Positions 1 to 64,000 of a stretch of 64,000 bases of DNA are shown here, piece by piece. The stretch is from Bacteroidales bacterium. GTDB lineage: Bacteria > Bacteroidota > Bacteroidia > Bacteroidales > VadinHA17. Where the stretch lies: the NCBI GenBank assembly GCA_029210565.1, contig JARGFQ010000017.1, positions 2,798-66,797 of the forward strand. The letters run 5' to 3'. The position numbers and the translations under genes were made by a program. The notes beneath the pieces were generated by a model that searched no databases, was not told the origin of the DNA, and saw nothing but the letters and a program-made list of their open reading frames with translations. The stretch's first letter is position 1. The number at the start of each line of letters is the position of its first letter.

Positions 1-108
1 TGAAGTACTAAATGTACCAAAAAAACTCTGCAGAATTCTTTACAAAAACCAACATTAGAGTAAACGGAAATCCCTGGCTGATCCAGCTCTTCCTGGCAAA
101 AGGATTTT

Positions 109-438
109 TTACATGTTTATAACACCGGTTTGCACCAGGTATTTCACAGTCTTGCCGGTTTCGACCGCATAATTGATCTCCCTTCGGGTTGATTCACCGA
201 CATAACCGCCTGGGTTGATGACAAATATCTCGTCGGCCAGATCAATTTTGCGGAGATGCATGTCGTCAAGCATTTTCTTATTGTCATTTTCATATACTTC
301 AGGATCTCCGGAATGGCCAAAGAGACCGACACTGATTACAATGTTCCCTTCGAGCGTCAGGCGCTTCTCTTCAGCAATGTATTGCTCTTTGAACCGTGTA
401 CTGCCGCAGAGGGTGATGATCTTATATTTACCTATCAT
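109..438 (-). CDS. Small nucleoside 2-deoxyribosyltransferase-like superfamily protein (function unknown)
   Basis: 109-aa ORF. KIITLCGSTRF near the N-terminus and GGYVGESTRREINYA near the C-terminus fit my recollection of the NDT-like Rossmann-type fold (not searched). Its ATG overlaps the Fic stop codon as ATGA (435-438). Confidence 0.5.
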   Translation of the reverse strand: MIGKYKIITLCGSTRFKEQYIAEEKRLTLEGNIVISVGLFGHSGDPEVYENDNKKMLDDMHLRKIDLADEIFVINPGGYVGESTRREINYAVETGKTVKYLVQTGVINM

Positions 439-1559
439 ATGATGTCATTTTTGTAAAGGAGATAGCTGGTACTTCGTCCTCCGGAGGGATTCTTCCCCAG
501 GATACTCTTATTCAGCAGGTCCTGGATGTCCCTGAGTGCCGTGTCCTGGGAACATTTGGCAATCTTGGCCCATTTTGAGGTTGTCAGGTTTCCTTCGAAG
601 TCGTCCAATAATTTGTTTATCATGAGTCGCTGCCTGTCGTTCAGAGCCACAGGCGCCAATTTTGCCAGGAACCAGTGCTTATCCAGGACTTTTGACAGGA
701 TTACTTCGGAAGACCGAAGCGCACCCTCCAGGCACTTTAAATACCAGGTCATCCATTCAGTGATATCAAGAGACCCTTTTTGTGTCTTTTCCAGAATATC
801 GTAATATTTTTTTCTGCCGGCTCTGATCTGTGCTGACATGCTGTAGAAACGGCGTGGTGAATTGTCAGATCTTGTCAGCAGCATTTCTGACAGGGCACGT
901 GCTATCCTGCCGTTTCCGTCTTCAAAGGGATGTATTGATATAAACCAGATGTGAGCTATTGCAGATTTGATAATCAGGTCTTCTTCCGTTTTCCTGTTAA
1001 ACCATTCAAGAAATGCCTTCATATCTTTATCAACATCAGCTGCAGGCAGCGCCTGGTAATGGACTCTTTCTTTTCCAAGGGCTCCTGATACAACCTGCAT
1101 TGGTCCGGTCGAGTCATCACGCCAGTTACCCACGACTATCCTGTACATACCGCTCCATCCTGAAGGGAAGAGAGCGGAATGCCAGCCGAACAACCGGTCG
1201 GCTGTCATAGGATTTTGATATTTCTGGGTGGCATCGAGCATCATTTCCACTATTCCATCAACATTCCTGTCGTACGGCATGAGACCTGGGATCTCTATTC
1301 CCAGCCTTACTGCTATTGAAGACCTTACCTGATCAAGGTTCAGAATCTGGCCTTCGATTTCAGAGGTTTTAGTTACCTCGAGGGCCAGTGTTTCAAGGAC
1401 AGCCTCATTCCTCAGCCGAAATCCCAGGGCTTCCATTTTCCCTGTCAGTTTACCCTGCAGGTGCCTTACAGCAGCCAAAGGCTGAATAATGGTATTATTG
1501 TCCCATCTGAAAGCCGGCCAGTCTGTTTGCTGATAGATGTATTTTTTCATTCTACGCAA
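435..1559 (-). CDS. Fic family protein (AMPylase/adenylyltransferase-type), class with internal inhibitory helix
   Basis: Canonical Fic motif HPFEDGNGRIARAL (HxFx[DE]GNGRxxR). N-terminal WPAFRWD segment is DUF4172-like. TSEIEG matches the [ST]xxxE[GN] auto-inhibition motif. C-terminal tail looks like a winged helix. Confidence 0.9.
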   Translation of the reverse strand: MRRMKKYIYQQTDWPAFRWDNNTIIQPLAAVRHLQGKLTGKMEALGFRLRNEAVLETLALEVTKTSEIEGQILNLDQVRSSIAVRLGIEIPGLMPYDRNVDGIVEMMLDATQKYQNPMTADRLFGWHSALFPSGWSGMYRIVVGNWRDDSTGPMQVVSGALGKERVHYQALPAADVDKDMKAFLEWFNRKTEEDLIIKSAIAHIWFISIHPFEDGNGRIARALSEMLLTRSDNSPRRFYSMSAQIRAGRKKYYDILEKTQKGSLDITEWMTWYLKCLEGALRSSEVILSKVLDKHWFLAKLAPVALNDRQRLMINKLLDDFEGNLTTSKWAKIAKCSQDTALRDIQDLLNKSILGKNPSGGRSTSYLLYKNDII

Positions 1560-1622
1560 TATATGCGGTAAATATAAGATTTAATCTCCGCAAAACCAAA
1601 ATAATAACCGCATATTATGCGG
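1555..1622. promoter_or_regulatory. Two related palindromes upstream of the Fic gene (candidate operator pair)
   Basis: CGCAATATATGCG at 1555-1567 abuts the Fic start codon. The perfect palindrome CCGCATAtTATGCGG lies at 1608-1622. Both sit in the 127-nt spacer between the helicase stop and the Fic start. Confidence 0.3.
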
Positions 1623-1686
1623 ATAATATTGACATAATTACCGGAGGGGGCGACTCAACACGAATGTGGTTTAGATGCAGATTTTG

Positions 1687-4600
1687 TTATCTGTTCCTCT
1701 CAAAGAACAGTTCAGGCAGAATAATCTTTGCCTCCTGTCCGGTTTCTTCTTTCGTCCAGTGTACTATGAAATTCACTTTGGCGCTTTTCAGGTCGTAGCC
1801 TTTGTCTTTCAGCTCTGACAGTTGCTTCTTTAACTGCTGTGAGTATTTCAACACGGATTGCCCTTCGGAGTTTAAACACTCTTCTCCGTTTGCGATCAAT
1901 GAGTCTCCGCCAGTAAGTTTGTTGACCAAATGCTGTCTGTTTATAAAATAGTCGAGCCATACATCCCTGAATCCCGGTTGCATAGCCACTTCTGCCGCCG
2001 GCGAATGGATCTCCCTGTTTAGGACCTTCTCCATATTACCAGCAGACAGGGTGTCGAGTAAATCCGAATTGAGATGTATGGTCAGGTTCCGCTTTGCCCT
2101 TGTCATGGCAACGTACAGAAGCCGTTTGGCTTCGTCAGTTGCCGGGTTAAAATCTTCGAGCATCAGGAACACATTGTCAAACTCTTTCCCCTTTGCCTTG
2201 TGAATAGTGGAAACGAGGATTGTCTCCCCATTCTCACCATAGAAATCTTCCAGCTTCGATTCCCGGATGAAGATCTCCAGATCTGACTTGTACTTCATCT
2301 TTGGGTTGGCAGTCTCAAAATCCCTGATGAGATTCCTGCACAATTCATATTTAGTGCTGCGGCGGCATCTCTCTGCCAGTGCACGCTTTGCATTTTCCCA
2401 GGCTTCATCGGTGATATTAACAATGTTGCCGGCAATGCCCTGCTGGCTCAAAAAGTACCTGATCTCATCGAGATTGAACAGATTGAATCCGTCGTTACTT
2501 TGGATCAGTTTGGCTGGCATCCCGTTTCTCAGTAGGAGTCCTGTAATCTGCAATGCTTCGTCATTGGTTCTGGTGAGTGCACAGGTGGTTCCTGAAAGTT
2601 CGGTTTCGAGCAGATCCTGCACGAACGGAACGATCAGATTTCCGTTATCATGACGAACCAGTTTTATTTTTCCGTTGTCAGGTTGCCGGGCAACAATGGG
2701 TGTACTTTTTAACCTGTGACTTATCCCAGTCACGAATTGATTGGTGAAAGCAACGAGGTTGCTCTTGCTCCTGAAGTTATCAATCAGCTCATATCTGGCT
2801 GCCTGATGCACCCTGATAAACTGCTCAAGGAATCTTGAACTTGATCCCCTGAACTCAAAGATATTCTGATCGTCATCCCCAACGGCAATCACTCTCATCT
2901 CTTCATTATGCTCTATCAGCGCCGCTATCAGGCTGAACTCATCCTCGTCCATGTCCTGTGCCTCGTCAATTACCAGGACTGTCTTCGTGATACGGCTGGC
3001 CTCGACCTCCTTGTTTTTTATCTTCTCAACGGTTTTCTTCAGGATATCATCGGACTTCTCAAGGTTGCCAACCTTTCCCAGAAGATCAAAACAATACGAA
3101 TGGAATGTTTTTATCTCAATGAAGTTGGCTGCGTTGCCAACGAGACTGATCAGCCGCTTCTTGAATTCCGTAGCTGCCGCTCTTGAGAAAGTAAGCATCA
3201 GCAGCTGTTCATGCTTGACATCTTCCATCAGCAGGAGGGAGGCAAGCTTGTGAACCAGCAACCTGGTCTTACCGCTGCCCGGTCCTGCTGCAACGACAAT
3301 GTTTTGTGCAACATTGTCTTTAATAATGTTCAACTGTGCGGGGGAGAGCTCACCAAACAATTGCCGGAACTTTGCGGGCGTCAGGCTGCGTGCCATATCA
3401 TCCTGCCTGCCCCTGAAATATTTGTGAAGGAAAGACGGGTAGTTCAACCGGAAATAGTCTTCAACAAACTGCAGGGCATCCCTGTAATCACTGAGCATTT
3501 TCCTGGCATACTCTCCGACTATATGAATCTGCTGGACCTTGTTCTCATAAAACCGGTTCAGACTATGATAATCCTCAACTGTGTACCTCTTCCTATTGTC
3601 CTGTTCAAGTCTTTCAACCGTCAGGCTGTTGTATACAACCAAAAAGCCACCTTCAATCTTGATTGCGTCAATCCTTGACAGCCAGAAAAGAGTGTCTTCA
3701 ATCTCTTCTAGCGATACCTCAGTCTGGAAAAGTCCCTGCTGCCGCCCGTATTCCGTTTTCAGTTCCAGAACCGAAAACTCGGCCAGCACCTCTTCCTTCC
3801 CGACATCCTCTTCAGACAGATCGCGGTTACTCTTTTCATAGAGAAATTCAACTACGAACCTTGCCAGGTCAGAGCGCTTTCTTACTCGTTCAATCAGCAT
3901 TTCCCGCGGATGAAGGCTGACAATTGAAACATGATTTTTCGAAAACTCCAGGTTCTTGCGCTTAATCCAGTTTTTGATTGCCCAGAAGTTGATGACGGTT
4001 TTGATCCTGCTGACATTTGACCCATCGCAGCCCTGTGCCTCAGCCGCCTCGTTTAACTCCTTGAGCTGAAACGTTTTCTCCTGTTCGTCAATAGCCTGAA
4101 CCAAGCATTGTTCAATCTTGCTGAACGACTCGACGATGTTAAGGGACCTGTTCCTGTATTCCCCTCTCCTTATGAATGCTGTCAGATCCTTTGCGTCAGC
4201 CAGTATCTTCTCCTCGCGAAGGAGGTTGACAATATTTATCACCTCCTCCTTCACTATCCCGAGATGATCACTGATGTAATCGATTCTTGATTCAGCAGCT
4301 TCGCCGGTAGCATGCTTCCTGCTTTTGCTAGAAAAGAGTTTTCTGATAATTCTGACTGCTTGCTGCTTCTGCCTCTCATTAAACCTTGACGATGCATATA
4401 TTTTTTCAATGGCTTCCTGCGCATTCCGCGAAAGGATACTGTTGGCAAAAATGCGAGGCATGTTCTGTCCGCGTTTGAGATAGCCGGCATCTTCCAGTGC
4501 GGCAATCGCGGTCTTAACCCTTGTTTCAATCTCGTAGACACTGTCGTCCCATCCTGCCTTCCGGGCAATCTCCAGGGCAGAGTTGGATACCGACGAGCGG

Positions 4601-6525
4601 AACCTGGTGATCTCCTTTATAGCTTTCCATACCTGCTGTATCTCCTTGATTGAAAGCTTGGTCTGATTCAGAAGGATGAAGTGTTTGTTCAGGTCTTCCT
4701 CGTTATAAAGGACGAAACAATCAGCTACTATGTTTTCATCCCGGCCTGCCCTGCCTGCTTCCTGTATGTAGTTCTCGAGAGAGTCGGATATCTCATAGTG
4801 CACCACCATGCCCACATCCTTTTTGTCGACACCCATTCCGAAGGCAGAGGTAGCAACCATGACTGAAACATCACCTGAGATGAAAGCTTCCTGGTTGGCT
4901 GTTTTTTCATTCACATCCATCCGGCCATGGTATGGTTTGGAATTCAAACCATCTTTGGTCAGCCGTTCTGCCAGCTGGTATGCCTTTCGCGTCCTTGAGA
5001 CATATATGATGGCCGGACAATTCCTCTCTTCAATCAGAGCCCTCAACGCCTGATACTTTTCTTCTTCGTTTCCTTTTTCAAAAACCTTATACTGGAGGTT
5101 TGTCCTGGATACTTTTGATTCAAAAACTACGAGATCAAGTGAGAGCTTTTCGCTGAAGTAGTTGCGGATATCATCAATAACCTGAGGCTTTGCCGTTGCC
5201 GTGAAGCATGATACCGGAATTTCTTCCGTGAGGTTTTTTTTCTCCTGAATGGACCTGATGAAATCAGCAATATACAGATAGTCGACCCTGAAATCCTGTC
5301 CCCATGCCGATAGACAATGCGCCTCATCGACAACAAAACGGACGATCTTTCTTCCAAGGAGAAGTCGTTCTATTGTACGGGAGCGCAGCGATTCGGGTGC
5401 GATGTAGAGAAGAGAGGCTGAGCCATCCTCGACCCTCTCAAAGGATTTTGCCCTTTCAATCGGGTCGAGCAAACCGTTAATCGTAACTGCGCGTGTGATA
5501 CCGGCTTTATCCAGGTTGTCCACCTGGTCTTTCATCAGTGATTGCAGGGGAGAGATAACCACTGTCAGTCCCTGTGCATTGTCGCCGCTCATCAGGGCAG
5601 GTACCTGGAATGCAAGCGACTTCCCGCCACCGGTGGGAAACACCGCGAGAAGGGACTTATTGTCAAGCGCAGCCCTTACAGCCTTCTCCTGCAGTGGTTC
5701 ACCTCCGAAAGTTTTATACGAATCAAAGCCGAAATATCTTTTCAGCCCCCTGTGTACATCCAAAGCATTGTTGCAATAGGTGCAGCCGCTTAAACAGGGT
5801 CTGTTTCGCAAGCGGAACATTATCTGTTCGACTTCAGGGTAGTTTTTCATGACCCATGGCGGAGTGACAGATCTTTTTTCGGGGTGACGGATGAAAGAGT
5901 CAATGAGAGAAAGACAATAAGCAAGTGCAACCGGTTGTGTTTCAATTACTCCTGCGAGGTCAGCCTGTTCGCACATTTCAGTTTCAAATTTCCTCCGAAT
6001 CAGTTTTTCAGGATCTGTCTCAGCACTTTTATATCCGATGAATCGAAAAAAGGCTTGAAACTCCGGTTTGTTATTTAGCAGGAGACAGAAGATCTGTTTA
6101 AGGGTTTCATTAGTCTGTTTGAAATGGGTAACCTCGTTATAGAACAGATCTCTGGCCTTGATGGAATCATTCAGGGGGTTGTTGGTGTCATCCGATTGCA
6201 GCTTATCGTCTTTCAGAAGTGCATGATAAGGCTTTGAAGGGAAGAGCAAAGGTGAAAGAAAGAGAGTGTCAATGATGTTTGAAGATTCTATTCCCGCTTC
6301 GGCCAATGTCTTGCCGATATATTTAATGTCGTGTTTTAGAATGTTATGTCCGCATACGAATTTTGTGCCGGCAAGAAAACTGATGAACTCCGTCACAGAG
6401 CCTTTATGGAAGGTGCCGCCATCGCCTCTGATACTTCCGATGTCAATTATCTTCAGGCTTTTTGGGTCAATTTCTGTGTCAACGAATGCAACAGGAATCA
6501 TTTCTTGCGGATATTCTTTTATCAT
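1687..6525 (-). CDS. Triple-fusion DEDDh exonuclease + RecQ (SF2) helicase + UvrD/PcrA-type (SF1) helicase, 1612 aa
   Basis: Exonuclease: FVDTEID and GHNILKHDIKY. RecQ: PTGGGKSLAFQVPAL, VVDEAHCLSAWGQDFRVDY, TSAFGMGVDKKDV, QEAGRAGRD. UvrD: AAGPGSGKT, VLVIDEAQDMDEDEF, TIHKAKGKEFDNVFL, LYVAMTRAKRNL. All lie in one uninterrupted frame. Confidence 0.9.
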   Translation of the reverse strand: MIKEYPQEMIPVAFVDTEIDPKSLKIIDIGSIRGDGGTFHKGSVTEFISFLAGTKFVCGHNILKHDIKYIGKTLAEAGIESSNIIDTLFLSPLLFPSKPYHALLKDDKLQSDDTNNPLNDSIKARDLFYNEVTHFKQTNETLKQIFCLLLNNKPEFQAFFRFIGYKSAETDPEKLIRRKFETEMCEQADLAGVIETQPVALAYCLSLIDSFIRHPEKRSVTPPWVMKNYPEVEQIMFRLRNRPCLSGCTYCNNALDVHRGLKRYFGFDSYKTFGGEPLQEKAVRAALDNKSLLAVFPTGGGKSLAFQVPALMSGDNAQGLTVVISPLQSLMKDQVDNLDKAGITRAVTINGLLDPIERAKSFERVEDGSASLLYIAPESLRSRTIERLLLGRKIVRFVVDEAHCLSAWGQDFRVDYLYIADFIRSIQEKKNLTEEIPVSCFTATAKPQVIDDIRNYFSEKLSLDLVVFESKVSRTNLQYKVFEKGNEEEKYQALRALIEERNCPAIIYVSRTRKAYQLAERLTKDGLNSKPYHGRMDVNEKTANQEAFISGDVSVMVATSAFGMGVDKKDVGMVVHYEISDSLENYIQEAGRAGRDENIVADCFVLYNEEDLNKHFILLNQTKLSIKEIQQVWKAIKEITRFRSSVSNSALEIARKAGWDDSVYEIETRVKTAIAALEDAGYLKRGQNMPRIFANSILSRNAQEAIEKIYASSRFNERQKQQAVRIIRKLFSSKSRKHATGEAAESRIDYISDHLGIVKEEVINIVNLLREEKILADAKDLTAFIRRGEYRNRSLNIVESFSKIEQCLVQAIDEQEKTFQLKELNEAAEAQGCDGSNVSRIKTVINFWAIKNWIKRKNLEFSKNHVSIVSLHPREMLIERVRKRSDLARFVVEFLYEKSNRDLSEEDVGKEEVLAEFSVLELKTEYGRQQGLFQTEVSLEEIEDTLFWLSRIDAIKIEGGFLVVYNSLTVERLEQDNRKRYTVEDYHSLNRFYENKVQQIHIVGEYARKMLSDYRDALQFVEDYFRLNYPSFLHKYFRGRQDDMARSLTPAKFRQLFGELSPAQLNIIKDNVAQNIVVAAGPGSGKTRLLVHKLASLLLMEDVKHEQLLMLTFSRAAATEFKKRLISLVGNAANFIEIKTFHSYCFDLLGKVGNLEKSDDILKKTVEKIKNKEVEASRITKTVLVIDEAQDMDEDEFSLIAALIEHNEEMRVIAVGDDDQNIFEFRGSSSRFLEQFIRVHQAARYELIDNFRSKSNLVAFTNQFVTGISHRLKSTPIVARQPDNGKIKLVRHDNGNLIVPFVQDLLETELSGTTCALTRTNDEALQITGLLLRNGMPAKLIQSNDGFNLFNLDEIRYFLSQQGIAGNIVNITDEAWENAKRALAERCRRSTKYELCRNLIRDFETANPKMKYKSDLEIFIRESKLEDFYGENGETILVSTIHKAKGKEFDNVFLMLEDFNPATDEAKRLLYVAMTRAKRNLTIHLNSDLLDTLSAGNMEKVLNREIHSPAAEVAMQPGFRDVWLDYFINRQHLVNKLTGGDSLIANGEECLNSEGQSVLKYSQQLKKQLSELKDKGYDLKSAKVNFIVHWTKEETGQEAKIILPELFFERNR

Positions 6526-6841
6526 TTAGAAAGATACGGATGTGCAGTTATTAATACAAACCTTCCTGTTATTGTTTTTATTATGTGACAGAAGCCGGTT
6601 TGTGTTGTTGTACGGCATGTTCAGATCAGAGGATGATAAATGAATTCCTCCGGATTATTCGCTCACAAGTTTTAAAACAATATCTTTGCAGTATTGCATC
6701 AGGAACCCTTTAATGGGTACCAACCGAGTTGACACCACGGTGGTAAAGCGATGCGGGCAGTCTGCCAAAAATGTTAAAACCAAAGACTTCCGGATTGCAC
6801 TGATGCTAAGATTAGTGTTTAACCAATTAACTATTTGTATT

Positions 6842-7132
6842 ATGGAGAATGAGATCAGAGCAAACTCAGAGCCGGAGACCGTAAATGAAGAGGCGGTTTC
6901 CTTTTATAACACACTGAGAATGGTAAAGCCGACAACCTACAATCAATCCATGGCTGAAGGAGAGCTAAGGATGTACGTAAAAAGACAGGTCATTGAGACA
7001 TGGGAAAAGCTTCTTTACTGGCAGTCAGTATACCTTGAAGAGGTCAGGAAGGGCGAAGGGACCATGGGCCACAAAGTTGGCAGCATAAGAAACCAGCAGA
7101 TTGGGCTTCTGAATCTGTTCAAAAGACTGTGA
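6842..7132 (+). CDS. Hypothetical small protein (96 aa from MENEIRAN)
   Basis: Open frame divergent from the helicase gene with no recognisable motif. The longer 6686 start adds an implausible N-terminus. Confidence 0.35.
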   Translation: MENEIRANSEPETVNEEAVSFYNTLRMVKPTTYNQSMAEGELRMYVKRQVIETWEKLLYWQSVYLEEVRKGEGTMGHKVGSIRNQQIGLLNLFKRL

Positions 7133-7389
7133 TTGAGATCCCTGTTTGGTCCGTCAAATACCTGAAGCTTTAATGCTATGGCAATCCATCCCTTGGACTC
7201 TGAAACGAAAAGTCACTCAGTGATAAAAACCAGTACAGGAATGGTGATCAGCTGGAAATGTGCGCCCTTCTACCTCGTATCCTCCATACTGTGGAGGGGC
7301 TCTATACGATATATAATGAGGTTTTAGGATAAGCCTGGATATCCAATAAATTAGAATTGCCCTAAGGTAATTCTGCCCTATATGGTGGG

Positions 7390-7543
7390 TTACCCGATTA
7401 ATTTTTCAATGGTGGACTTTAATTTGGGCAGATGAGCGGGTAGTATAGCCTTACAGGTCATCGGGACCTGTTTCAAAGAAAAGATAAATTTCATCTATGG
7501 CTATTTTGATGTCATAGAGACACTTAAGCACTTTCTCGCTCAT
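7390..7543 (-). pseudogene. HepT (DUF86) toxin remnant, internally deleted and frameshifted
   Basis: The minus strand from 7543 reads MSEKVLKCLYDIKIAIDEIYLFFETGPDDL then stops at 7451-7453. A second frame reads AILPAHLPKLKSTIEKLIG then stops at 7390-7392. These look like the N- and C-termini of a DUF86 protein with the HEPN core missing. The start overlaps the MNT gene by 20 nt, as in intact MNT-HepT pairs. Confidence 0.55.
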
Positions 7544-7835
7544 AGACCAGCTTTTTCTCTCTATCAAGAACTTTTCTGAAGATTGGATTTCTGACAGCCT
7601 GGTTTTCGACCAGGGCCACTGGCCTTTTCAATAAAGCTTCCAGCTTTTCTTTGAAATCCATATAGTTATTAAAGTACTCCTGAATGTCTACCAGCCTGAA
7701 TTCAACCAGAAAATCAATATCGCTTTCATCATTAAACTTATCCGTCAGCACAGATCCGAATAAATAGAGTTCCCTGACCTTGTGGCGTTTACAGAGTTTG
7801 ATGATTTGATCGGTATTTCTCTCTATGATATTCAT
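7524..7835 (-). CDS. Nucleotidyltransferase-domain protein (MNT-type antitoxin)
   Basis: 103 aa carrying LFGSVLTDKFNDESDIDFLVEF, the GS...DxD minimal nucleotidyltransferase signature. Confidence 0.85.
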   Translation of the reverse strand: MNIIERNTDQIIKLCKRHKVRELYLFGSVLTDKFNDESDIDFLVEFRLVDIQEYFNNYMDFKEKLEALLKRPVALVENQAVRNPIFRKVLDREKKLVYERESA

Positions 7836-7952
7836 GTAACAAAGATAAGAAACTTCATCGATAGGGAATTCTACTTTTCATTACACCCAACTCATTTATA
7901 AATTCTCATGGATTGATCAAAAAAATTATTTATGAATGCATTATTTCATTGA

Positions 7953-8864
7953 TCAATACTGCTTTGAGAACAGGGTGTTGTGGATCAGATCAGTGTTGCG
8001 CGTGAGACTGAACCCTATCAGCCGGTCAGTTTCAACCAAGTTAAGAGTTCCGGCTCCGGGATGGGCCTCTTCAACCTTACGGCCGGCATCGGCGAACTCG
8101 TCAAGGGCTTCGAGAGTCTTGAAGTACGCTTCGTGCATGCCGGTCTGCTTCTTGTCAACGCCGGGAAGGGAGAGGGTGAATGCGGCATCGCGGAGCATCG
8201 GGAAATAATACCGGTAAGATTCTTCATTACCGAAGAGGTCGGCCGAGATCACCTTCCCGTCAAGAAGCACGGCCAGACCGTTGCAGCCTTCCGCGGGATT
8301 GCATTCCGGGAAGGTCCGCTCTGCCTTTGCCAGCCTGTGGTGAAGCAGCTCTTCGTAACTCTCGGTCTGACTCCTTAAACCCTCGCATACCAGGCTGGCC
8401 CTGACATGATCCCAGACCTCGCCCTGGGTGCTATGGAAATCCATCTCATGCTCAGGTTTCTTTCTGGAGAAGGTCCCGGCCTTCCTGCTCCGAAGTTCGG
8501 GATCAGCCACCGATCCGGGTGTGCTGAACGAGGTCGACCTGTAGTTCCAGCGGAGCCGTTCCACGCAGGAGACCTCGATGACGGTCTTGCCCGAAGGGGC
8601 CAGCAGGACCGACCGGTTGACAACCCTGTTCTGCTTGGCGCCGGTGAGAACGTCGGCATCGGTGAGGAGGAGGTAATCAGCCGTGTTGTTGAGGGCAGTC
8701 AGATGACCGACGGAACCCGTGGCCGTCAACTCGGAGATGATAAGTCCGCCGCTCATGATGGCCGGTCCTGCCGGTTTGAACGGGAATGATGTGAGAGGCT
8801 CGCTGCTGACCTGCACGAGGGCTGCATTACCGAAAGCTGTGAAATGGATCGCTTTTGTGTTCAT
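7953..8864 (-). CDS. DUF6569 / ARPP-1-like family protein
   Basis: 303 aa. LLLTDADVLTGAKQNRVVNRSVLL and EVSCVERLRW match my recollection of the GAKQNR...VSCVE.GRW core of this family (not searched). Confidence 0.55.
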   Translation of the reverse strand: MNTKAIHFTAFGNAALVQVSSEPLTSFPFKPAGPAIMSGGLIISELTATGSVGHLTALNNTADYLLLTDADVLTGAKQNRVVNRSVLLAPSGKTVIEVSCVERLRWNYRSTSFSTPGSVADPELRSRKAGTFSRKKPEHEMDFHSTQGEVWDHVRASLVCEGLRSQTESYEELLHHRLAKAERTFPECNPAEGCNGLAVLLDGKVISADLFGNEESYRYYFPMLRDAAFTLSLPGVDKKQTGMHEAYFKTLEALDEFADAGRKVEEAHPGAGTLNLVETDRLIGFSLTRNTDLIHNTLFSKQY

Positions 8865-8908
8865 GGTTTCATTCAGTTTTTAAATAGTTATTTAATTGGT
8901 CGAATGGT

Positions 8909-8963
8909 ACTTGCATGAAATTTATTTTTCAGATTCTTTCTATGGTATCATGCTCATGCAAGT
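8909..8963. promoter_or_regulatory. 10-bp inverted repeat in the divergent ARPP-1/HTH intergenic region
   Basis: ACTTGCATGA (8909-8918) and TCATGCAAGT (8954-8963) are perfect reverse complements separated by 35 nt. Confidence 0.25.
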
Positions 8964-9054
8964 TTCCTAACTCGTTTTTAATTGTTATTTTTAGACTTTG
9001 AGGCAAAGAAAAACCACCACATTGCACCCTATCTGCAATTAGAAATTAATTATC

Positions 9055-9654
9055 ATGCCGTCCAACCTGAATGCACTGATAAGATACAAGACCATCAACT
9101 CATGCCTCTTTGGAGGAAAACGGAGGTGGTCGATAGACGAGCTGATGGAGAGATGCTCGGAGGCGCTGGCCGAGAACCGCGGAAAGTATACCAGCGTCTC
9201 GGAAAGGACCATCAGGGATGACCTGCGAGTCATGCGAAGCGACATCCTGGGGTTTAATGCCCCGATTAAGCAGGAGGGAGGGCTATACTTCTATTCCGAC
9301 CCGGGGTATTCGATTCTGAGCCTGCGCATCACCGACACCGGGCTGGCGGAGCAGATTTTCTACCTGCTGATGAGGATAAGGAGCAGGGAAAGTCTTCCGG
9401 AGCTGGAAATAATCCTGCAAAGGTTATGCGGGTTGCTGGGCAGGAAGTATGAACCAGTCTATGTGAAGAGCGGCAAGGTGGAATTAAGCGAGATTTCGAC
9501 TCAGGACAGTTTAATGTCCCCGATGGAGGAGGATGCGAAGTATGATTTGAATGTCAGGTCCGCGAAGGTGCATGCATCACGGAACATCATAGCATTCAGG
9601 TCCATGAAGCAGAAGCACGAGTTGCTGTGGGGAGATGTTCTGGGAGCTATTTAG
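9055..9654 (+). CDS. HTH transcriptional regulator (HTH_11/PafC-N-like N-terminus)
   Basis: The N-terminus NLNALIRYKTINSCLFGGKRRWSIDELMERCSE...SERTIRDDLRVMRSD looks like a DeoR/WYL-regulator-type winged HTH. The C-terminal half is unassigned. Confidence 0.55.
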   Translation: MPSNLNALIRYKTINSCLFGGKRRWSIDELMERCSEALAENRGKYTSVSERTIRDDLRVMRSDILGFNAPIKQEGGLYFYSDPGYSILSLRITDTGLAEQIFYLLMRIRSRESLPELEIILQRLCGLLGRKYEPVYVKSGKVELSEISTQDSLMSPMEEDAKYDLNVRSAKVHASRNIIAFRSMKQKHELLWGDVLGAI

Positions 9655-9808
9655 CAGTTAGTTGCTCCGTATCACGGCACGAATGTGCACTGTCACGCCC
9701 ACCGCGATAAAAATTCTAAACTTTTTTAAAGCCATAAAACTCCTTCCCCGGTCCTTCCCCGGTGGGTTGGGTCATTTTTATCGGAGGGAAAACACTCCCC
9801 GGCCAGGG

Positions 9809-10333
9809 TTAATCGATTTTGTCTCTCAACCTTCCGATTTCGATACTGATGAGGGGCATGAAAAGAGTTTTTTTGGAATTGATATTGCCTTGCAAGTCCA
9901 AGCCTATGCTTAAAAAGTGAAGCGGAATGAATTTAAAACCTGTTTTCAATACCAATCCGGCTGTGGCTATACCAGGCTCAGAAGGGTCAGATTCTCCAAC
10001 TTCCCAAAGTGCGGCAATTCCTCCCTGGAGCTCAATCCTGAATAACTTTTCGCCGTAGTATTTGCCTGCCATTAGCCCTACTTGCTGGTAAATATCTTCT
10101 ATAGCCAACGAATAGCCTATTTCCTCCAAATGGAAGAAATCTATCGAAAACAACCATCCGTTGCGCAGGTAATTAGCTTCAACACCCAATACTGCTCCAT
10201 TCTCCTCGTCCGGACACAAAAAAATTCCCCCTTTGGGATTAATTGAAAACCCTGTTGTCTGACTTTGCGAAAACGCGGGTGCGCATGATAATAACAATGC
10301 TATACCCAAGGAGGGAAGTAAATAGCTTTTCAT
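9809..10333 (-). CDS. Small secreted protein, possible outer-membrane beta-barrel
   Basis: Signal peptide MKSYLLPSLGIALLLSCAPAFSQ followed by alternating hydrophobic beta-strand-like pattern. Confidence 0.45.
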   Translation of the reverse strand: MKSYLLPSLGIALLLSCAPAFSQSQTTGFSINPKGGIFLCPDEENGAVLGVEANYLRNGWLFSIDFFHLEEIGYSLAIEDIYQQVGLMAGKYYGEKLFRIELQGGIAALWEVGESDPSEPGIATAGLVLKTGFKFIPLHFLSIGLDLQGNINSKKTLFMPLISIEIGRLRDKID

Positions 10334-10463
10334 CTTTTTGAATTTGTATTGGGGTTTGATTGTATCTTCTTCAATTGCTCAGACGGGTTAGTCATTCCGG
10401 AGAGGAAGGTAAGCAAAAATGTAGTCAATTAAATGTCCGGCAAATTATTGCAGGATCGGGATG

Positions 10464-11483
10464 CTATATTCCGAAAATCACCCTGTGCCGGTCCGTGCAG
10501 AACAGTCTGGCACGGTCAAGGGTTGTCTCTGTAAAACGTATTTCATCTCCTGGCCGCATCTGGGCGAGGAGGGTGAAGTCAGCAGTGATGACATTGGCTA
10601 TGCGTGCATAGCCGCCGGAGGTCTGGCGGTCGGCCATCAGGATGATGGGCTGGCCATCGCCGGGGACCTGAACGGTGCCCAATGAAATACCTGCCGAGAT
10701 TATGTTGGTCATTCCTTCCTTATGTTTAATCGGCTCGCCTGAGAGCCGGTAACCCATGCGGTCGCTCTTGGTGGTCACCGTGTACTCTGTTGAAAGGAAA
10801 CTGCGTAATCCGGCTAGCTCAAAATAATGGACCTCGGGACCGGAAATGACCCTGATGGTCTGCTCATGCTTGTATTCTGGTATCAATCCTTCGGGGATCT
10901 TTGTGCGCCGTGGTTTCCTCTTGGCTTTGCCCAGAGTCAACCCGTCGCTCGGGAGGAGATCAGTGGCCTCACCCGGCGGTAGTTCATTGCCCGGGAGAAG
11001 GGCATTATATGTACCTAATGGCAGTTCGTCTCCCTGTATGAGCCCACGGCCCTGAAATCCTCCTATCCCTGCTCTTAGGTATGTCGACTGGCTGTCCATC
11101 ACGGATGGAACGGCTATCCCTCCGGCAAAGGCTATATAAGTTCTGCAGCCGCTCCTCAAACCCCTGAACCCGAGCCTGTCACCTGGTCTGACATCAACAG
11201 CAGTATTCATCGGGATGCCCTGGCCGTTGAGGTGGGGGTCCCAAACGGCTCCGGTAATTGCTATCCAGGTTGAACCTGTGAACTCAAGCTCCGGGCCGGA
11301 GATTGTCGCCTCGAGGCAGGCATCGCCGGGATCGTTACCCACAAGCAGGTTGGCCAGCTCGAGGGAGAAAACATCCATCGCACCGGAAACGGGCATACCA
11401 TACCGCTGGTAACCAAACCTCCCCCTGTCCTGAACCATGGTCAGCAATCCTGCCTTATGTACGATTACCGTCGCCATTGTCAA
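10464..11483 (-). CDS. pxpC: 5-oxoprolinase subunit C (KipA / allophanate hydrolase subunit 2 family)
   Basis: 339 aa with PGLLTMVQDRGRFGYQRYGMPVSGAMD and the C-terminal GGYARIANVITADF...RPGDEIRF typical of the family. Lies in operon order after pxpA and pxpB. Confidence 0.85.
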   Translation of the reverse strand: MTMATVIVHKAGLLTMVQDRGRFGYQRYGMPVSGAMDVFSLELANLLVGNDPGDACLEATISGPELEFTGSTWIAITGAVWDPHLNGQGIPMNTAVDVRPGDRLGFRGLRSGCRTYIAFAGGIAVPSVMDSQSTYLRAGIGGFQGRGLIQGDELPLGTYNALLPGNELPPGEATDLLPSDGLTLGKAKRKPRRTKIPEGLIPEYKHEQTIRVISGPEVHYFELAGLRSFLSTEYTVTTKSDRMGYRLSGEPIKHKEGMTNIISAGISLGTVQVPGDGQPIILMADRQTSGGYARIANVITADFTLLAQMRPGDEIRFTETTLDRARLFCTDRHRVIFGI

Positions 11484-12210
11484 TCTTTTGGGTTCGTCTG
11501 ACCTGGTACGTGCCGTCAGCCACCCCGGCAGCTATCTGCTCAAACTCATCCTTATCGATAGGATAAAACCTGATGTAATCGCCGGCATTGAAGAGAAACT
11601 CGGGCTTGCTGTCGGGATTGAAAAGTCGCAGCGGAGTTAGGCCTATCAGCTGCCATCCGCCGGGACTCTCCATGGGGTAGATCCCTGTCTGCTCGCCGGC
11701 GATGCCTACCGAGCCGGCAGGGATCTTCAGTCGTGGTGTCTCCTGTCGTGGAGTGGCAATGCGTTTGTCCATTCCCCCGAGATAACAGAAGCCGGGAGTG
11801 AAACCAAGCATGTAAACGAGGCAGTCCGCGGAGCTGTGTATCCTGATAACATCCTCCTCTGCAAGGCCGTTATACTCTGCAACATAATGGAGGTCGGGAC
11901 CCTCCTCGCCGCCGTAGAGCACAGGCACATGAACTACCCCCGCATCGGGCAGAGTCATGGCACCGAGATCGGCAGCACACTTTTTAAAGATTCCGAGCAG
12001 CTGCCTGTAATCGACCGTCACCGGGTCATAACAGACCATCAACTCATTGTACGATGGGATGAAGTCGGTGACACCCGGGATGTTCTCCTCCTCAAACCTC
12101 GCCAGCAGCTTCCTGACGACCAGGTTCACCTCCTCCGAGATCACATCGCCGGCCTTGATTATGAATGCCGAGTCGCCCGAGGGAATATATTTAAGGGTCA
12201 CCTCCTTCAT
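11455..12210 (-). CDS. pxpB: 5-oxoprolinase subunit B (KipI / allophanate hydrolase subunit 1 family)
   Basis: 251 aa with GDSAFIIKAGD...VTDFIPSYNELMVCYDP...GFTPGFCYLGG...PAGSVGIAGEQTGIYP. Confidence 0.85.
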   Translation of the reverse strand: MKEVTLKYIPSGDSAFIIKAGDVISEEVNLVVRKLLARFEEENIPGVTDFIPSYNELMVCYDPVTVDYRQLLGIFKKCAADLGAMTLPDAGVVHVPVLYGGEEGPDLHYVAEYNGLAEEDVIRIHSSADCLVYMLGFTPGFCYLGGMDKRIATPRQETPRLKIPAGSVGIAGEQTGIYPMESPGGWQLIGLTPLRLFNPDSKPEFLFNAGDYIRFYPIDKDEFEQIAAGVADGTYQVRRTQKIDNGDGNRT

Positions 12211-12302
12211 TTTAATGTCACCGGTTTATTGGCATTGTCACCTCGCCCATTTAAACATCTCCGGATTAATCTCAATGTCACCCCCTCCATAACATAATCC
12301 TG

Positions 12303-13064
12303 TCAATCCTTCAGCGGTGGTCTTATCGAGATCCCTTCTGCCTTCAGCGCCTTAGCCAGCTTCCTGACAAACTCCACGGCAGTCTCGTTGTCGCCGTGGA
12401 TGCAGACGGTCTCTGCCTCAATCGGTATAAGCTTCCCGGTGACGCTCTCCACCACCTTCTCGCGTATCATCCTGAGGACCCTGCGGATCATCACCTTCGT
12501 GTTGTGCAGCACGGCGCCCTCAACGGATCGTGCGACGAGCGTGCCGTCGTCGTTGTATGCCCTGTCGGCAAACACCTCCGACGCGCAGGCGAGGCCAGCG
12601 TTCCTGGCAGCCCTGATCAGCTGCGAGCCCGACAGTCCCACCAGCACCAGCGAGCTGTCGAGGTCCTTCACCGCCCGGACGATGTTCATCGACATGTCAT
12701 AGTCGGTTGCGGCGGTGTTGTAGAGTGCGCCGTGGGGCTTGACGTGCCGCATGCGTGCTCCTGCCGCTTCGGCCATCGCCTTGACAGCCCCCGCCTGGTA
12801 GAGTATCATCGCCCGCAGCTCCCTGGGACTCATCGTCATGGGCTTACGGCCGAAATTCTCACGGTCGGGGTACCCCGGGTGCGCCCCGATGCTCACACCG
12901 TTCCTTATGGCTGAGCGCAGGGTCTGCTCTATCGTCAGCGGATCGCCTGCATGAAACCCGCAGGCAATGTTGACGGAGGAGATGAAGGGCATGATTGCCT
13001 CATCGTTGCCGGGCCCGTCTGTCGGGCTCGTCTCGCCGAGATCACAGTTAATGTCGATATACAT
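12303..13064 (-). CDS. pxpA: 5-oxoprolinase subunit A (LamB/YcsF family)
   Basis: MYIDINCDLGE...NIACGFHAGDP...IGAHPGYPDRENFGR...VKPHGALYN is a classic LamB/YcsF signature. Start taken at M23 of the listed ORF. Confidence 0.9.
   Translation of the reverse strand: MYIDINCDLGETSPTDGPGNDEAIMPFISSVNIACGFHAGDPLTIEQTLRSAIRNGVSIGAHPGYPDRENFGRKPMTMSPRELRAMILYQAGAVKAMAEAAGARMRHVKPHGALYNTAATDYDMSMNIVRAVKDLDSSLVLVGLSGSQLIRAARNAGLACASEVFADRAYNDDGTLVARSVEGAVLHNTKVMIRRVLRMIREKVVESVTGKLIPIEAETVCIHGDNETAVEFVRKLAKALKAEGISIRPPLKD
12771..13064. repeat. Direct repeat copy 1 (5' third of pxpA)
   Basis: About 294 nt aligns without gaps and with only scattered mismatches to 14982-15275 in the same orientation. Similarity ends at the ATG. 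Confidence 0.9.
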
Positions 13065-13426
13065 TGTCACTTTCCGGGTATTAGCGTACCTGTTCACGAT
13101 ACAGAAAGTAAATGTAGGAAAAAGGCTCAAATACGGAGAGATCAGAGATCAGTTCTTCCTCCCGTGGCTTAAGGTTTGGTGACCAAGTCTAACAATTAAG
13201 TGCCATTTTTCCGGCCTGCTGCACTTTGAACCAGAGGCGGGCTATAATAATCGGCCCTGGCGTTTGTCAACGGGGCTCCGAAACGCTCCATTGGAGATTG
13301 TTGGAAAAAGTTGAACTCTCCAACTGTTTGGCAAACAATATTTAAGAATCCCTAAAACCTGTATCAGGTAATTTCCCCGACAATTAATGATATTTGCAAA
13401 TTCTTCCATGTTTGAGGGAGTCCGCA

Positions 13427-14005
13427 TTAGAACCGGGGGAGTCCGTAGTTTCGCTTTGCCAATTGTTTATTAACCATGGAAATGTCAAAATCCCTATGGT
13501 CGAAATTCCCTCCAAGCCAGGTAATGAAGCTTTCGTATTCTCTATTATTGGGATTTCGCAGGACCTTTAACATTCTCATGTAACCTCCCATTCCTCCTAC
13601 ATTTTCGGGTGGACATTTCATGGCGCCATCAGTGCAGACCGGGTATTTAACATCTGTATCCGGTTTAAGAAACTTCTCCAACAGTATTTCATGCATCCAG
13701 CCATCCCCAAAATCATATTCATAGATGATTGTATTTTTAACGAAACGCAATAACTTATTTAGTTTAAGCCCTTTATAGTCCACATTATTCATCTCCTCCC
13801 ATAAATCATCATCAGGCATTTTTTCAGTATAGAAGACTTCGTCCTTTATGAATTGATGCAAATGCGAATTTGTCCAACCCATAGTGGTCTGTATGATTTT
13901 GTGAAGATCTGAGAGAAGTATGTCCTCCTCTACTAAAATCCTGCGCCAGATTCTGGGCCTTGATTCAATTAAAGTGATTCTGAGCTGATAAATCCAATTA
14001 CCCAT
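13427..14005 (-). CDS. pRiA4b ORF-3-like (MM3350-like / IS1096 passenger TnpR family) protein
   Basis: IYQLRITLIESRPRIWRRILVEEDILLSDLHKIIQTTMGWTNSHLHQF is the hallmark N-terminus of this family. Confidence 0.8.
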   Translation of the reverse strand: MGNWIYQLRITLIESRPRIWRRILVEEDILLSDLHKIIQTTMGWTNSHLHQFIKDEVFYTEKMPDDDLWEEMNNVDYKGLKLNKLLRFVKNTIIYEYDFGDGWMHEILLEKFLKPDTDVKYPVCTDGAMKCPPENVGGMGGYMRMLKVLRNPNNREYESFITWLGGNFDHRDFDISMVNKQLAKRNYGLPRF

Positions 14006-14106
14006 TTTTAACGGTAGTGTCTGATTAAAATAATAAAAGAAGGGGTACTCCCCGAAGGTTCCCCCCCCGATGCTGTAATTTGGTTTTTGCGAAAATCAAC
14101 TACAAC

Positions 14107-14280
14107 ATGGGTAAAATTACACAAATAAATTTTGTCGGACAACCGATTTTCAATCAGATAATGAATTTGGCAGAAAAAGTGGATATAAATGGTCTGATAA
14201 GCATGCTTGCTGTAAATGAGCTATTACGGAGTAAAAAACGGCTTGTAAGGAGCAGCTCAATACCCCCTGGTTTGCAATAA
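14107..14280 (+). pseudogene. Possible N-terminal fragment of a DUF4372/IS4-type transposase
   Basis: MGKITQINFVGQPIFNQIMNLAEKVDINGLIS resembles the (F)xGQPxxxQLLxxIP opening of DUF4372 transposases. The frame ends after 57 aa with no DDE domain. Confidence 0.3.
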
Positions 14281-14433
14281 TCCTTTAACGTGCAGGGGGT
14301 CAGTTTTTAAAATCAAAATATGGTAATTGATAATCAAATATCCCGGTATCCCGATCATAATCCCTTTGGTTGTTTTGGTAAACAATTAAGGATATAATCA
14401 GTGAGATAGTTTTAGAAAACGAAAATAATCATA

Positions 14434-14541
14434 ATGAAATTTTTCAGGGTCCCACTGAAAGCATCCTTGCCTGCCTACGGTTACCAGTCAGATAACCGGT
14501 GGAAAGTAATTGTAAATTCAGAAATTGTTCTGGAAGAATGA
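14434..14541 (+). pseudogene. AbiEi-like antitoxin C-terminal remnant
   Basis: 35-codon frame ending ...SDNRWKVIVNSEIVLEE. Its TGA overlaps the AbiEii ATG (ATGA at 14538-14541), the usual AbiEi/AbiEii junction. Confidence 0.35.
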
Positions 14542-14795
14542 TACCACAACAATTTATCACAGAATGGGCTGAAACCGTCCGATGGAAGGCCAATGAACAG
14601 GTGGAACAGGACCTGTTAATCTGCCGGTCATTAGTTGAATTGTTTTCAGATGGTGTTATTTCGGGAAAACTTGCATTCAGAGGGGGGACAGCCTTACATA
14701 AACTTTTCCTTCCACAATACAGATATTCTGAGGATATAAATCTTGTACAGATATCAGCTGAACCATTTGGTCCCTCAATGGACAGGATGAAATGA
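14538..14795 (+). pseudogene. AbiEii/AbiGii-family nucleotidyltransferase toxin, N-terminal fragment only
   Basis: MIPQQFITEWAE...QVEQDLLICRSLVELFSD...LAFRGGTALHKLFL matches the family N-terminus. The frame terminates after about 85 aa, whereas my recollection is that the family is roughly 250-300 aa. Confidence 0.7.
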
Positions 14796-14867
14796 GTCAA
14801 AATCTACTGTTTTTCTTAATGCTCCGGCATAAGTCTGTGACAAAAAAGCCGGAATATCAATCTGACT

Positions 14868-15275
14868 TCACCGCCCTGTCATAATGAGTAATGAGATGCT
14901 GTGCCACTTCCACTGACGTTTCCCTGAAAAGGATTTTATCTCCCGGCCGTATCTGGGCGAGACCCGCGTCCTTGCCGTCTCGGCCATCGCCTTGACAGCC
15001 CCCGCCTGGTAGAGTAACATCGCCCTCATCTCCCTGGGGCTCATCGTCATGGGCTTCCGGCCGAAATTCTCACGGTCGGGGTACCCCGGGTGCGCCCCGA
15101 TGCTCACGCCGTTCCTTATGGCTGAGCGCAGGGTCTGCTCTATCGTCAGCGGATCGCCCGCATGAAACCCGCAGGCAATATTGACGGAGGAGATGAAGGG
15201 CATGATTGCCTTATCGTTGCCGGGCCCGTCTGCCAGGCTCATTTCGCTGAGATCACAGTTTATGTCGATATTCAT
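14868..15275 (-). pseudogene. pxpA'-'pxpC deletion-fusion remnant
   Basis: The first ~98 codons are near-identical to pxpA (MNIDINCDLSE...AGAVKAMAE). Downstream, another frame reads LAQIRPGDKILFRETSVEVAQHLITHYDRAVKSD. That parallels the C-terminus of pxpC (LAQMRPGDEIRFTETTL...). The rest of pxpA, all of pxpB and most of pxpC are missing. Confidence 0.8.
14982..15275. repeat. Direct repeat copy 2 (5' third of pxpA)
   Basis: Partner of 12771-13064. Here it keeps the native 12-nt spacing to the upstream NRAMP gene. Confidence 0.9.
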
Positions 15276-15287
15276 TTTCTTTCAATT

Positions 15288-16667
15288 TCAGATTATACCA
15301 ATTACATGCAGTATGCTCCTGATGCCCAGTCCCGTTGCAATGAGAACCACAATACCCCCGAGGATGTTCGGGAGGAGCCCGTTGACGTTGTCGCCCATTA
15401 TCTTGGTGCTGTTCATCACCACGAGGAGGTAGACCGCTATCACCGGCAGCAGTATCCCGTTGGCGACCTGCGCGAAGAGGATCGCCTCGACAGGTTTGAA
15501 TCCCAGCATCGCGAAGAGCACTCCGGCCAGCAGGATGAACATCCATATCATCCGGAACCGCGCAGAGCGAAGGTCGCGCTTCCAGCCCATGATGCCGGCT
15601 GTGGCGTATGCGGCGGCCATCGGCGCGGTGATGGAGGAGGATATGCCTGCGGCGAAGAGGCCGATGCTGATGATGTACTTAGCCCATCGCCCTGCGAGAG
15701 GCTCAAGCTGACGTGCCATGTCGGTGCCCGAGGTGATGTCAGTGCCGGTGCATGCGAAGGCGGCGGAGGCTGTCACGATCACTGCCATGGATATCACCCC
15801 GCCGAGGATCATTGACACCGAGATATCCCACCTCGCTGCCGGGAGGTCGGAGGGACTGTGCCACCGTTCCTGTACCGCCGAGGCATGGAGGAAGAGGTTA
15901 TAGGGCACCACGGTGGTGCCGATGAGTCCCACGAGTGTCAGCACTGCGCCGGCGGGTATTGTAGGGACGAACATGCCCCTGAGCAGCGACGGCAGCTCGG
16001 GTGAGACGATTATTGCCGTGGTGAGGAAGGTGAGGCTCATGAGTATCACCAGGGCTATGAGGACTCTCTCGATGAGCTTATAGCTGCCGGCGAGGAGCAG
16101 GAGGAAGGCTGTGGCGGCGACCAGGGCCACCCAGAAGCGTATTGTCAGCGTTTGGGAGGCGAAGATTGTGGCCGGGTCTGAGGGTGCCAGGGAACCGGTG
16201 GCTGCCCCGGCAGGTGAAAGTGTTCCGGCTGCTGCCCCTGCGGATGAAAGTGTCCCCGCTGCTACCCCTACAGTAGAGAGTGTTGCGGCGCTGGCCCGAG
16301 TTTCCGCGCTGAAGAGAGCCTCGAGGCCCATTGAGGCGCCCAGGAGGTTGCCTGTCTGGAAGGCGGCGTTGCCGATTGTTATGGCGGAGACGACGAGGAT
16401 GGCGGTGATGAGGCGTGCGACGGGTTTGTCAAAATGTGCGCGAAGAGCCTCGCCGAGACCATTTTTTGATATGATGCCCAGTCGCGCAGCCATCTCCTGG
16501 AGGATGATTGTTGCCAGCACCGAGAAGACCATTCCCCAGAGGAGGACGTAGCCGAATCTTGCACCTGCCAGGGTGCAGGTGGTGATGGTACCCGGGCCGA
16601 TGAATGCGGCGGTGACCAGAGCTCCGGGGCCGATCCTGATTGCGGGGCGGTTGCTGGGTGGGGGCAT
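15288..16667 (-). CDS. NRAMP-superfamily membrane transporter, YcsG-like branch
   Basis: 459 aa and multi-pass, with AAFIGPGTITTCTLAGARFGYVLLW in place of the MntH DPGN motif. An NRAMP-like gene (ycsG) sits next to pxp genes in Bacillus subtilis. Confidence 0.8.
   Translation of the reverse strand: MPPPSNRPAIRIGPGALVTAAFIGPGTITTCTLAGARFGYVLLWGMVFSVLATIILQEMAARLGIISKNGLGEALRAHFDKPVARLITAILVVSAITIGNAAFQTGNLLGASMGLEALFSAETRASAATLSTVGVAAGTLSSAGAAAGTLSPAGAATGSLAPSDPATIFASQTLTIRFWVALVAATAFLLLLAGSYKLIERVLIALVILMSLTFLTTAIIVSPELPSLLRGMFVPTIPAGAVLTLVGLIGTTVVPYNLFLHASAVQERWHSPSDLPAARWDISVSMILGGVISMAVIVTASAAFACTGTDITSGTDMARQLEPLAGRWAKYIISIGLFAAGISSSITAPMAAAYATAGIMGWKRDLRSARFRMIWMFILLAGVLFAMLGFKPVEAILFAQVANGILLPVIAVYLLVVMNSTKIMGDNVNGLLPNILGGIVVLIATGLGIRSILHVIGII
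16181..16300. repeat. Four imperfect 30-nt tandem repeats inside the NRAMP gene
   Basis: Units start at 16181, 16211, 16241 and 16271. They encode SAATLSTVGV/AAGTLSSAGA/AAGTLSPAGA/ATGSLAPSDP, an Ala/Gly/Ser/Thr-rich loop insert. Confidence 0.8.
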
Positions 16668-16733
16668 CTTGGGGCAGGTTGGTCTATGGTGAGTAAATTT
16701 ATGAAAAAAGGCAATAGGGGGACAAGCGTTAAG

Positions 16734-16754
16734 AAATGACCCGGTGGGTCATTT
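16734..16754. promoter_or_regulatory. Perfect palindrome AAATGACCC-ggt-GGGTCATTT upstream of the NRAMP gene
   Basis: 9-bp arms with a 3-nt centre, located 67 nt upstream of the NRAMP start in a divergent intergenic region. A related half-site, CCGGTGGGTTGGGTCATTTTT, lies at 9759-9779. Confidence 0.3.
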
Positions 16755-16942
16755 TAGCGAAGTAGCCGGTTTGCAGGGGAGGGCAATAGACAATAATGAG
16801 GAAAGTATTCAGCCGGCAGGGGGTAATTATGGAGCAGGAGTAGGCTTCAAATTGTGGAAAAACCCATTGCGAAAACCAGGAATGCCCTGAATCTAATACA
16901 ATAAATGGTAAAAAAAACTCATGATATGTTACAATAAAACAA

Positions 16943-16950
16943 TATATTTG
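16943..16950 (+). promoter_or_regulatory. Bacteroidota-type -7 box TATATTTG
   Basis: Matches TAnnTTTG and lies 23 nt upstream of the ATPase ATG. Confidence 0.35.
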
Positions 16951-16972
16951 CCCTGTAAATGTTGCAGAAGAT

Positions 16973-18325
16973 ATGATTTTATACAGAAAGTTGTATGCTC
17001 ATCTTCTTGAATGGAAGAACAACAGGAACCGGAAACCTTTGATTATCAGAGGTGCCAGGCAAGTGGGCAAGTCCACACTGGTAAATGACTTTGCCAGGGA
17101 GTTCAGGTTTTTTATCTCCGTGAACCTGGAGAAAAGAGAGGACAGGCAGGTTTTTGATACCCTGCACGAAACAAGGGACATAATAAATGCATTGTTTCTT
17201 CGGGCCGGAGTACCCCTCACTGATCAGCCGACCCTGATCTTTTTGGATGAAATACAGGAGTCGCCGGAGGCAGTCAGCCGGTTAAGGTACTTCCATGAAG
17301 AATACCCGGAGCTGTACTTTATTGCAGCCGGTTCTCTCCTGGAATTTGCACTGAAAAGAATTCCTTCATTCCCTGTTGGCAGGGTTGAACAGGTGGTTTT
17401 GCATCCATTTGATTTCGATGAGTTCTTACTGGCCATGAATCGTAAAGATATTCTGGATGAGCTTGATAATGTCCCTTTTAACAACTATGCTCATGATTCT
17501 GTCCTAAAACTGTTTCATGATTATGCTATTATAGGAGGTATGCCTGAGGTAATCAAACAATATTCGAAGGAAAGGAATTTTATTAATCTCGGATCCATTT
17601 ACTCCAATTTATGGCAGAGTTATCGGGACGATATCGAGAAATACGGTTTTAATGAAACAGAGCGTAAGATACTGAGACACATAATTGATACGGCTCCATA
17701 CGAGAGTAATCGGATAACTATGGCCGGCTTCGGAAACTCACAATATCGTTCCAGGGAGATTGGCGAAGCGCTGCGGGCGCTGGATCTGGCCCGAATCATT
17801 CAACTCATCTATCCCACGACAAATCTTGAACCACCCGTAATCACTGATCTGAAAAGAAAACCACGTTTACAGTTTCTTGATACCGGTCTCTTAAATCATG
17901 CACTTGGAATTCAGTCGGAGTTACTGGGATTGATGGATCTCAACAGTATCTACAAGGGAAGGCTTATACAACATCTTGCTGCACAACAGTTTCAGGCGCA
18001 GACTACTTCACCTCTTTACAAAACAGTGTTCTGGGTCAGGGAGAAGGCCAACAGCAATGCGGAAGTAGACCTGGTGTACCAGTCTGGAAAATACATCATT
18101 CCAGTTGAGGTAAAATCAGGTGCAAAGGGGAGCCTCAGATCACTGCATCAGTTTGTGGAGAGATCTGAAAATAAGATCGCGATCCGGTTACTTGCCAACC
18201 GGTTCTCACTGGAGAAGACCAAGACGCCGTCCGGGACACCTTACCTTTTAATGAATATGCCATATTTTACCTCCACAAGAATCCAGAAGTATGCAGAATG
18301 GCTTATAAAACAAAGTGAAAGGTAA
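16973..18325 (+). CDS. AAA+ ATPase with C-terminal DUF4143 / PD-(D/E)xK-like domain
   Basis: Walker A IIRGARQVGKST and Walker B LIFLDEIQ. The C-terminal AEVDLVYQSGKYIIPVEVKSG has the D...E-x-K nuclease-fold pattern. Confidence 0.85.
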   Translation: MILYRKLYAHLLEWKNNRNRKPLIIRGARQVGKSTLVNDFAREFRFFISVNLEKREDRQVFDTLHETRDIINALFLRAGVPLTDQPTLIFLDEIQESPEAVSRLRYFHEEYPELYFIAAGSLLEFALKRIPSFPVGRVEQVVLHPFDFDEFLLAMNRKDILDELDNVPFNNYAHDSVLKLFHDYAIIGGMPEVIKQYSKERNFINLGSIYSNLWQSYRDDIEKYGFNETERKILRHIIDTAPYESNRITMAGFGNSQYRSREIGEALRALDLARIIQLIYPTTNLEPPVITDLKRKPRLQFLDTGLLNHALGIQSELLGLMDLNSIYKGRLIQHLAAQQFQAQTTSPLYKTVFWVREKANSNAEVDLVYQSGKYIIPVEVKSGAKGSLRSLHQFVERSENKIAIRLLANRFSLEKTKTPSGTPYLLMNMPYFTSTRIQKYAEWLIKQSER

Positions 18326-18351
18326 CTTATTCGCCTCCTGCAAGGCAGTAT

Positions 18352-18834
18352 ATGTCTGCCCGGGTTCTTGCCGGATCCGGGCCAGCAGAGTCAATCACAG
18401 TGCCCGGCACCCTGGAGGGGGTAGACGTGCTCAGGGCTGAGAACCATTACTTCATAGGCATTTCTGAAAGAACAAATGCAGAGGGAGCCAGCCAGCTTTC
18501 GACAATCCTCTCAAAACACGGTTTTACATCATCTGTGATCCGGGTGGAGGCAGGGCTGCATCTGAAATCTGACATCGGCTACCTTGGCAACGGAAATTTT
18601 ATTTCCACCCCGGTGTTTTCACCTGTGGCTCACCCGGCAAATACTATCGTTTTGGACCAGGATGAGTACTATGCGGCCAATTGCCTGCGAGTAAATGATT
18701 TTCTCCTGATTCCAAAAGGATTCCCGAAATCGAAGATGAAGATCAAAGAACTCGGTTACAACATAATCGAACTCGAGATGTCGGAGTTCCGAAAGATGGA
18801 CGGCGGCCTTACCTGCTTATCGCTCCTGTTCTGA
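18352..18834 (+). pseudogene. ddaH: Dimethylarginine dimethylaminohydrolase-family gene lacking its 5' third
   Basis: PGTLEGVDVL...YFIGISERTNAEGASQL...GLHLKS...YYAANCLRVN...FRKMDGGLTCLSLLF aligns by eye to about the last 150 residues of ~255-aa bacterial DDAH, including the catalytic Cys. The frame opens only 33 nt upstream, directly after the ATPase gene. Confidence 0.8.
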
Positions 18835-19695
18835 CGAATCCTCTGGCAACTTAGTCTGATCTTCCCGCGAAAGAGTAACATCAGACATGGCATCAAAGCT
18901 CTTTATCCTCTTCATGAAGTAGTAAAAGAGGTAAGGCACGTGCATCACAAAGTTTATAAGTCCCCAGTAATAGACCGCCTTATCGCTGGCGAAGGCCGAT
19001 GAATCCATGATGGGTGTAAAGATGTCATAGGTGGCACGGATCAGGATATGCACTGCGAGGGTGTAAGCCCGCGCCTGCACGTACAGCTCCGGGCGGCGCT
19101 TGATGAGCGGGTATATCTCGGCTGCCAGCAGGATACAGAGGGAGCTCGCGGCATAACCCGGATTCTCGGCATAGACAAAGGCGATATTCCATGTGGTGTA
19201 GAGGAAGTTCCAGAGCGGATCTGTGTAAGCCAGCATGTCAAATGGCTTCCCTTTTGAGAAGGCCCAGCCGTCGCGCCTGCCTTTCGACTTGAACAGGGGG
19301 ATGGTGACAATGAGGATGAAGCCTGAGATGGCGTTGAAGTAATTGCCCAATGCAAGGTCTTTTAGGGAAGCCTCCAGGATATTCAGTCCCAGGACCGCAT
19401 AAAGAGCCCACAGGACCCAGTTCTTCCGGAAAAATTGCCAGAACCGGGCACGCACATCGGCATGGGCCAGTCGCCCTAATCCCAGAATCAATGCGGTAGG
19501 AATGAGAACGGAGAATGTCTTCACCCAGCGGAACCAGCCATCAAGCTATTCAAACCATAACGGGAAAGTAAAGAGAGCCAGGATCCAGAAAATAGCCGAA
19601 CCCTTTACATACTTGCGAATGAGTTCTACCAGGATCAGCAGGATGCCTATGTAAACAGGCATGGAGACGAGGTACTGCCAGAGTGGGATATCCAT
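18817..19695 (-). pseudogene. Multi-pass membrane protein gene interrupted by one in-frame TAG
   Basis: From the ATG at 19693-19695 the frame reads MDIPLWQY...FTFPLWFE, then TAG (19546-19548), then LDGWFRWVKTFSVLIPT... continuing to 18817. It is a single frame of 293 codons. Confidence 0.7.
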
Positions 19696-20036
19696 AACAA
19701 ATAAGTTTGCAGTAAAAATATGGTCATTTATTTGATAAGAAAATACACTTTAATCATGTTTATGAATAATTAAAATGCTTTTTCCCATGTGTCCGGCTCC
19801 TAAGTTCAGAGCCAGGGCAGGCCCCCCCGGCAAGGTTCTGTCCTTCGCCGCTCCACCATTGTGAGCCATTGTCTGAATTGGTCATTATCACCATGCCATT
19901 GCCGTTTTGAAATGCCCCGTTGCAAATAAATGTTGCCCTTCGTCAAACCCTTCAAACATCCCTTGCACCACATAGCAGTGTTACCGGTTCCAGGAAGGAA
20001 TTAACGCTCATGATTTGTAATTGAAAGGACTTTTAA

Positions 20037-20044
20037 TAGATTTG
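20037..20044 (+). promoter_or_regulatory. Bacteroidota-type -7 box TAGATTTG
   Basis: Matches TAnnTTTG and lies 28 nt upstream of the ATG at 20072. Confidence 0.35.
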
Positions 20045-20071
20045 CCTGAAAGCATATCATTCTGAATAGGT

Positions 20072-20950
20072 ATGAATAAGAGAATAATTTGGTTCTGCCC
20101 GGTGCTTCCGGCGATTCTGCTGATACTTAATTCATGTTCAAAGCCACTGGAATGGCCGCCGTCGCCCCTGTATGTTTTCGGGCAGGGAGAGGCTGACACC
20201 ACGCAGCCGGCCGACCTTGAGGGTGCGAGGGATAAGATTGTGGGTCACTATGCACACTATGATGTGGTAGCATATGAAGACACCACCACGAGGACGACCA
20301 TGCGGACATTTATCATTTCGTACGGGTTTACCGATTTTTACATGGAGGATGGCAGGCTGATGCAGTCGGACCGTTTTGTGCATGCCGAACAAAAGCTGAG
20401 CCGGAAGAATACCCGGTCAGTATTCAGCGACGAAGCCGTACAGGCTATCAAACCCAGGGTGCAGGAGGTGGAGTTATCGCTGAAAGAGGGGGTATGGCAT
20501 ATATTCAGGCCTGAGAGCCCGAGCCTCCTGGGTATTGAAGGAGATCCGACAAAACCCCTTTCGACCGACCCCAATGACCCTGCCCTGACTGATCCTGACA
20601 ATGACGGTCATCCCGGAGTCACCGTTCGGATCAGCGTGGGGAAATTCTTCAGCGGTGAGATCTATATAACGCGAAGGGAGATTTTTAGAAACTACCTGAC
20701 ATTGAACAATGACGGGACCCTTAGCGGATATATTATCGACCTGTCGGAGCAATTCGTTGTGGGAGCATCAAAAAAAATACTGGCCCAGGAGTCGAACACA
20801 CTCCAGTATCATGACACAGGACTCAGCCCGGTCTTGCTGGTAAAGGTCGATCCGGAAATTGATACCTGGGAGGAGCTGTTGCAGATAAGGGATGAGATCT
20901 TCCCGGCAGAACCGGAATTCCTGCATAGGAATAAAGAGAAACAGAAGTAA
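20072..20950 (+). CDS. Hypothetical lipoprotein
   Basis: Lipobox-type signal ...AILLILNSCSKP. No recognisable catalytic motif. Confidence 0.55.
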   Translation: MNKRIIWFCPVLPAILLILNSCSKPLEWPPSPLYVFGQGEADTTQPADLEGARDKIVGHYAHYDVVAYEDTTTRTTMRTFIISYGFTDFYMEDGRLMQSDRFVHAEQKLSRKNTRSVFSDEAVQAIKPRVQEVELSLKEGVWHIFRPESPSLLGIEGDPTKPLSTDPNDPALTDPDNDGHPGVTVRISVGKFFSGEIYITRREIFRNYLTLNNDGTLSGYIIDLSEQFVVGASKKILAQESNTLQYHDTGLSPVLLVKVDPEIDTWEELLQIRDEIFPAEPEFLHRNKEKQK

Positions 20951-21506
20951 GCGCCATCAGGCCGGCACTGACCCTGTGGCCTCAGAACAACACGCAGGCG
21001 GATGCCTTCAACAGCTTCCCCCTGGCTGATCTGGTTTGCAGTATGTACCCTGGCGTGAAGTGACGCTTGCAGAGGTTTGCTATGCAATTTCTCTAATTTT
21101 TCTCAACAGAGGAGTCCCGATGGCCTGTGAAAGGATTTTTCGAATGATTCTTCTTTATTGTCTCTATCCGTCCCCGGTATTGTTAAGTAAGGGTTATAAC
21201 AACGTTCCCTGTTTATTATCCTGCCTCAATTAATCCGGCAAATTCGTTACCGGGAATTCCAATCGCAAGGAAAATTGTATGATTACTGATTGCCCTGATC
21301 TTTAAGTCTACATCATATTACGACTTAAAAACCGATGCGTAAAATATTTCGAGGGTACTTTACCCGTCATTTATCCTGTGACTGTGGATAAATAGCTGTT
21401 GGGCTGCGGGATTGAAAATTTTATCCCCGTAAATTCTAAACAATAATTGCCGAAAGAACTTCTTTTCTCAGTTTATCCGGCATTGTCATATGCCAGTTTC
21501 AGCCGG

Positions 21507-22196
21507 TTAATTCTTAACACAGCGTACTGAAAAACCATTCCTTGCGTCCCAGTTGTTCCTGCTCACATTGCCATTGGAATAGTACACATACCGGTACCAG
21601 GCATAATAGGTATTATACACTGTTGATGTCCACCAGAAGGCGGTTTCCCCTTTATCGCTGAAAGTACCGTCGATGTGACGGCTGCCACCGGCAAGGGCTG
21701 TGAAGCCACACTCGTTTGTGCCGTCAGCATTGGGGTCGATCCAATGTGTTGTTCCTGCCTCTTTAAGTTTGCCTCCGGCAATAATCTCCCCTCCAAGATA
21801 ATCTGTTAAGGTTGTCCATTCGGTATCGGTTGGTACATGCCAGCCGGGAGGGCACAGATTGCTTTGCTTAGCTGTAAACCAATTGTACAGAGCCCCGTAT
21901 GGTGTCTTGTTTGTTATTTCATTGTCATACCAGGTATAACCTGAAGAGCTGTTATTTTCCCATGATTCAATACCGGTCACCAGCGGAATGGCAGTACCAT
22001 CATTGAACCTGGTAGTCATCAGGTTTTCAACCATCCATACCTGTGTGCCAATAGTTACGGTATGATATATATTCCCGTCTATGTCGGCTACTAAAGTGGA
22101 ATCGTTATTGTCATCCTTTTTACAGCCTGTTGCCAATATCAGGAATGAAATACAAATGACTGACAATTCTATTCCAATGTTCAGTCTTTTATTCAT
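21507..22196 (-). CDS. FISUMP-domain (Fibrobacter succinogenes major paralogous domain, TIGR02145) lipoprotein
   Basis: DGNIYHTVTIGTQVWMVENL...YGALYNW...CPPGWHVPTDTEWTTL...GGKLKE...GFTALAGG...FSVRCVKN. Confidence 0.85.
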   Translation of the reverse strand: MNKRLNIGIELSVICISFLILATGCKKDDNNDSTLVADIDGNIYHTVTIGTQVWMVENLMTTRFNDGTAIPLVTGIESWENNSSSGYTWYDNEITNKTPYGALYNWFTAKQSNLCPPGWHVPTDTEWTTLTDYLGGEIIAGGKLKEAGTTHWIDPNADGTNECGFTALAGGSRHIDGTFSDKGETAFWWTSTVYNTYYAWYRYVYYSNGNVSRNNWDARNGFSVRCVKN

Positions 22197-22397
22197 AAGC
22201 TTAAGGAATTGAAAGTGAATTAATAGTACAAGTATGGTTGCAGATTCTTTTGTGTTTTCTCAGATGATTCTCCAAGTTACTCAATATCGACAACAAAACT
22301 AAGGAAGATGCTTAGAAACAACTTCCTGAAATATTTTTTAATTGTCAGCATGCCGGTTGGCCGGTTTTCCGTACTGATGCTCTCAGATCTGTATAAA

Positions 22398-22979
22398 TCA
22401 ATGGAATATCCTGGTGCCAAAGAGATACTTTCCCGTCCACCAGGGGTCATCAAGGGAGGTGATGGTCACACCCAGGCTGGTGGAGGTATGGATGAACTTT
22501 TTTTCGCCCAGATAGATGCTGGAATGAGTGATGAACCGGCTTGTGTTGTAAGTCTTGATAAAGAAGACAAGGTCGCCATTCTTCAGGTTCTTTCGCTCTG
22601 CAATTATCTTTCCGTACCTGGCCTGCTCCTCGGAGTTGTGTGGCAGTTGCATACCGTGGCTGGCAAAGACCACGGCCAGCAGCCCGGAGCAGTCGATGCA
22701 CTTCATGGTTTTGCCGCCCATGCAGTGGGGTACACCAAGATATTTACGTGCCGTATTGATGACCTCATCCGCGGTGGTACTGCCGGTGTTAAGTGGCTTT
22801 TCAACGCCTGCGTCCATGAATTCATTCAGCTTCTTCCTCTCAGCCGGGCTTTCGATACTGGCAGGAGAGGTCTCGGGCCAGACCCGTTTAGAGCACGAGG
22901 TTATCATCAGCTGACATGCTGCCAGCAACAGTATTGATAAGGTTCTGCCGGGGGTTAGGGATATCATGCCAGGAGTCAT
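22398..22979 (-). CDS. C40 (NlpC/P60) family cell-wall peptidase
   Basis: IDCSGLLAVVF (catalytic Cys) followed by GDLVFF...ITHSSIYLGEKKFIHTS (His), with a signal peptide. Confidence 0.85.
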   Translation of the reverse strand: MTPGMISLTPGRTLSILLLAACQLMITSCSKRVWPETSPASIESPAERKKLNEFMDAGVEKPLNTGSTTADEVINTARKYLGVPHCMGGKTMKCIDCSGLLAVVFASHGMQLPHNSEEQARYGKIIAERKNLKNGDLVFFIKTYNTSRFITHSSIYLGEKKFIHTSTSLGVTITSLDDPWWTGKYLFGTRIFH

Positions 22980-23042
22980 CTTTTTAATGACGGAAGAATG
23001 GGCTGATTATTGTCCCCCGGGAAATTACCTGCTCCGAAGGCA

Positions 23043-23981
23043 CTATGGAATACTGATCACCACTTTGCCTGCAGAGTGCCCCTGTTCAATGTAGCGCATG
23101 GCTTCTGCTGCCTGTTCAGGGGTATAGCGCCGGTCAATAACAGGCTTAATTATACCCTTTTGTGCATGGCTGGCCAGGAACTCCAGGTCAGTTTTGTTTG
23201 TCTTCGCAGCCAGAGAGGTCATTTTCTTTGAGCCACTGGACAATATCCAACCCAGCGCGAGTGATTTGAAAATCTGCGACAGGGAACCGCCAAACATTAC
23301 ATAAGTTCCTCCCGGAGCCAGGGTTTTCCGATATTCCAGTAATGGATAATTACCGTTAATCCCTAAGATAATCTTATACCGCTCCTTCATTTCTGTGAAG
23401 TCATCTACTTTGTAGTCAATTACATGGTATGCACCAATGGATATCGATTGCTGAACATTTTTTAAACTGCATACTCCTGTTACATGTGCTTCAAAATACC
23501 TGGCCAGTTGTATGGCAAAGGTCCCAACTCCGCCAGAGCAGCCGACAATAAGTACCTTATCTCCTTTTTGAATCCGGGCTTTATTACGCAAAGCCTGAAG
23601 AGCAGTCATTGAGGCCATGGGCAACGCAGCTCCCTCCTCAAATGAGACCATGTCAGGTTTTATTACCAGTGCTTTTTCAAGAGCAGTGACATATTCGGCC
23701 AGACCTCCAAAGCCATAATTGCTAAGATCCCCTATAACTTCATCACCTGGTTTAAAGGATGAGATGTTGATACCAACGGATTCAATTCTCCCCGCAATAT
23801 CCGCACCGAAAATTTTCCTTTTGGGAATCAGTCCCATATTCAGAGAACGATAATCTGCGGCGTTCAGGGATACTGCATGGACTTTTATCAATACCTCGTT
23901 GTCATTCGGAACAGGTTGGTCGGTGTCACAAAAGACAAGTTTTTCAGGGTTGTTTTTTTTATTATAAACGACTGCTTTCAT
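23043..23981 (-). CDS. Zinc-type/quinone oxidoreductase (MDR superfamily, NAD(P)-dependent)
   Basis: 312 aa with VLIVGCSGGVGTFAIQLA nucleotide-binding motif and C-terminal GHSAGKVVI. Confidence 0.85.
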   Translation of the reverse strand: MKAVVYNKKNNPEKLVFCDTDQPVPNDNEVLIKVHAVSLNAADYRSLNMGLIPKRKIFGADIAGRIESVGINISSFKPGDEVIGDLSNYGFGGLAEYVTALEKALVIKPDMVSFEEGAALPMASMTALQALRNKARIQKGDKVLIVGCSGGVGTFAIQLARYFEAHVTGVCSLKNVQQSISIGAYHVIDYKVDDFTEMKERYKIILGINGNYPLLEYRKTLAPGGTYVMFGGSLSQIFKSLALGWILSSGSKKMTSLAAKTNKTDLEFLASHAQKGIIKPVIDRRYTPEQAAEAMRYIEQGHSAGKVVISIP

Positions 23982-24080
23982 TTTTCAGACGGGGATTATT
24001 AATATTTTCTAATCAGTAATCTTATGTAACGCCGGTAGCATACTGACTTGCTGCCCATTGAACCCGGCCCTGACATTGTG

Positions 24081-24490
24081 TCAAGGAGTGTTAACGATTA
24101 TCTTGCCTCGTGGCTTGCCATTCACGGCGAGGTCAAAGGCGTCTGCAGCATGCTCTAAAGAAAAGGTGTTTTCAATAAACGGCTTTAGTTTGCCGGCAGC
24201 ATACAACTCCTCCATCTCCTGCCAGTCCTCCGGGCGTCTCCGCATGTTCGCCGAAGTAAGCCGTTTGCCATGGATCAGCCTGGTAATAAGTATTGAAAGA
24301 TAGGGGGGAGGGATAAACAGCGTCGAGGCATACGTTCCTCCGGGTTTCAGCAGGTGACGCGCAAGCCGGAGGTCCATCTTACCGTAGGCATCAAGTATAG
24401 CATCGAATTTCGTGGTGAGGCCGGCAAGCTCTTCCCTGCCATATCCCATGACCTTGTCAGCACCGAATCCTTTAGCAAGCTCCCTGTTTG
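24081..24490 (-). pseudogene. 5'-truncated second MDR oxidoreductase paralog
   Basis: Only the C-terminal ~135 codons remain (ANRELAKGFGADKVMGYGREE...GKPRGKIIVNTP). The frame ends at the gpx promoter/operator region. Confidence 0.65.
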
Positions 24491-24492
24491 CC

Positions 24493-24510
24493 TATATCGC
24501 TTGCGATATA
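24493..24510. promoter_or_regulatory. Palindromic operator candidate TATATCGC-tt-GCGATATA
   Basis: Perfect 8-bp arms, lying 11 nt upstream of the -7 box of the peroxidase gene. A related site lies at 25162-25175. Confidence 0.5.
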
Positions 24511-24521
24511 AAAATATTGAT

Positions 24522-24529
24522 TATATTTG
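24522..24529 (+). promoter_or_regulatory. Bacteroidota-type -7 box TATATTTG
   Basis: Matches TAnnTTTG upstream of the glutathione peroxidase gene. Confidence 0.4.
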
Positions 24530-24626
24530 CATCGCGTACGATAGAATCGTGACAGATATAAATGAAAAGCGAAGCTGAGTGCACGTGAAAATATTAACGG
24601 AAGAAACTAACGAAAAACAGGATATC

Positions 24627-25115
24627 ATGGAAAAGAATTTTTACCAGTTCAAGGCGAAGAGTCTCCAGGGGAAGGAGACAGAAATGGAAGAGTACAGGGG
24701 CAAGGCTGTGGTTGTCGTAAACACTGCCAGCAAATGCGGCTTGACACCGCAGTATGAAGGCCTGCAGAAACTGTATGAGGAGTATGAGGACAAAGGTCTG
24801 GTCATCCTGGGATTTCCGAGCAACCAGTTTGCCAACCAGGAGCCGGGCGATGAGAAATCAATAGCGGAAGGATGCCTGGTGAATTACGGTGTCACCTTCC
24901 CGATGTTCTCCAAGGTTGACGTCAACGGAGAGACTGCTCACCCGCTCTTTAAATACCTGACAAACGAACTGAGGGGCACTTTTAGCAGGAAGGTGAAATG
25001 GAATTTCACCAAATTCCTGGTTGACAAGAACGGCAAACCGGTGAAGAGGTTTTCACCGACGACAAAGCCTGAACAGCTTAAGGGAAGTATTGAAAAGGTG
25101 CTGAAGGTTCAGTAA
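24627..25115 (+). CDS. Glutathione peroxidase (Cys type)
   Basis: VVNTASKCGLTPQYEGL...LGFPSNQFANQEPG...WNFTKFLVD are textbook GPx motifs. Start taken at MEKNFYQF. Confidence 0.9.
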   Translation: MEKNFYQFKAKSLQGKETEMEEYRGKAVVVVNTASKCGLTPQYEGLQKLYEEYEDKGLVILGFPSNQFANQEPGDEKSIAEGCLVNYGVTFPMFSKVDVNGETAHPLFKYLTNELRGTFSRKVKWNFTKFLVDKNGKPVKRFSPTTKPEQLKGSIEKVLKVQ

Positions 25116-25161
25116 GGATGACGGGCTACCGGATCAGTTCCGGGGTGGTCCCGATAAATAA

Positions 25162-25175
25162 ATATCGCAGGCGAT
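25162..25175. promoter_or_regulatory. Palindromic operator candidate ATATCGC-ag-GCGAT
   Basis: Same ATCGC-nn-GCGAT core as 24493-24510. Lies 14 nt upstream of the -7 box of the MarR gene. Confidence 0.45.
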
Positions 25176-25189
25176 TGAATCACATTTCG

Positions 25190-25197
25190 TAGATTTG
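25190..25197 (+). promoter_or_regulatory. Bacteroidota-type -7 box TAGATTTG
   Basis: Matches TAnnTTTG and lies 31 nt upstream of the ATG at 25229. Confidence 0.4.
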
Positions 25198-25228
25198 TGA
25201 GACGGTTGCCCTGATTAAAACATGCAAG

Positions 25229-25669
25229 ATGGCTTACGAACAACTCAAGCTTGAAAATCAGTTATGTTTCCCGGTCTATGCGGCATCACGGCTGATAACC
25301 CGTGAGTACCAGCCTTTTCTCGATAAGCTGGGGATAACATATCCGCAGTACCTGGTTCTGATGATACTGTGGGAGGAGGATGGCATGCCGGTGAATGATA
25401 TAGCGAAGAAGCTGATACTCAACACCAACACCATCACTCCGTTACTAAAGAGGATGGAGCAGCTGGGGATCATCAGGCGCAGACGCTCGGGGAAGGATGA
25501 GAGGAAGGTAATTGTTCATCTGACCAAAAAAGGAAAGCAACTGCAGGAGGAGGCATCCTTGATACCCGAACAGCTTACCGATCGGCTGGCAGAAGGAGAC
25601 CTGAAGGTTGAAGACCTCATCAGGCTGAAGGAGACCCTGGAGTCGATGATCAGATCCCTGTCGAAATAG
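25229..25669 (+). CDS. MarR family regulator, OhrR-like (organic-peroxide sensing type)
   Basis: 146 aa with N-terminal LENQLCFPVYAASR (conserved sensing Cys context of OhrR) and a winged-HTH core ITYPQYLVLMILWE... Confidence 0.8.
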   Translation: MAYEQLKLENQLCFPVYAASRLITREYQPFLDKLGITYPQYLVLMILWEEDGMPVNDIAKKLILNTNTITPLLKRMEQLGIIRRRRSGKDERKVIVHLTKKGKQLQEEASLIPEQLTDRLAEGDLKVEDLIRLKETLESMIRSLSK

Positions 25670-25814
25670 AGCAGCCGGTTAAGTTTTACGGTTCTGCGAA
25701 ACTGAAGTCACATATCCGTTTATACCAGGTAGGTTATGCATGTCCGGTAACTTTGATGATCCTCGTTATCAGAATTCCGGAAGCGGAGCCAGGAGCAAAG
25801 CCAATAAAAGATTG

Positions 25815-26804
25815 TCACGCTGGCTGAATGCTTAGTGCAAGCCTTTCGGCAAGGTCCTCGATATCATCCTTCCTGGCGATCTGTCTGATCCACTCTTCCG
25901 GGATGCCGTCATAGCCGTAGAGCAGTCCTGCCAGCCCGCCTGTGACGGCAGCGGTGGTGTCGGTGTCCCTGCCCAGGTTGACCGCACGGAGGACGGCCTC
26001 GCGGTAGCTGCCGGTTGTGAGCAGGCACCATACGGCGGCCTCGAGGGTATGAATCACATAACCGCTGCTATGGATTTCCTCCTTCGGCTGGCGGTAGATG
26101 TCATGCTTCAGCAGGCGGTCAAACACCACTATCTCGGAGGGATCGATCAGCAGCGCCGACAGATGGCCGGCAATCACGGTCTGCATGTTGCTGTAGATCT
26201 TATATTTATCTTTTCCTTCGAGGATCTGCCTGGCAAACTCGAGGTAGTAAAAGCAGGATATAACGGAGCGGATGTGCCCGTGTGTAATCGATGATACCTG
26301 CCTGGTTATCTCGAACCGTTCGGTTACCGGTCTGTCTGACATGTAAAAGAGCAGTGGCAGGATTCTCATTAGCGAGCCGTTGCCGTTTGAAGCCTCGTCG
26401 TCGCTGCCGGCCTTATCAGCCTGCATGCCCCTGGCAAGCCGCTCAATGGCTGTCCTGGTAGTGTTTCCGACATCGAATACCTCACTGTGTGCAGTCCAGA
26501 AGGCCTCGCGGTGCCACCTGACGAAATTCTGCCCTATCGTATTGACATCAAATCCCTGTGTCAGTGCCTCGGCGAGGCAGAAGGTGAGGGAACTGTCGTC
26601 CGACCAGGTGCCGGGGGGGAGGTCGTAGGTGCCGAAGCCCGTCATGCCGGTCACAGGGTCGCGACTGATATCATCCCTGCTCTCAAACTCGACAGGGACG
26701 CCCAGCGCATCGCCAACGGTCACTCCGAAAAGTGCAGATTTTACTGCATATGCATAGTCATTTCCATGGCCGGCATATTCCGGTCTTTGCGATCCTCCGT
26801 TCAT
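25815..26804 (-). CDS. ADP-ribosylglycohydrolase family protein
   Basis: GVTVGDALGVPVEF, NGNGSLMRILPL and GRDTDTTAAVTGGLAG motifs. Confidence 0.85.
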   Translation of the reverse strand: MNGGSQRPEYAGHGNDYAYAVKSALFGVTVGDALGVPVEFESRDDISRDPVTGMTGFGTYDLPPGTWSDDSSLTFCLAEALTQGFDVNTIGQNFVRWHREAFWTAHSEVFDVGNTTRTAIERLARGMQADKAGSDDEASNGNGSLMRILPLLFYMSDRPVTERFEITRQVSSITHGHIRSVISCFYYLEFARQILEGKDKYKIYSNMQTVIAGHLSALLIDPSEIVVFDRLLKHDIYRQPKEEIHSSGYVIHTLEAAVWCLLTTGSYREAVLRAVNLGRDTDTTAAVTGGLAGLLYGYDGIPEEWIRQIARKDDIEDLAERLALSIQPA

Positions 26805-26999
26805 CCAATCCTTTTATTCGTTCCCCCCTTAAAGGGTGCCTCGTGAGTTAATTAACGATTCAGGAAGGGGAATAGTATAAAAGGAGCCGGGCGAAAGAAA
26901 GGATTAATCCGGGCAGAAGTGGAATCACCGAACCGGATTATCTCTATTCCCGTCCGGGAAGGGCACAAAATAGTATCTTTATGCCATTGAAACAGTTAC

Positions 27000-27608
27000 A
27001 TGGGCTTCTCAATCAAAGGACTTCTCTACCGGGTCTTCATTGATCCGCTGATCAACGGGCTCCGCAGGCGTGTTGTCTCAATGATAGTGCCGGGCGAGAA
27101 GGTGATCGACATTGCCTGTGGGACAGGAGCGCTGTCGGTGGCCATGTCCCGGCATGCCGGGCATGTCACAGGCATCGATTTTTCGCAGGGCATGATCACC
27201 ACCGCCCGCCGCACGGCGCAGAGACGCCGGGTCGAGAATGTCTCCTTCGAGCTGCTCGATGCAACTGATCTCTCATGCTACCCAGACCTCAGCTTCGATG
27301 TGGCAGTCTCAACACTCGCAATGCACCAGTTTGAGCCGGAGACGGCGGTAAAAGTACTTGAGGAGATGCGTCGCCTGGCAAAAAGGATAATCATTGCCGA
27401 CTACAGCTGTCCCATGACTCCGGGACCAGCTGCATGGCTGGCATGGGGCATAGAGCGAGCGGCATGGGGCGACCACTACAGTAACTTCAGAAAGTACATG
27501 GCCCGGGGCGGACTGGGCAGGCTGGCCGCGGAAGCCGGGCTGGTCATCACCTCCAGTGTGAACAGGGGAGAGGGTGTATTTACGATAACACGGATGTCGT
27601 TAAGGTAA
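27000..27608 (+). CDS. Class I SAM-dependent methyltransferase
   Basis: Motif I VIDIACGTGALS, with downstream acidic loop LLDATD. Confidence 0.8.
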   Translation: MGFSIKGLLYRVFIDPLINGLRRRVVSMIVPGEKVIDIACGTGALSVAMSRHAGHVTGIDFSQGMITTARRTAQRRRVENVSFELLDATDLSCYPDLSFDVAVSTLAMHQFEPETAVKVLEEMRRLAKRIIIADYSCPMTPGPAAWLAWGIERAAWGDHYSNFRKYMARGGLGRLAAEAGLVITSSVNRGEGVFTITRMSLR

Positions 27609-27733
27609 TAATTCAATGCTTACCGGCAATAAATAAGCGGTCGGTGCGGTTACTTCAATAGAATAACCCGATAACCGGGAGGGGAGAACTTTTGCAAATG
27701 ATTTACATACCAAATAAAAATATCTTAACTGTC

Positions 27734-28345
27734 ATGAAAAGAAATGCTCTGTTTCTCGCCGGGCTGCTTGCCCTGGTAACCCTTTTTTCCTGCTCAAAGG
27801 ATGAGGACCCCGTGAACTCCTTTAAGTTTAACGGGGAGAACTACCTGATAAATGATCTCTATCTTCTTGAGGAGATCTTCGATAAGGGAGCTGCCTCTGA
27901 AATGCATGTCTTCCAGTTTATGTTCGGCAACATAAGCAACGGTGACACTACCGTCCTTGCCGTCGCTTTGCTTGATGATGACGTCAACACTCTTGGTGGC
28001 AACTATCCGTCGCTGGGCTTTACCGAGGAGGCGCAACGGAACGTCTATCCCTTTGGCCTGTTTTTCATCAGCGGAATCAACCTGACGGGCGATACCTACT
28101 ACCTGACCGGTGATGGCGGCAGCGTCGATGCAAAGGTCCTGTCGAACGGCCTCTACTCCGTTAAGATCAACAATCTGAGTGTTGGAACTTACACATCAAT
28201 CGGTGACAACACCTCTTACGAGGAGACAGGTACAGTCTCGGGGTCATACGAGGGTGCAATCCATAAGGAAGTTGAGGTGTTAAGCTCAGGTAAAAGTTCG
28301 GTGGCGAGTGCCAGGCTAAACTCGGAACTGCAGAAGGTCAGGTAG
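27734..28345 (+). CDS. Hypothetical lipoprotein
   Basis: MKRNALFLAGLLALVTLFSCSKD lipobox. No other motif. Confidence 0.5.
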   Translation: MKRNALFLAGLLALVTLFSCSKDEDPVNSFKFNGENYLINDLYLLEEIFDKGAASEMHVFQFMFGNISNGDTTVLAVALLDDDVNTLGGNYPSLGFTEEAQRNVYPFGLFFISGINLTGDTYYLTGDGGSVDAKVLSNGLYSVKINNLSVGTYTSIGDNTSYEETGTVSGSYEGAIHKEVEVLSSGKSSVASARLNSELQKVR

Positions 28346-28349
28346 ATGC

Positions 28350-28688
28350 TCAGAGCACCCTCGTCGAGGTGACGGGCTTTGGTGCTTTCACCACCATGAT
28401 GCGTGCATTGGCGTCGGAGCTGTTGGAGAGGCAATGGACGATATCCTTCGGACTCTCCACAAGCCGGTCGATGCCGACGGTGACCGTCTCGTCGCCCACG
28501 CGCACGTCAACCGTTCCCTCAAGGATGTAAAAGTAGACATCCACGGGGGTGATGTGGGGTTTGAGTGTCTCACCGGGACTCAGGAGGATGTGCATCACCT
28601 GAGCGTTATCGTGGTCATATAGCTTGCGCACATCTACCCTGTGTGGCGTCTCAACAATACTCTGTTCTTTCCAGTCAACTATCTTCAT
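28350..28688 (-). CDS. Cupin-domain protein
   Basis: 112 aa with a small beta-barrel pattern, GETLKPHITPVDVYFYILEGTV...V..G. Confidence 0.7.
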   Translation of the reverse strand: MKIVDWKEQSIVETPHRVDVRKLYDHDNAQVMHILLSPGETLKPHITPVDVYFYILEGTVDVRVGDETVTVGIDRLVESPKDIVHCLSNSSDANARIMVVKAPKPVTSTRVL

Positions 28689-28822
28689 TATATCTCATTT
28701 TGCGGAAGGATCGCCCTTCCATAATCCCCTGTTCTGCCTTCGTGCTTTTACTGCCAGTGCGGTGAATGCCTGCTGATGCTTCACGTTGGGCGGCACTGTC
28801 ATCACCGTTGCAAAACCGTCTC

Positions 28823-29290
28823 TTACCAAGTGTAGCGGATACCCAGGGCGCTGCCCCAGCCCAGGCCGTTGACGTCGCCGAGGAAATCCCATATGGGACG
28901 TGCGTCAAGGCTGATCATCAAAGGTATGCCTTTGAAGTTATACTCAATACCTATCTGGCCTCCAAGCCCTACATTCACGTAGTGGTTATCATTATAGCTG
29001 TCATAGGATATGCTGGCTCCGGGCCCCACGAACCAGGCAAACCTTCCCGGCAGGTTCTAGACCCAGTGGTACATTCCCACCAGTGCTATTCTGCTGTTGT
29101 CTGACCTGAAGCCGAAGCTGGCATCAAGTTCCGTCCGGTGGCGGTCGCTGATACCTTTCTGGAACGAGATCTCAGCACCGTTGAAGTCGCCTCCGCCGTA
29201 GAAACGTCCTCCCAGCGCATAGGGTGTGAATTGTGCTGCGGCCAGGGCGCCAATACCGATAAATGCAATGAATAATAGAAGTCTCTTCAT
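28823..29290 (-). pseudogene. Small 8-strand-type outer-membrane beta-barrel gene interrupted by one in-frame TAG
   Basis: Signal peptide plus ...RIALVGMYHWV, then TAG (29057-29059), then NLPGRFAWFVGPGASISY...ALGIRYTW in the same frame. The C-terminal aromatic residue is typical of OMPs. Confidence 0.75.
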
Positions 29291-29384
29291 GATGAATAAA
29301 TTTTTGTTTATGCTGTCACATATATTTCACAAATCATGCCAGAGAACAAATCTAGAAAAGAATGACAGCCGGATAAAATTCCTT

Positions 29385-30311
29385 CTAGACTTTCCAGGCC
29401 TGGCATGTGGCTTTGATGCCCTCCTCCCAGGGAGTGGCTCTGATGCCGAACCTGCGGGTGAATTTTGATGAGTCGAAGAAGTAGTCGCGGTCATACTGGT
29501 AAATCATCTCACGCATCTCCTTCATGATAGGGATTAATAGTCCCAGTGGCTGCAGCATGAACTTCGGCAGGAGTGATATCTTCGGTTCAGCACCCATCTC
29601 CGAGGCGATCATCGTTATTATCTCCTTGCCTGTGACAGGGCGGCTCTCGGTGGGTAGATGCCATACCCGCCCGTATGCATCGGGGGTATTACCCAGCAGA
29701 GCCGTAGCCTTTGCGGCATCAGGGGTGTAGGTGAATGAGTGTTTGATATCCGAACCGACGAACCACATGGCCTTCTTGCCCTCTTTGAGGTTCTTCATCA
29801 CCATCTGGGTGATGAAGTTGTTGTTGTTATCAGGACCGTAGAAGTCGGCCGACCGTGCTATGAGTGCCTGAATCCAGCCTTCTTCGACAGCCTTCAGCAG
29901 CATCTCCGATATCCTTTTCCTCACCGCTCCCTTGCGGCTCGGGGGATTGATGGCGGTATCTTCGGTCATGTGAGATATCTGATCCCTGTCGTACATGTAG
30001 ACGTTGTCAAAGAAGACCAGCTTCGCACCATGCTTGGCACAGGCATCAATTGTATTTCTCATCAGCGCAGGCCATTTCTCCTCCCACACCTTCGCCTTGT
30101 ATTCAAATCCCACCACGAGGTAGACGACCTCCGAACCTTTTACGGCCCTGTCGACAGCTCCGGGCTGTGTCAGGTCGGCGGCCATGAGCTCGTCGGCTTC
30201 GTTTATCCTCACTGGCTTGCGACTCACCAGCCGCACCCTGTCGGTATATGACATCAGCTCCCTGGCAAGAAGCTTTCCTATTGTTCCGTTGGCGCCAAGA
30301 ATTGTCTGCAT
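29385..30311 (-). CDS. NAD(P)-binding SDR/epimerase-family protein
   Basis: N-terminal ILGANGTIGKLLAREL glycine-rich Rossmann motif; 308 aa. Confidence 0.8.
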   Translation of the reverse strand: MQTILGANGTIGKLLARELMSYTDRVRLVSRKPVRINEADELMAADLTQPGAVDRAVKGSEVVYLVVGFEYKAKVWEEKWPALMRNTIDACAKHGAKLVFFDNVYMYDRDQISHMTEDTAINPPSRKGAVRKRISEMLLKAVEEGWIQALIARSADFYGPDNNNNFITQMVMKNLKEGKKAMWFVGSDIKHSFTYTPDAAKATALLGNTPDAYGRVWHLPTESRPVTGKEIITMIASEMGAEPKISLLPKFMLQPLGLLIPIMKEMREMIYQYDRDYFFDSSKFTRRFGIRATPWEEGIKATCQAWKV

Positions 30312-30626
30312 GATTTTCAGGTTTTTGTTGATGCAAAGTTCATAGATGACAAATTTAAAGAGAAAATGTTTCCGGCAGACGACCTTTTTCTTTCGGTGAA
30401 CAGACCGAATGCAGAAGCGACCAGGGGAGACTAAGCGACGAGCTACTGAGGTACAAACCGGGGGAGCCTGGCGGTGGCGGGGTGTAGAGGCGGGAGTGGT
30501 TTAAATAATAACTGCTGAAGAGCGTGAATGTGTGAGAAAAACTGCTGATATTGCAGATGGCATACCGAGGTTGCCCACAGGCGGTGGGTTGGGATGCAGT
30601 TGCCGCAGACTGATGCTCATCCTGCA

Positions 30627-30731
30627 GATGCCCGCAGGAGCCAGATCACGCTGAGGTTCCCTGCAGGCGGCAGACCATGATGCTGTTACCTGCAGGCGGC
30701 AGGTCATCCTCCGGATGCCCGCAGGAGCCAG
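30627..30731. repeat. Nested short direct repeats (R1-R2-R2-R1) in a 460-bp gene-free spacer
   Basis: R1 GATGCCCGCAGGAGCCAG at 30627-30644 and 30714-30731. R2 CCTGCAGGCGGCAG at 30660-30673 and 30689-30702. More degenerate GCAG-rich copies extend back to about 30550. Confidence 0.7.
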
Positions 30732-30775
30732 GTGGCAGATAAATATTAGGAATCCGGATAAACGGAGAGACACAG

Positions 30776-31756
30776 ATGATAAATGGATTGTACACCTCAA
30801 TAACGAAACCGATAATATCCCTGTTGCTGAAGGCGATGTCGTGGATTGGCAGGAAATTTTCTCCGGGGTCGTACGGCACCTGCCACAGGGCATCATTGTT
30901 GCATGATGGACTGGAACGTACTTTCATACTGTATGTCCCGTCATCATATGACAGATCTGTTCCGATGCCGCTGGTGATTGCCCTTCATGGCAGGGGAGTG
31001 GATGGGGAGGGCATGATACTGGTCACGCGCAAGGGCTTTGACAGGCTGGCTGAAAGGGATGGATTCCTGGTGGCTTACCCCGACGGAATAGAGCTTGCCT
31101 GGAACGACGGCAGGAGGGAGCAGGAGGCTGACGACCGTGCTCACAGGGAGAATATCGACGATGTGGGCTTTATCGCTGCGCTGACAGATATGATCGTAAG
31201 AGATTACAATGCAGACCCACACCGTATCTACGCGACAGGCATATCCAACGGTGCGATCCTGTCATACCGCCTGGCATGCGAGTTATCTCACAGGATAGCA
31301 GCCATAGCTCCCGTAGACGGAAATATTCCACTGCTCTTTATCGACGATTGCTCGCCGTCGAGACATGTCCCGGTGCTGGCCATCAACAATGTGGATGATC
31401 CCGTGGTGCCCTTTGAAGGCGGCGAGATATACGGGCACTTCGGCAGGGAGATGCTGGGTTGGGTTTCGTCAGTGGATCAGTCCATAGAGTACTGGGTGAA
31501 AAAGAACGGATGCTCACCTGTGCCTGTTATCACTGAAGAGCCCGACAGGGATCCCGCCGACGGAACCAGAGTGACCCGCAAAGTTTATGTCAACGAGGAT
31601 GACGGTACCGAGGTGATCCTTTACGTTGTGGATGGTGGAGGGCACACCTGGCCGGGCGGGCTTCAGTACCTTCCCACACGCGTCATAGGAAAGACCAGCA
31701 GGGATATTGACGCCAGCGAAGTCATCTGGTCGTTCTTCAGGAGACAGAGGCTGTAA
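30776..31756 (+). CDS. PHB-depolymerase-family esterase (alpha/beta hydrolase, LpqC-like)
   Basis: ERTFILYVPSSYD...PLVIALHG...RIYATGISNGA (GxSxG) ...GGGHTWPG. Confidence 0.8.
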   Translation: MINGLYTSITKPIISLLLKAMSWIGRKFSPGSYGTCHRASLLHDGLERTFILYVPSSYDRSVPMPLVIALHGRGVDGEGMILVTRKGFDRLAERDGFLVAYPDGIELAWNDGRREQEADDRAHRENIDDVGFIAALTDMIVRDYNADPHRIYATGISNGAILSYRLACELSHRIAAIAPVDGNIPLLFIDDCSPSRHVPVLAINNVDDPVVPFEGGEIYGHFGREMLGWVSSVDQSIEYWVKKNGCSPVPVITEEPDRDPADGTRVTRKVYVNEDDGTEVILYVVDGGGHTWPGGLQYLPTRVIGKTSRDIDASEVIWSFFRRQRL

Positions 31757-31894
31757 CCGGGAGGAGACCCGGGAAGTGCAGTGCCCTGAACCAGTAGCAG
31801 GTAATAATGACTTTAGAGCTTCCTGCAGCTATAAAAATGAGTTACTTTACACATCACAATTTTGTGCCGTTTGCTGTAGACCGATTTAACGAAA

Positions 31895-33157
31895 ATGCAT
31901 AAGATGAATATTAATAAGGTAGTTCTGGTGGCCGTTCTTTTTGGCGCAATGAGCGTTGCCGCCTGTTTTGCAAAAGGTACTTCTGACCAGCCGGAGAAGG
32001 AGCCTTCATGGGTAAAGAATATCCCTGCTGAAAAAATAATTGAATGGCGCCGTTATATTCATCAGAACCCGGAGCTTTCGTATGAAGAGCTGTTTACATC
32101 TGAGTATGTCACTTCTGTGCTGGAGAGTTTCGGGAACATAGAGGTGATATGGCCCACGCCGACCAGTGTGATAGGTATTTTACGGGGTGGAAAGGAAGGC
32201 AGCACCGTTGCTTTCAGGGCTGATATGGATGCCCTGCCGGTCCCTGAGGAGACAGGACTTCCATTTGCATCTGTCAATGCAGGAGTGAGTCATGCCTGCG
32301 GGCACGATGTGCATACTGCCATGCTTCTTGGCACAGCCGCAACACTTTCATCGATGCAGAAACAGATCAAAGGCACCGTCTATTTTATCTTTCAGCATGC
32401 CGAGGAGCAGAGTCCCGGCGGAGCCCTCGATATCATCAGGACGGGGGTGCTGGATGAGGTAAAAGCATTTTTCGGCCTGCATATCGGTCCGGGCCAGGTG
32501 CCGGGCGCTGTCGGCATACTGCCCGACGGTCCTGCCTCAACCGCTTCCGACGGATTCTACCTGATCATTCAGGGCAAAGGATCGCATGGCTCCATGCCTC
32601 ACCTGGGGATAGACCCGATAGTCACGGGGGCGGAGATCGTCACTGTGTTGCAGACGATCGTCTCACGCAATGTTACACCCGGGGAGATGGCTGTCATCTC
32701 CGTGGGTAAATTCCAGTCGGGCAACGCACCTAACGTCATACCCGACAGGGCGCTGCTGGCCGGAACGGTGAGAACCATCTCGGAACCTACACGGCACCTG
32801 TTGGAGGGCCGAATCAGGACAGTTATTGATAATATAGCTTTGGCCCACGGTGCCACCTACAGCCTGGAATATACCTCTGGATACCCGGCCATGGATAATG
32901 ATCCGGCGCTTAACAGGCTGGCAAGAGCCAGTGCCATCAGGATACTTGGCAGCGGGATGGTCATGGATGTACCCCGGATGACTGCCAGCGAAGACTTTGC
33001 ACGATACAGGGAGATAGCGCCATCCTGCTACATTAACCTCAGTACTGGTCCGGGTGTGACCAACCACCATCCGGCATTCAATCCTGATGAAAGTTCCCTT
33101 ATCTACGGCGTGAAGGCAGAGGTGCAGATCATACTTGATTACCTGGACCAGAACTAA
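31895..33157 (+). CDS. M20 family amidohydrolase/aminoacylase with signal peptide
   Basis: WRRYIHQNPELSYEE...FRADMDALP...HACGHD...GKGSHGSMPHLGIDP. Confidence 0.85.
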   Translation: MHKMNINKVVLVAVLFGAMSVAACFAKGTSDQPEKEPSWVKNIPAEKIIEWRRYIHQNPELSYEELFTSEYVTSVLESFGNIEVIWPTPTSVIGILRGGKEGSTVAFRADMDALPVPEETGLPFASVNAGVSHACGHDVHTAMLLGTAATLSSMQKQIKGTVYFIFQHAEEQSPGGALDIIRTGVLDEVKAFFGLHIGPGQVPGAVGILPDGPASTASDGFYLIIQGKGSHGSMPHLGIDPIVTGAEIVTVLQTIVSRNVTPGEMAVISVGKFQSGNAPNVIPDRALLAGTVRTISEPTRHLLEGRIRTVIDNIALAHGATYSLEYTSGYPAMDNDPALNRLARASAIRILGSGMVMDVPRMTASEDFARYREIAPSCYINLSTGPGVTNHHPAFNPDESSLIYGVKAEVQIILDYLDQN

Positions 33158-33481
33158 GTGTCTGTCAATCTTAATTCCTCCTCCATGACGACCTCCCTTG
33201 ATCAACCGCGTACGATGCGACGGCTGATGGCTCTTCTCGTCAGCAGACTTGTCCTCTTCCTGCTGTTTCAGTGTCTCATAGCCCTTGTCCCTCGTTCATG
33301 GACCCGGTCAGAGGGCTACTGGCTGCTGGCGGCAACGCTGACCAACCTCGTTAGCATAGCTCTGCTGTTCCATCTGTTCAGGAGCGAGGGGAGGAGCTAC
33401 CTGTCACTCTTTCGGTTTGACCGACTTACATACAGAAAGGATATCAGGGTAATCATAACTTTGCTATCCTGCACGGGATGA
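33158..33481 (+). pseudogene. Truncated membrane protein gene, possibly the N-terminus of a CPBP-type intramembrane protease
   Basis: Two hydrophobic helices followed by RSEGRSYLSLFRF resemble CPBP N-termini. The frame stops after 107 aa at the edge of a repeat-filled spacer, and no catalytic EExxxR motif is present. Confidence 0.3.
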
Positions 33482-33504
33482 TGGATCTCGGGACGGCGGT
33501 GATG

Positions 33505-33700
33505 TTTGTAGTCAAGTCGAAAGTCTGTCAAGTCGAAAGTCTTCCTCCTACGCCACATCCTAAGTTAAAACTACGAATGTCGAAGAAGGCTTCGGACTGC
33601 GTCCGTCGGAGTCGGAGGGCAGGAAAGTCGAAAGTCAGTAAAGTCGTAATCAGGCGACAGTTTGCCGCCTCCTCCTCCGTCGGTGGCTCAAACTGCTGAC
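33505..33700. repeat. Repeat-filled spacer: exact 16-nt tandem duplication plus three short hairpin modules shared with 60479-60545
   Basis: GTCAAGTCGAAAGTCT occurs twice in tandem (33511-33542). Modules: A GCCACATCCTAAGTTAAAA (33552-33570), C ATGTCGAAGAAGGCTTCGG (33577-33595), B GTCCGTCGGAGTC (33601-33613). A further GAAAGTCGAAAGTC lies near 33623. Confidence 0.65.
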
Positions 33701-33717
33701 TGTGTAGTGAAGACTGC

Positions 33718-34041
33718 CTACTGTGCCAGGTGCGGATCGACTTTTGCCTTGAGCAGGTCAACCAGCTCGGGCTCCATGTAGTAGAAGAAATCGGGTATGT
33801 CGAGGACGATAAGCTTCTTGCTCAGATCTATGTCCGGGAACTTCTCAGTGATGAACGCCCGGTGCATGTTCTCCATCACAAAGACTTTGTCAGCCCATTT
33901 CAGCAGCTCAGCGGTGACCTGGTTGGGGGCGGTGGGGGCGATGCCGGCGGACCTGACCTTATATGCAGGATCTGCAGAGTAGACGGTCTCTGCCGTGCAG
34001 CTTCGCATCCTGTTTACCGTGCAGATGAAGAGGAGATTCAT
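33718..34041 (-). CDS. Low-molecular-weight phosphotyrosine phosphatase/ArsC-like family protein
   Basis: N-terminal LLFICTVNRMRS is the CX5R(S/T) P-loop; 107 aa. Confidence 0.8.
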   Translation of the reverse strand: MNLLFICTVNRMRSCTAETVYSADPAYKVRSAGIAPTAPNQVTAELLKWADKVFVMENMHRAFITEKFPDIDLSKKLIVLDIPDFFYYMEPELVDLLKAKVDPHLAQ

Positions 34042-34208
34042 AATTGATGATCAATACTTTAGCGTAAATATATGAAATTATTGGGAAAAACTCTCAAAGG
34101 TAATGACATGATGTTTGGTGCCATACGCTCAGTATCAGCCACAATGGTGTGAGAGCAGGATAACGGGCGGCAATGAAGTTACTTTTGAGAAGCTTTCTTC
34201 GGGGAGGG

Positions 34209-34865
34209 CTAGTCCTTAATGCATCGCACCGAGAGTCCGGAGGAACCCCAGCGATGATCCTCTTCCACCAATGCGTCAGTATAGGAGAGGGCGAAGAAAT
34301 AACCAGAGTTCGTATTGTAATCGGTAGATGTCCAGAAATATCCGTGCATTCCGTTGTGAATGAAATCAGATATGCGCATGCCTCCGGGCAGGGCTGTGAA
34401 ACCGCTGGTGTTGGTGGCCCCCTCATTCGGTGCATTCCACAGTGTAACACTCTTCATCTTTCCCCCCGCATCAGCACCCAGGAAATCTGTCAGTATCAGG
34501 ACCTCCCCGCGGGAAGGGACATGGAACCCCTGCGGACAGAGCTTGCCGGTCTGTACCGCGAAGTAATTGTACAGGCCACCGTAAATACCTGCGTTGGCCT
34601 CCAGATCGCCAAAACAGCAGTAAGCGGGTGTTAGCAGCGGTTCCCAGGCATCTCCGGTGACATTCGGGATAGCAGCGCCGTCGTTGTATTTTTTGGTCCT
34701 GAGGTTCTCACTAAGCCATACCTGGGATCCGATCTTAACAGTGGTATAGACGTTGCCGCTACCATCTCTGATCTCTTCCGCTTCCTTTTTGCAACTCACG
34801 GTCGTTGTGAGTATAATGATACTCATAACTGCAAGTACTTTCAGATTGATTTTCATTACCTTCAT
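34209..34865 (-). CDS. FISUMP-domain lipoprotein (second copy in window)
   Basis: GNVYTTVKIGSQVWLSENL...GGLYNYF...CPQGFHVPSRGE...GFTALPGG...LSVRCIKD. Confidence 0.85.
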   Translation of the reverse strand: MKVMKINLKVLAVMSIIILTTTVSCKKEAEEIRDGSGNVYTTVKIGSQVWLSENLRTKKYNDGAAIPNVTGDAWEPLLTPAYCCFGDLEANAGIYGGLYNYFAVQTGKLCPQGFHVPSRGEVLILTDFLGADAGGKMKSVTLWNAPNEGATNTSGFTALPGGMRISDFIHNGMHGYFWTSTDYNTNSGYFFALSYTDALVEEDHRWGSSGLSVRCIKD

Positions 34866-34989
34866 CCTATTATCTTTTGGTACCAGCTAAAAAACATCGT
34901 TAACCGGGTAATTATTGCATGGATTTGCAATAATATTGCTGAAAATCAGATGAATATTGGTTCGAAGTAATCCGCTCAGAAGTCTGGAG

Positions 34990-36009
34990 TCAAAATCTGC
35001 CTATGAATTCCAGGGTGAACTTGTCTGTGTGGATGGGGAGCAGGCTTTTGAAGTAGTTTTCATAGTTCAACCTGATCTCTGAATAGAACTGTTTTGCTAC
35101 AAAACCCAGGTTGAGGCCGCAGGTGAAGCGGCTGGCCCCGAAATCTCCGCTGAACATCGAGTCGCCGATGAAGTCTATTCTCGCTGCCGGAGTTACCATC
35201 TTGACCATCCGGTTTTCAGGCATGAAGTTATAGTAAGAATGGAGATATATGCCGTCATCTTTTTGCCTGGCTGAAAGGGTGTCGGTCCATTGCCTTACAA
35301 TATATTCCGTCTCGATGAAGAGATGACCGCTGTTGTATCTCAGCTCAGCGCCGAACATCGAGAGGTTATGCTCGGTGGCACCCTCCCCGTAGTAAAAGTT
35401 GGTTGCGGCTCTCACACCATCATCCCTTCCTGCGGCGAGACGTGCGGCAAAATTGGGCTTCTCGATCCACTGCGGGTTGTTGTTCCCTGTGCCGTTCACC
35501 GCCCCGGCCACCACGGAGACGGGGATCTGTCCGCGGAAGATGTACTCGGCATAAAATCCTATGTCACGCATTCCTTCGTTGATGTACTTTGCCAGGAAGG
35601 AACGGTTGGCAAAGATGTTGTCTGCCGGGCTCCGCATGTAATCGCTGCTGAAGGGTATCTTGCGCTGCCCCAGGTAGAAGTTCAGGTCGGTGACAGGAGA
35701 GAACCTGACATATGCATCGAGCATCTTCATCTGGCCTTCGTCGGAGAGATCGATCTCGAGCTTGTAGGTCATGTAGCTGTTGATCTTGCCACGGACGCTG
35801 AAGCGGGCGTTGCGCACCTCGAAACGCATCAGGGAGTTGTCAAGGTCGAACTCAACTTTTGTCTTCAGGATGCCGGCTATCTCAGGAATGAGGTCGGAAC
35901 GGACTGCGGCAGTTTCCTGTGCGGGCAGGGTGGTGTAGAGTGCCGATGCCAGAAAACATCCCAGCGCCAGCCTTCTGACGGTTATTGCTTTGAGGGTGTT
36001 TTTTTTCAA
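34990..36009 (-). CDS. Outer-membrane porin (phosphate-selective porin O/P-like)
   Basis: Signal peptide, alternating beta-strand pattern and C-terminal ...LEFIGRF. Confidence 0.65.
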   Translation of the reverse strand: MKKNTLKAITVRRLALGCFLASALYTTLPAQETAAVRSDLIPEIAGILKTKVEFDLDNSLMRFEVRNARFSVRGKINSYMTYKLEIDLSDEGQMKMLDAYVRFSPVTDLNFYLGQRKIPFSSDYMRSPADNIFANRSFLAKYINEGMRDIGFYAEYIFRGQIPVSVVAGAVNGTGNNNPQWIEKPNFAARLAAGRDDGVRAATNFYYGEGATEHNLSMFGAELRYNSGHLFIETEYIVRQWTDTLSARQKDDGIYLHSYYNFMPENRMVKMVTPAARIDFIGDSMFSGDFGASRFTCGLNLGFVAKQFYSEIRLNYENYFKSLLPIHTDKFTLEFIGRF

Positions 36010-36193
36010 AGTGTCTTTTTTCTCTCATGCAAAAATAGTCTCTTAACGATATGATATAAGTGCGGCCGCAAAAAAAGTTTGCCAGGGCGTCCCTGAGGCA
36101 CACTGGCGCGGCAATAATCTGTGACAGTTTTTGCGGTGGTATGGCTCATTATTATTATCTTGTAGCGTCCCGCCACCGAAAAGGATAACAGTT

Positions 36194-38380
36194 ATGACAG
36201 AAAATGAGAAACTTGACAGGATAGCCATAAGCGTCCGTTCACACCGCCTGTTGCGCGTGCTGCTCCGCGAGAACCCCATGCTGGAGACCATCATGAGGGA
36301 GTCGAAGAACGAGATCGAAGCACAGATAGGAGTAAAAAACTGGATACATTCGGAATACAGCAGCCGCAAGGATGCATTCCGGTTTCAGACCGACAGGGTC
36401 ACCAGGCGTGAGAACTTTGAGAAACTTTCGTGGAACGACTATGCCATCATCAGGATACTTGACTATATAGATCATGCAGGTATTGAGTACCCTGATCCCA
36501 ATCTGCGAGGTGAGATAGCCGTGAGCAACCCCATCAGGTTTATATGGCTTGCCGTTATCAAGGGGACTGGCGGCTCCAAGCCTGAGTTTTTCATCGACAT
36601 GATACAGCTCTTCAGGCAGCTGAGGGGCGAGAGCAACCAGGTGATCCCCGACAGGGACAGGGTTGAAAAATGGATGGAGATGTACCCGTCGGGAGTCGAT
36701 CCGCGCATCGTGGAGCTGCGCAAGGAGAACAGGGAGAGGATCATCAACCTGCTGATATCCAAGATCGAGGCGGGCGAGATCAGATCTGAGAAATACTCCT
36801 TCCCTGAAGGCATGGCGCACGATGAGAAGCTGCAGATGATGAACGAGTGGTGGGACAACTACAGGTTCCATCTCCATTTTGCAGTGCGGTCGCCGGACCT
36901 CCTCAATGAGATGCTGGGTCATTCGCTTGACCCCGATACCATGAAGATACTCTATGATGCCGAGAAGGCGGGGATACCTTTCTTCGTGAACCCCTATTAT
37001 CTCTCTCTGCTGCATGTGCGTGTTCCCTATTTCGCCATCGGCGCCGACCTGGCCATCAGGCATTATATCGTCTACAGCCGCCAGCTGGTGGATGAGTTCG
37101 GGCACATCGTGGCATGGGAGAAGGAGGACAAGGTGGTGCCGGGTGAGCCCAATGCGGCAGGGTGGCTGCTCCCTTCCCACAACAACATCCACAGGAGGTA
37201 TCCGGAGGTGGCCATACTCATCCCTGACACCATGGGAAGGGCATGCGGAGGACTCTGTTCTCCCTGCCAGCGCATGTACGACTTCCAGAGCGGTCACCTC
37301 AACTTCGACCTTGATAAGCTCAAACCCACTGAGAGCTGGTCGGAGAAACAGAAGAAGCTGCTGCAATATTTCGAGGATGACACGCATCTGAGGGATATAC
37401 TCATCACCGGCGGTGATGCCCTGATGAGCTCTGACAGGAGCCTGAAGGAGTTGCTTGATGCCGTCTGCGAGATGGCGCGCAACAAACGCGAGAAAAACAG
37501 GCAGAGGCATGACGGTGAGAAGCATGCCGAGATACAGAGGGTCAGGCTCGGGACGAGGATGTTGACCTACATGCCGCAGCGGATAACGCCCGAGCTGGTG
37601 CAGATACTCGGTGACTTCAAGAAGAAGGCCAGGGAGATAGGTATCACGCAGTTTCTCATACAGACCCACGTGGAGTCGCCCATGGAGGTCACCCCGGAGT
37701 CGAGCCAGGCAGCACGCAGGCTCTCCGATGCCGGATGGCTCATCACCAACCAGCTGGTGTTCACCACGGCTGCCTCGCGCAGGGGCCATACTGCCAAGCT
37801 GAGGAAGGTCATGAATGATGTTGGCATCCTGCCTTACTATACCTTCACGGTCAAGGGTTACATGGAGAACAACTTCAATTTCGCACCCAATGCCAGGGTG
37901 GTACAGGAGCAGCTTGAGGAGAAGATCGTCGGCAGGATCGACAGTGAACATTACGAGACCGTACGTCAGTTTGCAGACAATGCGGAGAATATTATTGAGA
38001 ACATTGATGCGCTGCGCCGCTCTGCCGATCTCCCATTCCTGGGCACCGACCGTAACGTGCTGAACCTTCCCGGCGTGGGCAAGAGTCTTACCTTCAGGGT
38101 GGTGGGCATCACCAGGTATGGAAGAAGGATACTGCAGTTCGACCATGACATCACCCGTACGCACAGTCCTATCATCAACAAGATGGGCAAGATGATAATC
38201 ATCGAGTCGAAGTCGATACACGAGTATCTCCGGCAGCTGGAGGAACTGGGCGAGGATACGGCGCAGTACGAGGGGCTCTTCGGCTACAGCATCGGCCAGA
38301 CCGAGCCTCGTGTTCCGATCTACGAATACCCGGAATACAGCTTCAGTGTGACGAAAGAGATGAGCAACCTGGAGGTTTAG
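36194..38380 (+). CDS. KamA-family (lysine 2,3-aminomutase-like) radical SAM protein, long form
   Basis: CGGLCSPCQR is the CX3CX2C cluster. ILITGGDALM and the surrounding KamA-like core are present. About 330 aa of N-terminal extension precedes the cluster. Confidence 0.8.
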   Translation: MTENEKLDRIAISVRSHRLLRVLLRENPMLETIMRESKNEIEAQIGVKNWIHSEYSSRKDAFRFQTDRVTRRENFEKLSWNDYAIIRILDYIDHAGIEYPDPNLRGEIAVSNPIRFIWLAVIKGTGGSKPEFFIDMIQLFRQLRGESNQVIPDRDRVEKWMEMYPSGVDPRIVELRKENRERIINLLISKIEAGEIRSEKYSFPEGMAHDEKLQMMNEWWDNYRFHLHFAVRSPDLLNEMLGHSLDPDTMKILYDAEKAGIPFFVNPYYLSLLHVRVPYFAIGADLAIRHYIVYSRQLVDEFGHIVAWEKEDKVVPGEPNAAGWLLPSHNNIHRRYPEVAILIPDTMGRACGGLCSPCQRMYDFQSGHLNFDLDKLKPTESWSEKQKKLLQYFEDDTHLRDILITGGDALMSSDRSLKELLDAVCEMARNKREKNRQRHDGEKHAEIQRVRLGTRMLTYMPQRITPELVQILGDFKKKAREIGITQFLIQTHVESPMEVTPESSQAARRLSDAGWLITNQLVFTTAASRRGHTAKLRKVMNDVGILPYYTFTVKGYMENNFNFAPNARVVQEQLEEKIVGRIDSEHYETVRQFADNAENIIENIDALRRSADLPFLGTDRNVLNLPGVGKSLTFRVVGITRYGRRILQFDHDITRTHSPIINKMGKMIIIESKSIHEYLRQLEELGEDTAQYEGLFGYSIGQTEPRVPIYEYPEYSFSVTKEMSNLEV

Positions 38381-38466
38381 GCTGCGTTAATCAGGCGCCG
38401 GGACCACGGACGGCACTCCGGTAACTGACGCTTCCGGTTGTGCTTCAGTGAACGGTCAGAAAGCGG

Positions 38467-39978
38467 TTATTTGCTTCTGAATTTCCTGCCGTCTTCTTTG
38501 CAGATGGTCTTTAGCAGGCGTTTTGCCGACATTATGGATGTTGGCAGGCCGCCGCCCGGCTCTACCCACTGACCGCACATGTAGAAGTTCTTTAGTCCTG
38601 GTACTTTCTGCGGCAGCGGTTTTGTCATTGTGAATGCGTTTTCAGGGGTGATGATCCACCCCTCGAATGACCCCTTCCAGTTGCCGGTGTATCGCTCCAA
38701 GGTGATCGGGGTTGCCACGTCGGTCACCTCCACCTGTTCGGTGATCCCTGGAAAACGCTGCTCGAGGAGTCTGACAATGGTTTTGGCGATGTCATCTTTC
38801 TTCTGCACATAGACTGCCGGGTCTTCGTAAAGCTTTTTCCAGTACTCATAGTCGGAGTCGAGCATCACGGTGACGGCGGTCTTGCCTTCAGGTGCCATGG
38901 TTGGATCCTGGTTATAGATATGCACCGGAAGTCTCTCACGTATCTTGTCTGCGATCATCACCGGTTCCGTCAGCGGGAAGCTGATACCTGAGACCGTCAC
39001 CGGCAGGTCGTCGAATTTACGGTTGACGCCCAGTGATACAAACAGCAGCGAATGAAACAGAGGCCACTTCTCGTACTGTTCGCGCGTCTTTGCGTCGAGG
39101 TACTTGCCGTCGAGCATATTGAACAGGGTGGCATGGCCGTCGGCTGCCGAGATAACCCTGGCGGCGGGGATCTCCGTGCCGTCGACCAGCCTGATGCCGA
39201 TCGCCCTGCCGTTGGTAGTGATTATCCGTGCAACCTTACTGTTGTAGTTAAGGACTCCGCCCAGCTCCCTGTACCGTTCTTCGAGAGCCTTCGACATGGG
39301 CATCGAGCCGCCTATGGGATAGCCGGCGTTTCTGGTGTGAAGCCATGCGAAAGTAAAGAGCATGAAGACTATTGAGAACTCCGGTATCCATATCTCCCTG
39401 AATGCCTCCTTCAGGAGAGGATCCCTGAAACGGTTGGCAAACTCCTCGCCCGTAATGTTGGTCCATTTTTTGAATTCTCTGCCGTACTTCATGAAGGCGA
39501 AGAACATCTTCACACTCTTTTTCAACCTGACCAATGGCGGGTCATCATCCGCCGGAAAGTCGAACAGGGTACACATCCTCACCCCCCTGGCAAAGTCCCT
39601 GATTGTATCCGCATCCCGGGGTGATAACTGTAGGAGGTGTTCCTCAAGCCTGATGGCATCGGAATAGAAGATGACGGTGCGACCGTCGGCCCCTTCACAG
39701 CGGCAATACTCATCCGGGTAGACAAACTCCCTGCCCTGTGCCACTCCTGTCTCCTTCCAGATACTGTGCTGGGAGCTATCAGGGGAGGAACCTACCAGCC
39801 AATGTATGCACGCATCGAAGGTATAGCCCTTTCTCTTCCACGCAGTGCAGAGCCCGCCGGGCAGGTTGTGCATTTCGTAAATCTGCGTGTTGTAACCGTT
39901 TAGTCTCCCGTAGATGCCGGCTGCCAGGCCGGCGAAGCCTGCTCCGATGATTACCATTGATTTTTCGTCCGAAGCCAT
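38467..39978 (-). CDS. FAD-dependent oxidoreductase of the phytoene desaturase (CrtI-like) family
   Basis: N-terminal VIIGAGFAGLAAG dinucleotide-binding motif; 503 aa. Confidence 0.8.
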   Translation of the reverse strand: MASDEKSMVIIGAGFAGLAAGIYGRLNGYNTQIYEMHNLPGGLCTAWKRKGYTFDACIHWLVGSSPDSSQHSIWKETGVAQGREFVYPDEYCRCEGADGRTVIFYSDAIRLEEHLLQLSPRDADTIRDFARGVRMCTLFDFPADDDPPLVRLKKSVKMFFAFMKYGREFKKWTNITGEEFANRFRDPLLKEAFREIWIPEFSIVFMLFTFAWLHTRNAGYPIGGSMPMSKALEERYRELGGVLNYNSKVARIITTNGRAIGIRLVDGTEIPAARVISAADGHATLFNMLDGKYLDAKTREQYEKWPLFHSLLFVSLGVNRKFDDLPVTVSGISFPLTEPVMIADKIRERLPVHIYNQDPTMAPEGKTAVTVMLDSDYEYWKKLYEDPAVYVQKKDDIAKTIVRLLEQRFPGITEQVEVTDVATPITLERYTGNWKGSFEGWIITPENAFTMTKPLPQKVPGLKNFYMCGQWVEPGGGLPTSIMSAKRLLKTICKEDGRKFRSK

Positions 39979-40066
39979 GTTGGATTTGAGTTAAGCCAGG
40001 ACCAAAGTTAACGAACAAATTAACAGGGGAGTCCCTGCACACAGGAAATATTAAAACTCTAAAGAT

Positions 40067-41269
40067 CTATCTGCGCCTGAAATTTCTCCTGCCAGCCCCC
40101 GGGCGTGGAGGACGGTGAGCGGAGGTGTCGGCGTGGCTGCTGGCAATGAAGTCGGGCAGCGGAGCCCTGAAGACCTGGTAACCGATCAGTTTTTCTATTC
40201 GTTGAAGTTTGTACATCTCGGCATTTGTGACGAGGGTGATGGCCACGCCTGTGGTCTCTGCACGGGCGGTGCGGCCCACGCGGTGAACGTAATCCTCCGC
40301 GTCTGACGGCACGTCGTAGTTTACCACCAGGTTGATATCCTTGATGTCGATGCCACGGCTCAGGACGTCGGTTGCCACCAGCACGCGGGTGCGCCGTGAG
40401 CGGAACCGCAGCAGCGTCTCCTCACGCTGTTTCTGTTCGAGGTCAGACGATATGCCTTCTACGGCAAAGTCGCGCGATCTCAGTCCGCGAACGATCTCGT
40501 GAACCTTTTTCTTGGTGGAGCTGAATATGAGTATGCTGTTGTATTCGGGCTTGTCGGCTATCAGGCTGTTCAGCAGCGGCAGCTTCTGGTTCTCCTCCAG
40601 CAGATAGACAGCCTGCAGCACCCCCTCAGCCGGCTTTGACATCTCCAGGGCTATCTCCACCGGGTTCTTCATGATCTGTTTTGAGAGCGACCGGATCCGG
40701 GGTGGCATGGTGGCGCTGAACATGAGTGTCTGACGCTTTTTTGGCACGAATGAGATGATGCGGATGATATCGTCATAAAAGCCGATGTCAAGCATGCGGT
40801 CCGCCTCGTCGAGCACGAGTACCTCTATCTCGTTGAACTTCACATAGCCAAGATTGAGGTGTGATATCAGCCTGCCGGGGGTGGCAACGATGATGTCGGC
40901 TCCCTTTGAGAGAGCCTCCCTCTCCTGGTCCCAGGCGCTGCCCTCACCGCCGCCGTAGACAGCCAGGGAGGTTATGTTCAGCGTGTAGGCCAGCCCCTGT
41001 ATATGCTGGTCTATCTGCATGGCCAGCTCACGTGTCGGGACGAGTATCAGTGTGTGGGTATGGGAGGGGCGCCTGTCGGCTATCTCATTCATCACCGGCA
41101 GGAGGTAAGCTGCGGTCTTGCCTGTGCCTGTCTGGGCGCAGGCAATCAGGTCGTTGCCCTCCATGATTACCGGTATGGCCTTCTCCTGTATGGGGGTGGT
41201 CTCCCTGAAACCCATGTAATCTATCGAATCAAGAAGTTCGGGGTTCAGGTCCAGCTCTTCAAATATCAT
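40067..41269 (-). CDS. DEAD-box RNA helicase
   Basis: AQTGTGKTAAY, PTRELA, VLDEADRMLD, SAT, ARGIDI, HRVGRTAR, and a basic C-terminal tail. Confidence 0.9.
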   Translation of the reverse strand: MIFEELDLNPELLDSIDYMGFRETTPIQEKAIPVIMEGNDLIACAQTGTGKTAAYLLPVMNEIADRRPSHTHTLILVPTRELAMQIDQHIQGLAYTLNITSLAVYGGGEGSAWDQEREALSKGADIIVATPGRLISHLNLGYVKFNEIEVLVLDEADRMLDIGFYDDIIRIISFVPKKRQTLMFSATMPPRIRSLSKQIMKNPVEIALEMSKPAEGVLQAVYLLEENQKLPLLNSLIADKPEYNSILIFSSTKKKVHEIVRGLRSRDFAVEGISSDLEQKQREETLLRFRSRRTRVLVATDVLSRGIDIKDINLVVNYDVPSDAEDYVHRVGRTARAETTGVAITLVTNAEMYKLQRIEKLIGYQVFRAPLPDFIASSHADTSAHRPPRPGAGRRNFRRR

Positions 41270-41470
41270 TTATGTAATTCTCTTTTATGTTTATTGCCGG
41301 TGGCGGAGTCAGCCTTTTCACCCATTTGACGGGTGCGGCTGACGAAGCCTTTTTTCTCCGTCAGCAGACGGATTTGTTTGGCGGTGCAAAAGTACACAAA
41401 TTATTGACATTTAAAGGCGGAGCAGGTTAACAAATAGAGGCTGGCGCGATCGGGAGGGTATTAATAAAGA

Positions 41471-41500
41471 GGAGCGCAGAGTTTAAAGTCTCTGCGCTCC
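41471..41500 (-). terminator. Hairpin downstream of the 41535-42872 gene
   Basis: GGAGCGCAGAG / CTCTGCGCTCC form perfect 11-bp arms with an 8-nt loop, 35 nt after the stop codon. The following T-tract is only moderate. Confidence 0.5.
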
Positions 41501-41534
41501 TGGGGATATATGGTGCTCCGTGAGCTATGTGCCG

Positions 41535-42872
41535 TTATCTGCGCCTTGCCGGTGCGGCTGCCTCTGAGCTGCTGCTGCTTCTCGCAGGTGCGCTGCTTAC
41601 GCTGCTCTTTTCTACAGGTGCGCTGTAGCTGCTCCTGGTGTTGCTGCTACTGCTGGTGCTCCTTGAGGGTGCGCTGCTGACGCTGCTGGAGCTACTCCTG
41701 GCCGGTGCGCTGTAGCTGCTCCTTTCGGGTGCGGTTGCAGCTTCCCTGCGGATGACCTCTGCCCTGTCAGGGGCGGAAGGCCTGGTCACTGTCGTGCTTT
41801 TCACTTCAGCCGGATTCCTCCGGTCGGTTGCTGCAGCCTGACTGTTCACGCTCTCACGACTTCTGCTGACGGCCTCGCGGCTTCTGCTGACTTCCTCACG
41901 ACTCCTTGTAGCGGCATCCGGACTCCTGCGGTCGCTGCTGACAGTCGACTGCGTCGGCACCCTTGCTGCCTGATCAGCGGCGCTCCTTCTGCTGTCTCCG
42001 GAGATAACTGCACTGCGACTGTCGCGGCTTGCATATACCTTCCTGTAGAGCTCCTCACCGTCTCTCCTGGATTCAGGACGCGTGTAAGTCTGCTTGTAGT
42101 GACCCTCCGTCTTCCTGTGTTCCACATTCTTTGAATAGTGGCGCACGCTGGTGTAGTAGAAGTCGTTGTAGTAGTGATGCACGAGGTGGTTCCAGTGATG
42201 GTAGTAGGTGTAGTAGTGAGGGTACCAGTTGTAGTGGTATCCGTAGTAGTGGTGCCAGTACCAGGGGCTCCAGGGCTTCCAGTAGGCAGGCCAGTATCCC
42301 CAGTACCATCCTGAGTGCCATGCCACGTAGCTGGGCATGAACATCCAGTCAAGGACCGGCCACGAGAGATCGTAGTAGTATACGTTGCCGACGTAGATCA
42401 CATCGTCATAGTAGAGAGGATCACCCTGATAGCCGGGATTGGGTCTGTTGACCTTCGGTTCTATCACGTAGTTACGGCCGTAGAGCATCTCGTCGCCGAT
42501 AAGCTGTATCCGTACCTTGTTTTTGTTCTTGCGCTCGACGATAAAGACAGCCACATCCTGAAAGTCGTTCCTTCCGAGCACTGCCCTTAATACTATGGTG
42601 TGTATCTTCCCGTCCACATAGTCGGTGACCGTTATGTAGTCGATGAAGTTGTCGCCATTGAGATCGAGGTTATTCACCCGGGAGTCACTGGCATTTAGAT
42701 TCCTTTCGAACTCCTCAAGTGTCTTTGACTCCTGGAAGAGGTTCATCACGGCGTAGAGGTTCATGTTGTCGCCCGGGAGACCCAGATACTCCTCAGGCCA
42801 GTCCTGTCCGCGGACTATCGCCCCTGCTGCTACCAGGACTGCGAGGATCGATGTGATAATTAACTTTTTCAT
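41535..42872 (-). CDS. Secreted protein, paralog A: Ca-loop N-domain + W/Y/H-rich segment + Ser/Arg-rich tail
   Basis: Signal peptide, NNLDLNGDNFIDY (DxNxDGxxD-like loop), WYWGYWPAYWKPWSPWYWHHYYGYHYNWYPHYYTYYHHWNH, then about 170 aa of S/R/A-rich low complexity. The N-terminal ~300 aa align along their length with the 46814-48451 product. Confidence 0.8.
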   Translation of the reverse strand: MKKLIITSILAVLVAAGAIVRGQDWPEEYLGLPGDNMNLYAVMNLFQESKTLEEFERNLNASDSRVNNLDLNGDNFIDYITVTDYVDGKIHTIVLRAVLGRNDFQDVAVFIVERKNKNKVRIQLIGDEMLYGRNYVIEPKVNRPNPGYQGDPLYYDDVIYVGNVYYYDLSWPVLDWMFMPSYVAWHSGWYWGYWPAYWKPWSPWYWHHYYGYHYNWYPHYYTYYHHWNHLVHHYYNDFYYTSVRHYSKNVEHRKTEGHYKQTYTRPESRRDGEELYRKVYASRDSRSAVISGDSRRSAADQAARVPTQSTVSSDRRSPDAATRSREEVSRSREAVSRSRESVNSQAAATDRRNPAEVKSTTVTRPSAPDRAEVIRREAATAPERSSYSAPARSSSSSVSSAPSRSTSSSSNTRSSYSAPVEKSSVSSAPARSSSSSEAAAPARRR

Positions 42873-43092
42873 CTCTTTAAATTTATCTGAAGAATTGGCT
42901 CTTCACCTGTAATAATGCAAAGGGCGTGCCAAACTACCTCATATGCCCATAAGTTGGGAGTTTGAGCATGTTTTTAATAAGATGTGTGATATATTACGGT
43001 CCATGGCTCCGGCTGGCACTTCCGACCGGCAGTCCCGGCTGCCCCGGGACTGACAGTAACGGGTGGCGAAGCAGGAAAACAGGCTCATGGAT

Positions 43093-43154
43093 CAGGGTTC
43101 AGAGTACAGGGTCAGGGTACAGTGTTCAGGGCATAAGTCGCAGTGTACAGAGTG
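43093..43154. repeat. Degenerate heptanucleotide tandem array (CAGNGTN, about 9 units)
   Basis: cagggtt cagagta cagggt(c) agggta cagtgtt cagggca taagtcg cagtgta cagagtg, read directly from the sequence. Confidence 0.6.
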
Positions 43155-43206
43155 TTGTTATGCACGTCGGCTTTTCGTATCTTGCGGAGGTAAAAATGAA
43201 TGAGAT

Positions 43207-43914
43207 ATGAAAGCAAAAGCTATAATTTTGGTTCTGATGATTCTGCTGGCAGGCAGCCAGGCAGAAGGGCAGAAGAGGGAAAAACTGATAACAGTTGCAG
43301 GTACGGTCACTGATATCGAGATGTCTCCGGTAGCCGGTGCATTGATTGTGATAGACTTGCAGGATTCGGGTACCAAAACACGTAAAAACGGAACCTATAA
43401 AATAAAGGTCAGACCGGATGTCAGGAGCGTAGGGGTCTATACATCCAACATGGGGTCGGTAGTGACAGTGTTTGAGGGTCAGCAGAAAATTGATTTTGTA
43501 CTTGACGGAGCGGAGGCAATGGTGAATTTCGCTCCGGTGATTCGTGAAGGCGATACGAAGGTCGACATTGGATACGGCACGGCTAAGAAAAAGGACGTCA
43601 ACACTGATGTTGGTTATATAGACGGCCAGACTGTCGACAACGCATCCTACTCGAACATATATGATATGATCCAGGGCAAGGTGCCGGGAGTTGATGTTGT
43701 TGGCAATAAGATCACAATCAGGGGAGTAGGCTCACTCATGCTCAGCTCTGATCCCCTCTTTGTCGTTGACGGAGTAGCCGTTAGCTCAATAGACAACATC
43801 AATCCCCGCGAGGTCAAGTCGATATCAGTGCTAAAAGGCGCCAGTGCTGCCATTTACGGCACCAGGGGTGCCAACGGGGTCATCCTTATTACCCTGATTG
43901 GAACAAACAGGTAA
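43207..43914 (+). CDS. CarboxypepD_reg-like + TonB-dependent-receptor Plug domains only (no barrel)
   Basis: Signal peptide, TVAGTVTD...NGTYKIKV, then IDGQ...IQGKVPGV...IRG...PLFVVDG...I.SISVLKGASAAIYGTRGANGVILIT. The frame ends where the SusC-type barrel would begin. Confidence 0.8.
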   Translation: MKAKAIILVLMILLAGSQAEGQKREKLITVAGTVTDIEMSPVAGALIVIDLQDSGTKTRKNGTYKIKVRPDVRSVGVYTSNMGSVVTVFEGQQKIDFVLDGAEAMVNFAPVIREGDTKVDIGYGTAKKKDVNTDVGYIDGQTVDNASYSNIYDMIQGKVPGVDVVGNKITIRGVGSLMLSSDPLFVVDGVAVSSIDNINPREVKSISVLKGASAAIYGTRGANGVILITLIGTNR

Positions 43915-43978
43915 AGAGACCTGTCATTTGACGAGCGGTACAAAGCAGTCAGGTTCGGCTGGAGAACTCACGCAACTG

Positions 43979-44926
43979 TTATTTTATACCTGCGCGCAAC
44001 AGCTTAAGGTTGGTCTCCAGCCCGTCAAGCCAGATCATTGACCATGCCACGGGACTGAACACCAACATCTGCTTCGTCCATTCACCGGGTCCGGCATCAG
44101 GGTAATCCATATACTCAAATATCACCGGGACTGCTTTTGCGAGCTTCTCATTACCGGCTTTTGTCTCAAGCTCCCTGATAAGGTCTTTCAATCCGGACTC
44201 AAGAGCGAGGTCGGGCGTTGGTTCATCCTTTTCCCAAATTCTGGCTGCGAAGGCTACGCCTGTCGACTCCAGCCTTGGAAAATTTAGGGGATCACGGTTC
44301 CAGTCGTTCTCTGTGATTCCCTCAGCAGCAAAAATACGCGACTGATAACCGTCAACCACACCGATCAGGTTATCAATCTTCTGAGCTACAGCATCCTGTC
44401 CGGCAGAGGCAGGTATCCCGTCGAGCACAGTCTCAATCCTGTTGTAGTTTCGTGACAGGTTAAGGCTGTCATCGATCCTTTCCTTCGATACATTCAATGA
44501 TAGCAGGACGGAAAATACCGATATTCCCGAAAGGAGGAACAGTACAAAAACCGTGTTGTGGATGCTGAAGTTTTTGTTCCTGGCCGTTACAGCCAGGAAA
44601 ACAGGAAGGAACACCACATAGGGGAATGGCAGGGCGATCATAAGCAGCTTGCCCGCACCGGGCCAGTGCTGGATCTTGAACAGCATGCTGCCAAACACTA
44701 CAAGGCAGGTCAGCCATGTCACGATGTACAATAGCAGGTTCTGCCTGTTGCCTTCAGCCCTGTAATGGTTGGTGAGGGCAAGGGGGAGGAAGAGAAATAT
44801 CAGCATCAGCATCCCGAGGGTCAGCATGATGCCTGCTCCCGGGAAGTGGTTCAACTTAAAGATGCCTCCCATGAATACAATCATGGTGGTGATAAGTCCG
44901 GTTATATAAATTTTGTTTTTCATCAT
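43979..44926 (-). CDS. Membrane protein with two GldL-like FK(I/L)xH(W/F)PGAG hairpins and a soluble C-terminal domain
   Basis: FKLNHFPGAGIML and FKIQHWPGAGKLL, each followed by a second helix. About 165 aa of non-membrane C-terminus. Begins 15 nt downstream of the preceding gene. Confidence 0.75.
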   Translation of the reverse strand: MMKNKIYITGLITTMIVFMGGIFKLNHFPGAGIMLTLGMLMLIFLFLPLALTNHYRAEGNRQNLLLYIVTWLTCLVVFGSMLFKIQHWPGAGKLLMIALPFPYVVFLPVFLAVTARNKNFSIHNTVFVLFLLSGISVFSVLLSLNVSKERIDDSLNLSRNYNRIETVLDGIPASAGQDAVAQKIDNLIGVVDGYQSRIFAAEGITENDWNRDPLNFPRLESTGVAFAARIWEKDEPTPDLALESGLKDLIRELETKAGNEKLAKAVPVIFEYMDYPDAGPGEWTKQMLVFSPVAWSMIWLDGLETNLKLLRAGIK

Positions 44927-44941
44927 TTTCTGTTTAACCTG

Positions 44942-46297
44942 TTATTGATTTTTCATGGCAGATGAGAAAGCAAGGGATTCTGCTGTCAGAATACCGGCTT
45001 TCATCAGGTCCAGCATATGCAGGCCTGACATAAGGGATATTCTTTCACGCCCTGAAACTGTTTCCGGCAGGTAGGCCAAAGGATCAAGGAGTTCTTCTAA
45101 CTGTGCGGCATCCCCTTCCGGTAATAGTCCCGACAGGTATCCGGAGTACTCTCTCAGGGCTTCGCTCAGTTCATTGCGGGCAGCGCTGCCGTCCGTCAGA
45201 AATTCACTGTAGGGCCCGGGACTGAATGCATCACCCTCAGAGGCGTCAGTCATCTTTTCCCCGATACCATCCAGGAGATCAAGAAGAGGGGTTGTTTTAG
45301 AGTTGATCTCCGCAAGTGCAGGCTTCAACAATGTGTCTCTGCAGTTATTGATTATAGCCTGGTTTTCCGAGAGTTTATAATTTATCAACTCCTGCTGTGC
45401 TTTCTGCTGTACAAAATAGCCCCCCTCATAATTTCTCTGAACGTTAAGGCTTATAAGCAACGAAGGTATCACGATTGCGAGTGCCCCGACGACCATATAG
45501 ATGAAGGCGGAGCTGACGTGATCATCACTCTTCCAGGTGAGGCGGGTGTACCATGGCAGAACCACAAAGAAGATCAGGGCCAGTCCAACCGACAGGAGGA
45601 GTGTGGCAAGGGGCCAGTGCTGTATCTTGAAGAGCAGTCCTGCCATATATGCTGTCATGCCCAGTGCACCAAGAATATATACCATCCTTTTGGAGCGGTT
45701 ATCCTGATTCTTCAGTTTGGCCGCCAGCAGTGCCGGCAGGAACAACAGTGTTCCTGAGGCCAATGCGAGGCTGAGGACAATTCCTGACCCGGGCCAGTGC
45801 TGTATTTTGAAGACGACGCCTGCGATGAACAGCATCGCGGCGATGAATGCTGTTATGTAAAGCATCACTCTCTTCCCACTGTGCGTCTCCTTCCAGAGCA
45901 CCGTAAGTGCCGAAGGCATGAAAATAAAAGCCAGAGCGAGGGCACCGAGAATCATTATGATGCCCGCCCCGGGCCAGTGCATGATCTTGAACAACGAGGC
46001 AAAGCCAAGCAGGACAGTGCCTGCAATGGCTGAAATCTTCATAGTGTTTTTCATCTTTCTGTATTTAGTGTCTACTGCATATAGTGTCTCTTCCTGTATC
46101 TCGCGGAGCCTTCGCGAGCCCAGTTTCCTTCTAACAGCCTGGTATGCCTCTGAGAAACTCAATCCTCTCTGCATCTCACTCTCGACATCACAGCATATGT
46201 GATCCGTCAGCTCATCCCGAAGGTGCGAAAAGGAAATCTCCTCCCGGACGACATCGCGACGAATCACCTCAATGTTCTGCAGGGTCAGTTCATGCAT
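44942..46297 (-). CDS. PadR-coupled membrane protein: N-terminal helical 'prefix' domain + three GldL-like hairpins + soluble C-terminal domain
   Basis: LRDELTDHICCDVESEMQRGLSFSEAYQAVRRKLG resembles the helical prefix found on membrane partners of PadR regulators. Hairpins: FKIMHWPGAG, FKIQHWPGSG, FKIQHWPLAT. The start overlaps the PadR stop (ATGCATGA). Confidence 0.75.
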   Translation of the reverse strand: MHELTLQNIEVIRRDVVREEISFSHLRDELTDHICCDVESEMQRGLSFSEAYQAVRRKLGSRRLREIQEETLYAVDTKYRKMKNTMKISAIAGTVLLGFASLFKIMHWPGAGIIMILGALALAFIFMPSALTVLWKETHSGKRVMLYITAFIAAMLFIAGVVFKIQHWPGSGIVLSLALASGTLLFLPALLAAKLKNQDNRSKRMVYILGALGMTAYMAGLLFKIQHWPLATLLLSVGLALIFFVVLPWYTRLTWKSDDHVSSAFIYMVVGALAIVIPSLLISLNVQRNYEGGYFVQQKAQQELINYKLSENQAIINNCRDTLLKPALAEINSKTTPLLDLLDGIGEKMTDASEGDAFSPGPYSEFLTDGSAARNELSEALREYSGYLSGLLPEGDAAQLEELLDPLAYLPETVSGRERISLMSGLHMLDLMKAGILTAESLAFSSAMKNQ

Positions 46298-46640
46298 GGT
46301 TAAGACCTGGCTGAGGATTTACAATGTTCTGGAGAGATTCGATGAACTCCTTCATCTCCCTGACTTTTTCCGCCACAACAGACTCTCCCTTGTCGGTGAG
46401 GCTGTAGTAGACGCGTATGCGATTGTTGTAGTTCTCCGACTCGGTGACCAGCACTCCTTCGTTCTCCAGCTTGTGTAGTATAGGGTAGAGGGCGCCGTAT
46501 GTGAGCTTTATCTGCCCGGCAGTAAGCTCTTCAACCTTTCGGGTGATCTCATAGCCATACATGCGGCCGTTCTCCTTCAGCAACTTCAGTACTATGGTCT
46601 TCAGTGAACCTTTGATAAGATCGGTGGATATCATTTTCAT
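46290..46640 (-). CDS. PadR family transcriptional regulator
   Basis: LKTIVLKLLKENGRMYGYEITRKVEELTAGQIKLTYGALYPILHKLENEGVL is the canonical PadR winged helix. Confidence 0.9.
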   Translation of the reverse strand: MKMISTDLIKGSLKTIVLKLLKENGRMYGYEITRKVEELTAGQIKLTYGALYPILHKLENEGVLVTESENYNNRIRVYYSLTDKGESVVAEKVREMKEFIESLQNIVNPQPGLNHA

Positions 46641-46704
46641 ATATTTAAGTAACTTATATATTGCAAATATATTATATTAATTAATAAAAATATAATTATG
46701 GGGA

Positions 46705-46737
46705 ATAAAAAAAGCGCAGGGTGTTTTTCCCTGCGCT
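46705..46737 (-). terminator. Rho-independent terminator after paralog B
   Basis: On the minus strand: AGCGCAGGG-aaaaaca-CCCTGCGCT followed by TTTTTTTAT. Lies 77 nt after the stop at 46814. Confidence 0.7.
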
Positions 46738-46813
46738 TAGAGTTTATAATCTGTGCTCTTCCTGCTACCTTGCCCTGGTGCTCCGGAGCAGAGGCGGCCT
46801 GAGCTCCTTGCCT

Positions 46814-48451
46814 TTACCTTCTGGATGAGCGGCTGCTGCTTTCTGAGCTCTTCGAGCTTTTGGAGCTGCTGCTCTTTGAGGAGGTTCCGCTGCTGCGGCT
46901 GTTGCCGCTGCTCCTTGAGACTGATCCGCTGCTTCTTCCCTGGCTGCTGCTGCGCGATGAGACGCTGCTGCCTTTTGATGAGACATTGCTGCTGCGGCTC
47001 TGCGACCTGGTGGCAGGGGCTGATGACCTCTGAGAGACGGAAGGAGATGACTTTTGAGACACCGACTGTCTTGAGGACTGCGACCTCTGCACTGAGCTCT
47101 GCGACCTGGGCGCCGATGACTGCGACCTGCTTACCGATGACTGAGACCTCTGTGTTGAGCGCTGTGACCTTGTGGCTGTCGACTGTGACCTGCTCACCGG
47201 GGCCTGTGACCTCTGCACCGAGCTCTGCGACCTGGGTGCTGTGGACTGAGATCTCGGAGTCGTTGTGCTCCTTGAGCTGGAGGTCGTGGCAGATCTCTGT
47301 GATGAGGTTGCAGGAGCACTCTTGACTGCCGAGGATGATGACCTGCGGTTCAGATCTCCACTCTGTGAGGAGGCCGACCCGGTGGTGCTTCTGTTCTGCA
47401 CTGCCGTTGATGACCTGCGGTTTGCATCACCGCTCTGGGCTGCTCCTGTCCTGGTGGTACTCCTGCTCTGTACTGCAGAAGATGATCTGCGGGATTCGCC
47501 ATTCTGTCCTGAAACCTGGCTGCCGGAGCTGCGCGAGCTTGTGGCAGATGAACTTCTCCTCTGGCTCTCGGATGATGCTGCCGGGCGGGCGGAGGTGCTG
47601 CGCGAGCCGTGAGTGCTGGAGTAGAGAGCCTCGCCGTCACGCCTCATCTCGGGACGAGAGTAGGTTTTCTTGTAGTGTCCTTCAGTTATCCGTCGTGAAA
47701 CATTGGGAGAGTATGCCCTGACACTCTTGTAGTAATAGTCGTTGTAGCGATGATACCTCGGACGGTCCCAGTAGCGGTAGTGCGCGTAGTAGTGAGGGTA
47801 CCAGTGCGAGTGATATCCGTAGTAGAAGTGCCAGTAGTAGGGTCTCCAGGGCCTCCAGTAAACCGGGTAGTAACCCCAGTACCATGATGAGCGCCAGCTG
47901 ACGTAGTAAGGATTGTATATGAACCTGATCACCGGCCAGGCAGCGACTTCATAATATGTGGTAGTTACCACGGTGACATTGTCTCTGTAGACTGTCCTGC
48001 CTCTGTAGCCGGGATTAGGTGTTTCTGCATATATGGGTTCAACGATGTAGTTTCTTCCGTAAAGCGCCTCATCGCCGATGAGCTGTATCTGCACCGACCC
48101 GTTGCGGAACTTCTCCACGGTGAAGACTGCCACATCCTGGTATTCGTTGCGGTCGAGGGCTACACGCAATACGATGTTGTGAACATTGCCGTCGACATAG
48201 TCGGAGACGGTCAGGTAATCAACCATGTTGTCACCGTTAAGGTCGAGGTTGTTGATCCGGGAGTTCTCGTCGTTGAGGTTCCTCTCGAATGCTTCGAGGG
48301 TCTCAGACTCCTGGAAAAGCTTCATCACTGCGTAGAGATTCAGATTGTCACCCGGGAGACCCAAGTACTCCTCCGGATAGTCCTGTGCCGTGACTGTCGT
48401 CGCTGAGGCTATCAGGATTGCGAGGATCGATGTGTAGATTAAATTTTTCAT
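46814..48451 (-). CDS. Secreted protein, paralog B: Ca-loop N-domain + W/Y/H-rich segment + long Ser/Arg-rich repeat tail
   Basis: Start taken at MKNLIYTSIL (signal peptide). NNLDLNGDNMVDY, WYWGYYPVYWRPWRPYYWHFYYGYHSHWYPHYYAHYRYW, then about 260 aa of S/R/Q/T-rich repeats (..RSQSS..). Confidence 0.8.
   Translation of the reverse strand: MKNLIYTSILAILIASATTVTAQDYPEEYLGLPGDNLNLYAVMKLFQESETLEAFERNLNDENSRINNLDLNGDNMVDYLTVSDYVDGNVHNIVLRVALDRNEYQDVAVFTVEKFRNGSVQIQLIGDEALYGRNYIVEPIYAETPNPGYRGRTVYRDNVTVVTTTYYEVAAWPVIRFIYNPYYVSWRSSWYWGYYPVYWRPWRPYYWHFYYGYHSHWYPHYYAHYRYWDRPRYHRYNDYYYKSVRAYSPNVSRRITEGHYKKTYSRPEMRRDGEALYSSTHGSRSTSARPAASSESQRRSSSATSSRSSGSQVSGQNGESRRSSSAVQSRSTTRTGAAQSGDANRRSSTAVQNRSTTGSASSQSGDLNRRSSSSAVKSAPATSSQRSATTSSSRSTTTPRSQSTAPRSQSSVQRSQAPVSRSQSTATRSQRSTQRSQSSVSRSQSSAPRSQSSVQRSQSSRQSVSQKSSPSVSQRSSAPATRSQSRSSNVSSKGSSVSSRSSSQGRSSGSVSRSSGNSRSSGTSSKSSSSKSSKSSESSSRSSRR
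47078..47266. repeat. Nine consecutive 21-nt (7-aa) tandem repeats inside paralog B
   Basis: CTG(C/T/A)GA(C/T)CT-initiated units start at 47078, 47099, 47120, 47141, 47162, 47183, 47204, 47225 and 47246. They encode xxxRSQS-type heptads. Confidence 0.85.
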
Positions 48452-48719
48452 CTCTTTAAACTTTTTGGAAGAACTGTCTCTTCGGTTAATGAAATTCAAA
48501 CATTATGCCAAAGATTCTTTTGAAAGCAGTAGAGAACAGGCAATAGGCAGTAGTGTGCTGATATGAGTACATTCATGAACAACGACTCGGAAGGCGTTAT
48601 AGTGTTGTAGGCTGGCGGGAAATACAAGATAACCATATGCCGTAGAGCCTGCCCCGATAGCCGCATGGCATATCGGGGCATTATGGTATTGTAGCGATAC
48701 GGGGCAAAATGATTGATCC

Positions 48720-49688
48720 TCAGAAAATCTTCAGGAAGGCAGAAAACATGACTACGAACCCCTTCGGTCCGGGGTAGAGGGGGTCAGAATACATCGGGAA
48801 AACATAGCTGATATCCGCCTCCAGAGACATGAAAGGCAGATTAAACGATACCGGCACCCCGAATTCCATCTCTATCATGTCGAATTTATCTGAATAGACG
48901 GTGGTGGTGGTCGGGACTTCGGTGGTAGTAGTGGTAGTAGTTGTAGTTGTGGTGGTTGTTGTTCCGGTTGATCCCTGACCCTGTCCCGAGCCGGGTCCCT
49001 GTCCCATGCCGAAGCCTGATGTTCCCGAAATAGTAACCGGTGTGACCAGCGTCTGCGTCGTGGTTATCAACTCCGTCCCCTCCATAATGCTTGCTGTGGT
49101 GAGGTCGCCGAACAGAAGATTGGCGTAGGGTCCGAATGAGATAGTGGCTTTTCCCTTGAAGAAGGACGGTGTCTCGAAATATCTTGAGTTTTTTACCTGG
49201 AAATAAGCAGGCGGTTCTCTCATCACGAAAGCGCCATATGATAATTCTGTGTAGAGTATCCTCCAGTCGATACCCAGTGTAAGGTCGGCATAGTTGAAAT
49301 TTCTGAAGAGAGTGTCGGTTAGTTCAGGTTTGACCATATACCTGGACAGACCTGCGGAGATGTCAAACCATGAATTGAAATCATGACGGTAGGCCATTGA
49401 GGCGCTGTAGAAGGAGGGAGCCGATTGCTCAAGTCCCGGCAGATAGAAGGCTGCGCCCGTCAGGCTCAGCTCACCACCAATAAGATATGAAAGTGCACCG
49501 TACCCGAAAGGCAGGTCACGTGAGATGGTTGAACCGAGATAGATCATGTTGCTTCCGTAACCCGAACCGGTATAGAGAGAATGGTTATCCTTCTGCGAGT
49601 TGGCCTGCAGTGTGTCACCCTGTGCAACTGCGTTCAGCGGCAGCAGCAGAAGCAACAGACCGGAAAATATAAGGCGGAAAACTTGCAT
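48720..49688 (-). CDS. Putative outer-membrane protein with internal Gly/Ser-rich linker and poly-Thr tract
   Basis: Signal peptide MQVFRLIFSGLLLLLLPLNAVAQ, beta-strand-like pattern, GQGPGSGQGQGSTG(T)14EVPTTTT insert, and C-terminal ...FSAFLKIF. Confidence 0.6.
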   Translation of the reverse strand: MQVFRLIFSGLLLLLLPLNAVAQGDTLQANSQKDNHSLYTGSGYGSNMIYLGSTISRDLPFGYGALSYLIGGELSLTGAAFYLPGLEQSAPSFYSASMAYRHDFNSWFDISAGLSRYMVKPELTDTLFRNFNYADLTLGIDWRILYTELSYGAFVMREPPAYFQVKNSRYFETPSFFKGKATISFGPYANLLFGDLTTASIMEGTELITTTQTLVTPVTISGTSGFGMGQGPGSGQGQGSTGTTTTTTTTTTTTTTEVPTTTTVYSDKFDMIEMEFGVPVSFNLPFMSLEADISYVFPMYSDPLYPGPKGFVVMFSAFLKIF

Positions 49689-49997
49689 CTCACTTCTCAA
49701 TAATATGGCACAAAGGTACTCTTGAAAAATGAACAAATAATGAAGAAATGTAAAGAATCAGTTCATCTTTGGGTGTTCCAATATACCTTTACAATAAATT
49801 TAACCGCGATGAAATTTGAATGATCAGCAACTCACAATAGGATATGATCAAATTATTTCATGCAAGTTCTGTTCGACCGATGGTTCAAAAATAAAATAAT
49901 CGAATGAAACTTACATGAGCAGTTACTCACAAAGGAAATGATTATTTTTCTTTATATAAGTTCCATTAGACCAATAAAATAATAATCAAATAATCTA

Positions 49998-50570
49998 ATG
50001 AAAACAATTGCAATAATATCATCAAGCGTAAGGAGTGGCCGCAACAGCCACAGGGTTGCGCTTTATTTCAGCGACTACCTTGAGGAGAATAATATAGCGA
50101 AAGCTGATATTGTTGATCTGGAGGAGTATAATTTTCCGCTCTTTGATGAACGGCTGCGCCTGCAGAAAGATCCTTCTCCCGGGGCATTGGAGTTTGCGGC
50201 GAGGATCAGGGATGCCGACGGAGTGATAATAGTTACGCCCGAGTATAACGGCGGCTATCCCGGCAGCCTGAAGAATGTTGTTGACCTTCTTTATGATGAG
50301 TGGCGAAAGAAACCTGTTGCCATATCCACCGTCTCTGACGGTCCTTTTGGCGGCACGCAGGTCATTACGTCGATTCAGTTTTCTTTGTGGAAGATTGGTG
50401 CCTGGACTGTCCCGGCAATGTTCCCTGTACCAGGGGTTACCGAGGCTTTTGATGAGGAGGGAAAACCTGCAGACAGGTCAGCAGTGGATAAACGCGCTGC
50501 GAGGTTCATCAACGAGCTGATCTGGTGCATTGATGCCACCGAGCTGATGGCCGCCCGCCCGTCCTCTTAG
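49998..50570 (+). CDS. NADPH-dependent FMN reductase family protein
   Basis: IAIISSSVRSGRNSHRVA...ADGVIIVTPEYNGGYPGSLKN. Confidence 0.85.
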   Translation: MKTIAIISSSVRSGRNSHRVALYFSDYLEENNIAKADIVDLEEYNFPLFDERLRLQKDPSPGALEFAARIRDADGVIIVTPEYNGGYPGSLKNVVDLLYDEWRKKPVAISTVSDGPFGGTQVITSIQFSLWKIGAWTVPAMFPVPGVTEAFDEEGKPADRSAVDKRAARFINELIWCIDATELMAARPSS

Positions 50571-50791
50571 TCGTTCGCTTTCGCTTGCGGCTGCTCTTCC
50601 TTTTCCGGCTGTTCCTCCGGTGGTTCGGAGGTGATGTTTCCGAACTTGTCGACGTAGGCGATCATGTTATCAAGACCCCCACCCGGCGAGTTTTCCTTAC
50701 GGTACTGCTTCTTCTTTTCCTTTTCTCTTCTTTTCTTGAGACGCTTTTCGGTCTTCTGCTTTTTGATGTAACTGTTGTTCGGTCCTGCCAT
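50567..50791 (-). CDS. Small highly basic/acidic bipartite protein downstream of the DEAD-box helicase
   Basis: 74 aa with a Lys/Arg-rich N-half and Glu/Pro-rich C-half. Begins 12 nt downstream of the helicase gene on the same strand. Confidence 0.45.
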   Translation of the reverse strand: MAGPNNSYIKKQKTEKRLKKRREKEKKKQYRKENSPGGGLDNMIAYVDKFGNITSEPPEEQPEKEEQPQAKAND

Positions 50792-50803
50792 ATGCTTCCT
50801 GTG

Positions 50804-52006
50804 TTAATTAACGAAAGTCAGCGCCTTGCCGCTGGCGCCTGCCCTGCCTGTACGGCCTATCCGGTGAATATAACTCTCCATGTCCTTCGGTGCCTGGAAG
50901 TTGATCACATGCGAGACATCTGCAATATCCAGTCCGCGTGCCGCAACGTCAGTTGCCACCAGCACCTTAATCTTACGATTCCTGAATGATTCCAGCGCCT
51001 TGATGCGGTAGTTCTGCGACTTGTCGCCGTGGATCTCATCTGCTGTGATTCCTGCCCGGCGGAGATCTCTGCAGATACGGCTTACTCCCCGCTTGGTGTC
51101 GGCAAAGATCAGCACCTTTTCAAACGACTGGTCCCTCACCATATTAAGAAGAATGTCAATTTTCCTCTCGCCTTCCCCTACGGTGATAATATCCTGGTCG
51201 ATATTATCGGCGCTGACATTCTCATTCCTCACACGGACCTCAAAGGGGTCATTCATGAGGCTGCTTATCAGTGCTTTCTGACTCTTGTCCTCGGTGGCTG
51301 AGAAGAGGATGGTCTGATTGCGGTTGCTCATGCTGTCTACCAGCCTCCTGATCTCTTCAGCAAAGCCCATGTCCAGCAGCCTGTCGAACTCATCAAGTAC
51401 CAGTATGCTGAACCTGTCAAGGTTGAGTGCGCCCTGGCGCACCATATCGGCTATCCTTCCCGGTGTGCCGATGACTATCTGTCCCGGACGCCGCAGTTTG
51501 TCAATGTCAACCCTGACGCTGGTGCCTCCTATAAGGCATGAGCTGAAGAGCTTAAGCCCGAAGGCGATGCTCCTGAACTCCTTGTCTATCTGCAGTGCCA
51601 GCTCACGTGTAGGCGAGACTACCAGCACGTTGCTGCTGGAATCCCTGCGAAGGAAGTTATGTATCAGCGGTATGAGATAGGCCCCGGTTTTGCCCGTGCC
51701 GGTCTGCGCCAGACCCATCAGGTTACGACCACTAAGGATGGCCTCAATGGTCCTGTCCTGTATCTCGGTGGGTTTCTCGTATCCTTTTTTCTGAAGATTG
51801 AGGATGATGGCACTGTCAACAGGAAGTTCCGCGATCAGCCTCTCTGGCACGTATGCCACGAAGGAGGACGGGGATGCCTTCTTTATGAATTTGTTTGTAT
51901 TTACCGTGCCGGTGTTGATCTTCTTCCTGTTGTGTGTTCTTTTTATCGTGTCGTTATGACCTTGATTCTGTTTGCCCCTCCATCGGGGTTCTCTGTAATA
52001 TCCCAT
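50804..52006 (-). CDS. DEAD-box RNA helicase (second copy)
   Basis: AQTGTGKTGAY, PTRELA, VLDEFDRLLD, SAT, ARGLDI, HRIGRTGRAG. Confidence 0.9.
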   Translation of the reverse strand: MGYYREPRWRGKQNQGHNDTIKRTHNRKKINTGTVNTNKFIKKASPSSFVAYVPERLIAELPVDSAIILNLQKKGYEKPTEIQDRTIEAILSGRNLMGLAQTGTGKTGAYLIPLIHNFLRRDSSSNVLVVSPTRELALQIDKEFRSIAFGLKLFSSCLIGGTSVRVDIDKLRRPGQIVIGTPGRIADMVRQGALNLDRFSILVLDEFDRLLDMGFAEEIRRLVDSMSNRNQTILFSATEDKSQKALISSLMNDPFEVRVRNENVSADNIDQDIITVGEGERKIDILLNMVRDQSFEKVLIFADTKRGVSRICRDLRRAGITADEIHGDKSQNYRIKALESFRNRKIKVLVATDVAARGLDIADVSHVINFQAPKDMESYIHRIGRTGRAGASGKALTFVN

Positions 52007-52297
52007 TAAATGTTTAATTTGGTTAATGCCGCTGAAAAATCATTAACCAAATATCTGTTCAATGTGGTTATGTTCTCCTGACGAAATGTTGTTCAGCGTA
52101 AACTAGTGATTGTAGAAAGAACTCCTCATGATCTGATCCTGAAGGAGATATGCTGACTATACAGATCTATTTTATGCTTTAATCGGTGCAAAGGTACTCA
52201 TTATTATCCGGACCTGCAACCGGATAATGAATCAGTGTGTTATCACTGATTCACCCGTTACCGCAAAAAATCAGAATACGAGCGGACCGGCAGGCTG

Positions 52298-52906
52298 TTA
52301 TCCCTTTTTCCATTTGATGGTGCAGCCGATGGCCCTGGTGCCTGCCACGGCTACCTTTTCACCCCTGATCAGGCTGTTGAGGGCCTCTTCTGCATATTTT
52401 TTATCCGCTGCGGAGGCATCATCGGCGTTGTTGTCGATGGCACCCACATATTCAACAACCAGCTTGCCGTCCTTCCATGCCAGGATATAGATATGCGGTG
52501 TGTTGGTGGCGCCGTATTTGCGGGCTACCTCCTGTGTCTCATCAAAAAGGTACTCGAAGACGTAGCCCTTTGCCGCAGCTGTCTCCTTCATCTTCTCCCA
52601 TGAGTCACCTGGCGACACGGCCGGATCATTGGGGTTTATTGCAATCACAGGGTACCCTTTCGGAGCATACTTCGCATGCAGATCCTGCAGCCGCTGGTCA
52701 TACTTCTTCACCACCGGGCAGGTGTTGCACCAGAAGGAAACGATGAAGCCGTCGGCATCACTGTACTGCGACATTGATATCATCTTGCCCTCAATGTTTT
52801 TCAGGCTGAAATCGGAGGCTATGTCACCGGCCTTGTACTGCGATTGGCCGGTTGCAAGCGCGGCCATCAGCAGGCCGGCAAGTGAAAGGAAAAGGTATTT
52901 TTTCAT
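52298..52906 (-). CDS. Thioredoxin-fold redoxin-like protein with signal peptide
   Basis: FIVSFWCNTCPVVKKY (CxxC) within a TlpA/AhpC-like layout. Confidence 0.7.
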   Translation of the reverse strand: MKKYLFLSLAGLLMAALATGQSQYKAGDIASDFSLKNIEGKMISMSQYSDADGFIVSFWCNTCPVVKKYDQRLQDLHAKYAPKGYPVIAINPNDPAVSPGDSWEKMKETAAAKGYVFEYLFDETQEVARKYGATNTPHIYILAWKDGKLVVEYVGAIDNNADDASAADKKYAEEALNSLIRGEKVAVAGTRAIGCTIKWKKG

Positions 52907-52929
52907 GACTTAATGGTTTTAATGTATAA

Positions 52930-53415
52930 TTACTGTAAGTATTTTGTTATCAGTTCTCTAAGTTTGGCTTCTTCCAGTTCTTCCGGGTGGAAGTATCTTA
53001 TCTCATTCGCGTTGTTGAACAAGAGGGTTACAGGGATGTTGCCCTGCCAGCTTGCGTCTACCTTTTCTATCCAGCTGTTGTAGTCGATGTTGGTCATGAC
53101 CCTCACATCAGCCGTAATTTTATTGGCTTCGAGGAATGGAATGAGCCTGGAGTCTATCTGGCTCGGGAAGTCGAGGCTTATCAGAATAAATTTCACTCCC
53201 TTGCCCTCATACTCTTTCGAGAGTTTCTCAAAGTACGGCAGCTCGGTGACGCATGGCGGGCACCAGGTAGCCCAGAAGTTTACCACATGCAGCACATTCT
53301 CAGGGCTGGCGAGTATCTTCTCCAGCTCCGGAACGCCTATCTTCTCAATCTTCTGTGCCGGCAATGGCGCCAGTCCGAAAATAACAGATATTGTTGCTGC
53401 CAGTAAGGACTTCAT
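52930..53415 (-). CDS. TlpA-family thiol:disulfide oxidoreductase
   Basis: VVNFWATWCPPCVTELP. Signal peptide from MKSLLAATISV. Confidence 0.8.
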   Translation of the reverse strand: MKSLLAATISVIFGLAPLPAQKIEKIGVPELEKILASPENVLHVVNFWATWCPPCVTELPYFEKLSKEYEGKGVKFILISLDFPSQIDSRLIPFLEANKITADVRVMTNIDYNSWIEKVDASWQGNIPVTLLFNNANEIRYFHPEELEEAKLRELITKYLQ

Positions 53416-53550
53416 ACAGTTACAGTGTTTTCCGTAGCTGTAATGAAACAACCGCAGCGCTCAGTTGTTCACTGCCTGATTGTTACAAATTGTTAAGTCA
53501 GGAGTCCCCAATTCGGGGATGGCAGCAATTAACGGTAATATTCCGTGAAT

Positions 53551-54048
53551 CTATTGCACCTCGACTAACTCAACCGGCATCGGTGCCTTTTCTGACTCAT
53601 GGCCCATGAAATATTTCCAGCCATCAGCATGCTTCCTGAATACACATGTGATCAGATAGTCTTCAAGCATCGCCGTTTCGCCCGAGCTCATATAGATTCC
53701 GTTTCTTCCGTGCCAGTTGTATATAAAACATGTAGGATCAATTACAGTGTACTTCTCAAATTTTGTCTCGAAGGTCTGTTTCTCAACATAAGGCAGATTG
53801 GCTTCCATCATTGCAACTGATGTCTCATAGTCAAGTAATTCCCCCATTACAATGAGAAGGTAATCATCACTTTTCTCAATTAAGCTGGCGACCTTTTCAC
53901 TATTGCTTGTTGCGATGGCGTCAAAGTATTCTTTGACTACTGTGGACGCTTCATCCAGGACCGCGGCCTTTTGCTCTTCGGTCATGGGCTTGTTGGTTGT
54001 GCATGCTGCCATCAGGAGCAGCAACAGGATAAGAAGCTTTGATTTCAT
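53551..54048 (-). CDS. Lipoprotein, possibly NTF2/SnoaL-like fold
   Basis: Lipobox LLLLLMAACTT. The size and the ...WHGRNG...GWKYFMGHES pattern suggest a DUF4440-like fold, but the support is weak. Confidence 0.4.
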   Translation of the reverse strand: MKSKLLILLLLLMAACTTNKPMTEEQKAAVLDEASTVVKEYFDAIATSNSEKVASLIEKSDDYLLIVMGELLDYETSVAMMEANLPYVEKQTFETKFEKYTVIDPTCFIYNWHGRNGIYMSSGETAMLEDYLITCVFRKHADGWKYFMGHESEKAPMPVELVEVQ

Positions 54049-54362
54049 AGGTACCTGATTTTGTTAATGATTAAATATTACTGAAAATTAACACGGTATA
54101 CAAGATAAGCCACCGGTTGGTCAAAGTCAAATTTTTTTTTGGATATTGGCACATTGGAAACGGAGGGCTGCAGGGTAGTTGGTACACAGGTGTTTACGCC
54201 CTGGTCGTTATAGTACTGTAGCCTGACGCTCGTTCTGACTTATCTTCTCTGCTATAGCCGACGAGGTGCCCCTCCAAGGTTAAAAAACCTTAATGAAAAT
54301 AGCTGCGGGCCGTGCCGGGTTAAAAAAAACATAACTTTATCCAAACTTTTTTGACCCCTATC

Positions 54363-55595
54363 ATGAAGAAACTGACACTATTTGCTTTCCTGCTGCTGCT
54401 TGCCGGCGCTACCGGCGAGGTGTGGTCATGCACCACCTTTATCATGTCCGGCAAACATACTCCTGACGGAAGGCCACTGCTATACAAGAACCGGGATACC
54501 GGCACACTCGACAATGCGCTGGTATTCTTCACCGACGGCAAATACCCATATATAGGGCTCGTCGACTCCAAAGCCTCATGGAAAGAGGAGGTTTGGGGAG
54601 GATACAACTCCGCCGGCTTCGCCATCATGAACTCGGCTGCCTATAACAACAACGAGGGTGACACCACCAAACTATCCGACCGCGAGGGGGTGGTGATGAA
54701 GTTGGCACTGGCCTCCTGTGCCACGCTGGCCGATTTCGAGCAGATGCTCAGGGAGATGCCGAAGCCGCTGGGCGTGGATGCCAACTTCGGCGTCATCGAT
54801 GCAGAGGGCGGCGCCGCCTACTATGAGACCGGCAACTTCGGTTTCAAAAAGATCGATGCCAACGACCCGGTACTGGCACCATACGGACTGATCATACGCA
54901 CCAACCACTCCTTCACCGGAACTGTTGGCGAGGGAGGAGGCTATATAAGGTTTGCCGCTGCTAGTGACGTCTTCAACATGGCCCTGGCACAGAACAGGCT
55001 CGATCCGCAATACCTCCTCAACAGCCTGTCGCGCAACCTGACCCACGGCCTAACCGGCGTGAACCTTAGGGCAGAGATGCCGGCCGACGGCCACAGCCAG
55101 GCTTTTGTAAACTTTGATGACTTTATCCCACGCACCTCAACTGCCGCTGCAATAATGGTGGTGGGAGCAGCCAAAGGCGAAGACCCCTCACAGGCCATGA
55201 TGTGGACACTGATGGGATTCCCGCTTACCACCGTGGCGGTGCCGGTATGGATTACCGCCGATAAAAACCTGCCGCGCGTGCTTAGCATGAAGGAGGATAT
55301 GCACTCACCGCTATGCGACGTCGCCATGACGCTCAAGCGTGAGCTCTTCCCTATAACACGGGGATCAGGAGGTAAGTACATGAATGTGGCTCTCCTGCTT
55401 AACGAAGAGAAGACGGGCTTTCTCCAGAGGCTCGCTCCTGTGGAGGAGGAGATTTTTGCCAGAACCGCGGCACTGACCTCGTCGATACCCGAACGAAAAG
55501 GAGCGCGTGCAGAGGCAATAACAGAATTCTATCAATGGATTGACAGCTATATTGTTCAGTCCTACAATGAACTGTTTGGATTGCACATGGAATAA
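54363..55595 (+). CDS. N-terminal-nucleophile cysteine hydrolase/peptidase (C45/C69-like)
   Basis: The signal peptide ends ...GEVWS and is followed by CTTFIMSGKHTPDGRPLLYKNRDT, the Cys-first Ntn signature. Confidence 0.55.
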   Translation: MKKLTLFAFLLLLAGATGEVWSCTTFIMSGKHTPDGRPLLYKNRDTGTLDNALVFFTDGKYPYIGLVDSKASWKEEVWGGYNSAGFAIMNSAAYNNNEGDTTKLSDREGVVMKLALASCATLADFEQMLREMPKPLGVDANFGVIDAEGGAAYYETGNFGFKKIDANDPVLAPYGLIIRTNHSFTGTVGEGGGYIRFAAASDVFNMALAQNRLDPQYLLNSLSRNLTHGLTGVNLRAEMPADGHSQAFVNFDDFIPRTSTAAAIMVVGAAKGEDPSQAMMWTLMGFPLTTVAVPVWITADKNLPRVLSMKEDMHSPLCDVAMTLKRELFPITRGSGGKYMNVALLLNEEKTGFLQRLAPVEEEIFARTAALTSSIPERKGARAEAITEFYQWIDSYIVQSYNELFGLHME

Positions 55596-55760
55596 AGCCA
55601 CGCCTGATAAACCAGCCCTATAACAGAAAAACCAGCCTCCTTTGATAGAACAGTCGTATTACAGGAAAGCACAAACACCTTTGATACCGGCAGTATAAGA
55701 AGAAATCAAGTCAACCTTGACGTACTATTCGGATTGCAAGTAAAATAAAGTTACCCTGAG

Positions 55761-57776
55761 ATGAGAAAAACAGTTAAACCTGCAATGAGAACCTTCTTTC
55801 TTCTCATTGCATTTCTGATGATCAGTCACGGCTCTCTGTCGGCGATTGACGTTTACAGTGACCCGGTGACGGTGAACAAAAGGATAGAGCAGATACGGCA
55901 GAGCTCTCCGGCCCTGGTGAAGGTGCATAAGATGGCTGTCACCCCGGGAGGCAGGGAGATGCTGATGCTCGAGATAGGCAAGTCGGGCAGCACAATGCCG
56001 GCGGTGCTTGTCGCAGCCAATATGTCGGGCACCACTCCCCTGGCCACCGAGGCGGCTCTCTCGCTTGCCTCACGCATCGTGGCAGACCCGAAGATGCAGG
56101 AGGGACATACCTGGTACATACTGCCCCTGGGCAACCCTGACGCCTTCGCACGTTATTTTCAGAAGCCACTCTACCTTGACGCCGCCAACGGCACTCCCTT
56201 CAACGATGATACCGATGAGCTGACCGACGAGGACGGGTATAACGATCTTAACGGCGACGGAATCATCACGCAGATGAGGGTGAAGGCTCATGACGGCATC
56301 TGGATACCCGTCGAGGGCGAACCGCGGCTGATGCGCAAGGCTGATGCCGTCAAGGGAGAGAAGGGCATATACAAGCTTTATACAGAGGGCATTGACGACG
56401 ACGGTGACGGAAAATACAACGAGGATGCTCCCGGCGGAACGGACGTGAACATCAACTTCCCGCACCTGTTCAAGAGCTTCGGCAGACGCAGCGGTCTCTA
56501 CCCCGGATCTACGCCCGAGGCTGACGCCCTTATCAAATTTGCCTTCAAACATCCGGAGCTGGCCATGGTCGTTTCGTTCGGCAAGACCAACTTCCTCCTC
56601 TCGCCACCGCAGGGTGGCAGGCAGGGCAGCTATGACGCCGAGAACATACGCATCCCTGAAGAGATAGGAAAGCAGATGGGACTGGATGTCTCGCGCAGGT
56701 ACAAGATGAGTGAGATCATAGAGATGGTCCAGCCCATGATGCCGCCCGGCATGACTGCCGATGAGAGCATGATAGCAAGCTTCCTCGGGCTGGGCGCCGT
56801 GGTCAATCCCATGAAGGAGGACCTGGATTTCTACAATGAGATTTCTTCCAACTATAAGGAGTACCTTAAGAAAAAGGGAGTCACAGCAGAGCGTTTTGAT
56901 CCTGCACAGCCGGAAGACGGTTCGTTTGAGCTCTGGGCATACTACCATCTCGGGCTTCCTGTCTTCACCATGGACCTGTGGGATGTGCCGAAACCGAAGG
57001 AAGAGAAGAAGGACGGCAGCGGAATAACCGTGGAGGCCCTCGAGAAGATGTCATCATCCGAGTTTCTGGAGCTGGGAGAGGAGAAGATTACCGCTTTCCT
57101 GAAGGAGAGGGGTGCACCGGATCAGTACAATGCGAAGATGGCCATGACGATGGTCCGCAACGGGCAGGTGTCGCCGGCACAGATGGCCGGGATGATCAAA
57201 CAGATGCCTGCACCGAAGAGCGACAGCAAGAAGGGCGACCCGAAGGAGACGGCTCTCCTCGCCTTCCTCGACAGCCACACCCCCGGACAGGGTTTCATCG
57301 ACTGGAAACCTTTCACCCATCCCACGCTGGGAGAGGTGGAGATAGGAGGGTTTGTGCCCTTCACTGACAATACCCCTCCTGCATCCATGGCAGACTCGCT
57401 GCTTGACCTGCACCTTCCGTACCTCTCCGAGCTGGTCAGCCGCATGCCGCTGCTGCAACTGGCAGAGGTGAAGGCAACGGACAAGGGCGGCGGAGTATAC
57501 GAGATCGAAGCATGGGTGGCCAACAGCAGTTACCTTCCCTGGCCCACGGCCATGGGCAAGAGGAACAAAGCTCCCGCACCCGCCATAATCATCCTGGAGG
57601 GGGAGGATATCAAAATCCTTTCCGGATATAAGAGAACGCCGGTAAACGCCGTCGGCGGGATGAAGTCGGAGAAACATACCTGGCTGATCGTTGCACCGAA
57701 GAGAGCATCAGTAACGCTGAAGCTTGAGTCGAGCCAGGCAGGGAGAGACACAAAACGGATTAATATCGGAGGTTAG
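55761..57776 (+). CDS. M14-carboxypeptidase-like protein lacking the zinc/substrate ligands (probable pseudoenzyme)
   Basis: Colinear with the next gene, sharing TDEDGYNDLNGDG and IDDDGDGKYNED loops. At aligned positions it has NMSGTT instead of NIHGNE, DVNINF instead of DGNRNW, and SFGKTN instead of AFHNNG. Confidence 0.65.
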   Translation: MRKTVKPAMRTFFLLIAFLMISHGSLSAIDVYSDPVTVNKRIEQIRQSSPALVKVHKMAVTPGGREMLMLEIGKSGSTMPAVLVAANMSGTTPLATEAALSLASRIVADPKMQEGHTWYILPLGNPDAFARYFQKPLYLDAANGTPFNDDTDELTDEDGYNDLNGDGIITQMRVKAHDGIWIPVEGEPRLMRKADAVKGEKGIYKLYTEGIDDDGDGKYNEDAPGGTDVNINFPHLFKSFGRRSGLYPGSTPEADALIKFAFKHPELAMVVSFGKTNFLLSPPQGGRQGSYDAENIRIPEEIGKQMGLDVSRRYKMSEIIEMVQPMMPPGMTADESMIASFLGLGAVVNPMKEDLDFYNEISSNYKEYLKKKGVTAERFDPAQPEDGSFELWAYYHLGLPVFTMDLWDVPKPKEEKKDGSGITVEALEKMSSSEFLELGEEKITAFLKERGAPDQYNAKMAMTMVRNGQVSPAQMAGMIKQMPAPKSDSKKGDPKETALLAFLDSHTPGQGFIDWKPFTHPTLGEVEIGGFVPFTDNTPPASMADSLLDLHLPYLSELVSRMPLLQLAEVKATDKGGGVYEIEAWVANSSYLPWPTAMGKRNKAPAPAIIILEGEDIKILSGYKRTPVNAVGGMKSEKHTWLIVAPKRASVTLKLESSQAGRDTKRINIGG

Positions 57777-57778
57777 TC

Positions 57779-59524
57779 ATGGAAAGGAAAAGATCATTCA
57801 CAACAATAGTTCTCACGGCCCTGGCCGTGATGATGATACAGGCCCAGGAGGTGAAGGTGCCCCTGAGGTTCGATTTCTACTACAGCTATGAACAGGTGGT
57901 TGATGCTCTCAAGGCACTCAACAAGGCGTATCCTGAGCTCACCTCCCTCGACCAGGTGGGAAAGAGCGAAGAGGGAAGGATCATCTGGGCGCTGACGATC
58001 AACAATCCGAAGACCGGTGACCCGATGTCGAAGCCGGGAGTATATGCCGACGGCAACATTCACGGCAACGAGATACAGGCCGGGGAGGTCTGCCTCTATC
58101 TTGCCAACAGGCTGCTGACAAACTACGGCAAGCTGAAGGAGATAACCGAGGTGGTTGACCGTAATGCATTTTACATTATTCCGGTTGTCAACGTTGACGG
58201 CAGAGCCCATTTCTTTGAGGATGCCAACACTCCCAGCACCAACCGCGGACTGAGGATACCCATGGATGACGACCGTGACGGGCTCTTTGATGAGGACGGT
58301 CCCGATGATCTCGACGGCGACGGCAACATATCCACGATGAGGATCAGGGATACGCTGGGCAGGTACCGGAGCGACCCGGAGGATCCCAGGCTGATGGTCG
58401 CAGTGAAACCCGGTGAGAAGGGTGAATGGACCAGGCTCGGACAGGAGGGCATAGACAACGACGGTGACGGTCAGGTGAATGAGGACGGTGAGGGTTATGT
58501 CGACGGCAACCGCAACTGGGGTTTCAACTGGCAACCACCATATGTACAGCGCGGGGCAGGCAACTACCCCTTCGAGGGCACAGGCATCAGGGCCGTTGCA
58601 GAGTGGATGCTGGCCAGGCAGAACATCATTTTGGTCTTCGCCTTCCACAATAACGGAGGCATGTATCTCCGCGGACCCTCATTCAAGGCGGCCGGTGAGC
58701 TGCCCCAGGGCGACATCGCGGTCTATAATTACCTCGGTGAAAATATCGAGAAGATAGTTCCGGGCTATGAGTATCTCATAAGCTGGAAGGACCTCTATTC
58801 GACATATGGCGATTTTACCGACTTCACCAACAACCTTGTCGGATCATACTCAATGGTGGGTGAGCTGTTTCAGGCGCGGACGGAGACCTTTGACGGCTCC
58901 TTCAGGAGGAAGGAGGAGGAGGGAAGGTCACGGTTTGGCGAGGCCTCGGAATCGGAGAGACAGAGGCTTCATTTCAACGACAGGGTGACGCAGGGAGAGC
59001 TCTACAATGAATGGAAGCCCTTTAAGCATCCTCTCTATGGCGACATTGAGCTGGGCGGATGGGTGAAGATGAGTTCAAGGTTGCCTCATACCTTCATGCT
59101 GCAGGATCTTGTGCACAGAAACGCCTCGGCGGTGATATTCGCCGCCCGCAACACCCCGAGGATAACTATGGATGTGTTTGAAGTGAAGAAGCTCAGCGGC
59201 AATCTCTGGAGCGTCAGGGTGAGGCTGGTGAATGAGGGCGCGATGCCTTCGGTGACCTATGAGACACTGAAGAACAAGCTCTATCCTCCCGATGTCCTCA
59301 GTGTATCAGGACGCAATGCGAAAGTGATCGGCGGAGGCCAGCTTACCGACATATATACCGGCAAGGTTGATTACAAGGAGCATAAGCCGCAGGTGCAACT
59401 CTGCCAGGTACCCGGACTCGGCAAGATCGAGTACCAGTTCCTGGTTAGTGGCAGGGGAGACGTGGATATAAAATTCGAGTCGCGCAAAACCGGCACCGTC
59501 AGCAAGACGGTGGCTCTGAAGTAG
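57779..59524 (+). CDS. M14 family zinc carboxypeptidase
   Basis: GNIHGNEIQ (HxxE), NVDG, DGNRNW, FAFHNNGGMYL (third His). Signal peptide present. The start lies 2 nt after the upstream stop. Confidence 0.8.
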   Translation: MERKRSFTTIVLTALAVMMIQAQEVKVPLRFDFYYSYEQVVDALKALNKAYPELTSLDQVGKSEEGRIIWALTINNPKTGDPMSKPGVYADGNIHGNEIQAGEVCLYLANRLLTNYGKLKEITEVVDRNAFYIIPVVNVDGRAHFFEDANTPSTNRGLRIPMDDDRDGLFDEDGPDDLDGDGNISTMRIRDTLGRYRSDPEDPRLMVAVKPGEKGEWTRLGQEGIDNDGDGQVNEDGEGYVDGNRNWGFNWQPPYVQRGAGNYPFEGTGIRAVAEWMLARQNIILVFAFHNNGGMYLRGPSFKAAGELPQGDIAVYNYLGENIEKIVPGYEYLISWKDLYSTYGDFTDFTNNLVGSYSMVGELFQARTETFDGSFRRKEEEGRSRFGEASESERQRLHFNDRVTQGELYNEWKPFKHPLYGDIELGGWVKMSSRLPHTFMLQDLVHRNASAVIFAARNTPRITMDVFEVKKLSGNLWSVRVRLVNEGAMPSVTYETLKNKLYPPDVLSVSGRNAKVIGGGQLTDIYTGKVDYKEHKPQVQLCQVPGLGKIEYQFLVSGRGDVDIKFESRKTGTVSKTVALK

Positions 59525-59629
59525 GCAATAGGCAATAGGCAATAGGCAATAGTGTTGGCAAAATCCATGCAGAATTTGCGTATCATGCAGTAAATCAGAC
59601 TACTGCCTACTGCCTACTCCCTACTGCCT
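59522..59629. terminator. Heptamer-array hairpin between convergent genes (bidirectional terminator candidate)
   Basis: (TAGGCAA)x4 at 59522-59552 and (CTACTGC-type)x4 at 59600-59629 are near reverse complements separated by 47 nt. Each array contains the TAG stop of the adjacent gene. Confidence 0.7.
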
Positions 59630-60379
59630 GGTTTTCCTGAACCGCTCCGTGACCAGCGGTGGCCACTGAAGGTCGAGCGCCTTTAGCGTCTTCAGCACCA
59701 CAGTAGCTGTGCCATATAATTTCTGCCAGTTTTTGTCGGCCGGAACCACGGTCCACGGTATATCATTGCAGCGGTTGAGGACCTTCTCATATACCTCAAG
59801 GTACTCGTCGAACTGCTCCCTGGTGTCCCAGTCGCCATCCTTGTGCTTCCAGTGCTTTTCCTTCATTTCCACGCGCTCCATAAGCCGCTCCTTCTGTGTC
59901 TCCTTTGAGACATTGAGCCAGAACTTGAGCACCTTCGTGCCGTGGTCCTCAAGCATCTTCTCGAAGGTGTTGATGGTCTCATAACGCTTTTCGATGATAT
60001 CTTTGGGGATATATTTTCCTACCGTGGGTACCAGTATATCCTCATAGTGCGACCTGATGAACACCTGCATCACCCCCTTCGCGGGACAGACCTGGTGAAC
60101 CCTCCAGAGAAAGTCATGCGAATACTCGATATCAGTGGGCTTCTTGAAGCTGTGCACCTCTACGCCGACAGGATTGCAGTATCTGAGCAGTCCCTTCGTG
60201 ATGCCGTCCTTCCCCGAGGCATCGGTGCCCTGCAGAACCACAATCATGCTGTACTTGCCCTGGGCGTACATCTTATGCTGAAGCTCGCCTATCTCCTTCA
60301 GCATCTTCTTTGTCTTCTTCCTGATCTCGTCCTTGTCCCATTTCTCGTTAAAGGTGGGGTAATCAGATATTTTCATCAT
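59621..60379 (-). CDS. ppk2: Polyphosphate kinase 2 family (polyphosphate:nucleotide phosphotransferase)
   Basis: VVLQGTDASGKDG Walker A, FIRSHYEDILV, and the single-domain PPK2 size (252 aa). Confidence 0.9.
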   Translation of the reverse strand: MMKISDYPTFNEKWDKDEIRKKTKKMLKEIGELQHKMYAQGKYSMIVVLQGTDASGKDGITKGLLRYCNPVGVEVHSFKKPTDIEYSHDFLWRVHQVCPAKGVMQVFIRSHYEDILVPTVGKYIPKDIIEKRYETINTFEKMLEDHGTKVLKFWLNVSKETQKERLMERVEMKEKHWKHKDGDWDTREQFDEYLEVYEKVLNRCNDIPWTVVPADKNWQKLYGTATVVLKTLKALDLQWPPLVTERFRKTRQ

Positions 60380-60478
60380 AATTCGGTTTGATTAGCATTA
60401 TTGTAAAATTAAGAATTAAAAATTAACGCATCAGCAGTACTTAGATTGTGAGGCCCAGGGACTGTTGACTGCTTCCAG

Positions 60479-60545
60479 CCGCCGAAGCCTTCTTTGACAT
60501 CAGACTCCGACGGACGAAGGCCGTCATTTTAACGTAGGATGCGGC
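60479..60545. repeat. Hairpin-module repeat related (inverted, module order changed) to 33552-33613
   Basis: CCGAAGCCTTCTTTGACAT (60481-60499), GACTCCGACGGAC (60502-60514) and TTTTAACGTAGGATGCGGC (60526-60544) are reverse-complement matches to modules C, B and A at 33.5 kb. Confidence 0.6.
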
Positions 60546-60636
60546 AATGGTGGCCGCCTGAAGACTTAACCGACAGTTTTTGGAAGCGTTATGCAAAAGA
60601 TGTACATTTGCCGGACAACCAATTTAACCCCCGGAA

Positions 60637-61029
60637 ATGGCAGGACATAAGGGGCAACCCTATTACGATATCTTCCTCAGCTACGAGATGTGGCTCGAGA
60701 CTGTGAAGAAAGAGAGGATCCTCGACGGCGAGGGCTTTGCCCTGCTGCTTGACCTTGACAGGACGGGATCGCTGACAGCCTCGGCACGCAACCAGGGCAT
60801 GAGCTATCGCAAGGCCTGGGGCATACTGCACGATGTGGAGCAGCACCTCGGCTTCAGGCTGGTAGACAAGCGGCGCGGCGGAGCCTCCGGCGGCCGCACC
60901 CTCCTCTCATCTGACGGCAGACAGCTGGTGAGCGCATACAACAGCCTCCGCCATGAGACCGATATTGCCATGAAGAGCATCGCCAAAGTATTCTTCAACC
61001 GTATTAACGAGATCAACGGTTCAAGATGA
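60637..61029 (+). CDS. ModE-N-terminal-like (LysR-type HTH) molybdate/tungstate-responsive regulator
   Basis: LLLDLDRTGSLTASARNQGMSYRKAWGILHDVEQHLGFRLVDKRRGGASGG is the ModE N-domain pattern. ATGA overlap with the next gene. Confidence 0.7.
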   Translation: MAGHKGQPYYDIFLSYEMWLETVKKERILDGEGFALLLDLDRTGSLTASARNQGMSYRKAWGILHDVEQHLGFRLVDKRRGGASGGRTLLSSDGRQLVSAYNSLRHETDIAMKSIAKVFFNRINEINGSR

Positions 61030-61979
61030 AGATCATACAGTTAACTGCACTTTCGCTTATCATTGTCCTCTCCGGCTGCGGCGGCCGTAGCAACGTGCAG
61101 ACGCTTACCGTTTTTCACGCCGGCAGCCTCTCGGTGCCGGTAAGGGAGCTTAGCAAGGCTTTTGAGGAGGCCAACAGCGGTGTCAGAATTCTCTCCGAGG
61201 CAGCCGGCAGCCTCCATTCGGCAAGGAAGATCACAGAACTCGGAAGGAGCTGTGACATCATGCTCTCCGCCGATCACTATGTCGTCAGCTCGATGCTGAT
61301 ACCCCGTTATGCCTCGTGGAACATTCACTTTGCCACCAACGAGCTGGTGATAGCCTTCAGGGATGAATCTGCATATGCCTCGGTCATCAGCGCAGAGAAC
61401 TGGCCCGCGATACTCCTAAGGGATGATGTCATCATCGGGCGTAGTGACCCTGATGCTGATCCTTGCGGATACCGTACCGTCTTTGCAGCCAGGCTGGCCG
61501 AAGAGTTTTACGGCAGGCCAGGACTGGCTGACTCACTGCTGGGCAAGGATACAGAATATATAAGGCCCAAGGAGGTCGACCTGGTGGCACTGGAAGAGAC
61601 GGGAGTCATTGACTACATGTTCCAGTACAGGTCGGTTGCCATCCAGCACGGGCTCAGATTCCTCGAGCTGCCCGACGAGATCAACCTGTCGTCGCCTGCC
61701 ATGGCCGACCGATATGCCACCGTCTCCTACATGGTGCCCGACGAGTCTCCCGGGCAGCGTACAGAGGTGAGGGGCAGCTACATAAGCTACTCAGGCACCG
61801 TCACTGACAATGCCCCGCAGAAGGAGCTGGCCATGAAGTTCTTTGCCTTGATGCTCAGCGATGAGGGAGCTGCCATATTCCGGGCGGCAGGACAGGAGCC
61901 GCTCCGTCCTGCCGTAGCTGACGATCCTGAGGCTGTACCAACCCCGCTGCAAGAGTATCTCTCCCTCTCCTCAGAATGA
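61026..61979 (+). CDS. Tungstate/molybdate ABC transporter substrate-binding lipoprotein (WtpA-like)
   Basis: Lipobox LSGCGG. TVFHAGSLSVPVRELSKAFE...EAAGS...ARKI.E.G...DIMLSADH resembles WtpA-type binders. Confidence 0.65.
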   Translation: MKIIQLTALSLIIVLSGCGGRSNVQTLTVFHAGSLSVPVRELSKAFEEANSGVRILSEAAGSLHSARKITELGRSCDIMLSADHYVVSSMLIPRYASWNIHFATNELVIAFRDESAYASVISAENWPAILLRDDVIIGRSDPDADPCGYRTVFAARLAEEFYGRPGLADSLLGKDTEYIRPKEVDLVALEETGVIDYMFQYRSVAIQHGLRFLELPDEINLSSPAMADRYATVSYMVPDESPGQRTEVRGSYISYSGTVTDNAPQKELAMKFFALMLSDEGAAIFRAAGQEPLRPAVADDPEAVPTPLQEYLSLSSE

Positions 61980-61989
61980 ACCTGTAACC

Positions 61990-62799
61990 ATGAAAGGTCA
62001 TACGCTCTTCAACTGGATCTTTACGATACTTGCCTCGCTGGTGCTGCTCTTTATCATCGCACCGCTGGCAGGCATGTTCTTCGACTCGTCGTTCAGTGAG
62101 GTGCGGACCACGGCGGCTGACCCCGCCGTCCGCCGGAGCGTATGGTTCACCCTGACCATAGCCTTTGCATCCACACTCTTCTTTGCTGTCGGTGCCGTGC
62201 CGCTGGCATGGATCATGGCCAGAAAGAAGTTCCCCCTCAAGAGGGTGGTGCAGGGTGTCATCGACCTGCCCGTGGTGCTGCCCCATACCGCCGCCGGCAT
62301 AGCCCTGCTGGGCTTCATATCGCGTGAGGGAGTGCTGGGTGGAGCGGCACAGAAGGCCGGCATCATGCTGGTGAACAACGGTGCCGGCATAGCCCTCGCC
62401 ATGGCCTTCGTCAGCCTCCCCTTTCTCATCAACGCCGCCCGTGACGGTTTTGCGGCCGTGCCTGAGCGCACCGAGAAGGCAGCCCTGACGCTGGGAGCCA
62501 GCCAGACACGCATATTCTTTACTGTCTCTCTGCCCCAGGCATGGCGCTCCGTGGTATCAGGCTTCATCATGATGTTCGCCAGGGGCATGAGCGAGTTCGG
62601 GGCCGTGGTCATCATAGCCTATCATCCCATGATAGCGCCGGTGCTGATCTATGACCGGTTCAACACCTACGGTATCAGCGCGGCACGGCCGGCATCAATA
62701 ATATTCATCCTTGTGGCCCTCCTTTTCTTTGTGCTCTTCAGGGTGCTGGCAACGGAGAGGCGCGTCTTGTTCAGAAGGGAGGACGATGCTTCGGACTGA
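61990..62799 (+). CDS. ABC transporter permease (ModB/WtpB-like)
   Basis: Multi-pass, with the EAA-type loop EKAALTLGASQTRIFFTVSLP. Confidence 0.85.
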   Translation: MKGHTLFNWIFTILASLVLLFIIAPLAGMFFDSSFSEVRTTAADPAVRRSVWFTLTIAFASTLFFAVGAVPLAWIMARKKFPLKRVVQGVIDLPVVLPHTAAGIALLGFISREGVLGGAAQKAGIMLVNNGAGIALAMAFVSLPFLINAARDGFAAVPERTEKAALTLGASQTRIFFTVSLPQAWRSVVSGFIMMFARGMSEFGAVVIIAYHPMIAPVLIYDRFNTYGISAARPASIIFILVALLFFVLFRVLATERRVLFRREDDASD

Positions 62800-63859
62800 G
62801 AAACTGAGCAAACGGATTGACGCCTTCTCACTGAAGGATATCTCCATTGAGGTGGGGAAGGGTGACTATTATGTCCTGCTCGGTCGCTCCGGGGCGGGCA
62901 AGACACAGCTGCTGGAGCTGATATGCGGACTGATGAACCCCGACAGGGGAAGGATATACCTCGAAGGTGAGGATATCACCTACAAGAGGGTGCAGGATAG
63001 GGGTATAGGCATGGTCTTCCAGGATCTGAGCCTCTTTCCTCACTACTCGGTAAAGGATAACATAATGTATCCTCTCAGGGTGAGGAAGATGGATCTGAAG
63101 GAGAGGGTTGACAGGGTGCAGCGTGCCGCCGCCGGGATGAACATCACGGACCTGCTGCTGCGCCGGCCCGACACCCTTTCGGGAGGAGAGAAGCAGAGGG
63201 TGGCACTGGCCCGCACTCTGGTGACAGACCCGAAGATACTGCTCCTCGATGAGCCGATGGCCTCTGTCGATGCCAGCCTCAAGGACAGCATCAGAAGATT
63301 GTTGCGACGCCTGAACCGCAGCGGACAGACCATCATTCACGTCACGCACGACTTCGGGGAGGCGATCAGCCTCGCAAGCAGGGTGGGAGTGATACATAAC
63401 GGGAAGATAATACAGGAGGGAACGCCGCTGGATGTATTCAACCATCCGGTGAACAGGTTTGTGGCACGCTATGCGGGGATAAAGAACTTCTTCAGGGTCA
63501 CATTCATCACCTCGTACAAGAGTGCCTCGGCTATATCCGAAAAGAGGACAAGGTTCAGACTGACCCGGGGTGAGTATCCTTCATCAGGACTGCTGATCAT
63601 CGGCAGCAGCGAGGTGCTGCTTTCACGGCAGGGAGCCTCCGGGTTCGGGATCAACAACATACGCGGTGTCATCGATGACATCGTGCCTTCACCGACAGGC
63701 TTCGAGATCACAGTCAACGCCGGGGATTACTTCTATGCCGACATCACTCACCGCGAGATGGAGGAGAGCCGCTTCGTCACCGGGGAGAAGGTATATGTAT
63801 CATTTCGCCCTGAATCACTGCGGATAGTGGGCAATGGCGAAGACACCAAAGAATACTGA
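62786..63859 (+). CDS. ABC transporter ATP-binding protein (ModC/WtpC-like) with C-terminal TOBE-like domain
   Basis: GRSGAGKT, LSGGEKQRVALAR, LLLDEP, H-loop VTHD. Start taken at MLRTEKL, overlapping the permease end. Confidence 0.85.
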   Translation: MLRTEKLSKRIDAFSLKDISIEVGKGDYYVLLGRSGAGKTQLLELICGLMNPDRGRIYLEGEDITYKRVQDRGIGMVFQDLSLFPHYSVKDNIMYPLRVRKMDLKERVDRVQRAAAGMNITDLLLRRPDTLSGGEKQRVALARTLVTDPKILLLDEPMASVDASLKDSIRRLLRRLNRSGQTIIHVTHDFGEAISLASRVGVIHNGKIIQEGTPLDVFNHPVNRFVARYAGIKNFFRVTFITSYKSASAISEKRTRFRLTRGEYPSSGLLIIGSSEVLLSRQGASGFGINNIRGVIDDIVPSPTGFEITVNAGDYFYADITHREMEESRFVTGEKVYVSFRPESLRIVGNGEDTKEY

Positions 63860-63865
63860 ACAGCC

Positions 63866-64000
63866 ATGATAACATTCGAGGAAGCTTACAACACAGTAAT
63901 GGCACATGTTTTCCGCACCGGCACAGAGCAGGTGAAGGCGAGTGATGCCGTCGGCCGCGCCCTAACCGCGCCGGTGAAGAGCGACATGGACATGCCGCCG
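63866..64000 (+). CDS. moeA: Molybdopterin molybdotransferase MoeA, 5' end (runs off the window)
   Basis: MITFEEAYNTVMAHV...VKASDAVGRALTAPVKSDMDMPP is the typical MoeA N-terminus. Confidence 0.7.
   Translation, partial: MITFEEAYNTVMAHVFRTGTEQVKASDAVGRALTAPVKSDMDMPP

Follow-up and report, generated by a model that had tools for sequence, protein, structure and literature searches.

A single Bacteroidales gene combines an exonuclease-type domain with RecQ-type and UvrD-type helicase motors

One 4.8-kb gene within a 64,000-nucleotide stretch of Bacteroidales DNA (hereafter the window) encodes a single protein composed of an exonuclease-type domain, a RecQ-type motor and a UvrD-type motor. These modules follow one another in this order, purifying selection acts on each of them, and no partner gene regularly accompanies the fusion gene. 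Because it moves between bacteria on its own and is often found beside anti-phage genes, its product is probably a stand-alone DNA-degrading enzyme of immunity or repair. To our knowledge, no studied enzyme carries SF2 and SF1 DNA motors plus a nuclease in one chain. Full-text literature searches for an exonuclease-RecQ-UvrD architecture returned nothing relevant, and databases annotate the family only as 'RecQ family helicase'.

Modular organization of the protein

The open reading frame is stop-free throughout and is the longest of the region (Table 1). An NCBI protein of 1604 aa from a Bacteroidales MAG, annotated as 'RecQ family ATP-dependent DNA helicase', is identical to the translation from Met9 (ATG at 6501). 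Met9 is the likelier start, since alignments with homologues begin at about residue 9–12. The initial annotation had described an uninterrupted frame of 1612 aa with three modules in the above order. Both points were borne out, the RecQ and UvrD modules by Pfam and the N-terminus by a family profile and a structure model. The gene was also said to lie in a visibly A+T-richer stretch; its G+C content is indeed lower than that of the rest of the window (46.6% versus 51.1%), but the difference, although real, is modest. A terminator-like hairpin between the helicase stop codon and a Fic gene suggests that the helicase gene forms its own transcription unit.

Table 1. Features of the gene and its product, with window coordinates
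Feature	Position	Strand	Residues and basis
Whole open reading frame	1687..6525	-	1612 codons plus stop; start probably Met9
DnaQ-like (RNase H-fold) 3'-5' exonuclease-type domain	6121..6498	-	10-135; AF2, Foldseek, family profile, conservation
All-helical four-Cys domain	5740..6120	-	136-262; conservation and AF2
RecQ-type SF2 motor core	4606..5739	-	263-640; Pfam, TIGR00614, PDB matches
About four predicted winged-helix-like units, then helical bundle	3361..4605	-	641-1055; AF2, pLDDT 78
Compact UvrD/PcrA-type SF1A motor	2056..3360	-	1056-1490; Pfam and PDB matches
Poorly conserved C-terminal domain	1690..2055	-	1491-1612 (122 aa)
Terminator-like hairpin and T-run	1608..1622	-	consensus match only

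The N-terminal domain had no match in Pfam, including RNase_T and the other exonuclease models, even at E<=10, and none in a single-sequence search of PDB sequences. A family profile and structure prediction were therefore needed. Searched against the PDB, the profile matched DEDDh exonucleases (9l8b, E 4.8e-4; PolC exonuclease 2p1j, E 8e-3), and NCBIfam and PHROG returned 3'-5' exonuclease matches, all far below their cut-offs. The AF2 model (pLDDT 92.4) comprises five strands with flanking helices. Its best Foldseek matches were S. aureus DinG (8zef/9ii8), family-B and T7 polymerases, REXO2/Orn and RNase AS, each of them an established exonuclease protein with the DnaQ fold. The predicted structure thus has the RNase H-like α/β fold of the DnaQ superfamily.

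Invariant elements of this domain are D16-x-E18, G59-H-N61...D66, D86-T-L, H101-x-L-x-K105 and N115-N-P117-x-x-D120. They include the Exo I D-x-E, Exo II N-x3-4-D and Exo III Asp signatures (D16, E18, N61, D66 and D120), residues that are invariant in 34 sequences of 35–58% identity and in five distant plasmid homologues. The four carboxylates (D16, E18, D66 and D120) are unchanged down to 28–35% identity in Proteobacteria, Cyanobacteria and Campylobacterota; N61, D86 and the His101/Lys105 pair are likewise conserved from Bacteroidota to Proteobacteria. Position 115 aligns with the His of 9l8b and 2p1j, that is, with the catalytic His of DEDDh enzymes (H-x4-D). It is Asn in at least 90% of the 34 diverse homologues and Ser, Cys or Pro in the remaining sequences. 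Judged by its sequence, the domain is not strictly DEDDh. Its designation as a DnaQ-type DEDDh exonuclease accordingly holds for the DnaQ-like fold and the four acidic residues, but not for the histidine, and no curated model scored above threshold.

In the adjoining domain, C185, C248 and C251 are invariant and at least 90% of sequences have C244; the four conserved cysteines are missing from the homologues of Nostoc and Aliarcobacter. C185, C244, C248 and C251 may form a site for Zn or Fe-S. A radical-SAM reading of the CxxxCxYC motif (244–251) was rejected: the domain is all-helical, and homologues differ in the first spacing of the motif, which ranges from 2 to 5.

The RecQ module contains motif 0, PTGGGKS, DEAH followed by the aromatic-rich loop SAWGQDFR, and QEAGRAGRD; the stretch DEAHCLSAWGQDFR is present in the sequence. 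Pfam assigned DEAD to residues 277–452 and Helicase_C to 489–595, and NCBIfam TIGR00614 (recQ_fam) matched residues 261–626 with 278.7 bits against a cut-off of 219.8. Best PDB sequence matches were RECQL5, E. coli RecQ, BLM, RECQ1 and WRN, with E ~1e-55 for RECQL5 and RecQ. The TIGR00614 alignment stops short, covering model positions 3–349 of 470. No Zn-binding Cys cluster follows the core in residues 600–700, the conserved cysteines of the protein being located upstream of it, and no Pfam match to HRDC was obtained in the chain, including a search at E<=10. AF2 places a winged-helix-like unit directly after the core, for which Foldseek gave weak generic winged-helix matches and none to RQC. 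What had been called a complete RecQ core is thus complete as regards the motor and its aromatic-rich loop, but not as regards the Zn subdomain or HRDC.

A helical bundle is present in the segment between the motors, previously taken as a ~380-aa helical linker, but it is preceded by about four predicted winged-helix units, for which structure matches were weak but consistent; Pfam matched nothing in the segment. We presume that it serves as a DNA-binding array and spacer. No nuclease motif or domain was found in this 415-aa linker or in the C-terminus (Pfam, NCBIfam and PHROG; for the linker also structure matches).

Assignment of the second motor to a UvrD/PcrA core proved correct. It exhibits the Q motif LSPAQ and motifs I–VI, which include AAGPGSGKT, VIDEAQD, VGDDDQNIFEFRG, NFRS, TIHKAKGKEFD and YVAMTRAK and are conserved in the family. 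Pfam matches above the gathering score span residues 1061–1486 (PF00580 UvrD-helicase, 110.7 bits; PF13361 UvrD_C, 80.8; PF13245 AAA_19, 78.3), and UvrD1, PcrA, UvrD, Rep and GajB were the best PDB matches. Scores were far below the equivalog cut-offs of pcrA (120.7 versus 911), uvrD (103 versus 1144), rep (81 versus 951) and helicase IV (100 versus 543), so that orthology to any of these helicases is not supported. The C-terminal 122 aa had no match in Pfam, NCBIfam or PHROGs. Their dN/dS of 0.10–0.43 was the highest of the chain in four of five pairs. A PD-(D/E)XK nuclease domain was not matched anywhere in the chain by Pfam, NCBIfam or PHROG.

Distribution, mobility and genomic neighbourhood

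All 120 best matches display the ~1600-aa three-module architecture. At least 565 species genomes carry the gene, complete chromosomes among them; this figure is a lower bound, as it derives from a single-protein query and counts close relatives only. When the N-terminal 270 aa were used as query, 51 of the best 150 cluster representatives (50% identity) exceeded 1400 aa, and in these the identity of the N-terminal stretch to the query went down to 34%. The N-terminal signature domain as such comprises 1161 clusters at 50% identity in at least five phyla. Full-length homologues reside on plasmids of Bacteroides/Phocaeicola, Aliarcobacter, Nostoc, Paracoccus, Rhizobium, Cereibacter and Allochromatium, so that finished plasmids of Proteobacteria, Cyanobacteria and Campylobacterota are represented. 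The homologue on Nostoc pNPUN02 is split into three ORFs, and homologues P0125, P0127, P0162 and P0163 have internal deletions. A shorter stable architecture with exonuclease and RecQ only was considered and discarded: matches of 700–1300 aa were truncations or internal deletions.

Across Bacteroidota orders the protein is 70–75% identical. In five pairs, dN/dS per module ranged from 0.03 to 0.43, with all but one value at or below 0.22; it was 0.08–0.14 for the whole gene and 0.06–0.18 for the N-terminal domain. Purifying selection spans every module junction.

Several observations, besides the plasmid copies in several phyla, point to horizontal transfer of the gene. The gene tree conflicts with taxonomy, and unrelated hosts from different families and classes share 84–93% nucleotide identity that is confined to the ORF and stops at its ends; in five of eight pairs it extends no more than 160 bp beyond. 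dS is mosaic within the gene, and the G+C content of the gene is below that of its flanks in 53 of 64 loci. A contig end lies within 5 kb of the gene in 10 of 48 long contigs, where 2.8 would be expected (P ~2e-4), a signature of genomic islands. Direct or inverted repeats flanking the gene were not detected in the window, nor was conserved non-coding sequence up- or downstream across 76 loci, and no integrase, relaxase or transposase family recurs near the gene. On pACIB the gene adjoins parA/parB/rep and a T4SS coupling protein; on a B. finegoldii plasmid, parA/parG and a pair of ssb genes are close by. A single locus was found in 2.9 million viral contigs, and 50,697 phage records contained no full-length match. 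This near absence from viral collections marks it as a host-side gene. The lone viral-contig copy adjoins a C5-methylase and a CI/LexA-type repressor of a prophage-like replication module.

The neighbours reported for the window were confirmed as Fic with DUF4172, MNT with a truncated HepT remnant, and ARPP-1. The gene itself is the only family common to 78 species-level loci, and all-vs-all clustering of ORFs within ±10 kb yielded no neighbour family common to more than 5 of 80 loci. Together with the discordant tree and the ORF-bounded nucleotide identity, this lack of a conserved neighbour demonstrates that it is not a housekeeping gene in fixed core synteny. Flanking ORFs matched 100 PADLOC families at E<=1e-10, compared with 26, mostly generic, from ORFs at least 6.5 kb away, in a small, uncalibrated sample of naively called ORFs that has no genome-wide background. 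The flanking matches include HNH (five), AbiEii (three), PDC-S41/S13/S04 and type I/IV R-M. Type I R-M lies beside the gene in Hydrotalea and Allochromatium, a PLD and DUF3427 helicase, HNH and HIT are found near that of an 82%-identical relative, and HigB/HigA are among the defence-type neighbours, as are Fic, MNT and ARPP-1 in the window. The genes immediately adjacent are for the most part ordinary metabolic genes or unknown ones, with 138 Pfam families in 140 ORFs. The initial annotation had proposed a defence-island context and an immunity role. The excess of flanking PADLOC matches agrees with the former; the role itself would have to be reconciled with mostly ordinary neighbours and high conservation.

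Possible functions

Our working model, offered tentatively, is a mobile, stand-alone, single-gene enzyme with two helicase motors and a putative nuclease activity that acts on foreign DNA. RecQ and UvrD/PcrA are 3'→5' translocases, and DEDD exonucleases act 3'→5'. The winged-helix array and the motors would engage DNA at a 3' single-stranded tail, a nick, a fork or a D-loop. Powered by ATP, the two motors would then unwind the duplex and remove bound proteins, while the N-terminal domain would digest the released 3'-ended strand. In this way, intermediates of replication and recombination that are linear, nicked or branched could be dismantled and resected. Since an intact circular chromosome offers no such entry points, it would escape attack. 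The outcome would be an innate immunity to phage or plasmid DNA that is conferred by one gene, analogous to end destruction by RecBCD/AdnAB and to Nhi and Hna.

We favour this immunity role, at a little under even odds. In its favour are the architecture and motifs, the low dN/dS, the acidic tetrad, the solitary gene, its horizontal transfer, the excess of contig ends, the defence neighbours, and the near absence of this host-side gene from phages. Other observations argue against it. The identity across Bacteroidota orders is far above that usual for immunity genes, the immediate neighbours are ordinary, and two plasmid copies lie beside par/rep. No full-length PADLOC model exists for the chain, every PADLOC match spanning one motor. 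The Asn at the general-base His position leaves the nuclease activity putative, and the bipolar model of RecBCD is not simply applied to a pair of motors that share one nominal polarity. A more far-reaching proposal, for which we claim less, is that the protein could found a pan-bacterial class of single-chain enzymes of immunity or DNA surveillance that has so far gone unrecognised, defined by an SF2 RecQ motor, an SF1A UvrD motor and a variant 'DEDD-Asn' exonuclease with HxLxK as its own signature, and spread as naked ORFs. Such a class would dismantle the replication or recombination intermediates of invaders without a partner protein.

The main rival, which we regard as somewhat unlikely, is an accessory genome-maintenance enzyme for host DNA with a patchy distribution like that of LigD/Ku or ImuABC. 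Its tasks would be fork rescue, disruption of D-loops or illegitimate recombination, and excision or resection after a nick. All three catalytic modules represent classic repair activities, the chain has no toxin-like or sensor domain, and purifying selection is very strong, with high conservation across the phylum; moreover, the gene is single-copy in chromosomes, has mostly ordinary neighbours and is absent from phages. It shows no synteny with a repair or replication gene in 78 loci, however, and extensive horizontal transfer and mosaicism as well as the excess of defence-model matches among adjacent ORFs speak against host maintenance. The search for SOS regulation, with motifs from PMC8565304, points the same way: none of 77 upstream regions contained the LexA motif of Bacteroidota, CTAA-N5-TTAG, and GGA-N5-TTC occurred at background frequency.

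It is improbable that the N-terminal domain is inactive as an exonuclease and acts as a sensor of 3' ends or metal, which would make the protein a translocase/helicase or signalling ATPase only. That at least 90% of family sequences have Asn in place of the Exo III His, and that Pfam RNase_T and other exonuclease models are silent, would agree with this, and pseudo-exonuclease DnaQ folds exist; Exuperantia and Egalitarian are among the weak Foldseek matches. Against it stand the four carboxylates, N61, D86 and His101/Lys105, which are kept from Bacteroidota to Proteobacteria, and the low dN/dS of the domain. Conservation of these residues is what would be expected if metal-dependent chemistry were under selection.

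Still less probable is a role as plasmid or prophage cargo that serves the establishment, replication or competition of mobile elements. The protein might then process single-stranded DNA on entry, act against host nucleases or keep out rival elements. Full-length plasmid homologues in several genera, the par/rep, coupling-protein and ssb genes beside the pACIB and B. finegoldii copies, and the methylase and repressor beside the viral-contig copy are compatible with such a role. Most copies are chromosomal, however, with neither a recurring integrase, relaxase or transposase nor conserved flanking repeats or non-coding ends, and phage collections contain almost no members of the family.

An artefact of assembly or gene calling that joined separate exonuclease, recQ and uvrD genes, a concern raised at the outset, can practically be dismissed: a chimeric join is excluded because the same architecture recurs in hundreds of independent assemblies, including all 120 best matches, the species genomes and finished plasmids and the 51 long cluster representatives, with purifying selection across the junctions.

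Should the gene confer immunity, it would constitute a large single-gene system that escapes the present PADLOC models, and a tractable one for studying the coordination of two 3'-5' motors with an exonuclease. Should it be a repair enzyme, it would provide an unrecognised, horizontally traded genome-maintenance function in Bacteroidota, gut Bacteroides plasmids included. The replacement of His by Asn in an exonuclease-type domain that conserves a His/Lys pair poses a testable question of nuclease chemistry.

Relation to known systems

The arrangement had been likened to the layout of Werner helicase (WRN). Both proteins possess an N-terminal 3'-5' exonuclease fold followed by a RecQ-type motor with an aromatic-rich loop, and the motor cores match with E 7e-39. 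The WRN exonuclease is an RNase D-type DEDDy domain, whereas that of the fusion falls on the DnaQ/PolC DEDDh branch with Asn for His, and no WRN exonuclease entry was among the 50 Foldseek matches listed. In addition, the fusion has no detected Zn subdomain or HRDC and has gained an SF1 motor. In view of these differences, the fusion is independent of WRN, and the likeness is one of convergence. E. coli RecQ (1oyw) resembles the fusion in its motor core (189 bits, E 1.4e-54), and the RecQ equivalog model reached 320 against a cut-off of 640, aligning positions 5–364 of 591. Compared with bacterial RecQ, the chain has ~260 extra residues before the core and ~970 after it, and neither the Zn Cys cluster nor HRDC.

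S. aureus DinG, the best Foldseek match (E 2.2e-4), also carries a DnaQ-like exonuclease N-terminal to an SF2 ATPase. It differs in having a single XPD/Rad3-type motor in ~900 aa and in being a conserved chromosomal gene. The DinG exonuclease keeps the catalytic His.

RecBCD, AddAB and AdnAB combine two helicase motors with a nuclease as well, and RecB and AddA weakly match the UvrD-like motor. RecBCD also destroys foreign linear DNA. These enzymes are multi-subunit, with SF1A and SF1B or two SF1A motors and PD-(D/E)XK nucleases. In contrast, the fusion is a single chain in which an SF2 RecQ motor and an SF1A motor accompany a DnaQ-fold domain, with no PD-(D/E)XK domain found, and we know of no Chi-type logic for it.

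PADLOC matches to the motor cores were DpdF (330 bits), PsyrT (271 bits) and GajB (154 bits). GajB needs GajA, PsyrT needs PsyrA, and DpdF belongs to a dpd cluster, whereas the fusion has no such adjacent partner. Filing it under WRN, Gabija, PsyrTA, Dpd or RecBCD was rejected, as it does not share their defining features. Nhi and Hna are likewise single-gene helicase-nucleases. They possess one motor and other nuclease folds; the fusion brings two motors into one stand-alone, horizontally mobile gene that is often located beside defence genes.

A single reading frame with two motor cores

The helicase ORF comprises 1612 codons and is free of interruptions. From Met9 onward it is identical to an NCBI deposit of 1604 aa from a Bacteroidales MAG, which is named 'RecQ family ATP-dependent DNA helicase' and lies on a 459-kb contig ending ~4.5 kb from the window start. 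Comparison of the motor cores with the PDB revealed solved RecQ-family proteins at E ~1e-55, and UvrD1, PcrA, UvrD, Rep and GajB at E values of 1e-26 to 1e-14. The UvrD module postulated in the initial annotation was thus recovered in the PDB as well as in Pfam (see table). The RecQ module, described there as complete, was confirmed for its motor core, since the NCBIfam model TIGR00614 (recQ_fam) passed its cut-off (278.7 vs 219.8 bits), but downstream of this core no Zn-binding cluster was found and HRDC had no match. The RecQ, PcrA, UvrD, Rep and helicase IV equivalogs of NCBIfam scored far under their cut-offs.

Among more than 8000 protein matches, the best 120 were without exception 1593–1618 aa long with a query coverage of 98–100%. 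Close relatives are encoded in at least 565 GTDB species genomes, complete chromosomes among them, and homologues of 1599–1756 aa with identical Pfam layout reside on finished plasmids. In five gene pairs, dN/dS of each module was 0.03–0.43, with only one value above 0.22. These results rule out an assembly artefact and bear out the three-module frame as a real, non-chimeric chain. A few homologues are split or carry internal deletions, as expected from occasional decay. On the Nostoc punctiforme plasmid pNPUN02 (locus L010, 7824–12842), three ORFs take the place of an intact gene, with the separate annotations RecQ family helicase, UvrD-helicase domain protein and '3'-5' exonuclease'; the metagenomic homologues P0125, P0127, P0162 and P0163 are decayed copies with large internal deletions.

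The N-terminal domain and the remaining chain

Residues 1–270 had no Pfam match even at a relaxed threshold of E≤10, and a single-sequence search of PDB sequences was empty. Taken literally, this would refute the claim by the criterion set in the initial annotation itself, and the exonuclease module was therefore tested by independent routes. Residues 1–270, queried against 1.84 billion cluster representatives, yielded 1161 clusters at E≤1e-3; the best 150 included 51 proteins of more than 1400 aa with N-termini down to 34% identical to the query. A 34-sequence N-terminal profile matched the DEDDh exonucleases 9l8b (E 4.8e-4), 2p1j (PolC exonuclease, 8e-3) and 8h18 (DnaQ) in the PDB, and matches to 3'-5' exonuclease and polymerase-exonuclease families in NCBIfam and PHROGs were sub-threshold but coherent. 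The AlphaFold2 model calculated from the N-terminal alignment reached a pLDDT of 92.4. Its top Foldseek matches, each a known DnaQ-fold exonuclease protein, were S. aureus DinG, which is an exonuclease-helicase fusion, family-B and T7 polymerases, REXO2/Orn and RNase AS.

Residues D16, E18, N61, D66, D86, L88, K105, P117 and D120 are invariant, H60, H101 and N115 nearly so, and the residues are kept in Sulfitobacter, Allochromatium, Nostoc, Aliarcobacter and Bacteroides finegoldii homologues of 28–49% identity. In the profile alignment, Asn115 occupies the catalytic-His position of DEDDh enzymes, which rules out a textbook DEDDh exonuclease; the domain is a 'DEDD-Asn' variant of the DnaQ fold, marked by an HxLxK signature of its own. 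Given its invariant metal ligands, it is probably catalytically active.

Residues 136–262 are helical and contain C185, C248 and C251 (invariant) and C244 (at least 90% conserved), which may bind Zn or an Fe-S cluster; these cysteines are absent from the homologues of Nostoc and Aliarcobacter. Residues 641–1055 were predicted (pLDDT 78) to form about four winged-helix-like units followed by a helical bundle, with weak structural matches to generic winged-helix folds and no nuclease motifs. The final 122 residues had no match in NCBIfam or PHROGs.

Horizontal movement and genomic surroundings

All-against-all clustering was applied to the ORFs lying up to 10 kb on either side of the gene at 80 species-level loci. 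The only shared family was the helicase itself, the next commonest occurring in five loci at varying positions, and six neighbourhoods inspected one by one were entirely different from each other. The gene is hence not part of a fixed core synteny, in line with the initial annotation. A neighbour-joining gene tree was discordant with taxonomy, grouping Arenibacter with HGW-Bacteroidetes-4, Weeksellaceae with Chitinophagaceae and Zhouia with Fulvivirga, and nesting one Sphingobacterium within Flavobacterium. Across families and classes, nucleotide identities of 84–93% ended at the ORF borders; of eight pairs, five showed ≤160 bp of identity beyond them and three shared some extra flanking sequence. 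Between loci L017 and L020, 93% identity was restricted to 9920–14830. Moreover, dS differed by up to about tenfold between modules of one gene pair (L052 vs L065, L058 vs L035 and other pairs), for example 0.07 in the winged-helix region vs 0.76–0.81 in the Cys and C-terminal domains, which indicates intragenic recombination of diverged alleles.

G+C content was below that of the flanks in 53 of 64 loci, by 3 points on average; in the window it is 46.6% vs 51.1%, confirming, on a modest scale, the A+T-richer stretch noticed earlier. The gene is not bordered by repeats, shows no conserved non-coding ends and has no mobility genes recurring in its vicinity. Of the 48 contigs of 50 kb or more, 10 terminate no further than 5 kb from it (expected 2.8; P ~2e-4), which fits a location next to repeated or strain-variable DNA. 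No full-length match was detected in 50,697 phage records, and the family is essentially absent from viral collections. The only IMG/VR locus (L096, IMGVR_UViG_3300044580_000446, 536–15094) carries a homologue of 52% identity at a contig end, adjoining a C5 cytosine methylase and, beyond it, a prophage-like replication module (S24/LexA-type (CI/LexA-type) repressor, HTH, HNH, SNF2, primase-helicase).

Domains of the helicase protein and features of the window
Feature	Position	Strand	Remarks
Helicase ORF	1687–6525	-	
DEAD	residues 277–452		Pfam
Helicase_C	residues 489–595		Pfam
UvrD-helicase/AAA_19/UvrD_C	residues 1061–1486		Pfam
Terminator-like hairpin			downstream of helicase gene, before Fic/DUF4172
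Fic with N-terminal DUF4172	435–1559	-	downstream of helicase
109-aa ORF	109–438	-	3' of Fic, overlapping it by 4 bp; starts MIGKYKIITLCGSTRF; no Pfam match
MNT-type nucleotidyltransferase	7524–7835	-	Polbeta/NTP_transf_2; upstream of helicase
38-aa ORF	7451–7567	-	after MNT; HepT N-terminal stub by appearance
ARPP-1-domain gene	7953–8864	-	intact, 303 aa; upstream of helicase
LamB/YcsF (pxpA-like) gene	12303–13130		full copy, 275 aa
PRiA4_ORF3-family gene	13427–14005		A+T-rich stretch, between the LamB/YcsF copies
LamB/YcsF N-terminal duplicate	14868–15275		truncated, 135 aa; 93.8% nucleotide identity to full copy over 307 bp
AAA_14/DUF4143 ATPase gene	16973–18325	+	450 aa; weak PD-(D/E)XK_4 match

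The Fic, MNT/HepT and ARPP-1 neighbours were found as first described. The 4-bp overlap suggests that Fic/DUF4172 and the 109-aa ORF form a two-gene module, and MNT with the truncated HepT (7451–7835) would be a decayed toxin-antitoxin pair. The 82%-identical relative (L012) retained the upstream genes; it lacks the Fic pair, and downstream carries AAA_14, NUDIX, PLD + DUF3427 helicase, HNH and HIT. Its ARPP-1 gene (8306–9218) is split into ORFs of 181 and 113 aa, and its AAA_14 gene, directly downstream of the helicase, is related to that of the window. The arrangement at 12303–15275 resembles the scar of an insertion or duplication. Past the left edge of the window, its contig (L011, 16514–19315) encodes a WYL-WCX regulator, a YoeB toxin fragment and an HTH_5 gene before ending, which strengthens the impression of an island.

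At other loci, the helicase gene adjoins type I R-M, HigB/HigA, VapBC with IS66, or a NERD protein with a DEAD helicase. The 140 immediate flanking ORFs matched 100 PADLOC families at E≤1e-10 (including HNH five times, AbiEii three times, PDC-S41, PDC-S13, PDC-S04 and type I and type IV R-M), vs 26, mostly generic, for 140 control ORFs located 6.5 kb or more from the gene; this uncalibrated comparison is suggestive of a defence context. By Pfam, the majority of neighbours are ordinary genes. No PADLOC model covers the entire chain.

Possible role and relation to known systems

RecQ and UvrD/PcrA translocate 3'→5' on ssDNA, UvrD displaces DNA-bound proteins, and DEDD nucleases degrade strands starting at the 3' end. 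The chain combines its set and order of domains with conserved catalytic motifs, and has no partner gene. In the mechanism we propose, the winged-helix array and the motors would bind DNA at a 3' tail, nick, fork or D-loop; unwinding and the removal of bound proteins would fall to the motors, and digestion of the freed 3' strand to the N-terminal domain. Intermediates of replication and recombination, whether linear or branched, might in this way be taken apart.

Because of mobility, island signature, defence neighbours and host-side distribution, we tentatively favour a single-gene immune function directed at phage or plasmid DNA. The main rival, an accessory repair or anti-recombination enzyme, would agree with how extremely conserved the gene is and with a chemistry typical of repair, but repair synteny and an SOS box are absent and we consider it less likely. 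That the exonuclease fold is non-catalytic, which is compatible with any of the three roles, appears improbable. A function for the mobile element itself, in keeping with plasmid copies adjoining par/rep genes, is more doubtful still.

Membership in Gabija, PsyrTA or Dpd was rejected, as their partner genes are missing; so were a RecB-type machine, for want of a PD-(D/E)XK domain, and, from the equivalog scores, UvrD/PcrA/Rep orthology. No description of this architecture was found in the published literature (full text). The protein belongs to the broad RecQ family and the UvrD-like SF1A superfamily only; it differs from DEDDh enzymes in the missing catalytic His and from canonical RecQ in the missing Zn and HRDC parts. 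In its broad kind it is a helicase-nuclease, which pairs an exonuclease with an SF2 motor like WRN and S. aureus DinG, and two motors with a nuclease like RecBCD and AdnAB.

Follow-up and report, generated by a model that had tools for sequence, protein, structure and literature searches.

The window analysed here, a 64,000-nucleotide stretch of Bacteroidales DNA, carries two paralogous genes, A and B, whose products belong to a very large, unnamed and exported protein family of Bacteroidota; it is this protein family that is new here. The features of the two genes and of the region between them are as follows.

41470..41501, minus strand: intrinsic terminator 3′ of A, a 12-bp stem with 8 G-C pairs, then a T-rich tract
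41535..42872, minus strand: paralogue A coding sequence, 445 aa (ORF call)
41538..42017, minus strand: Ser/Arg-rich disordered tail of A, residues 286-445, 160 aa, 28% S, 16% R, net charge +12
42018..42806, minus strand: folded core of A, residues 23-285 (AlphaFold2)
42138..42362, minus strand: W/Y/H-rich segment of A, residues 171-245 (composition, conservation, pLDDT 93-98)
42636..42674, minus strand: calcium-type loop of A, NNLDLNGDNFIDY, residues 67-79
42807..42872, minus strand: signal peptide of A, residues 1-22, with Gln at +1 (read from the sequence)
43207..43914, plus strand: CarboxypepD_reg and Plug protein, 235 aa, with a SusC/RagA signature and no beta-barrel
43979-44926, minus strand: 315-aa protein with two GldL_N hairpins, in the padR operon
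44942-46297, minus strand: 451-aa protein with a perm_prefix_1 match and three GldL_N hairpins, in the padR operon
46290-46640, minus strand: PadR, part of the padR operon (43979..46640)
46712..46738, minus strand: intrinsic terminator 3′ of B, a 10-bp stem, then TTTTTATT, setting B apart from padR
46814..48451, minus strand: paralogue B coding sequence, 545 aa with the start at the ATG of MKNLIY (ORF call)
46817..47581, minus strand: Ser/Arg tail of B, residues 291-545, 255 aa, 42% S, 14% R, net charge +36
47582..48385, minus strand: folded core of B, residues 23-290 (alignment with A and composition)
47714-47938, minus strand: aromatic segment of B, within the folded core
48215-48253, minus strand: calcium-type loop of B, within the folded core

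The A and B products were 49% identical (BLASTP, E 2e-140) and aligned without gaps over the first 140 residues, and about 65% of the first 280 residues of B were identical to A. A TTG at 48499 merely lengthens the mechanical open reading frame of B, which starts at the ATG given above. The original prediction had described A and B as exported paralogues of three-part architecture outside any characterised family, both with a DLNGDNxxDY loop, an aromatic/histidine-rich block and a positively charged Ser/Arg-rich tail, and with a plug-only TonB-receptor-like gene and the padR operon between them. This description was borne out throughout, by the BLASTP match and the placement of all parts listed above, by the signal peptide followed by Q in both paralogues, and by the residue counts and domain matches given below. 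The two genes are transcribed independently, each ending in a strong terminator of its own. A hypothetical protein from a Bacteroidales MAG (P0001) is 100% identical to A. B is the ancestral, typical form of the family and A is a more diverged, lineage-specific duplicate: at 85 homologous loci, A-like copies were present only in the five closest, and 87 of the 95 family copies were nearer to B than to A.

The family has thousands of members throughout Bacteroidota, all labelled "hypothetical" (1828 and 3170 clusters at 90% identity, and 1191 at 50% identity), and is present in at least 579 GTDB species genomes. It includes a lipoprotein subfamily, with a lipobox in 92 of 120 members, that is homologous to the long subfamily (hhalign probability 100%, E 5e-40). 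Family copies were also found on huge phages. Profile searches of A, B and family members against Pfam and NCBIfam yielded no model at its cut-off. One UniRef label of a Dyadobacter homologue reads DUF3300 (E. coli YacH); this identity was rejected, as comparing the family profile with YacH by hhalign gave a probability of 1%, and P0383 gave no DUF3300 match at E ≤ 1.

Both products carry a Sec/signal-peptidase-I signal. In each, the residue directly after the cleavage point is Q (VRG/QD and VTA/QD), and an [AGS]Q junction was present in 270 of 376 family members. As read from the sequence, the junctions of A and B agree with the Bacteroidetes Q-rule, Gln at +1 in signal peptidase I substrates (PMC5837995). 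Both proteins have a basic, disordered C-terminal tail with RR as its last residues, and searches of Pfam and NCBIfam at E ≤ 1 showed no T9SS C-terminal sorting domain (Por_Secre_tail type) in either.

The AlphaFold2 model of the A core, built from a diverse alignment (pLDDT 90.5, pTM 0.85), has an acidic alpha/beta N-terminal half (residues ~30-140) that packs with an aromatic-rich half (171-285); the linker between them (143-170) is variable. Foldseek searches with this model gave a best E of 1.1 with TM ≤ 0.18 in the PDB (threshold E ≤ 0.001) and a best E of 0.36 in BFVD, and neither A nor B matched the PDB by sequence. In the model, the N-domain and the aromatic block form one compact fold of about 260 aa without a solved relative; the block is neither low complexity nor a separate compositional module, being half of one folded domain, and its aromatic residues may constitute the buried core of the fold rather than an exposed surface. 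Residues 181-245 of A (65 aa) contain 10 W, 18 Y and 11 H, and residues 182-246 of B (65 aa) contain 8 W, 21 Y and 6 H; the aromatic string quoted in the original prediction corresponds to A 189-229. The family signature in the A segment is WPxVxYxYxPxYxxWxSPWYWGYYPxYWxPWxPxYW, and W171, P180, Y182, S187, P195 and W201 were kept in at least 90% of a homologue set at 30-60% identity.

The loop, NNLDLNGDN(F/M)(I/V)DY, occupies residues 67-79 in both A and B, and N67, N68, L69, D70, L71, D74, D78 and Y79 were kept in at least 90% of the family. Because the aromatic block and the loop are conserved in position across hundreds of homologues, both are more than chance. D70, N72, D74 and D78, invariant or nearly so, have the acidic-ligand spacing of a DxDxDG-type loop (positions 1, 3, 5 and 9), and the D70-x-N72-x-D74-x-x-x-D78 spacing resembles that of the DxNxDGxxD-type loops of FG-GAP/VCBS, dockerin and EF-hand proteins. 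Unlike these, A and B carry one loop in an otherwise unrelated alpha/beta domain, without paired EF-hands, beta-propeller blades or dockerin duplication. Among 79 members, weak matches were obtained to EF-hand_5 in 13 (best E 0.055) and to Dockerin_1 in 3, all below cut-off and centred on the loop; with a single loop per protein, no domain-level HMM match to EF-hand, dockerin or FG-GAP and no paired or repeated structure was found. One source names a homologue a "VCBS repeat-containing protein". CarG-like (PF21955) was weakly matched in five of the 79 members, and membership was rejected, as the two matches with residue ranges cover only about 27 residues at the calcium loop.

Indolicidin, tritrpticin and the Trp-rich loop of puroindoline are Trp/Pro/Arg-rich membrane-active sequences, short unstructured peptides. 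The aromatic segments of A and B are like them in local pattern (e.g. YWRPWRPYYW, WKPWSPWYW), in very favourable interfacial partitioning (Wimley-White sums of −14.0 kcal/mol in A and −11.7 kcal/mol in B for the best 19-residue windows) and in being followed by a cationic segment. Unlike those peptides, they are conserved in position and predicted to be part of a 260-aa folded domain, and the likeness is an analogy of mechanism only, with no homology.

The original prediction had proposed a binder of polyanions or metals at the envelope. A His-rich, metal-binding periplasmic protein would fit the 11 His in the 65-residue block of A, the cation-efflux genes between the paralogues of locus L005 and the location of an Aureibacter homologue near a P-type ATPase gene, but B has just 6 His in its block, close homologues keep no block His other than H207 and H213, and none is conserved across the wider family or within the lipoprotein subfamily. 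Metal binding through His is thus unlikely to be the conserved function, and we give the metal-binding reading hardly any chance, whereas the polyanion-binding idea remains the most plausible.

Aromatic platforms are typical of sugar-binding sites, and A and B might accordingly be glycan-handling envelope factors related to the Riemerella anatipestifer M949_RS01915 family (NF046077, labelled "surface polysaccharide biosynthesis protein"), with an aromatic core that binds LPS, capsule or peptidoglycan sugars. Like A and B, M949_RS01915 is an exported Bacteroidota protein, and A matches NF046077 weakly and co-linearly over the whole N-domain (residues 35-146 against model positions 29-141 of 154, E 0.001-0.003); the size of the Riemerella protein, 237 aa, would suit a short family member (PMC5294843). 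However, A scores 17.5-18.7 bits against a cut-off of 60, B gave no NF046077 match, and none was obtained at E ≤ 0.01 for 78 diverse long-subfamily members or for 10 lipoprotein-subfamily members. Membership in NF046077 was therefore rejected, and homology is unproven at a score of about 18 bits that was not reproduced in B or the 88 other members, the Riemerella protein itself being compared by length. Moreover, the altered LPS of the Riemerella mutant stems from a single transposon insertion and was credited by its authors to reduced capD expression (PMC5294843). We regard this relationship as quite improbable.

Orthologues showed 73-96% identity in the core versus 29-68% in the tail, with tail Arg steady at 12-17%, and tail modules of about 22 aa are centred on RRS(S/T)xxVxxR. 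A 21-nt tandem repeat is located at 41853-41903 in the A tail, and 7-aa (21-nt) tandem repeats at 47073-47248 in the B tail. Among 349 members, the head had a median net charge of −15 and was negative in 99.7%, while the tail had a median length of 160 aa and a median net charge of +19 and was positive in 99.7%; the last residue was K or R in 80%. The tails (100-260 aa) thus drift fast in sequence, repeat number and composition and retain their strong positive charge. The envelope proteins LpoA/LpoB, TonB and Lpp each pair an anchor with a long, disordered extension. A and B, which would be periplasmic, likewise join a folded domain to a long low-complexity segment that could span periplasmic distances, and their family includes a lipoprotein-anchored subfamily; they differ in having no sequence or fold relationship to those proteins and in a tail that is C-terminal, polycationic and free-ended, not an anchor-domain linker.

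The extreme, conserved charge dipole between head and tail would also suit a secreted extracellular matrix or adhesive protein. In such a protein, eDNA, polyphosphate or acidic exopolysaccharide would be bound by the cationic tail, molecules would self-associate or coacervate through cation-pi contacts of Tyr/Trp with Arg, and each acidic head would pair with a neighbour's basic tail. By composition, the tail profile is like the RNA-binding tails of ribosomal proteins, some tails of the lipoprotein subfamily are RGG/SR-like, and one family variant ends in a C-terminal Peptidase_S74 fibre-chaperone domain. Against a matrix role, the T9SS C-terminal domain is absent, the aromatic residues lie within a confidently folded domain and not in a disordered sticker region, and the lipoprotein relatives almost never carry a surface-export signal: just 3 of 120 members have an acidic run resembling the lipoprotein export signal (LES) for surface export (PMC5080379). 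On balance we consider such a role unlikely.

The genes between A and B were further compared with known systems. The FKIxHWPGAG motif noted in the original prediction corresponds to the GldL_N hairpins of the two cassette membrane proteins, which share only the N-terminal TM-hairpin module of GldL, repeated two and three times, and score 31.8 and 44.9 bits against the GldL/PorL T9SS motor model (TIGR03513, ≥68.3 bits). PadR was matched at 70 bits (cut-off 27). The padR gene overlaps the start of the gene for the 451-aa protein, and an AT-rich region lies upstream of padR, downstream of the B terminator. A signalling pair of HAAS and a PadR-like wHTH has been published (Ravi et al. 2024, PMC11237479), and the cassette is similar in its stand-alone PadR gene overlapping the start of a multi-TM protein, which begins with a candidate short helical "permease prefix" domain, and differs in a TM part made of GldL_N-type hairpin repeats, a combination absent from the text consulted. 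The cassette is therefore consistent with a separate signalling operon of the HAAS-PadR type, with perm_prefix_1 at 22.9 bits, below its cut-off of 30. The plug-only protein has a Plug domain (60 bits), and its 234-235-aa ORF is kept in relatives; as the ORF in the window stops after 235 aa, it is not a TonB-dependent receptor with a Plug and a 22-strand beta-barrel.

The whole block had been proposed to form one undescribed envelope system of A, B, the plug-only protein and the padR operon. Every product of this gene set is envelope-related, and the closest relatives repeat the set (DEAD helicase, FMN reductase, B, PadR, two GldL_N proteins, Plug, A, DEAD helicase, amine oxidase). However, only 11 of the 85 loci had the cassette within 10 kb, and all 11 belonged to the lineage nearest the window. 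Order and distance were variable: L018 had the cassette immediately downstream, L013, L031 and L073 had it upstream, and in L010, L012, L055 and L075 it was 6-8 kb off. The paralogue pair of L005 flanks its cation-efflux genes instead of the cassette, the single-copy loci of other lineages have no cassette, and no neighbour family was common to more than about 25% of homologous loci. In the window, A and B have separate terminators and padR has its own upstream region. Because conserved linkage is absent, the one-system proposal is largely refuted, and we rate it very improbable; the padR cassette and the plug protein are not part of the family unit and show only local synteny with A and B.

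A different linkage was found in the lipoprotein subfamily, whose genes are often adjoined by a PspA_IM30 gene and a conserved partner (250 aa). Among 30 testable metagenome loci of this subfamily, the partner was present in 10 and PspA in 6, and the PspA linkage thus concerns only part of the subfamily. In tblastn, neither the window nor any of the long-subfamily loci examined gave a match to PspA or the partner, and no partner-type motif was present within the window.

Most likely, we infer, A and B are periplasmic envelope proteins that bind anionic membrane or wall surfaces. After export they would remain in the periplasm, because they have no T9SS C-terminal domain and their lipoprotein relatives lack a surface-export signal; another secretion route or release in vesicles, without a known surface-export signal, is compatible with the absence of that signal. 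The polycationic tail would tether the protein electrostatically to an anionic surface of the envelope, either phospholipid or lipid A head groups or peptidoglycan, and the aromatic, Trp-rich side of the core may contribute contacts with interfaces or glycans. The acidic head, presumably with calcium bound, would thereby be kept at this surface, where it would serve the envelope in a structural or stress-protective role. Membrane integrity would be the process served, because the lipoprotein subfamily is linked to PspA/IM30. As a whole, this explanation, independent copies of an unnamed superfamily with a periplasmic, tail-tethered envelope role, is a serious possibility that falls just short of probable. 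Unlikely by comparison is a joint reading that would make A and B members of a new "charge-dipole" superfamily of the periplasm, with a Trp/Tyr-rich fold that is itself new. Through their polycationic tails these proteins would dock on the wall or, from outside, on the cytoplasmic membrane. Together with cytoplasmic PspA/IM30 and a tail-anchored partner (with a matching YYDPYYVSPxW motif), the lipoprotein subfamily would make up a trans-envelope module for membrane repair, of which it would be the periplasmic arm, and huge Bacteroidota phages would also carry this module to stabilise the host envelope.

Two open reading frames on the same strand, A (41535..42872, minus strand; 445 aa) and B (46814..48451, minus strand; 545 aa counted from the ATG), encode paralogous exported proteins that aligned in BLASTP with 49% identity (E 2e-140). 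Their first 280 residues are about 65% identical, and the tails resemble each other in composition only. In both products the signal peptide is followed by Gln. NNLDLNGDNxxDY, at residues 67-79, sits in an acidic segment of roughly 130 aa whose pI is 4.7 in A and 4.2 in B. Both products also contain a 65-residue stretch in which Trp, Tyr and His make up 60% (A) or 54% (B) of residues, and a Ser/Arg-rich tail of 160 aa with net charge +12 in A and of 255 aa with net charge +36 in B. Neither protein contains cysteine. The open reading frames, BLASTP and composition thus agree on two paralogues with a signal peptide, a calcium-type loop, a W/Y/H block and a Ser/Arg tail, and the original prediction is confirmed in this respect. 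An artefactual ORF or low-complexity read-through was rejected, as hundreds of homologues, 400-560 aa long, keep the tail in frame up to a stop codon.

The elements located around and between A and B are as follows.

41501-41470, minus strand: terminator after A, strong, with a 12-bp stem
43207-43914, plus strand: Plug protein of 235 aa (CarboxypepD_reg and Plug), with a SusC/RagA N-terminal signature and no beta-barrel
43979-46640, minus strand: padR operon, encoding PadR, a 451-aa protein and a 315-aa protein
46738-46712, minus strand: terminator after B, strong, with a 10-bp stem followed by a T-run

An AT-rich stretch lies between the B terminator and padR. A and B are independent units. 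Rfam, searched at E <= 1 over 40000-51000, returned no RNA element. The stand-alone Plug ORF (234-235 aa) recurs, 56-83% identical, in no fewer than 14 related loci and therefore does not represent a damaged receptor gene. A and the Plug gene diverge from a 334-bp intergenic region, in which positions 43092-43131 hold short tandem repeat units of 13 and 20 nt, CAGGGTTCAGAGTA. In the padR operon, padR overlaps the start of the gene for the 451-aa protein, which joins a permease-prefix (HAAS-like) N-terminus to three GldL_N transmembrane hairpins; the 315-aa protein is its paralogue with two such hairpins. These hairpins correspond to the FKIxHWPGAG motif of the original prediction, and hairpins of the GldL rotor type are here employed outside the T9SS motor.

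Other genes in the window deserve description. A 338-aa signal-peptide protein without a family match (48720-49736, minus strand), with 14 unbroken threonines after a G/Q/S-rich stretch, lies upstream of B, as it does in the closest relatives. Two DEAD-box helicase genes with basic C-terminal ends (40067-41269 and 50804-52006, both minus strand) bracket the whole region from A to B, and this bracketing is repeated in the closest relatives. At 1687-6525 (minus strand), a 1612-aa fusion combines a DEAD/Helicase_C module (residues 277-595) with a UvrD-type helicase (residues 1060-1486).

A and B had been proposed to form one envelope system with the Plug gene and the padR operon enclosed between them. 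In the closest relatives (loci L004 and L006) the full set of B, PadR, both GldL_N proteins, Plug and A is present with extra genes inserted, and in a third locus, L005, the paralogue pair encloses a cation-efflux gene and others, without PadR. The cassette is wholly absent from three single-copy loci of other Bacteroidales. Within 10 kb of a family gene, PadR occurs in 11 of 85 loci and GldL_N proteins in 12-14 of 85; all cassette-linked loci belong to the lineage that shares at least 80% DEAD-helicase identity with the window, and the position of the cassette varies between genomes (downstream, upstream or 6-8 kb off). In unsupervised clustering of ORFs within 6 kb, every neighbour family stayed at or below about 25% of the 85 loci, the sole 26-locus cluster being an antisense artefact of the low-complexity tail. 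Two other candidate neighbours were rejected. DEAD-box helicase adjacency (24/85 loci) is nearly confined to the window's own lineage, with three distant cases at about chance expectation, and a conserved outer-membrane-protein neighbour is not found, the 338-aa protein upstream of B being unrelated to the barrel-like ORF beside a phage-borne family copy. With the terminators separating the genes, linkage in 11 of 85 loci, and L005 lacking PadR, a single envelope system of A, B and the cassette is not supported; the PadR linkage is local synteny only. In the HAAS-PadR-like wHTH pair described by Ravi et al. (PMC11237479), a stand-alone PadR adjoins a multi-TM protein that bears a short helical domain at its N-terminus; the cassette resembles this arrangement, with the perm_prefix_1 score of the window protein under the cut-off. 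The PadR cassette thus stands apart as a unit of its own, probably of an already described kind. As for the paralogues, B is the common type, since 87 of 95 family copies are nearer B than A; A-like copies occur in the five closest loci only, and local duplicates arose separately in other lineages.

Searching with residues 1-287 of A retrieved 1828 clusters at 90% identity, of which all named ones are 'hypothetical' and none has a Pfam domain. An exhaustive HMMER search over 1.84 billion representatives yielded 1191 clusters at 50% identity with E <= 0.001, 280 of them with E <= 1e-30. A relative is encoded in at least 579 GTDB species genomes, including Bacteroidales MAGs, Prolixibacteraceae, Mariniphaga, Sunxiuqinia, Draconibacterium and Saccharicrinis, and a more distant query gave 3170 clusters, including Dyadobacter pollutisoli, Ferruginibacter and Lentimicrobiaceae. 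The family ranges from Bacteroidales to Cytophagales, Chitinophagales and Sphingobacteriales. Neither A, B nor any of 79 diverse members reached the cut-off in Pfam or NCBIfam, the only recurrent weak signal being EF-hand_5 or Dockerin_1 at the loop. The one suggestive hit was that of A to NF046077, at 18 bits against a cut-off of 60. A transposon mutant of Riemerella with altered LPS is the source of this M949_RS01915 family (PMC5294843). The identity is improbable, as the match was absent in B, in 78 further long members and in 10 of the lipoprotein type. Other candidates failed: DUF3300/YacH, suggested by a UniRef label, had an hhalign probability of 1%, mapped matches to CarG-like proteins span the calcium loop only, and the PDB, searched by single sequence and by profile, returned only ribosomal proteins, matching the basic tail through composition. 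The family thus stands among the larger wholly anonymous Bacteroidota families, without a domain model, solved relative or experiment. A domain model is merited, as current annotation scatters the family under 'YgcG', 'VCBS repeat' and 'glycosyltransferase'.

AlphaFold2 with a shallow alignment gave a moderate model (pLDDT 72.8, pTM 0.77), and with 150 diverse sequences pLDDT rose to 90.5 and pTM to 0.85, all five models reaching at least 88.7. The model places three short helices, the loop and a five-strand meander at residues 30-140, a variable linker of low confidence at 143-170, and an irregular Trp/Pro segment followed by six helices at 171-285 (pLDDT 93-98). The aromatic block, originally read as a separate module, is in the model half of one folded domain. 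Foldseek with two models found no solved match in the PDB (best E 1.1, TM <= 0.18), so the core fold appears to be new relative to the PDB as far as the models tell; against BFVD nothing was significant (best E 0.36). The core is unusual, being a confidently predicted fold with a 65-residue stretch of which Trp, Tyr and His exceed half.

Near-invariant positions family-wide are the LGLPGDN start, E53, F55, E56, N60, the loop N67-Y79 and H91, then Q105, D106, Q123, G126, D127, Y131, G132, E138 and P139, and, in the aromatic half, W171, P180, Y182, S187, P195 and W201. Histidine-based metal binding was rejected because the histidines are not conserved family-wide. In 349 members the heads have a median net charge of -15 (negative in 99.7%), whereas the tails, of median length 160 aa, have a median of +19 (positive in 99.7%, at least +10 in 88%); aromatic residues account for less than 1% of the tails, and the last residue is K or R in 80% of members. 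Tail composition differs by lineage (S/R, K/T, P/R/T repeats, G/R). Between orthologues, core identity is 73-96% and tail identity 29-68%, with Arg steady at 12-17% of the tail. The tails lengthen by tandem repeats, such as a 21-nt unit present 7.7 times in B, and hold loose modules of about 22 aa centred on RRS(S/T)xxVxxR. That charge is kept while the tail sequence drifts indicates that charge and length are what selection acts on in this disordered region. In one representative, P0121 (464 aa), a hydrophobic repeat tail with about nine copies of AALSFKTAGFS replaces the basic tail; this may reflect either a frameshift in the repeat or a genuine variant.

Shorter relatives occur on IMG/VR contigs. 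They have a lipobox cysteine, share the loop and contain a short SPYHYGYYP block, and their S/G/R tail ends in RRR. A profile search from this lipoprotein subfamily gave 2019 clusters, including Mucilaginibacter species and one Chitinivibrionales MAG, and hhalign against the long (A/B-type) subfamily returned a probability of 100% (E 5e-40) over an alignment of 144 columns that takes in the aromatic motif. Many of the near-invariant polar positions are lost in the lipoprotein subfamily, and the loop, the glycines and the SPYHYGYYP motif are kept; this pattern favours a function in structure or binding over an enzymatic one. The lipobox is present in 92 of 120 lipoprotein-type proteins. The surface-export signal of Bacteroidetes lipoproteins consists of acidic residues near +2 to +6 (PMC5080379), and as two acidic residues at these positions occur in only 3 of the 120, the subfamily is predicted to face the periplasm.

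The lipoprotein subfamily supplies the sole clue from gene context. Just downstream of the lipoprotein gene, a conserved 247-270-aa partner gene was found in 8 of the first 9 lipoprotein-type loci, and 6 of these loci also have a PspA_IM30 gene. The partner protein lacks a signal peptide and has an acidic linker; near its C-terminus YYDPYYVSPxW precedes a hydrophobic end, and no family match to it was found. PspA_IM30 and/or the partner lie behind the lipoprotein gene in L096 (6001-8503), L097 (6001-8299), L098 (6001-7753), L090 (5851-7607) and L093/L099. In a set of 30 metagenome loci that extend 3 kb or more downstream, the partner was present in 10 and PspA in 6. Neither occurs in the window or near any long-subfamily gene examined. 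The grouping was seen in Mucilaginibacter paludis and on phage-like contigs, and the lipoprotein, PspA_IM30 and partner may form a so far undescribed module of three genes associated with PspA.

Phage-like contigs carry several of the lipoprotein-type copies, in some cases with PspA. In one lipoprotein-type member (L091, 6001-7185) the basic tail is followed by a C-terminal Peptidase_S74 domain (E 4.9e-12), an intramolecular chaperone of tail fibres. The uncultured phage record LR756501.1 (735,411 bp; L088, 3947-4927) encodes a complete family member, and the family is also on LR756503.1. The phage copy has about 326 aa, a signal peptide, an N-domain 51% identical to that of A, a Tyr-rich block and a basic N/Q/P/R tail, and in L088 it is followed by an unrelated barrel-like ORF with a signal peptide. 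The record length equals that reported for the largest genome of Al-Shayeb et al. (PMC7162821).

A and B would be exported by Sec and cleaved by signal peptidase I, and the junction of signal peptide and Gln fits the Q-rule for that enzyme (PMC5837995). Pfam and NCBIfam revealed no T9SS C-terminal domain in A or B; together with the lipoprotein relatives lacking a surface signal, this makes the periplasm the default location. As the polycation is conserved while its sequence is free, the best explanation of the tail is an electrostatic tether, which would bind a polyanionic surface; periplasmic targets could be phospholipid or lipid A head groups, or peptidoglycan. The best 19-residue windows of the aromatic block scored -14.0 (A) and -11.7 (B) kcal/mol on the Wimley-White scale and would, if exposed, partition very strongly into the membrane interface. 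The YWRPWRPYYW pattern of the block resembles membrane-active peptides rich in Trp, Pro and Arg, by analogy, not homology. The process served might be membrane integrity, to which the PspA link of the sister lipoprotein subfamily points.

Taken together, the identity of A and B is well supported: they are independent copies from a new exported family that combines a folded core with a polycationic tail. Their ligand and compartment are putative. The complete mechanism, a new exported family acting as a periplasmic envelope tether, is proposed tentatively, at slightly less than an even chance. The real content of the finding is that A and B are members of an undescribed superfamily, whose predicted fold has no counterpart in the PDB. 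If the envelope-tether or the PspA-linked reading is true, the family would be a missing structural or stress component of the Lpp-less Bacteroidota envelope, and also a gene borrowed by huge phages.
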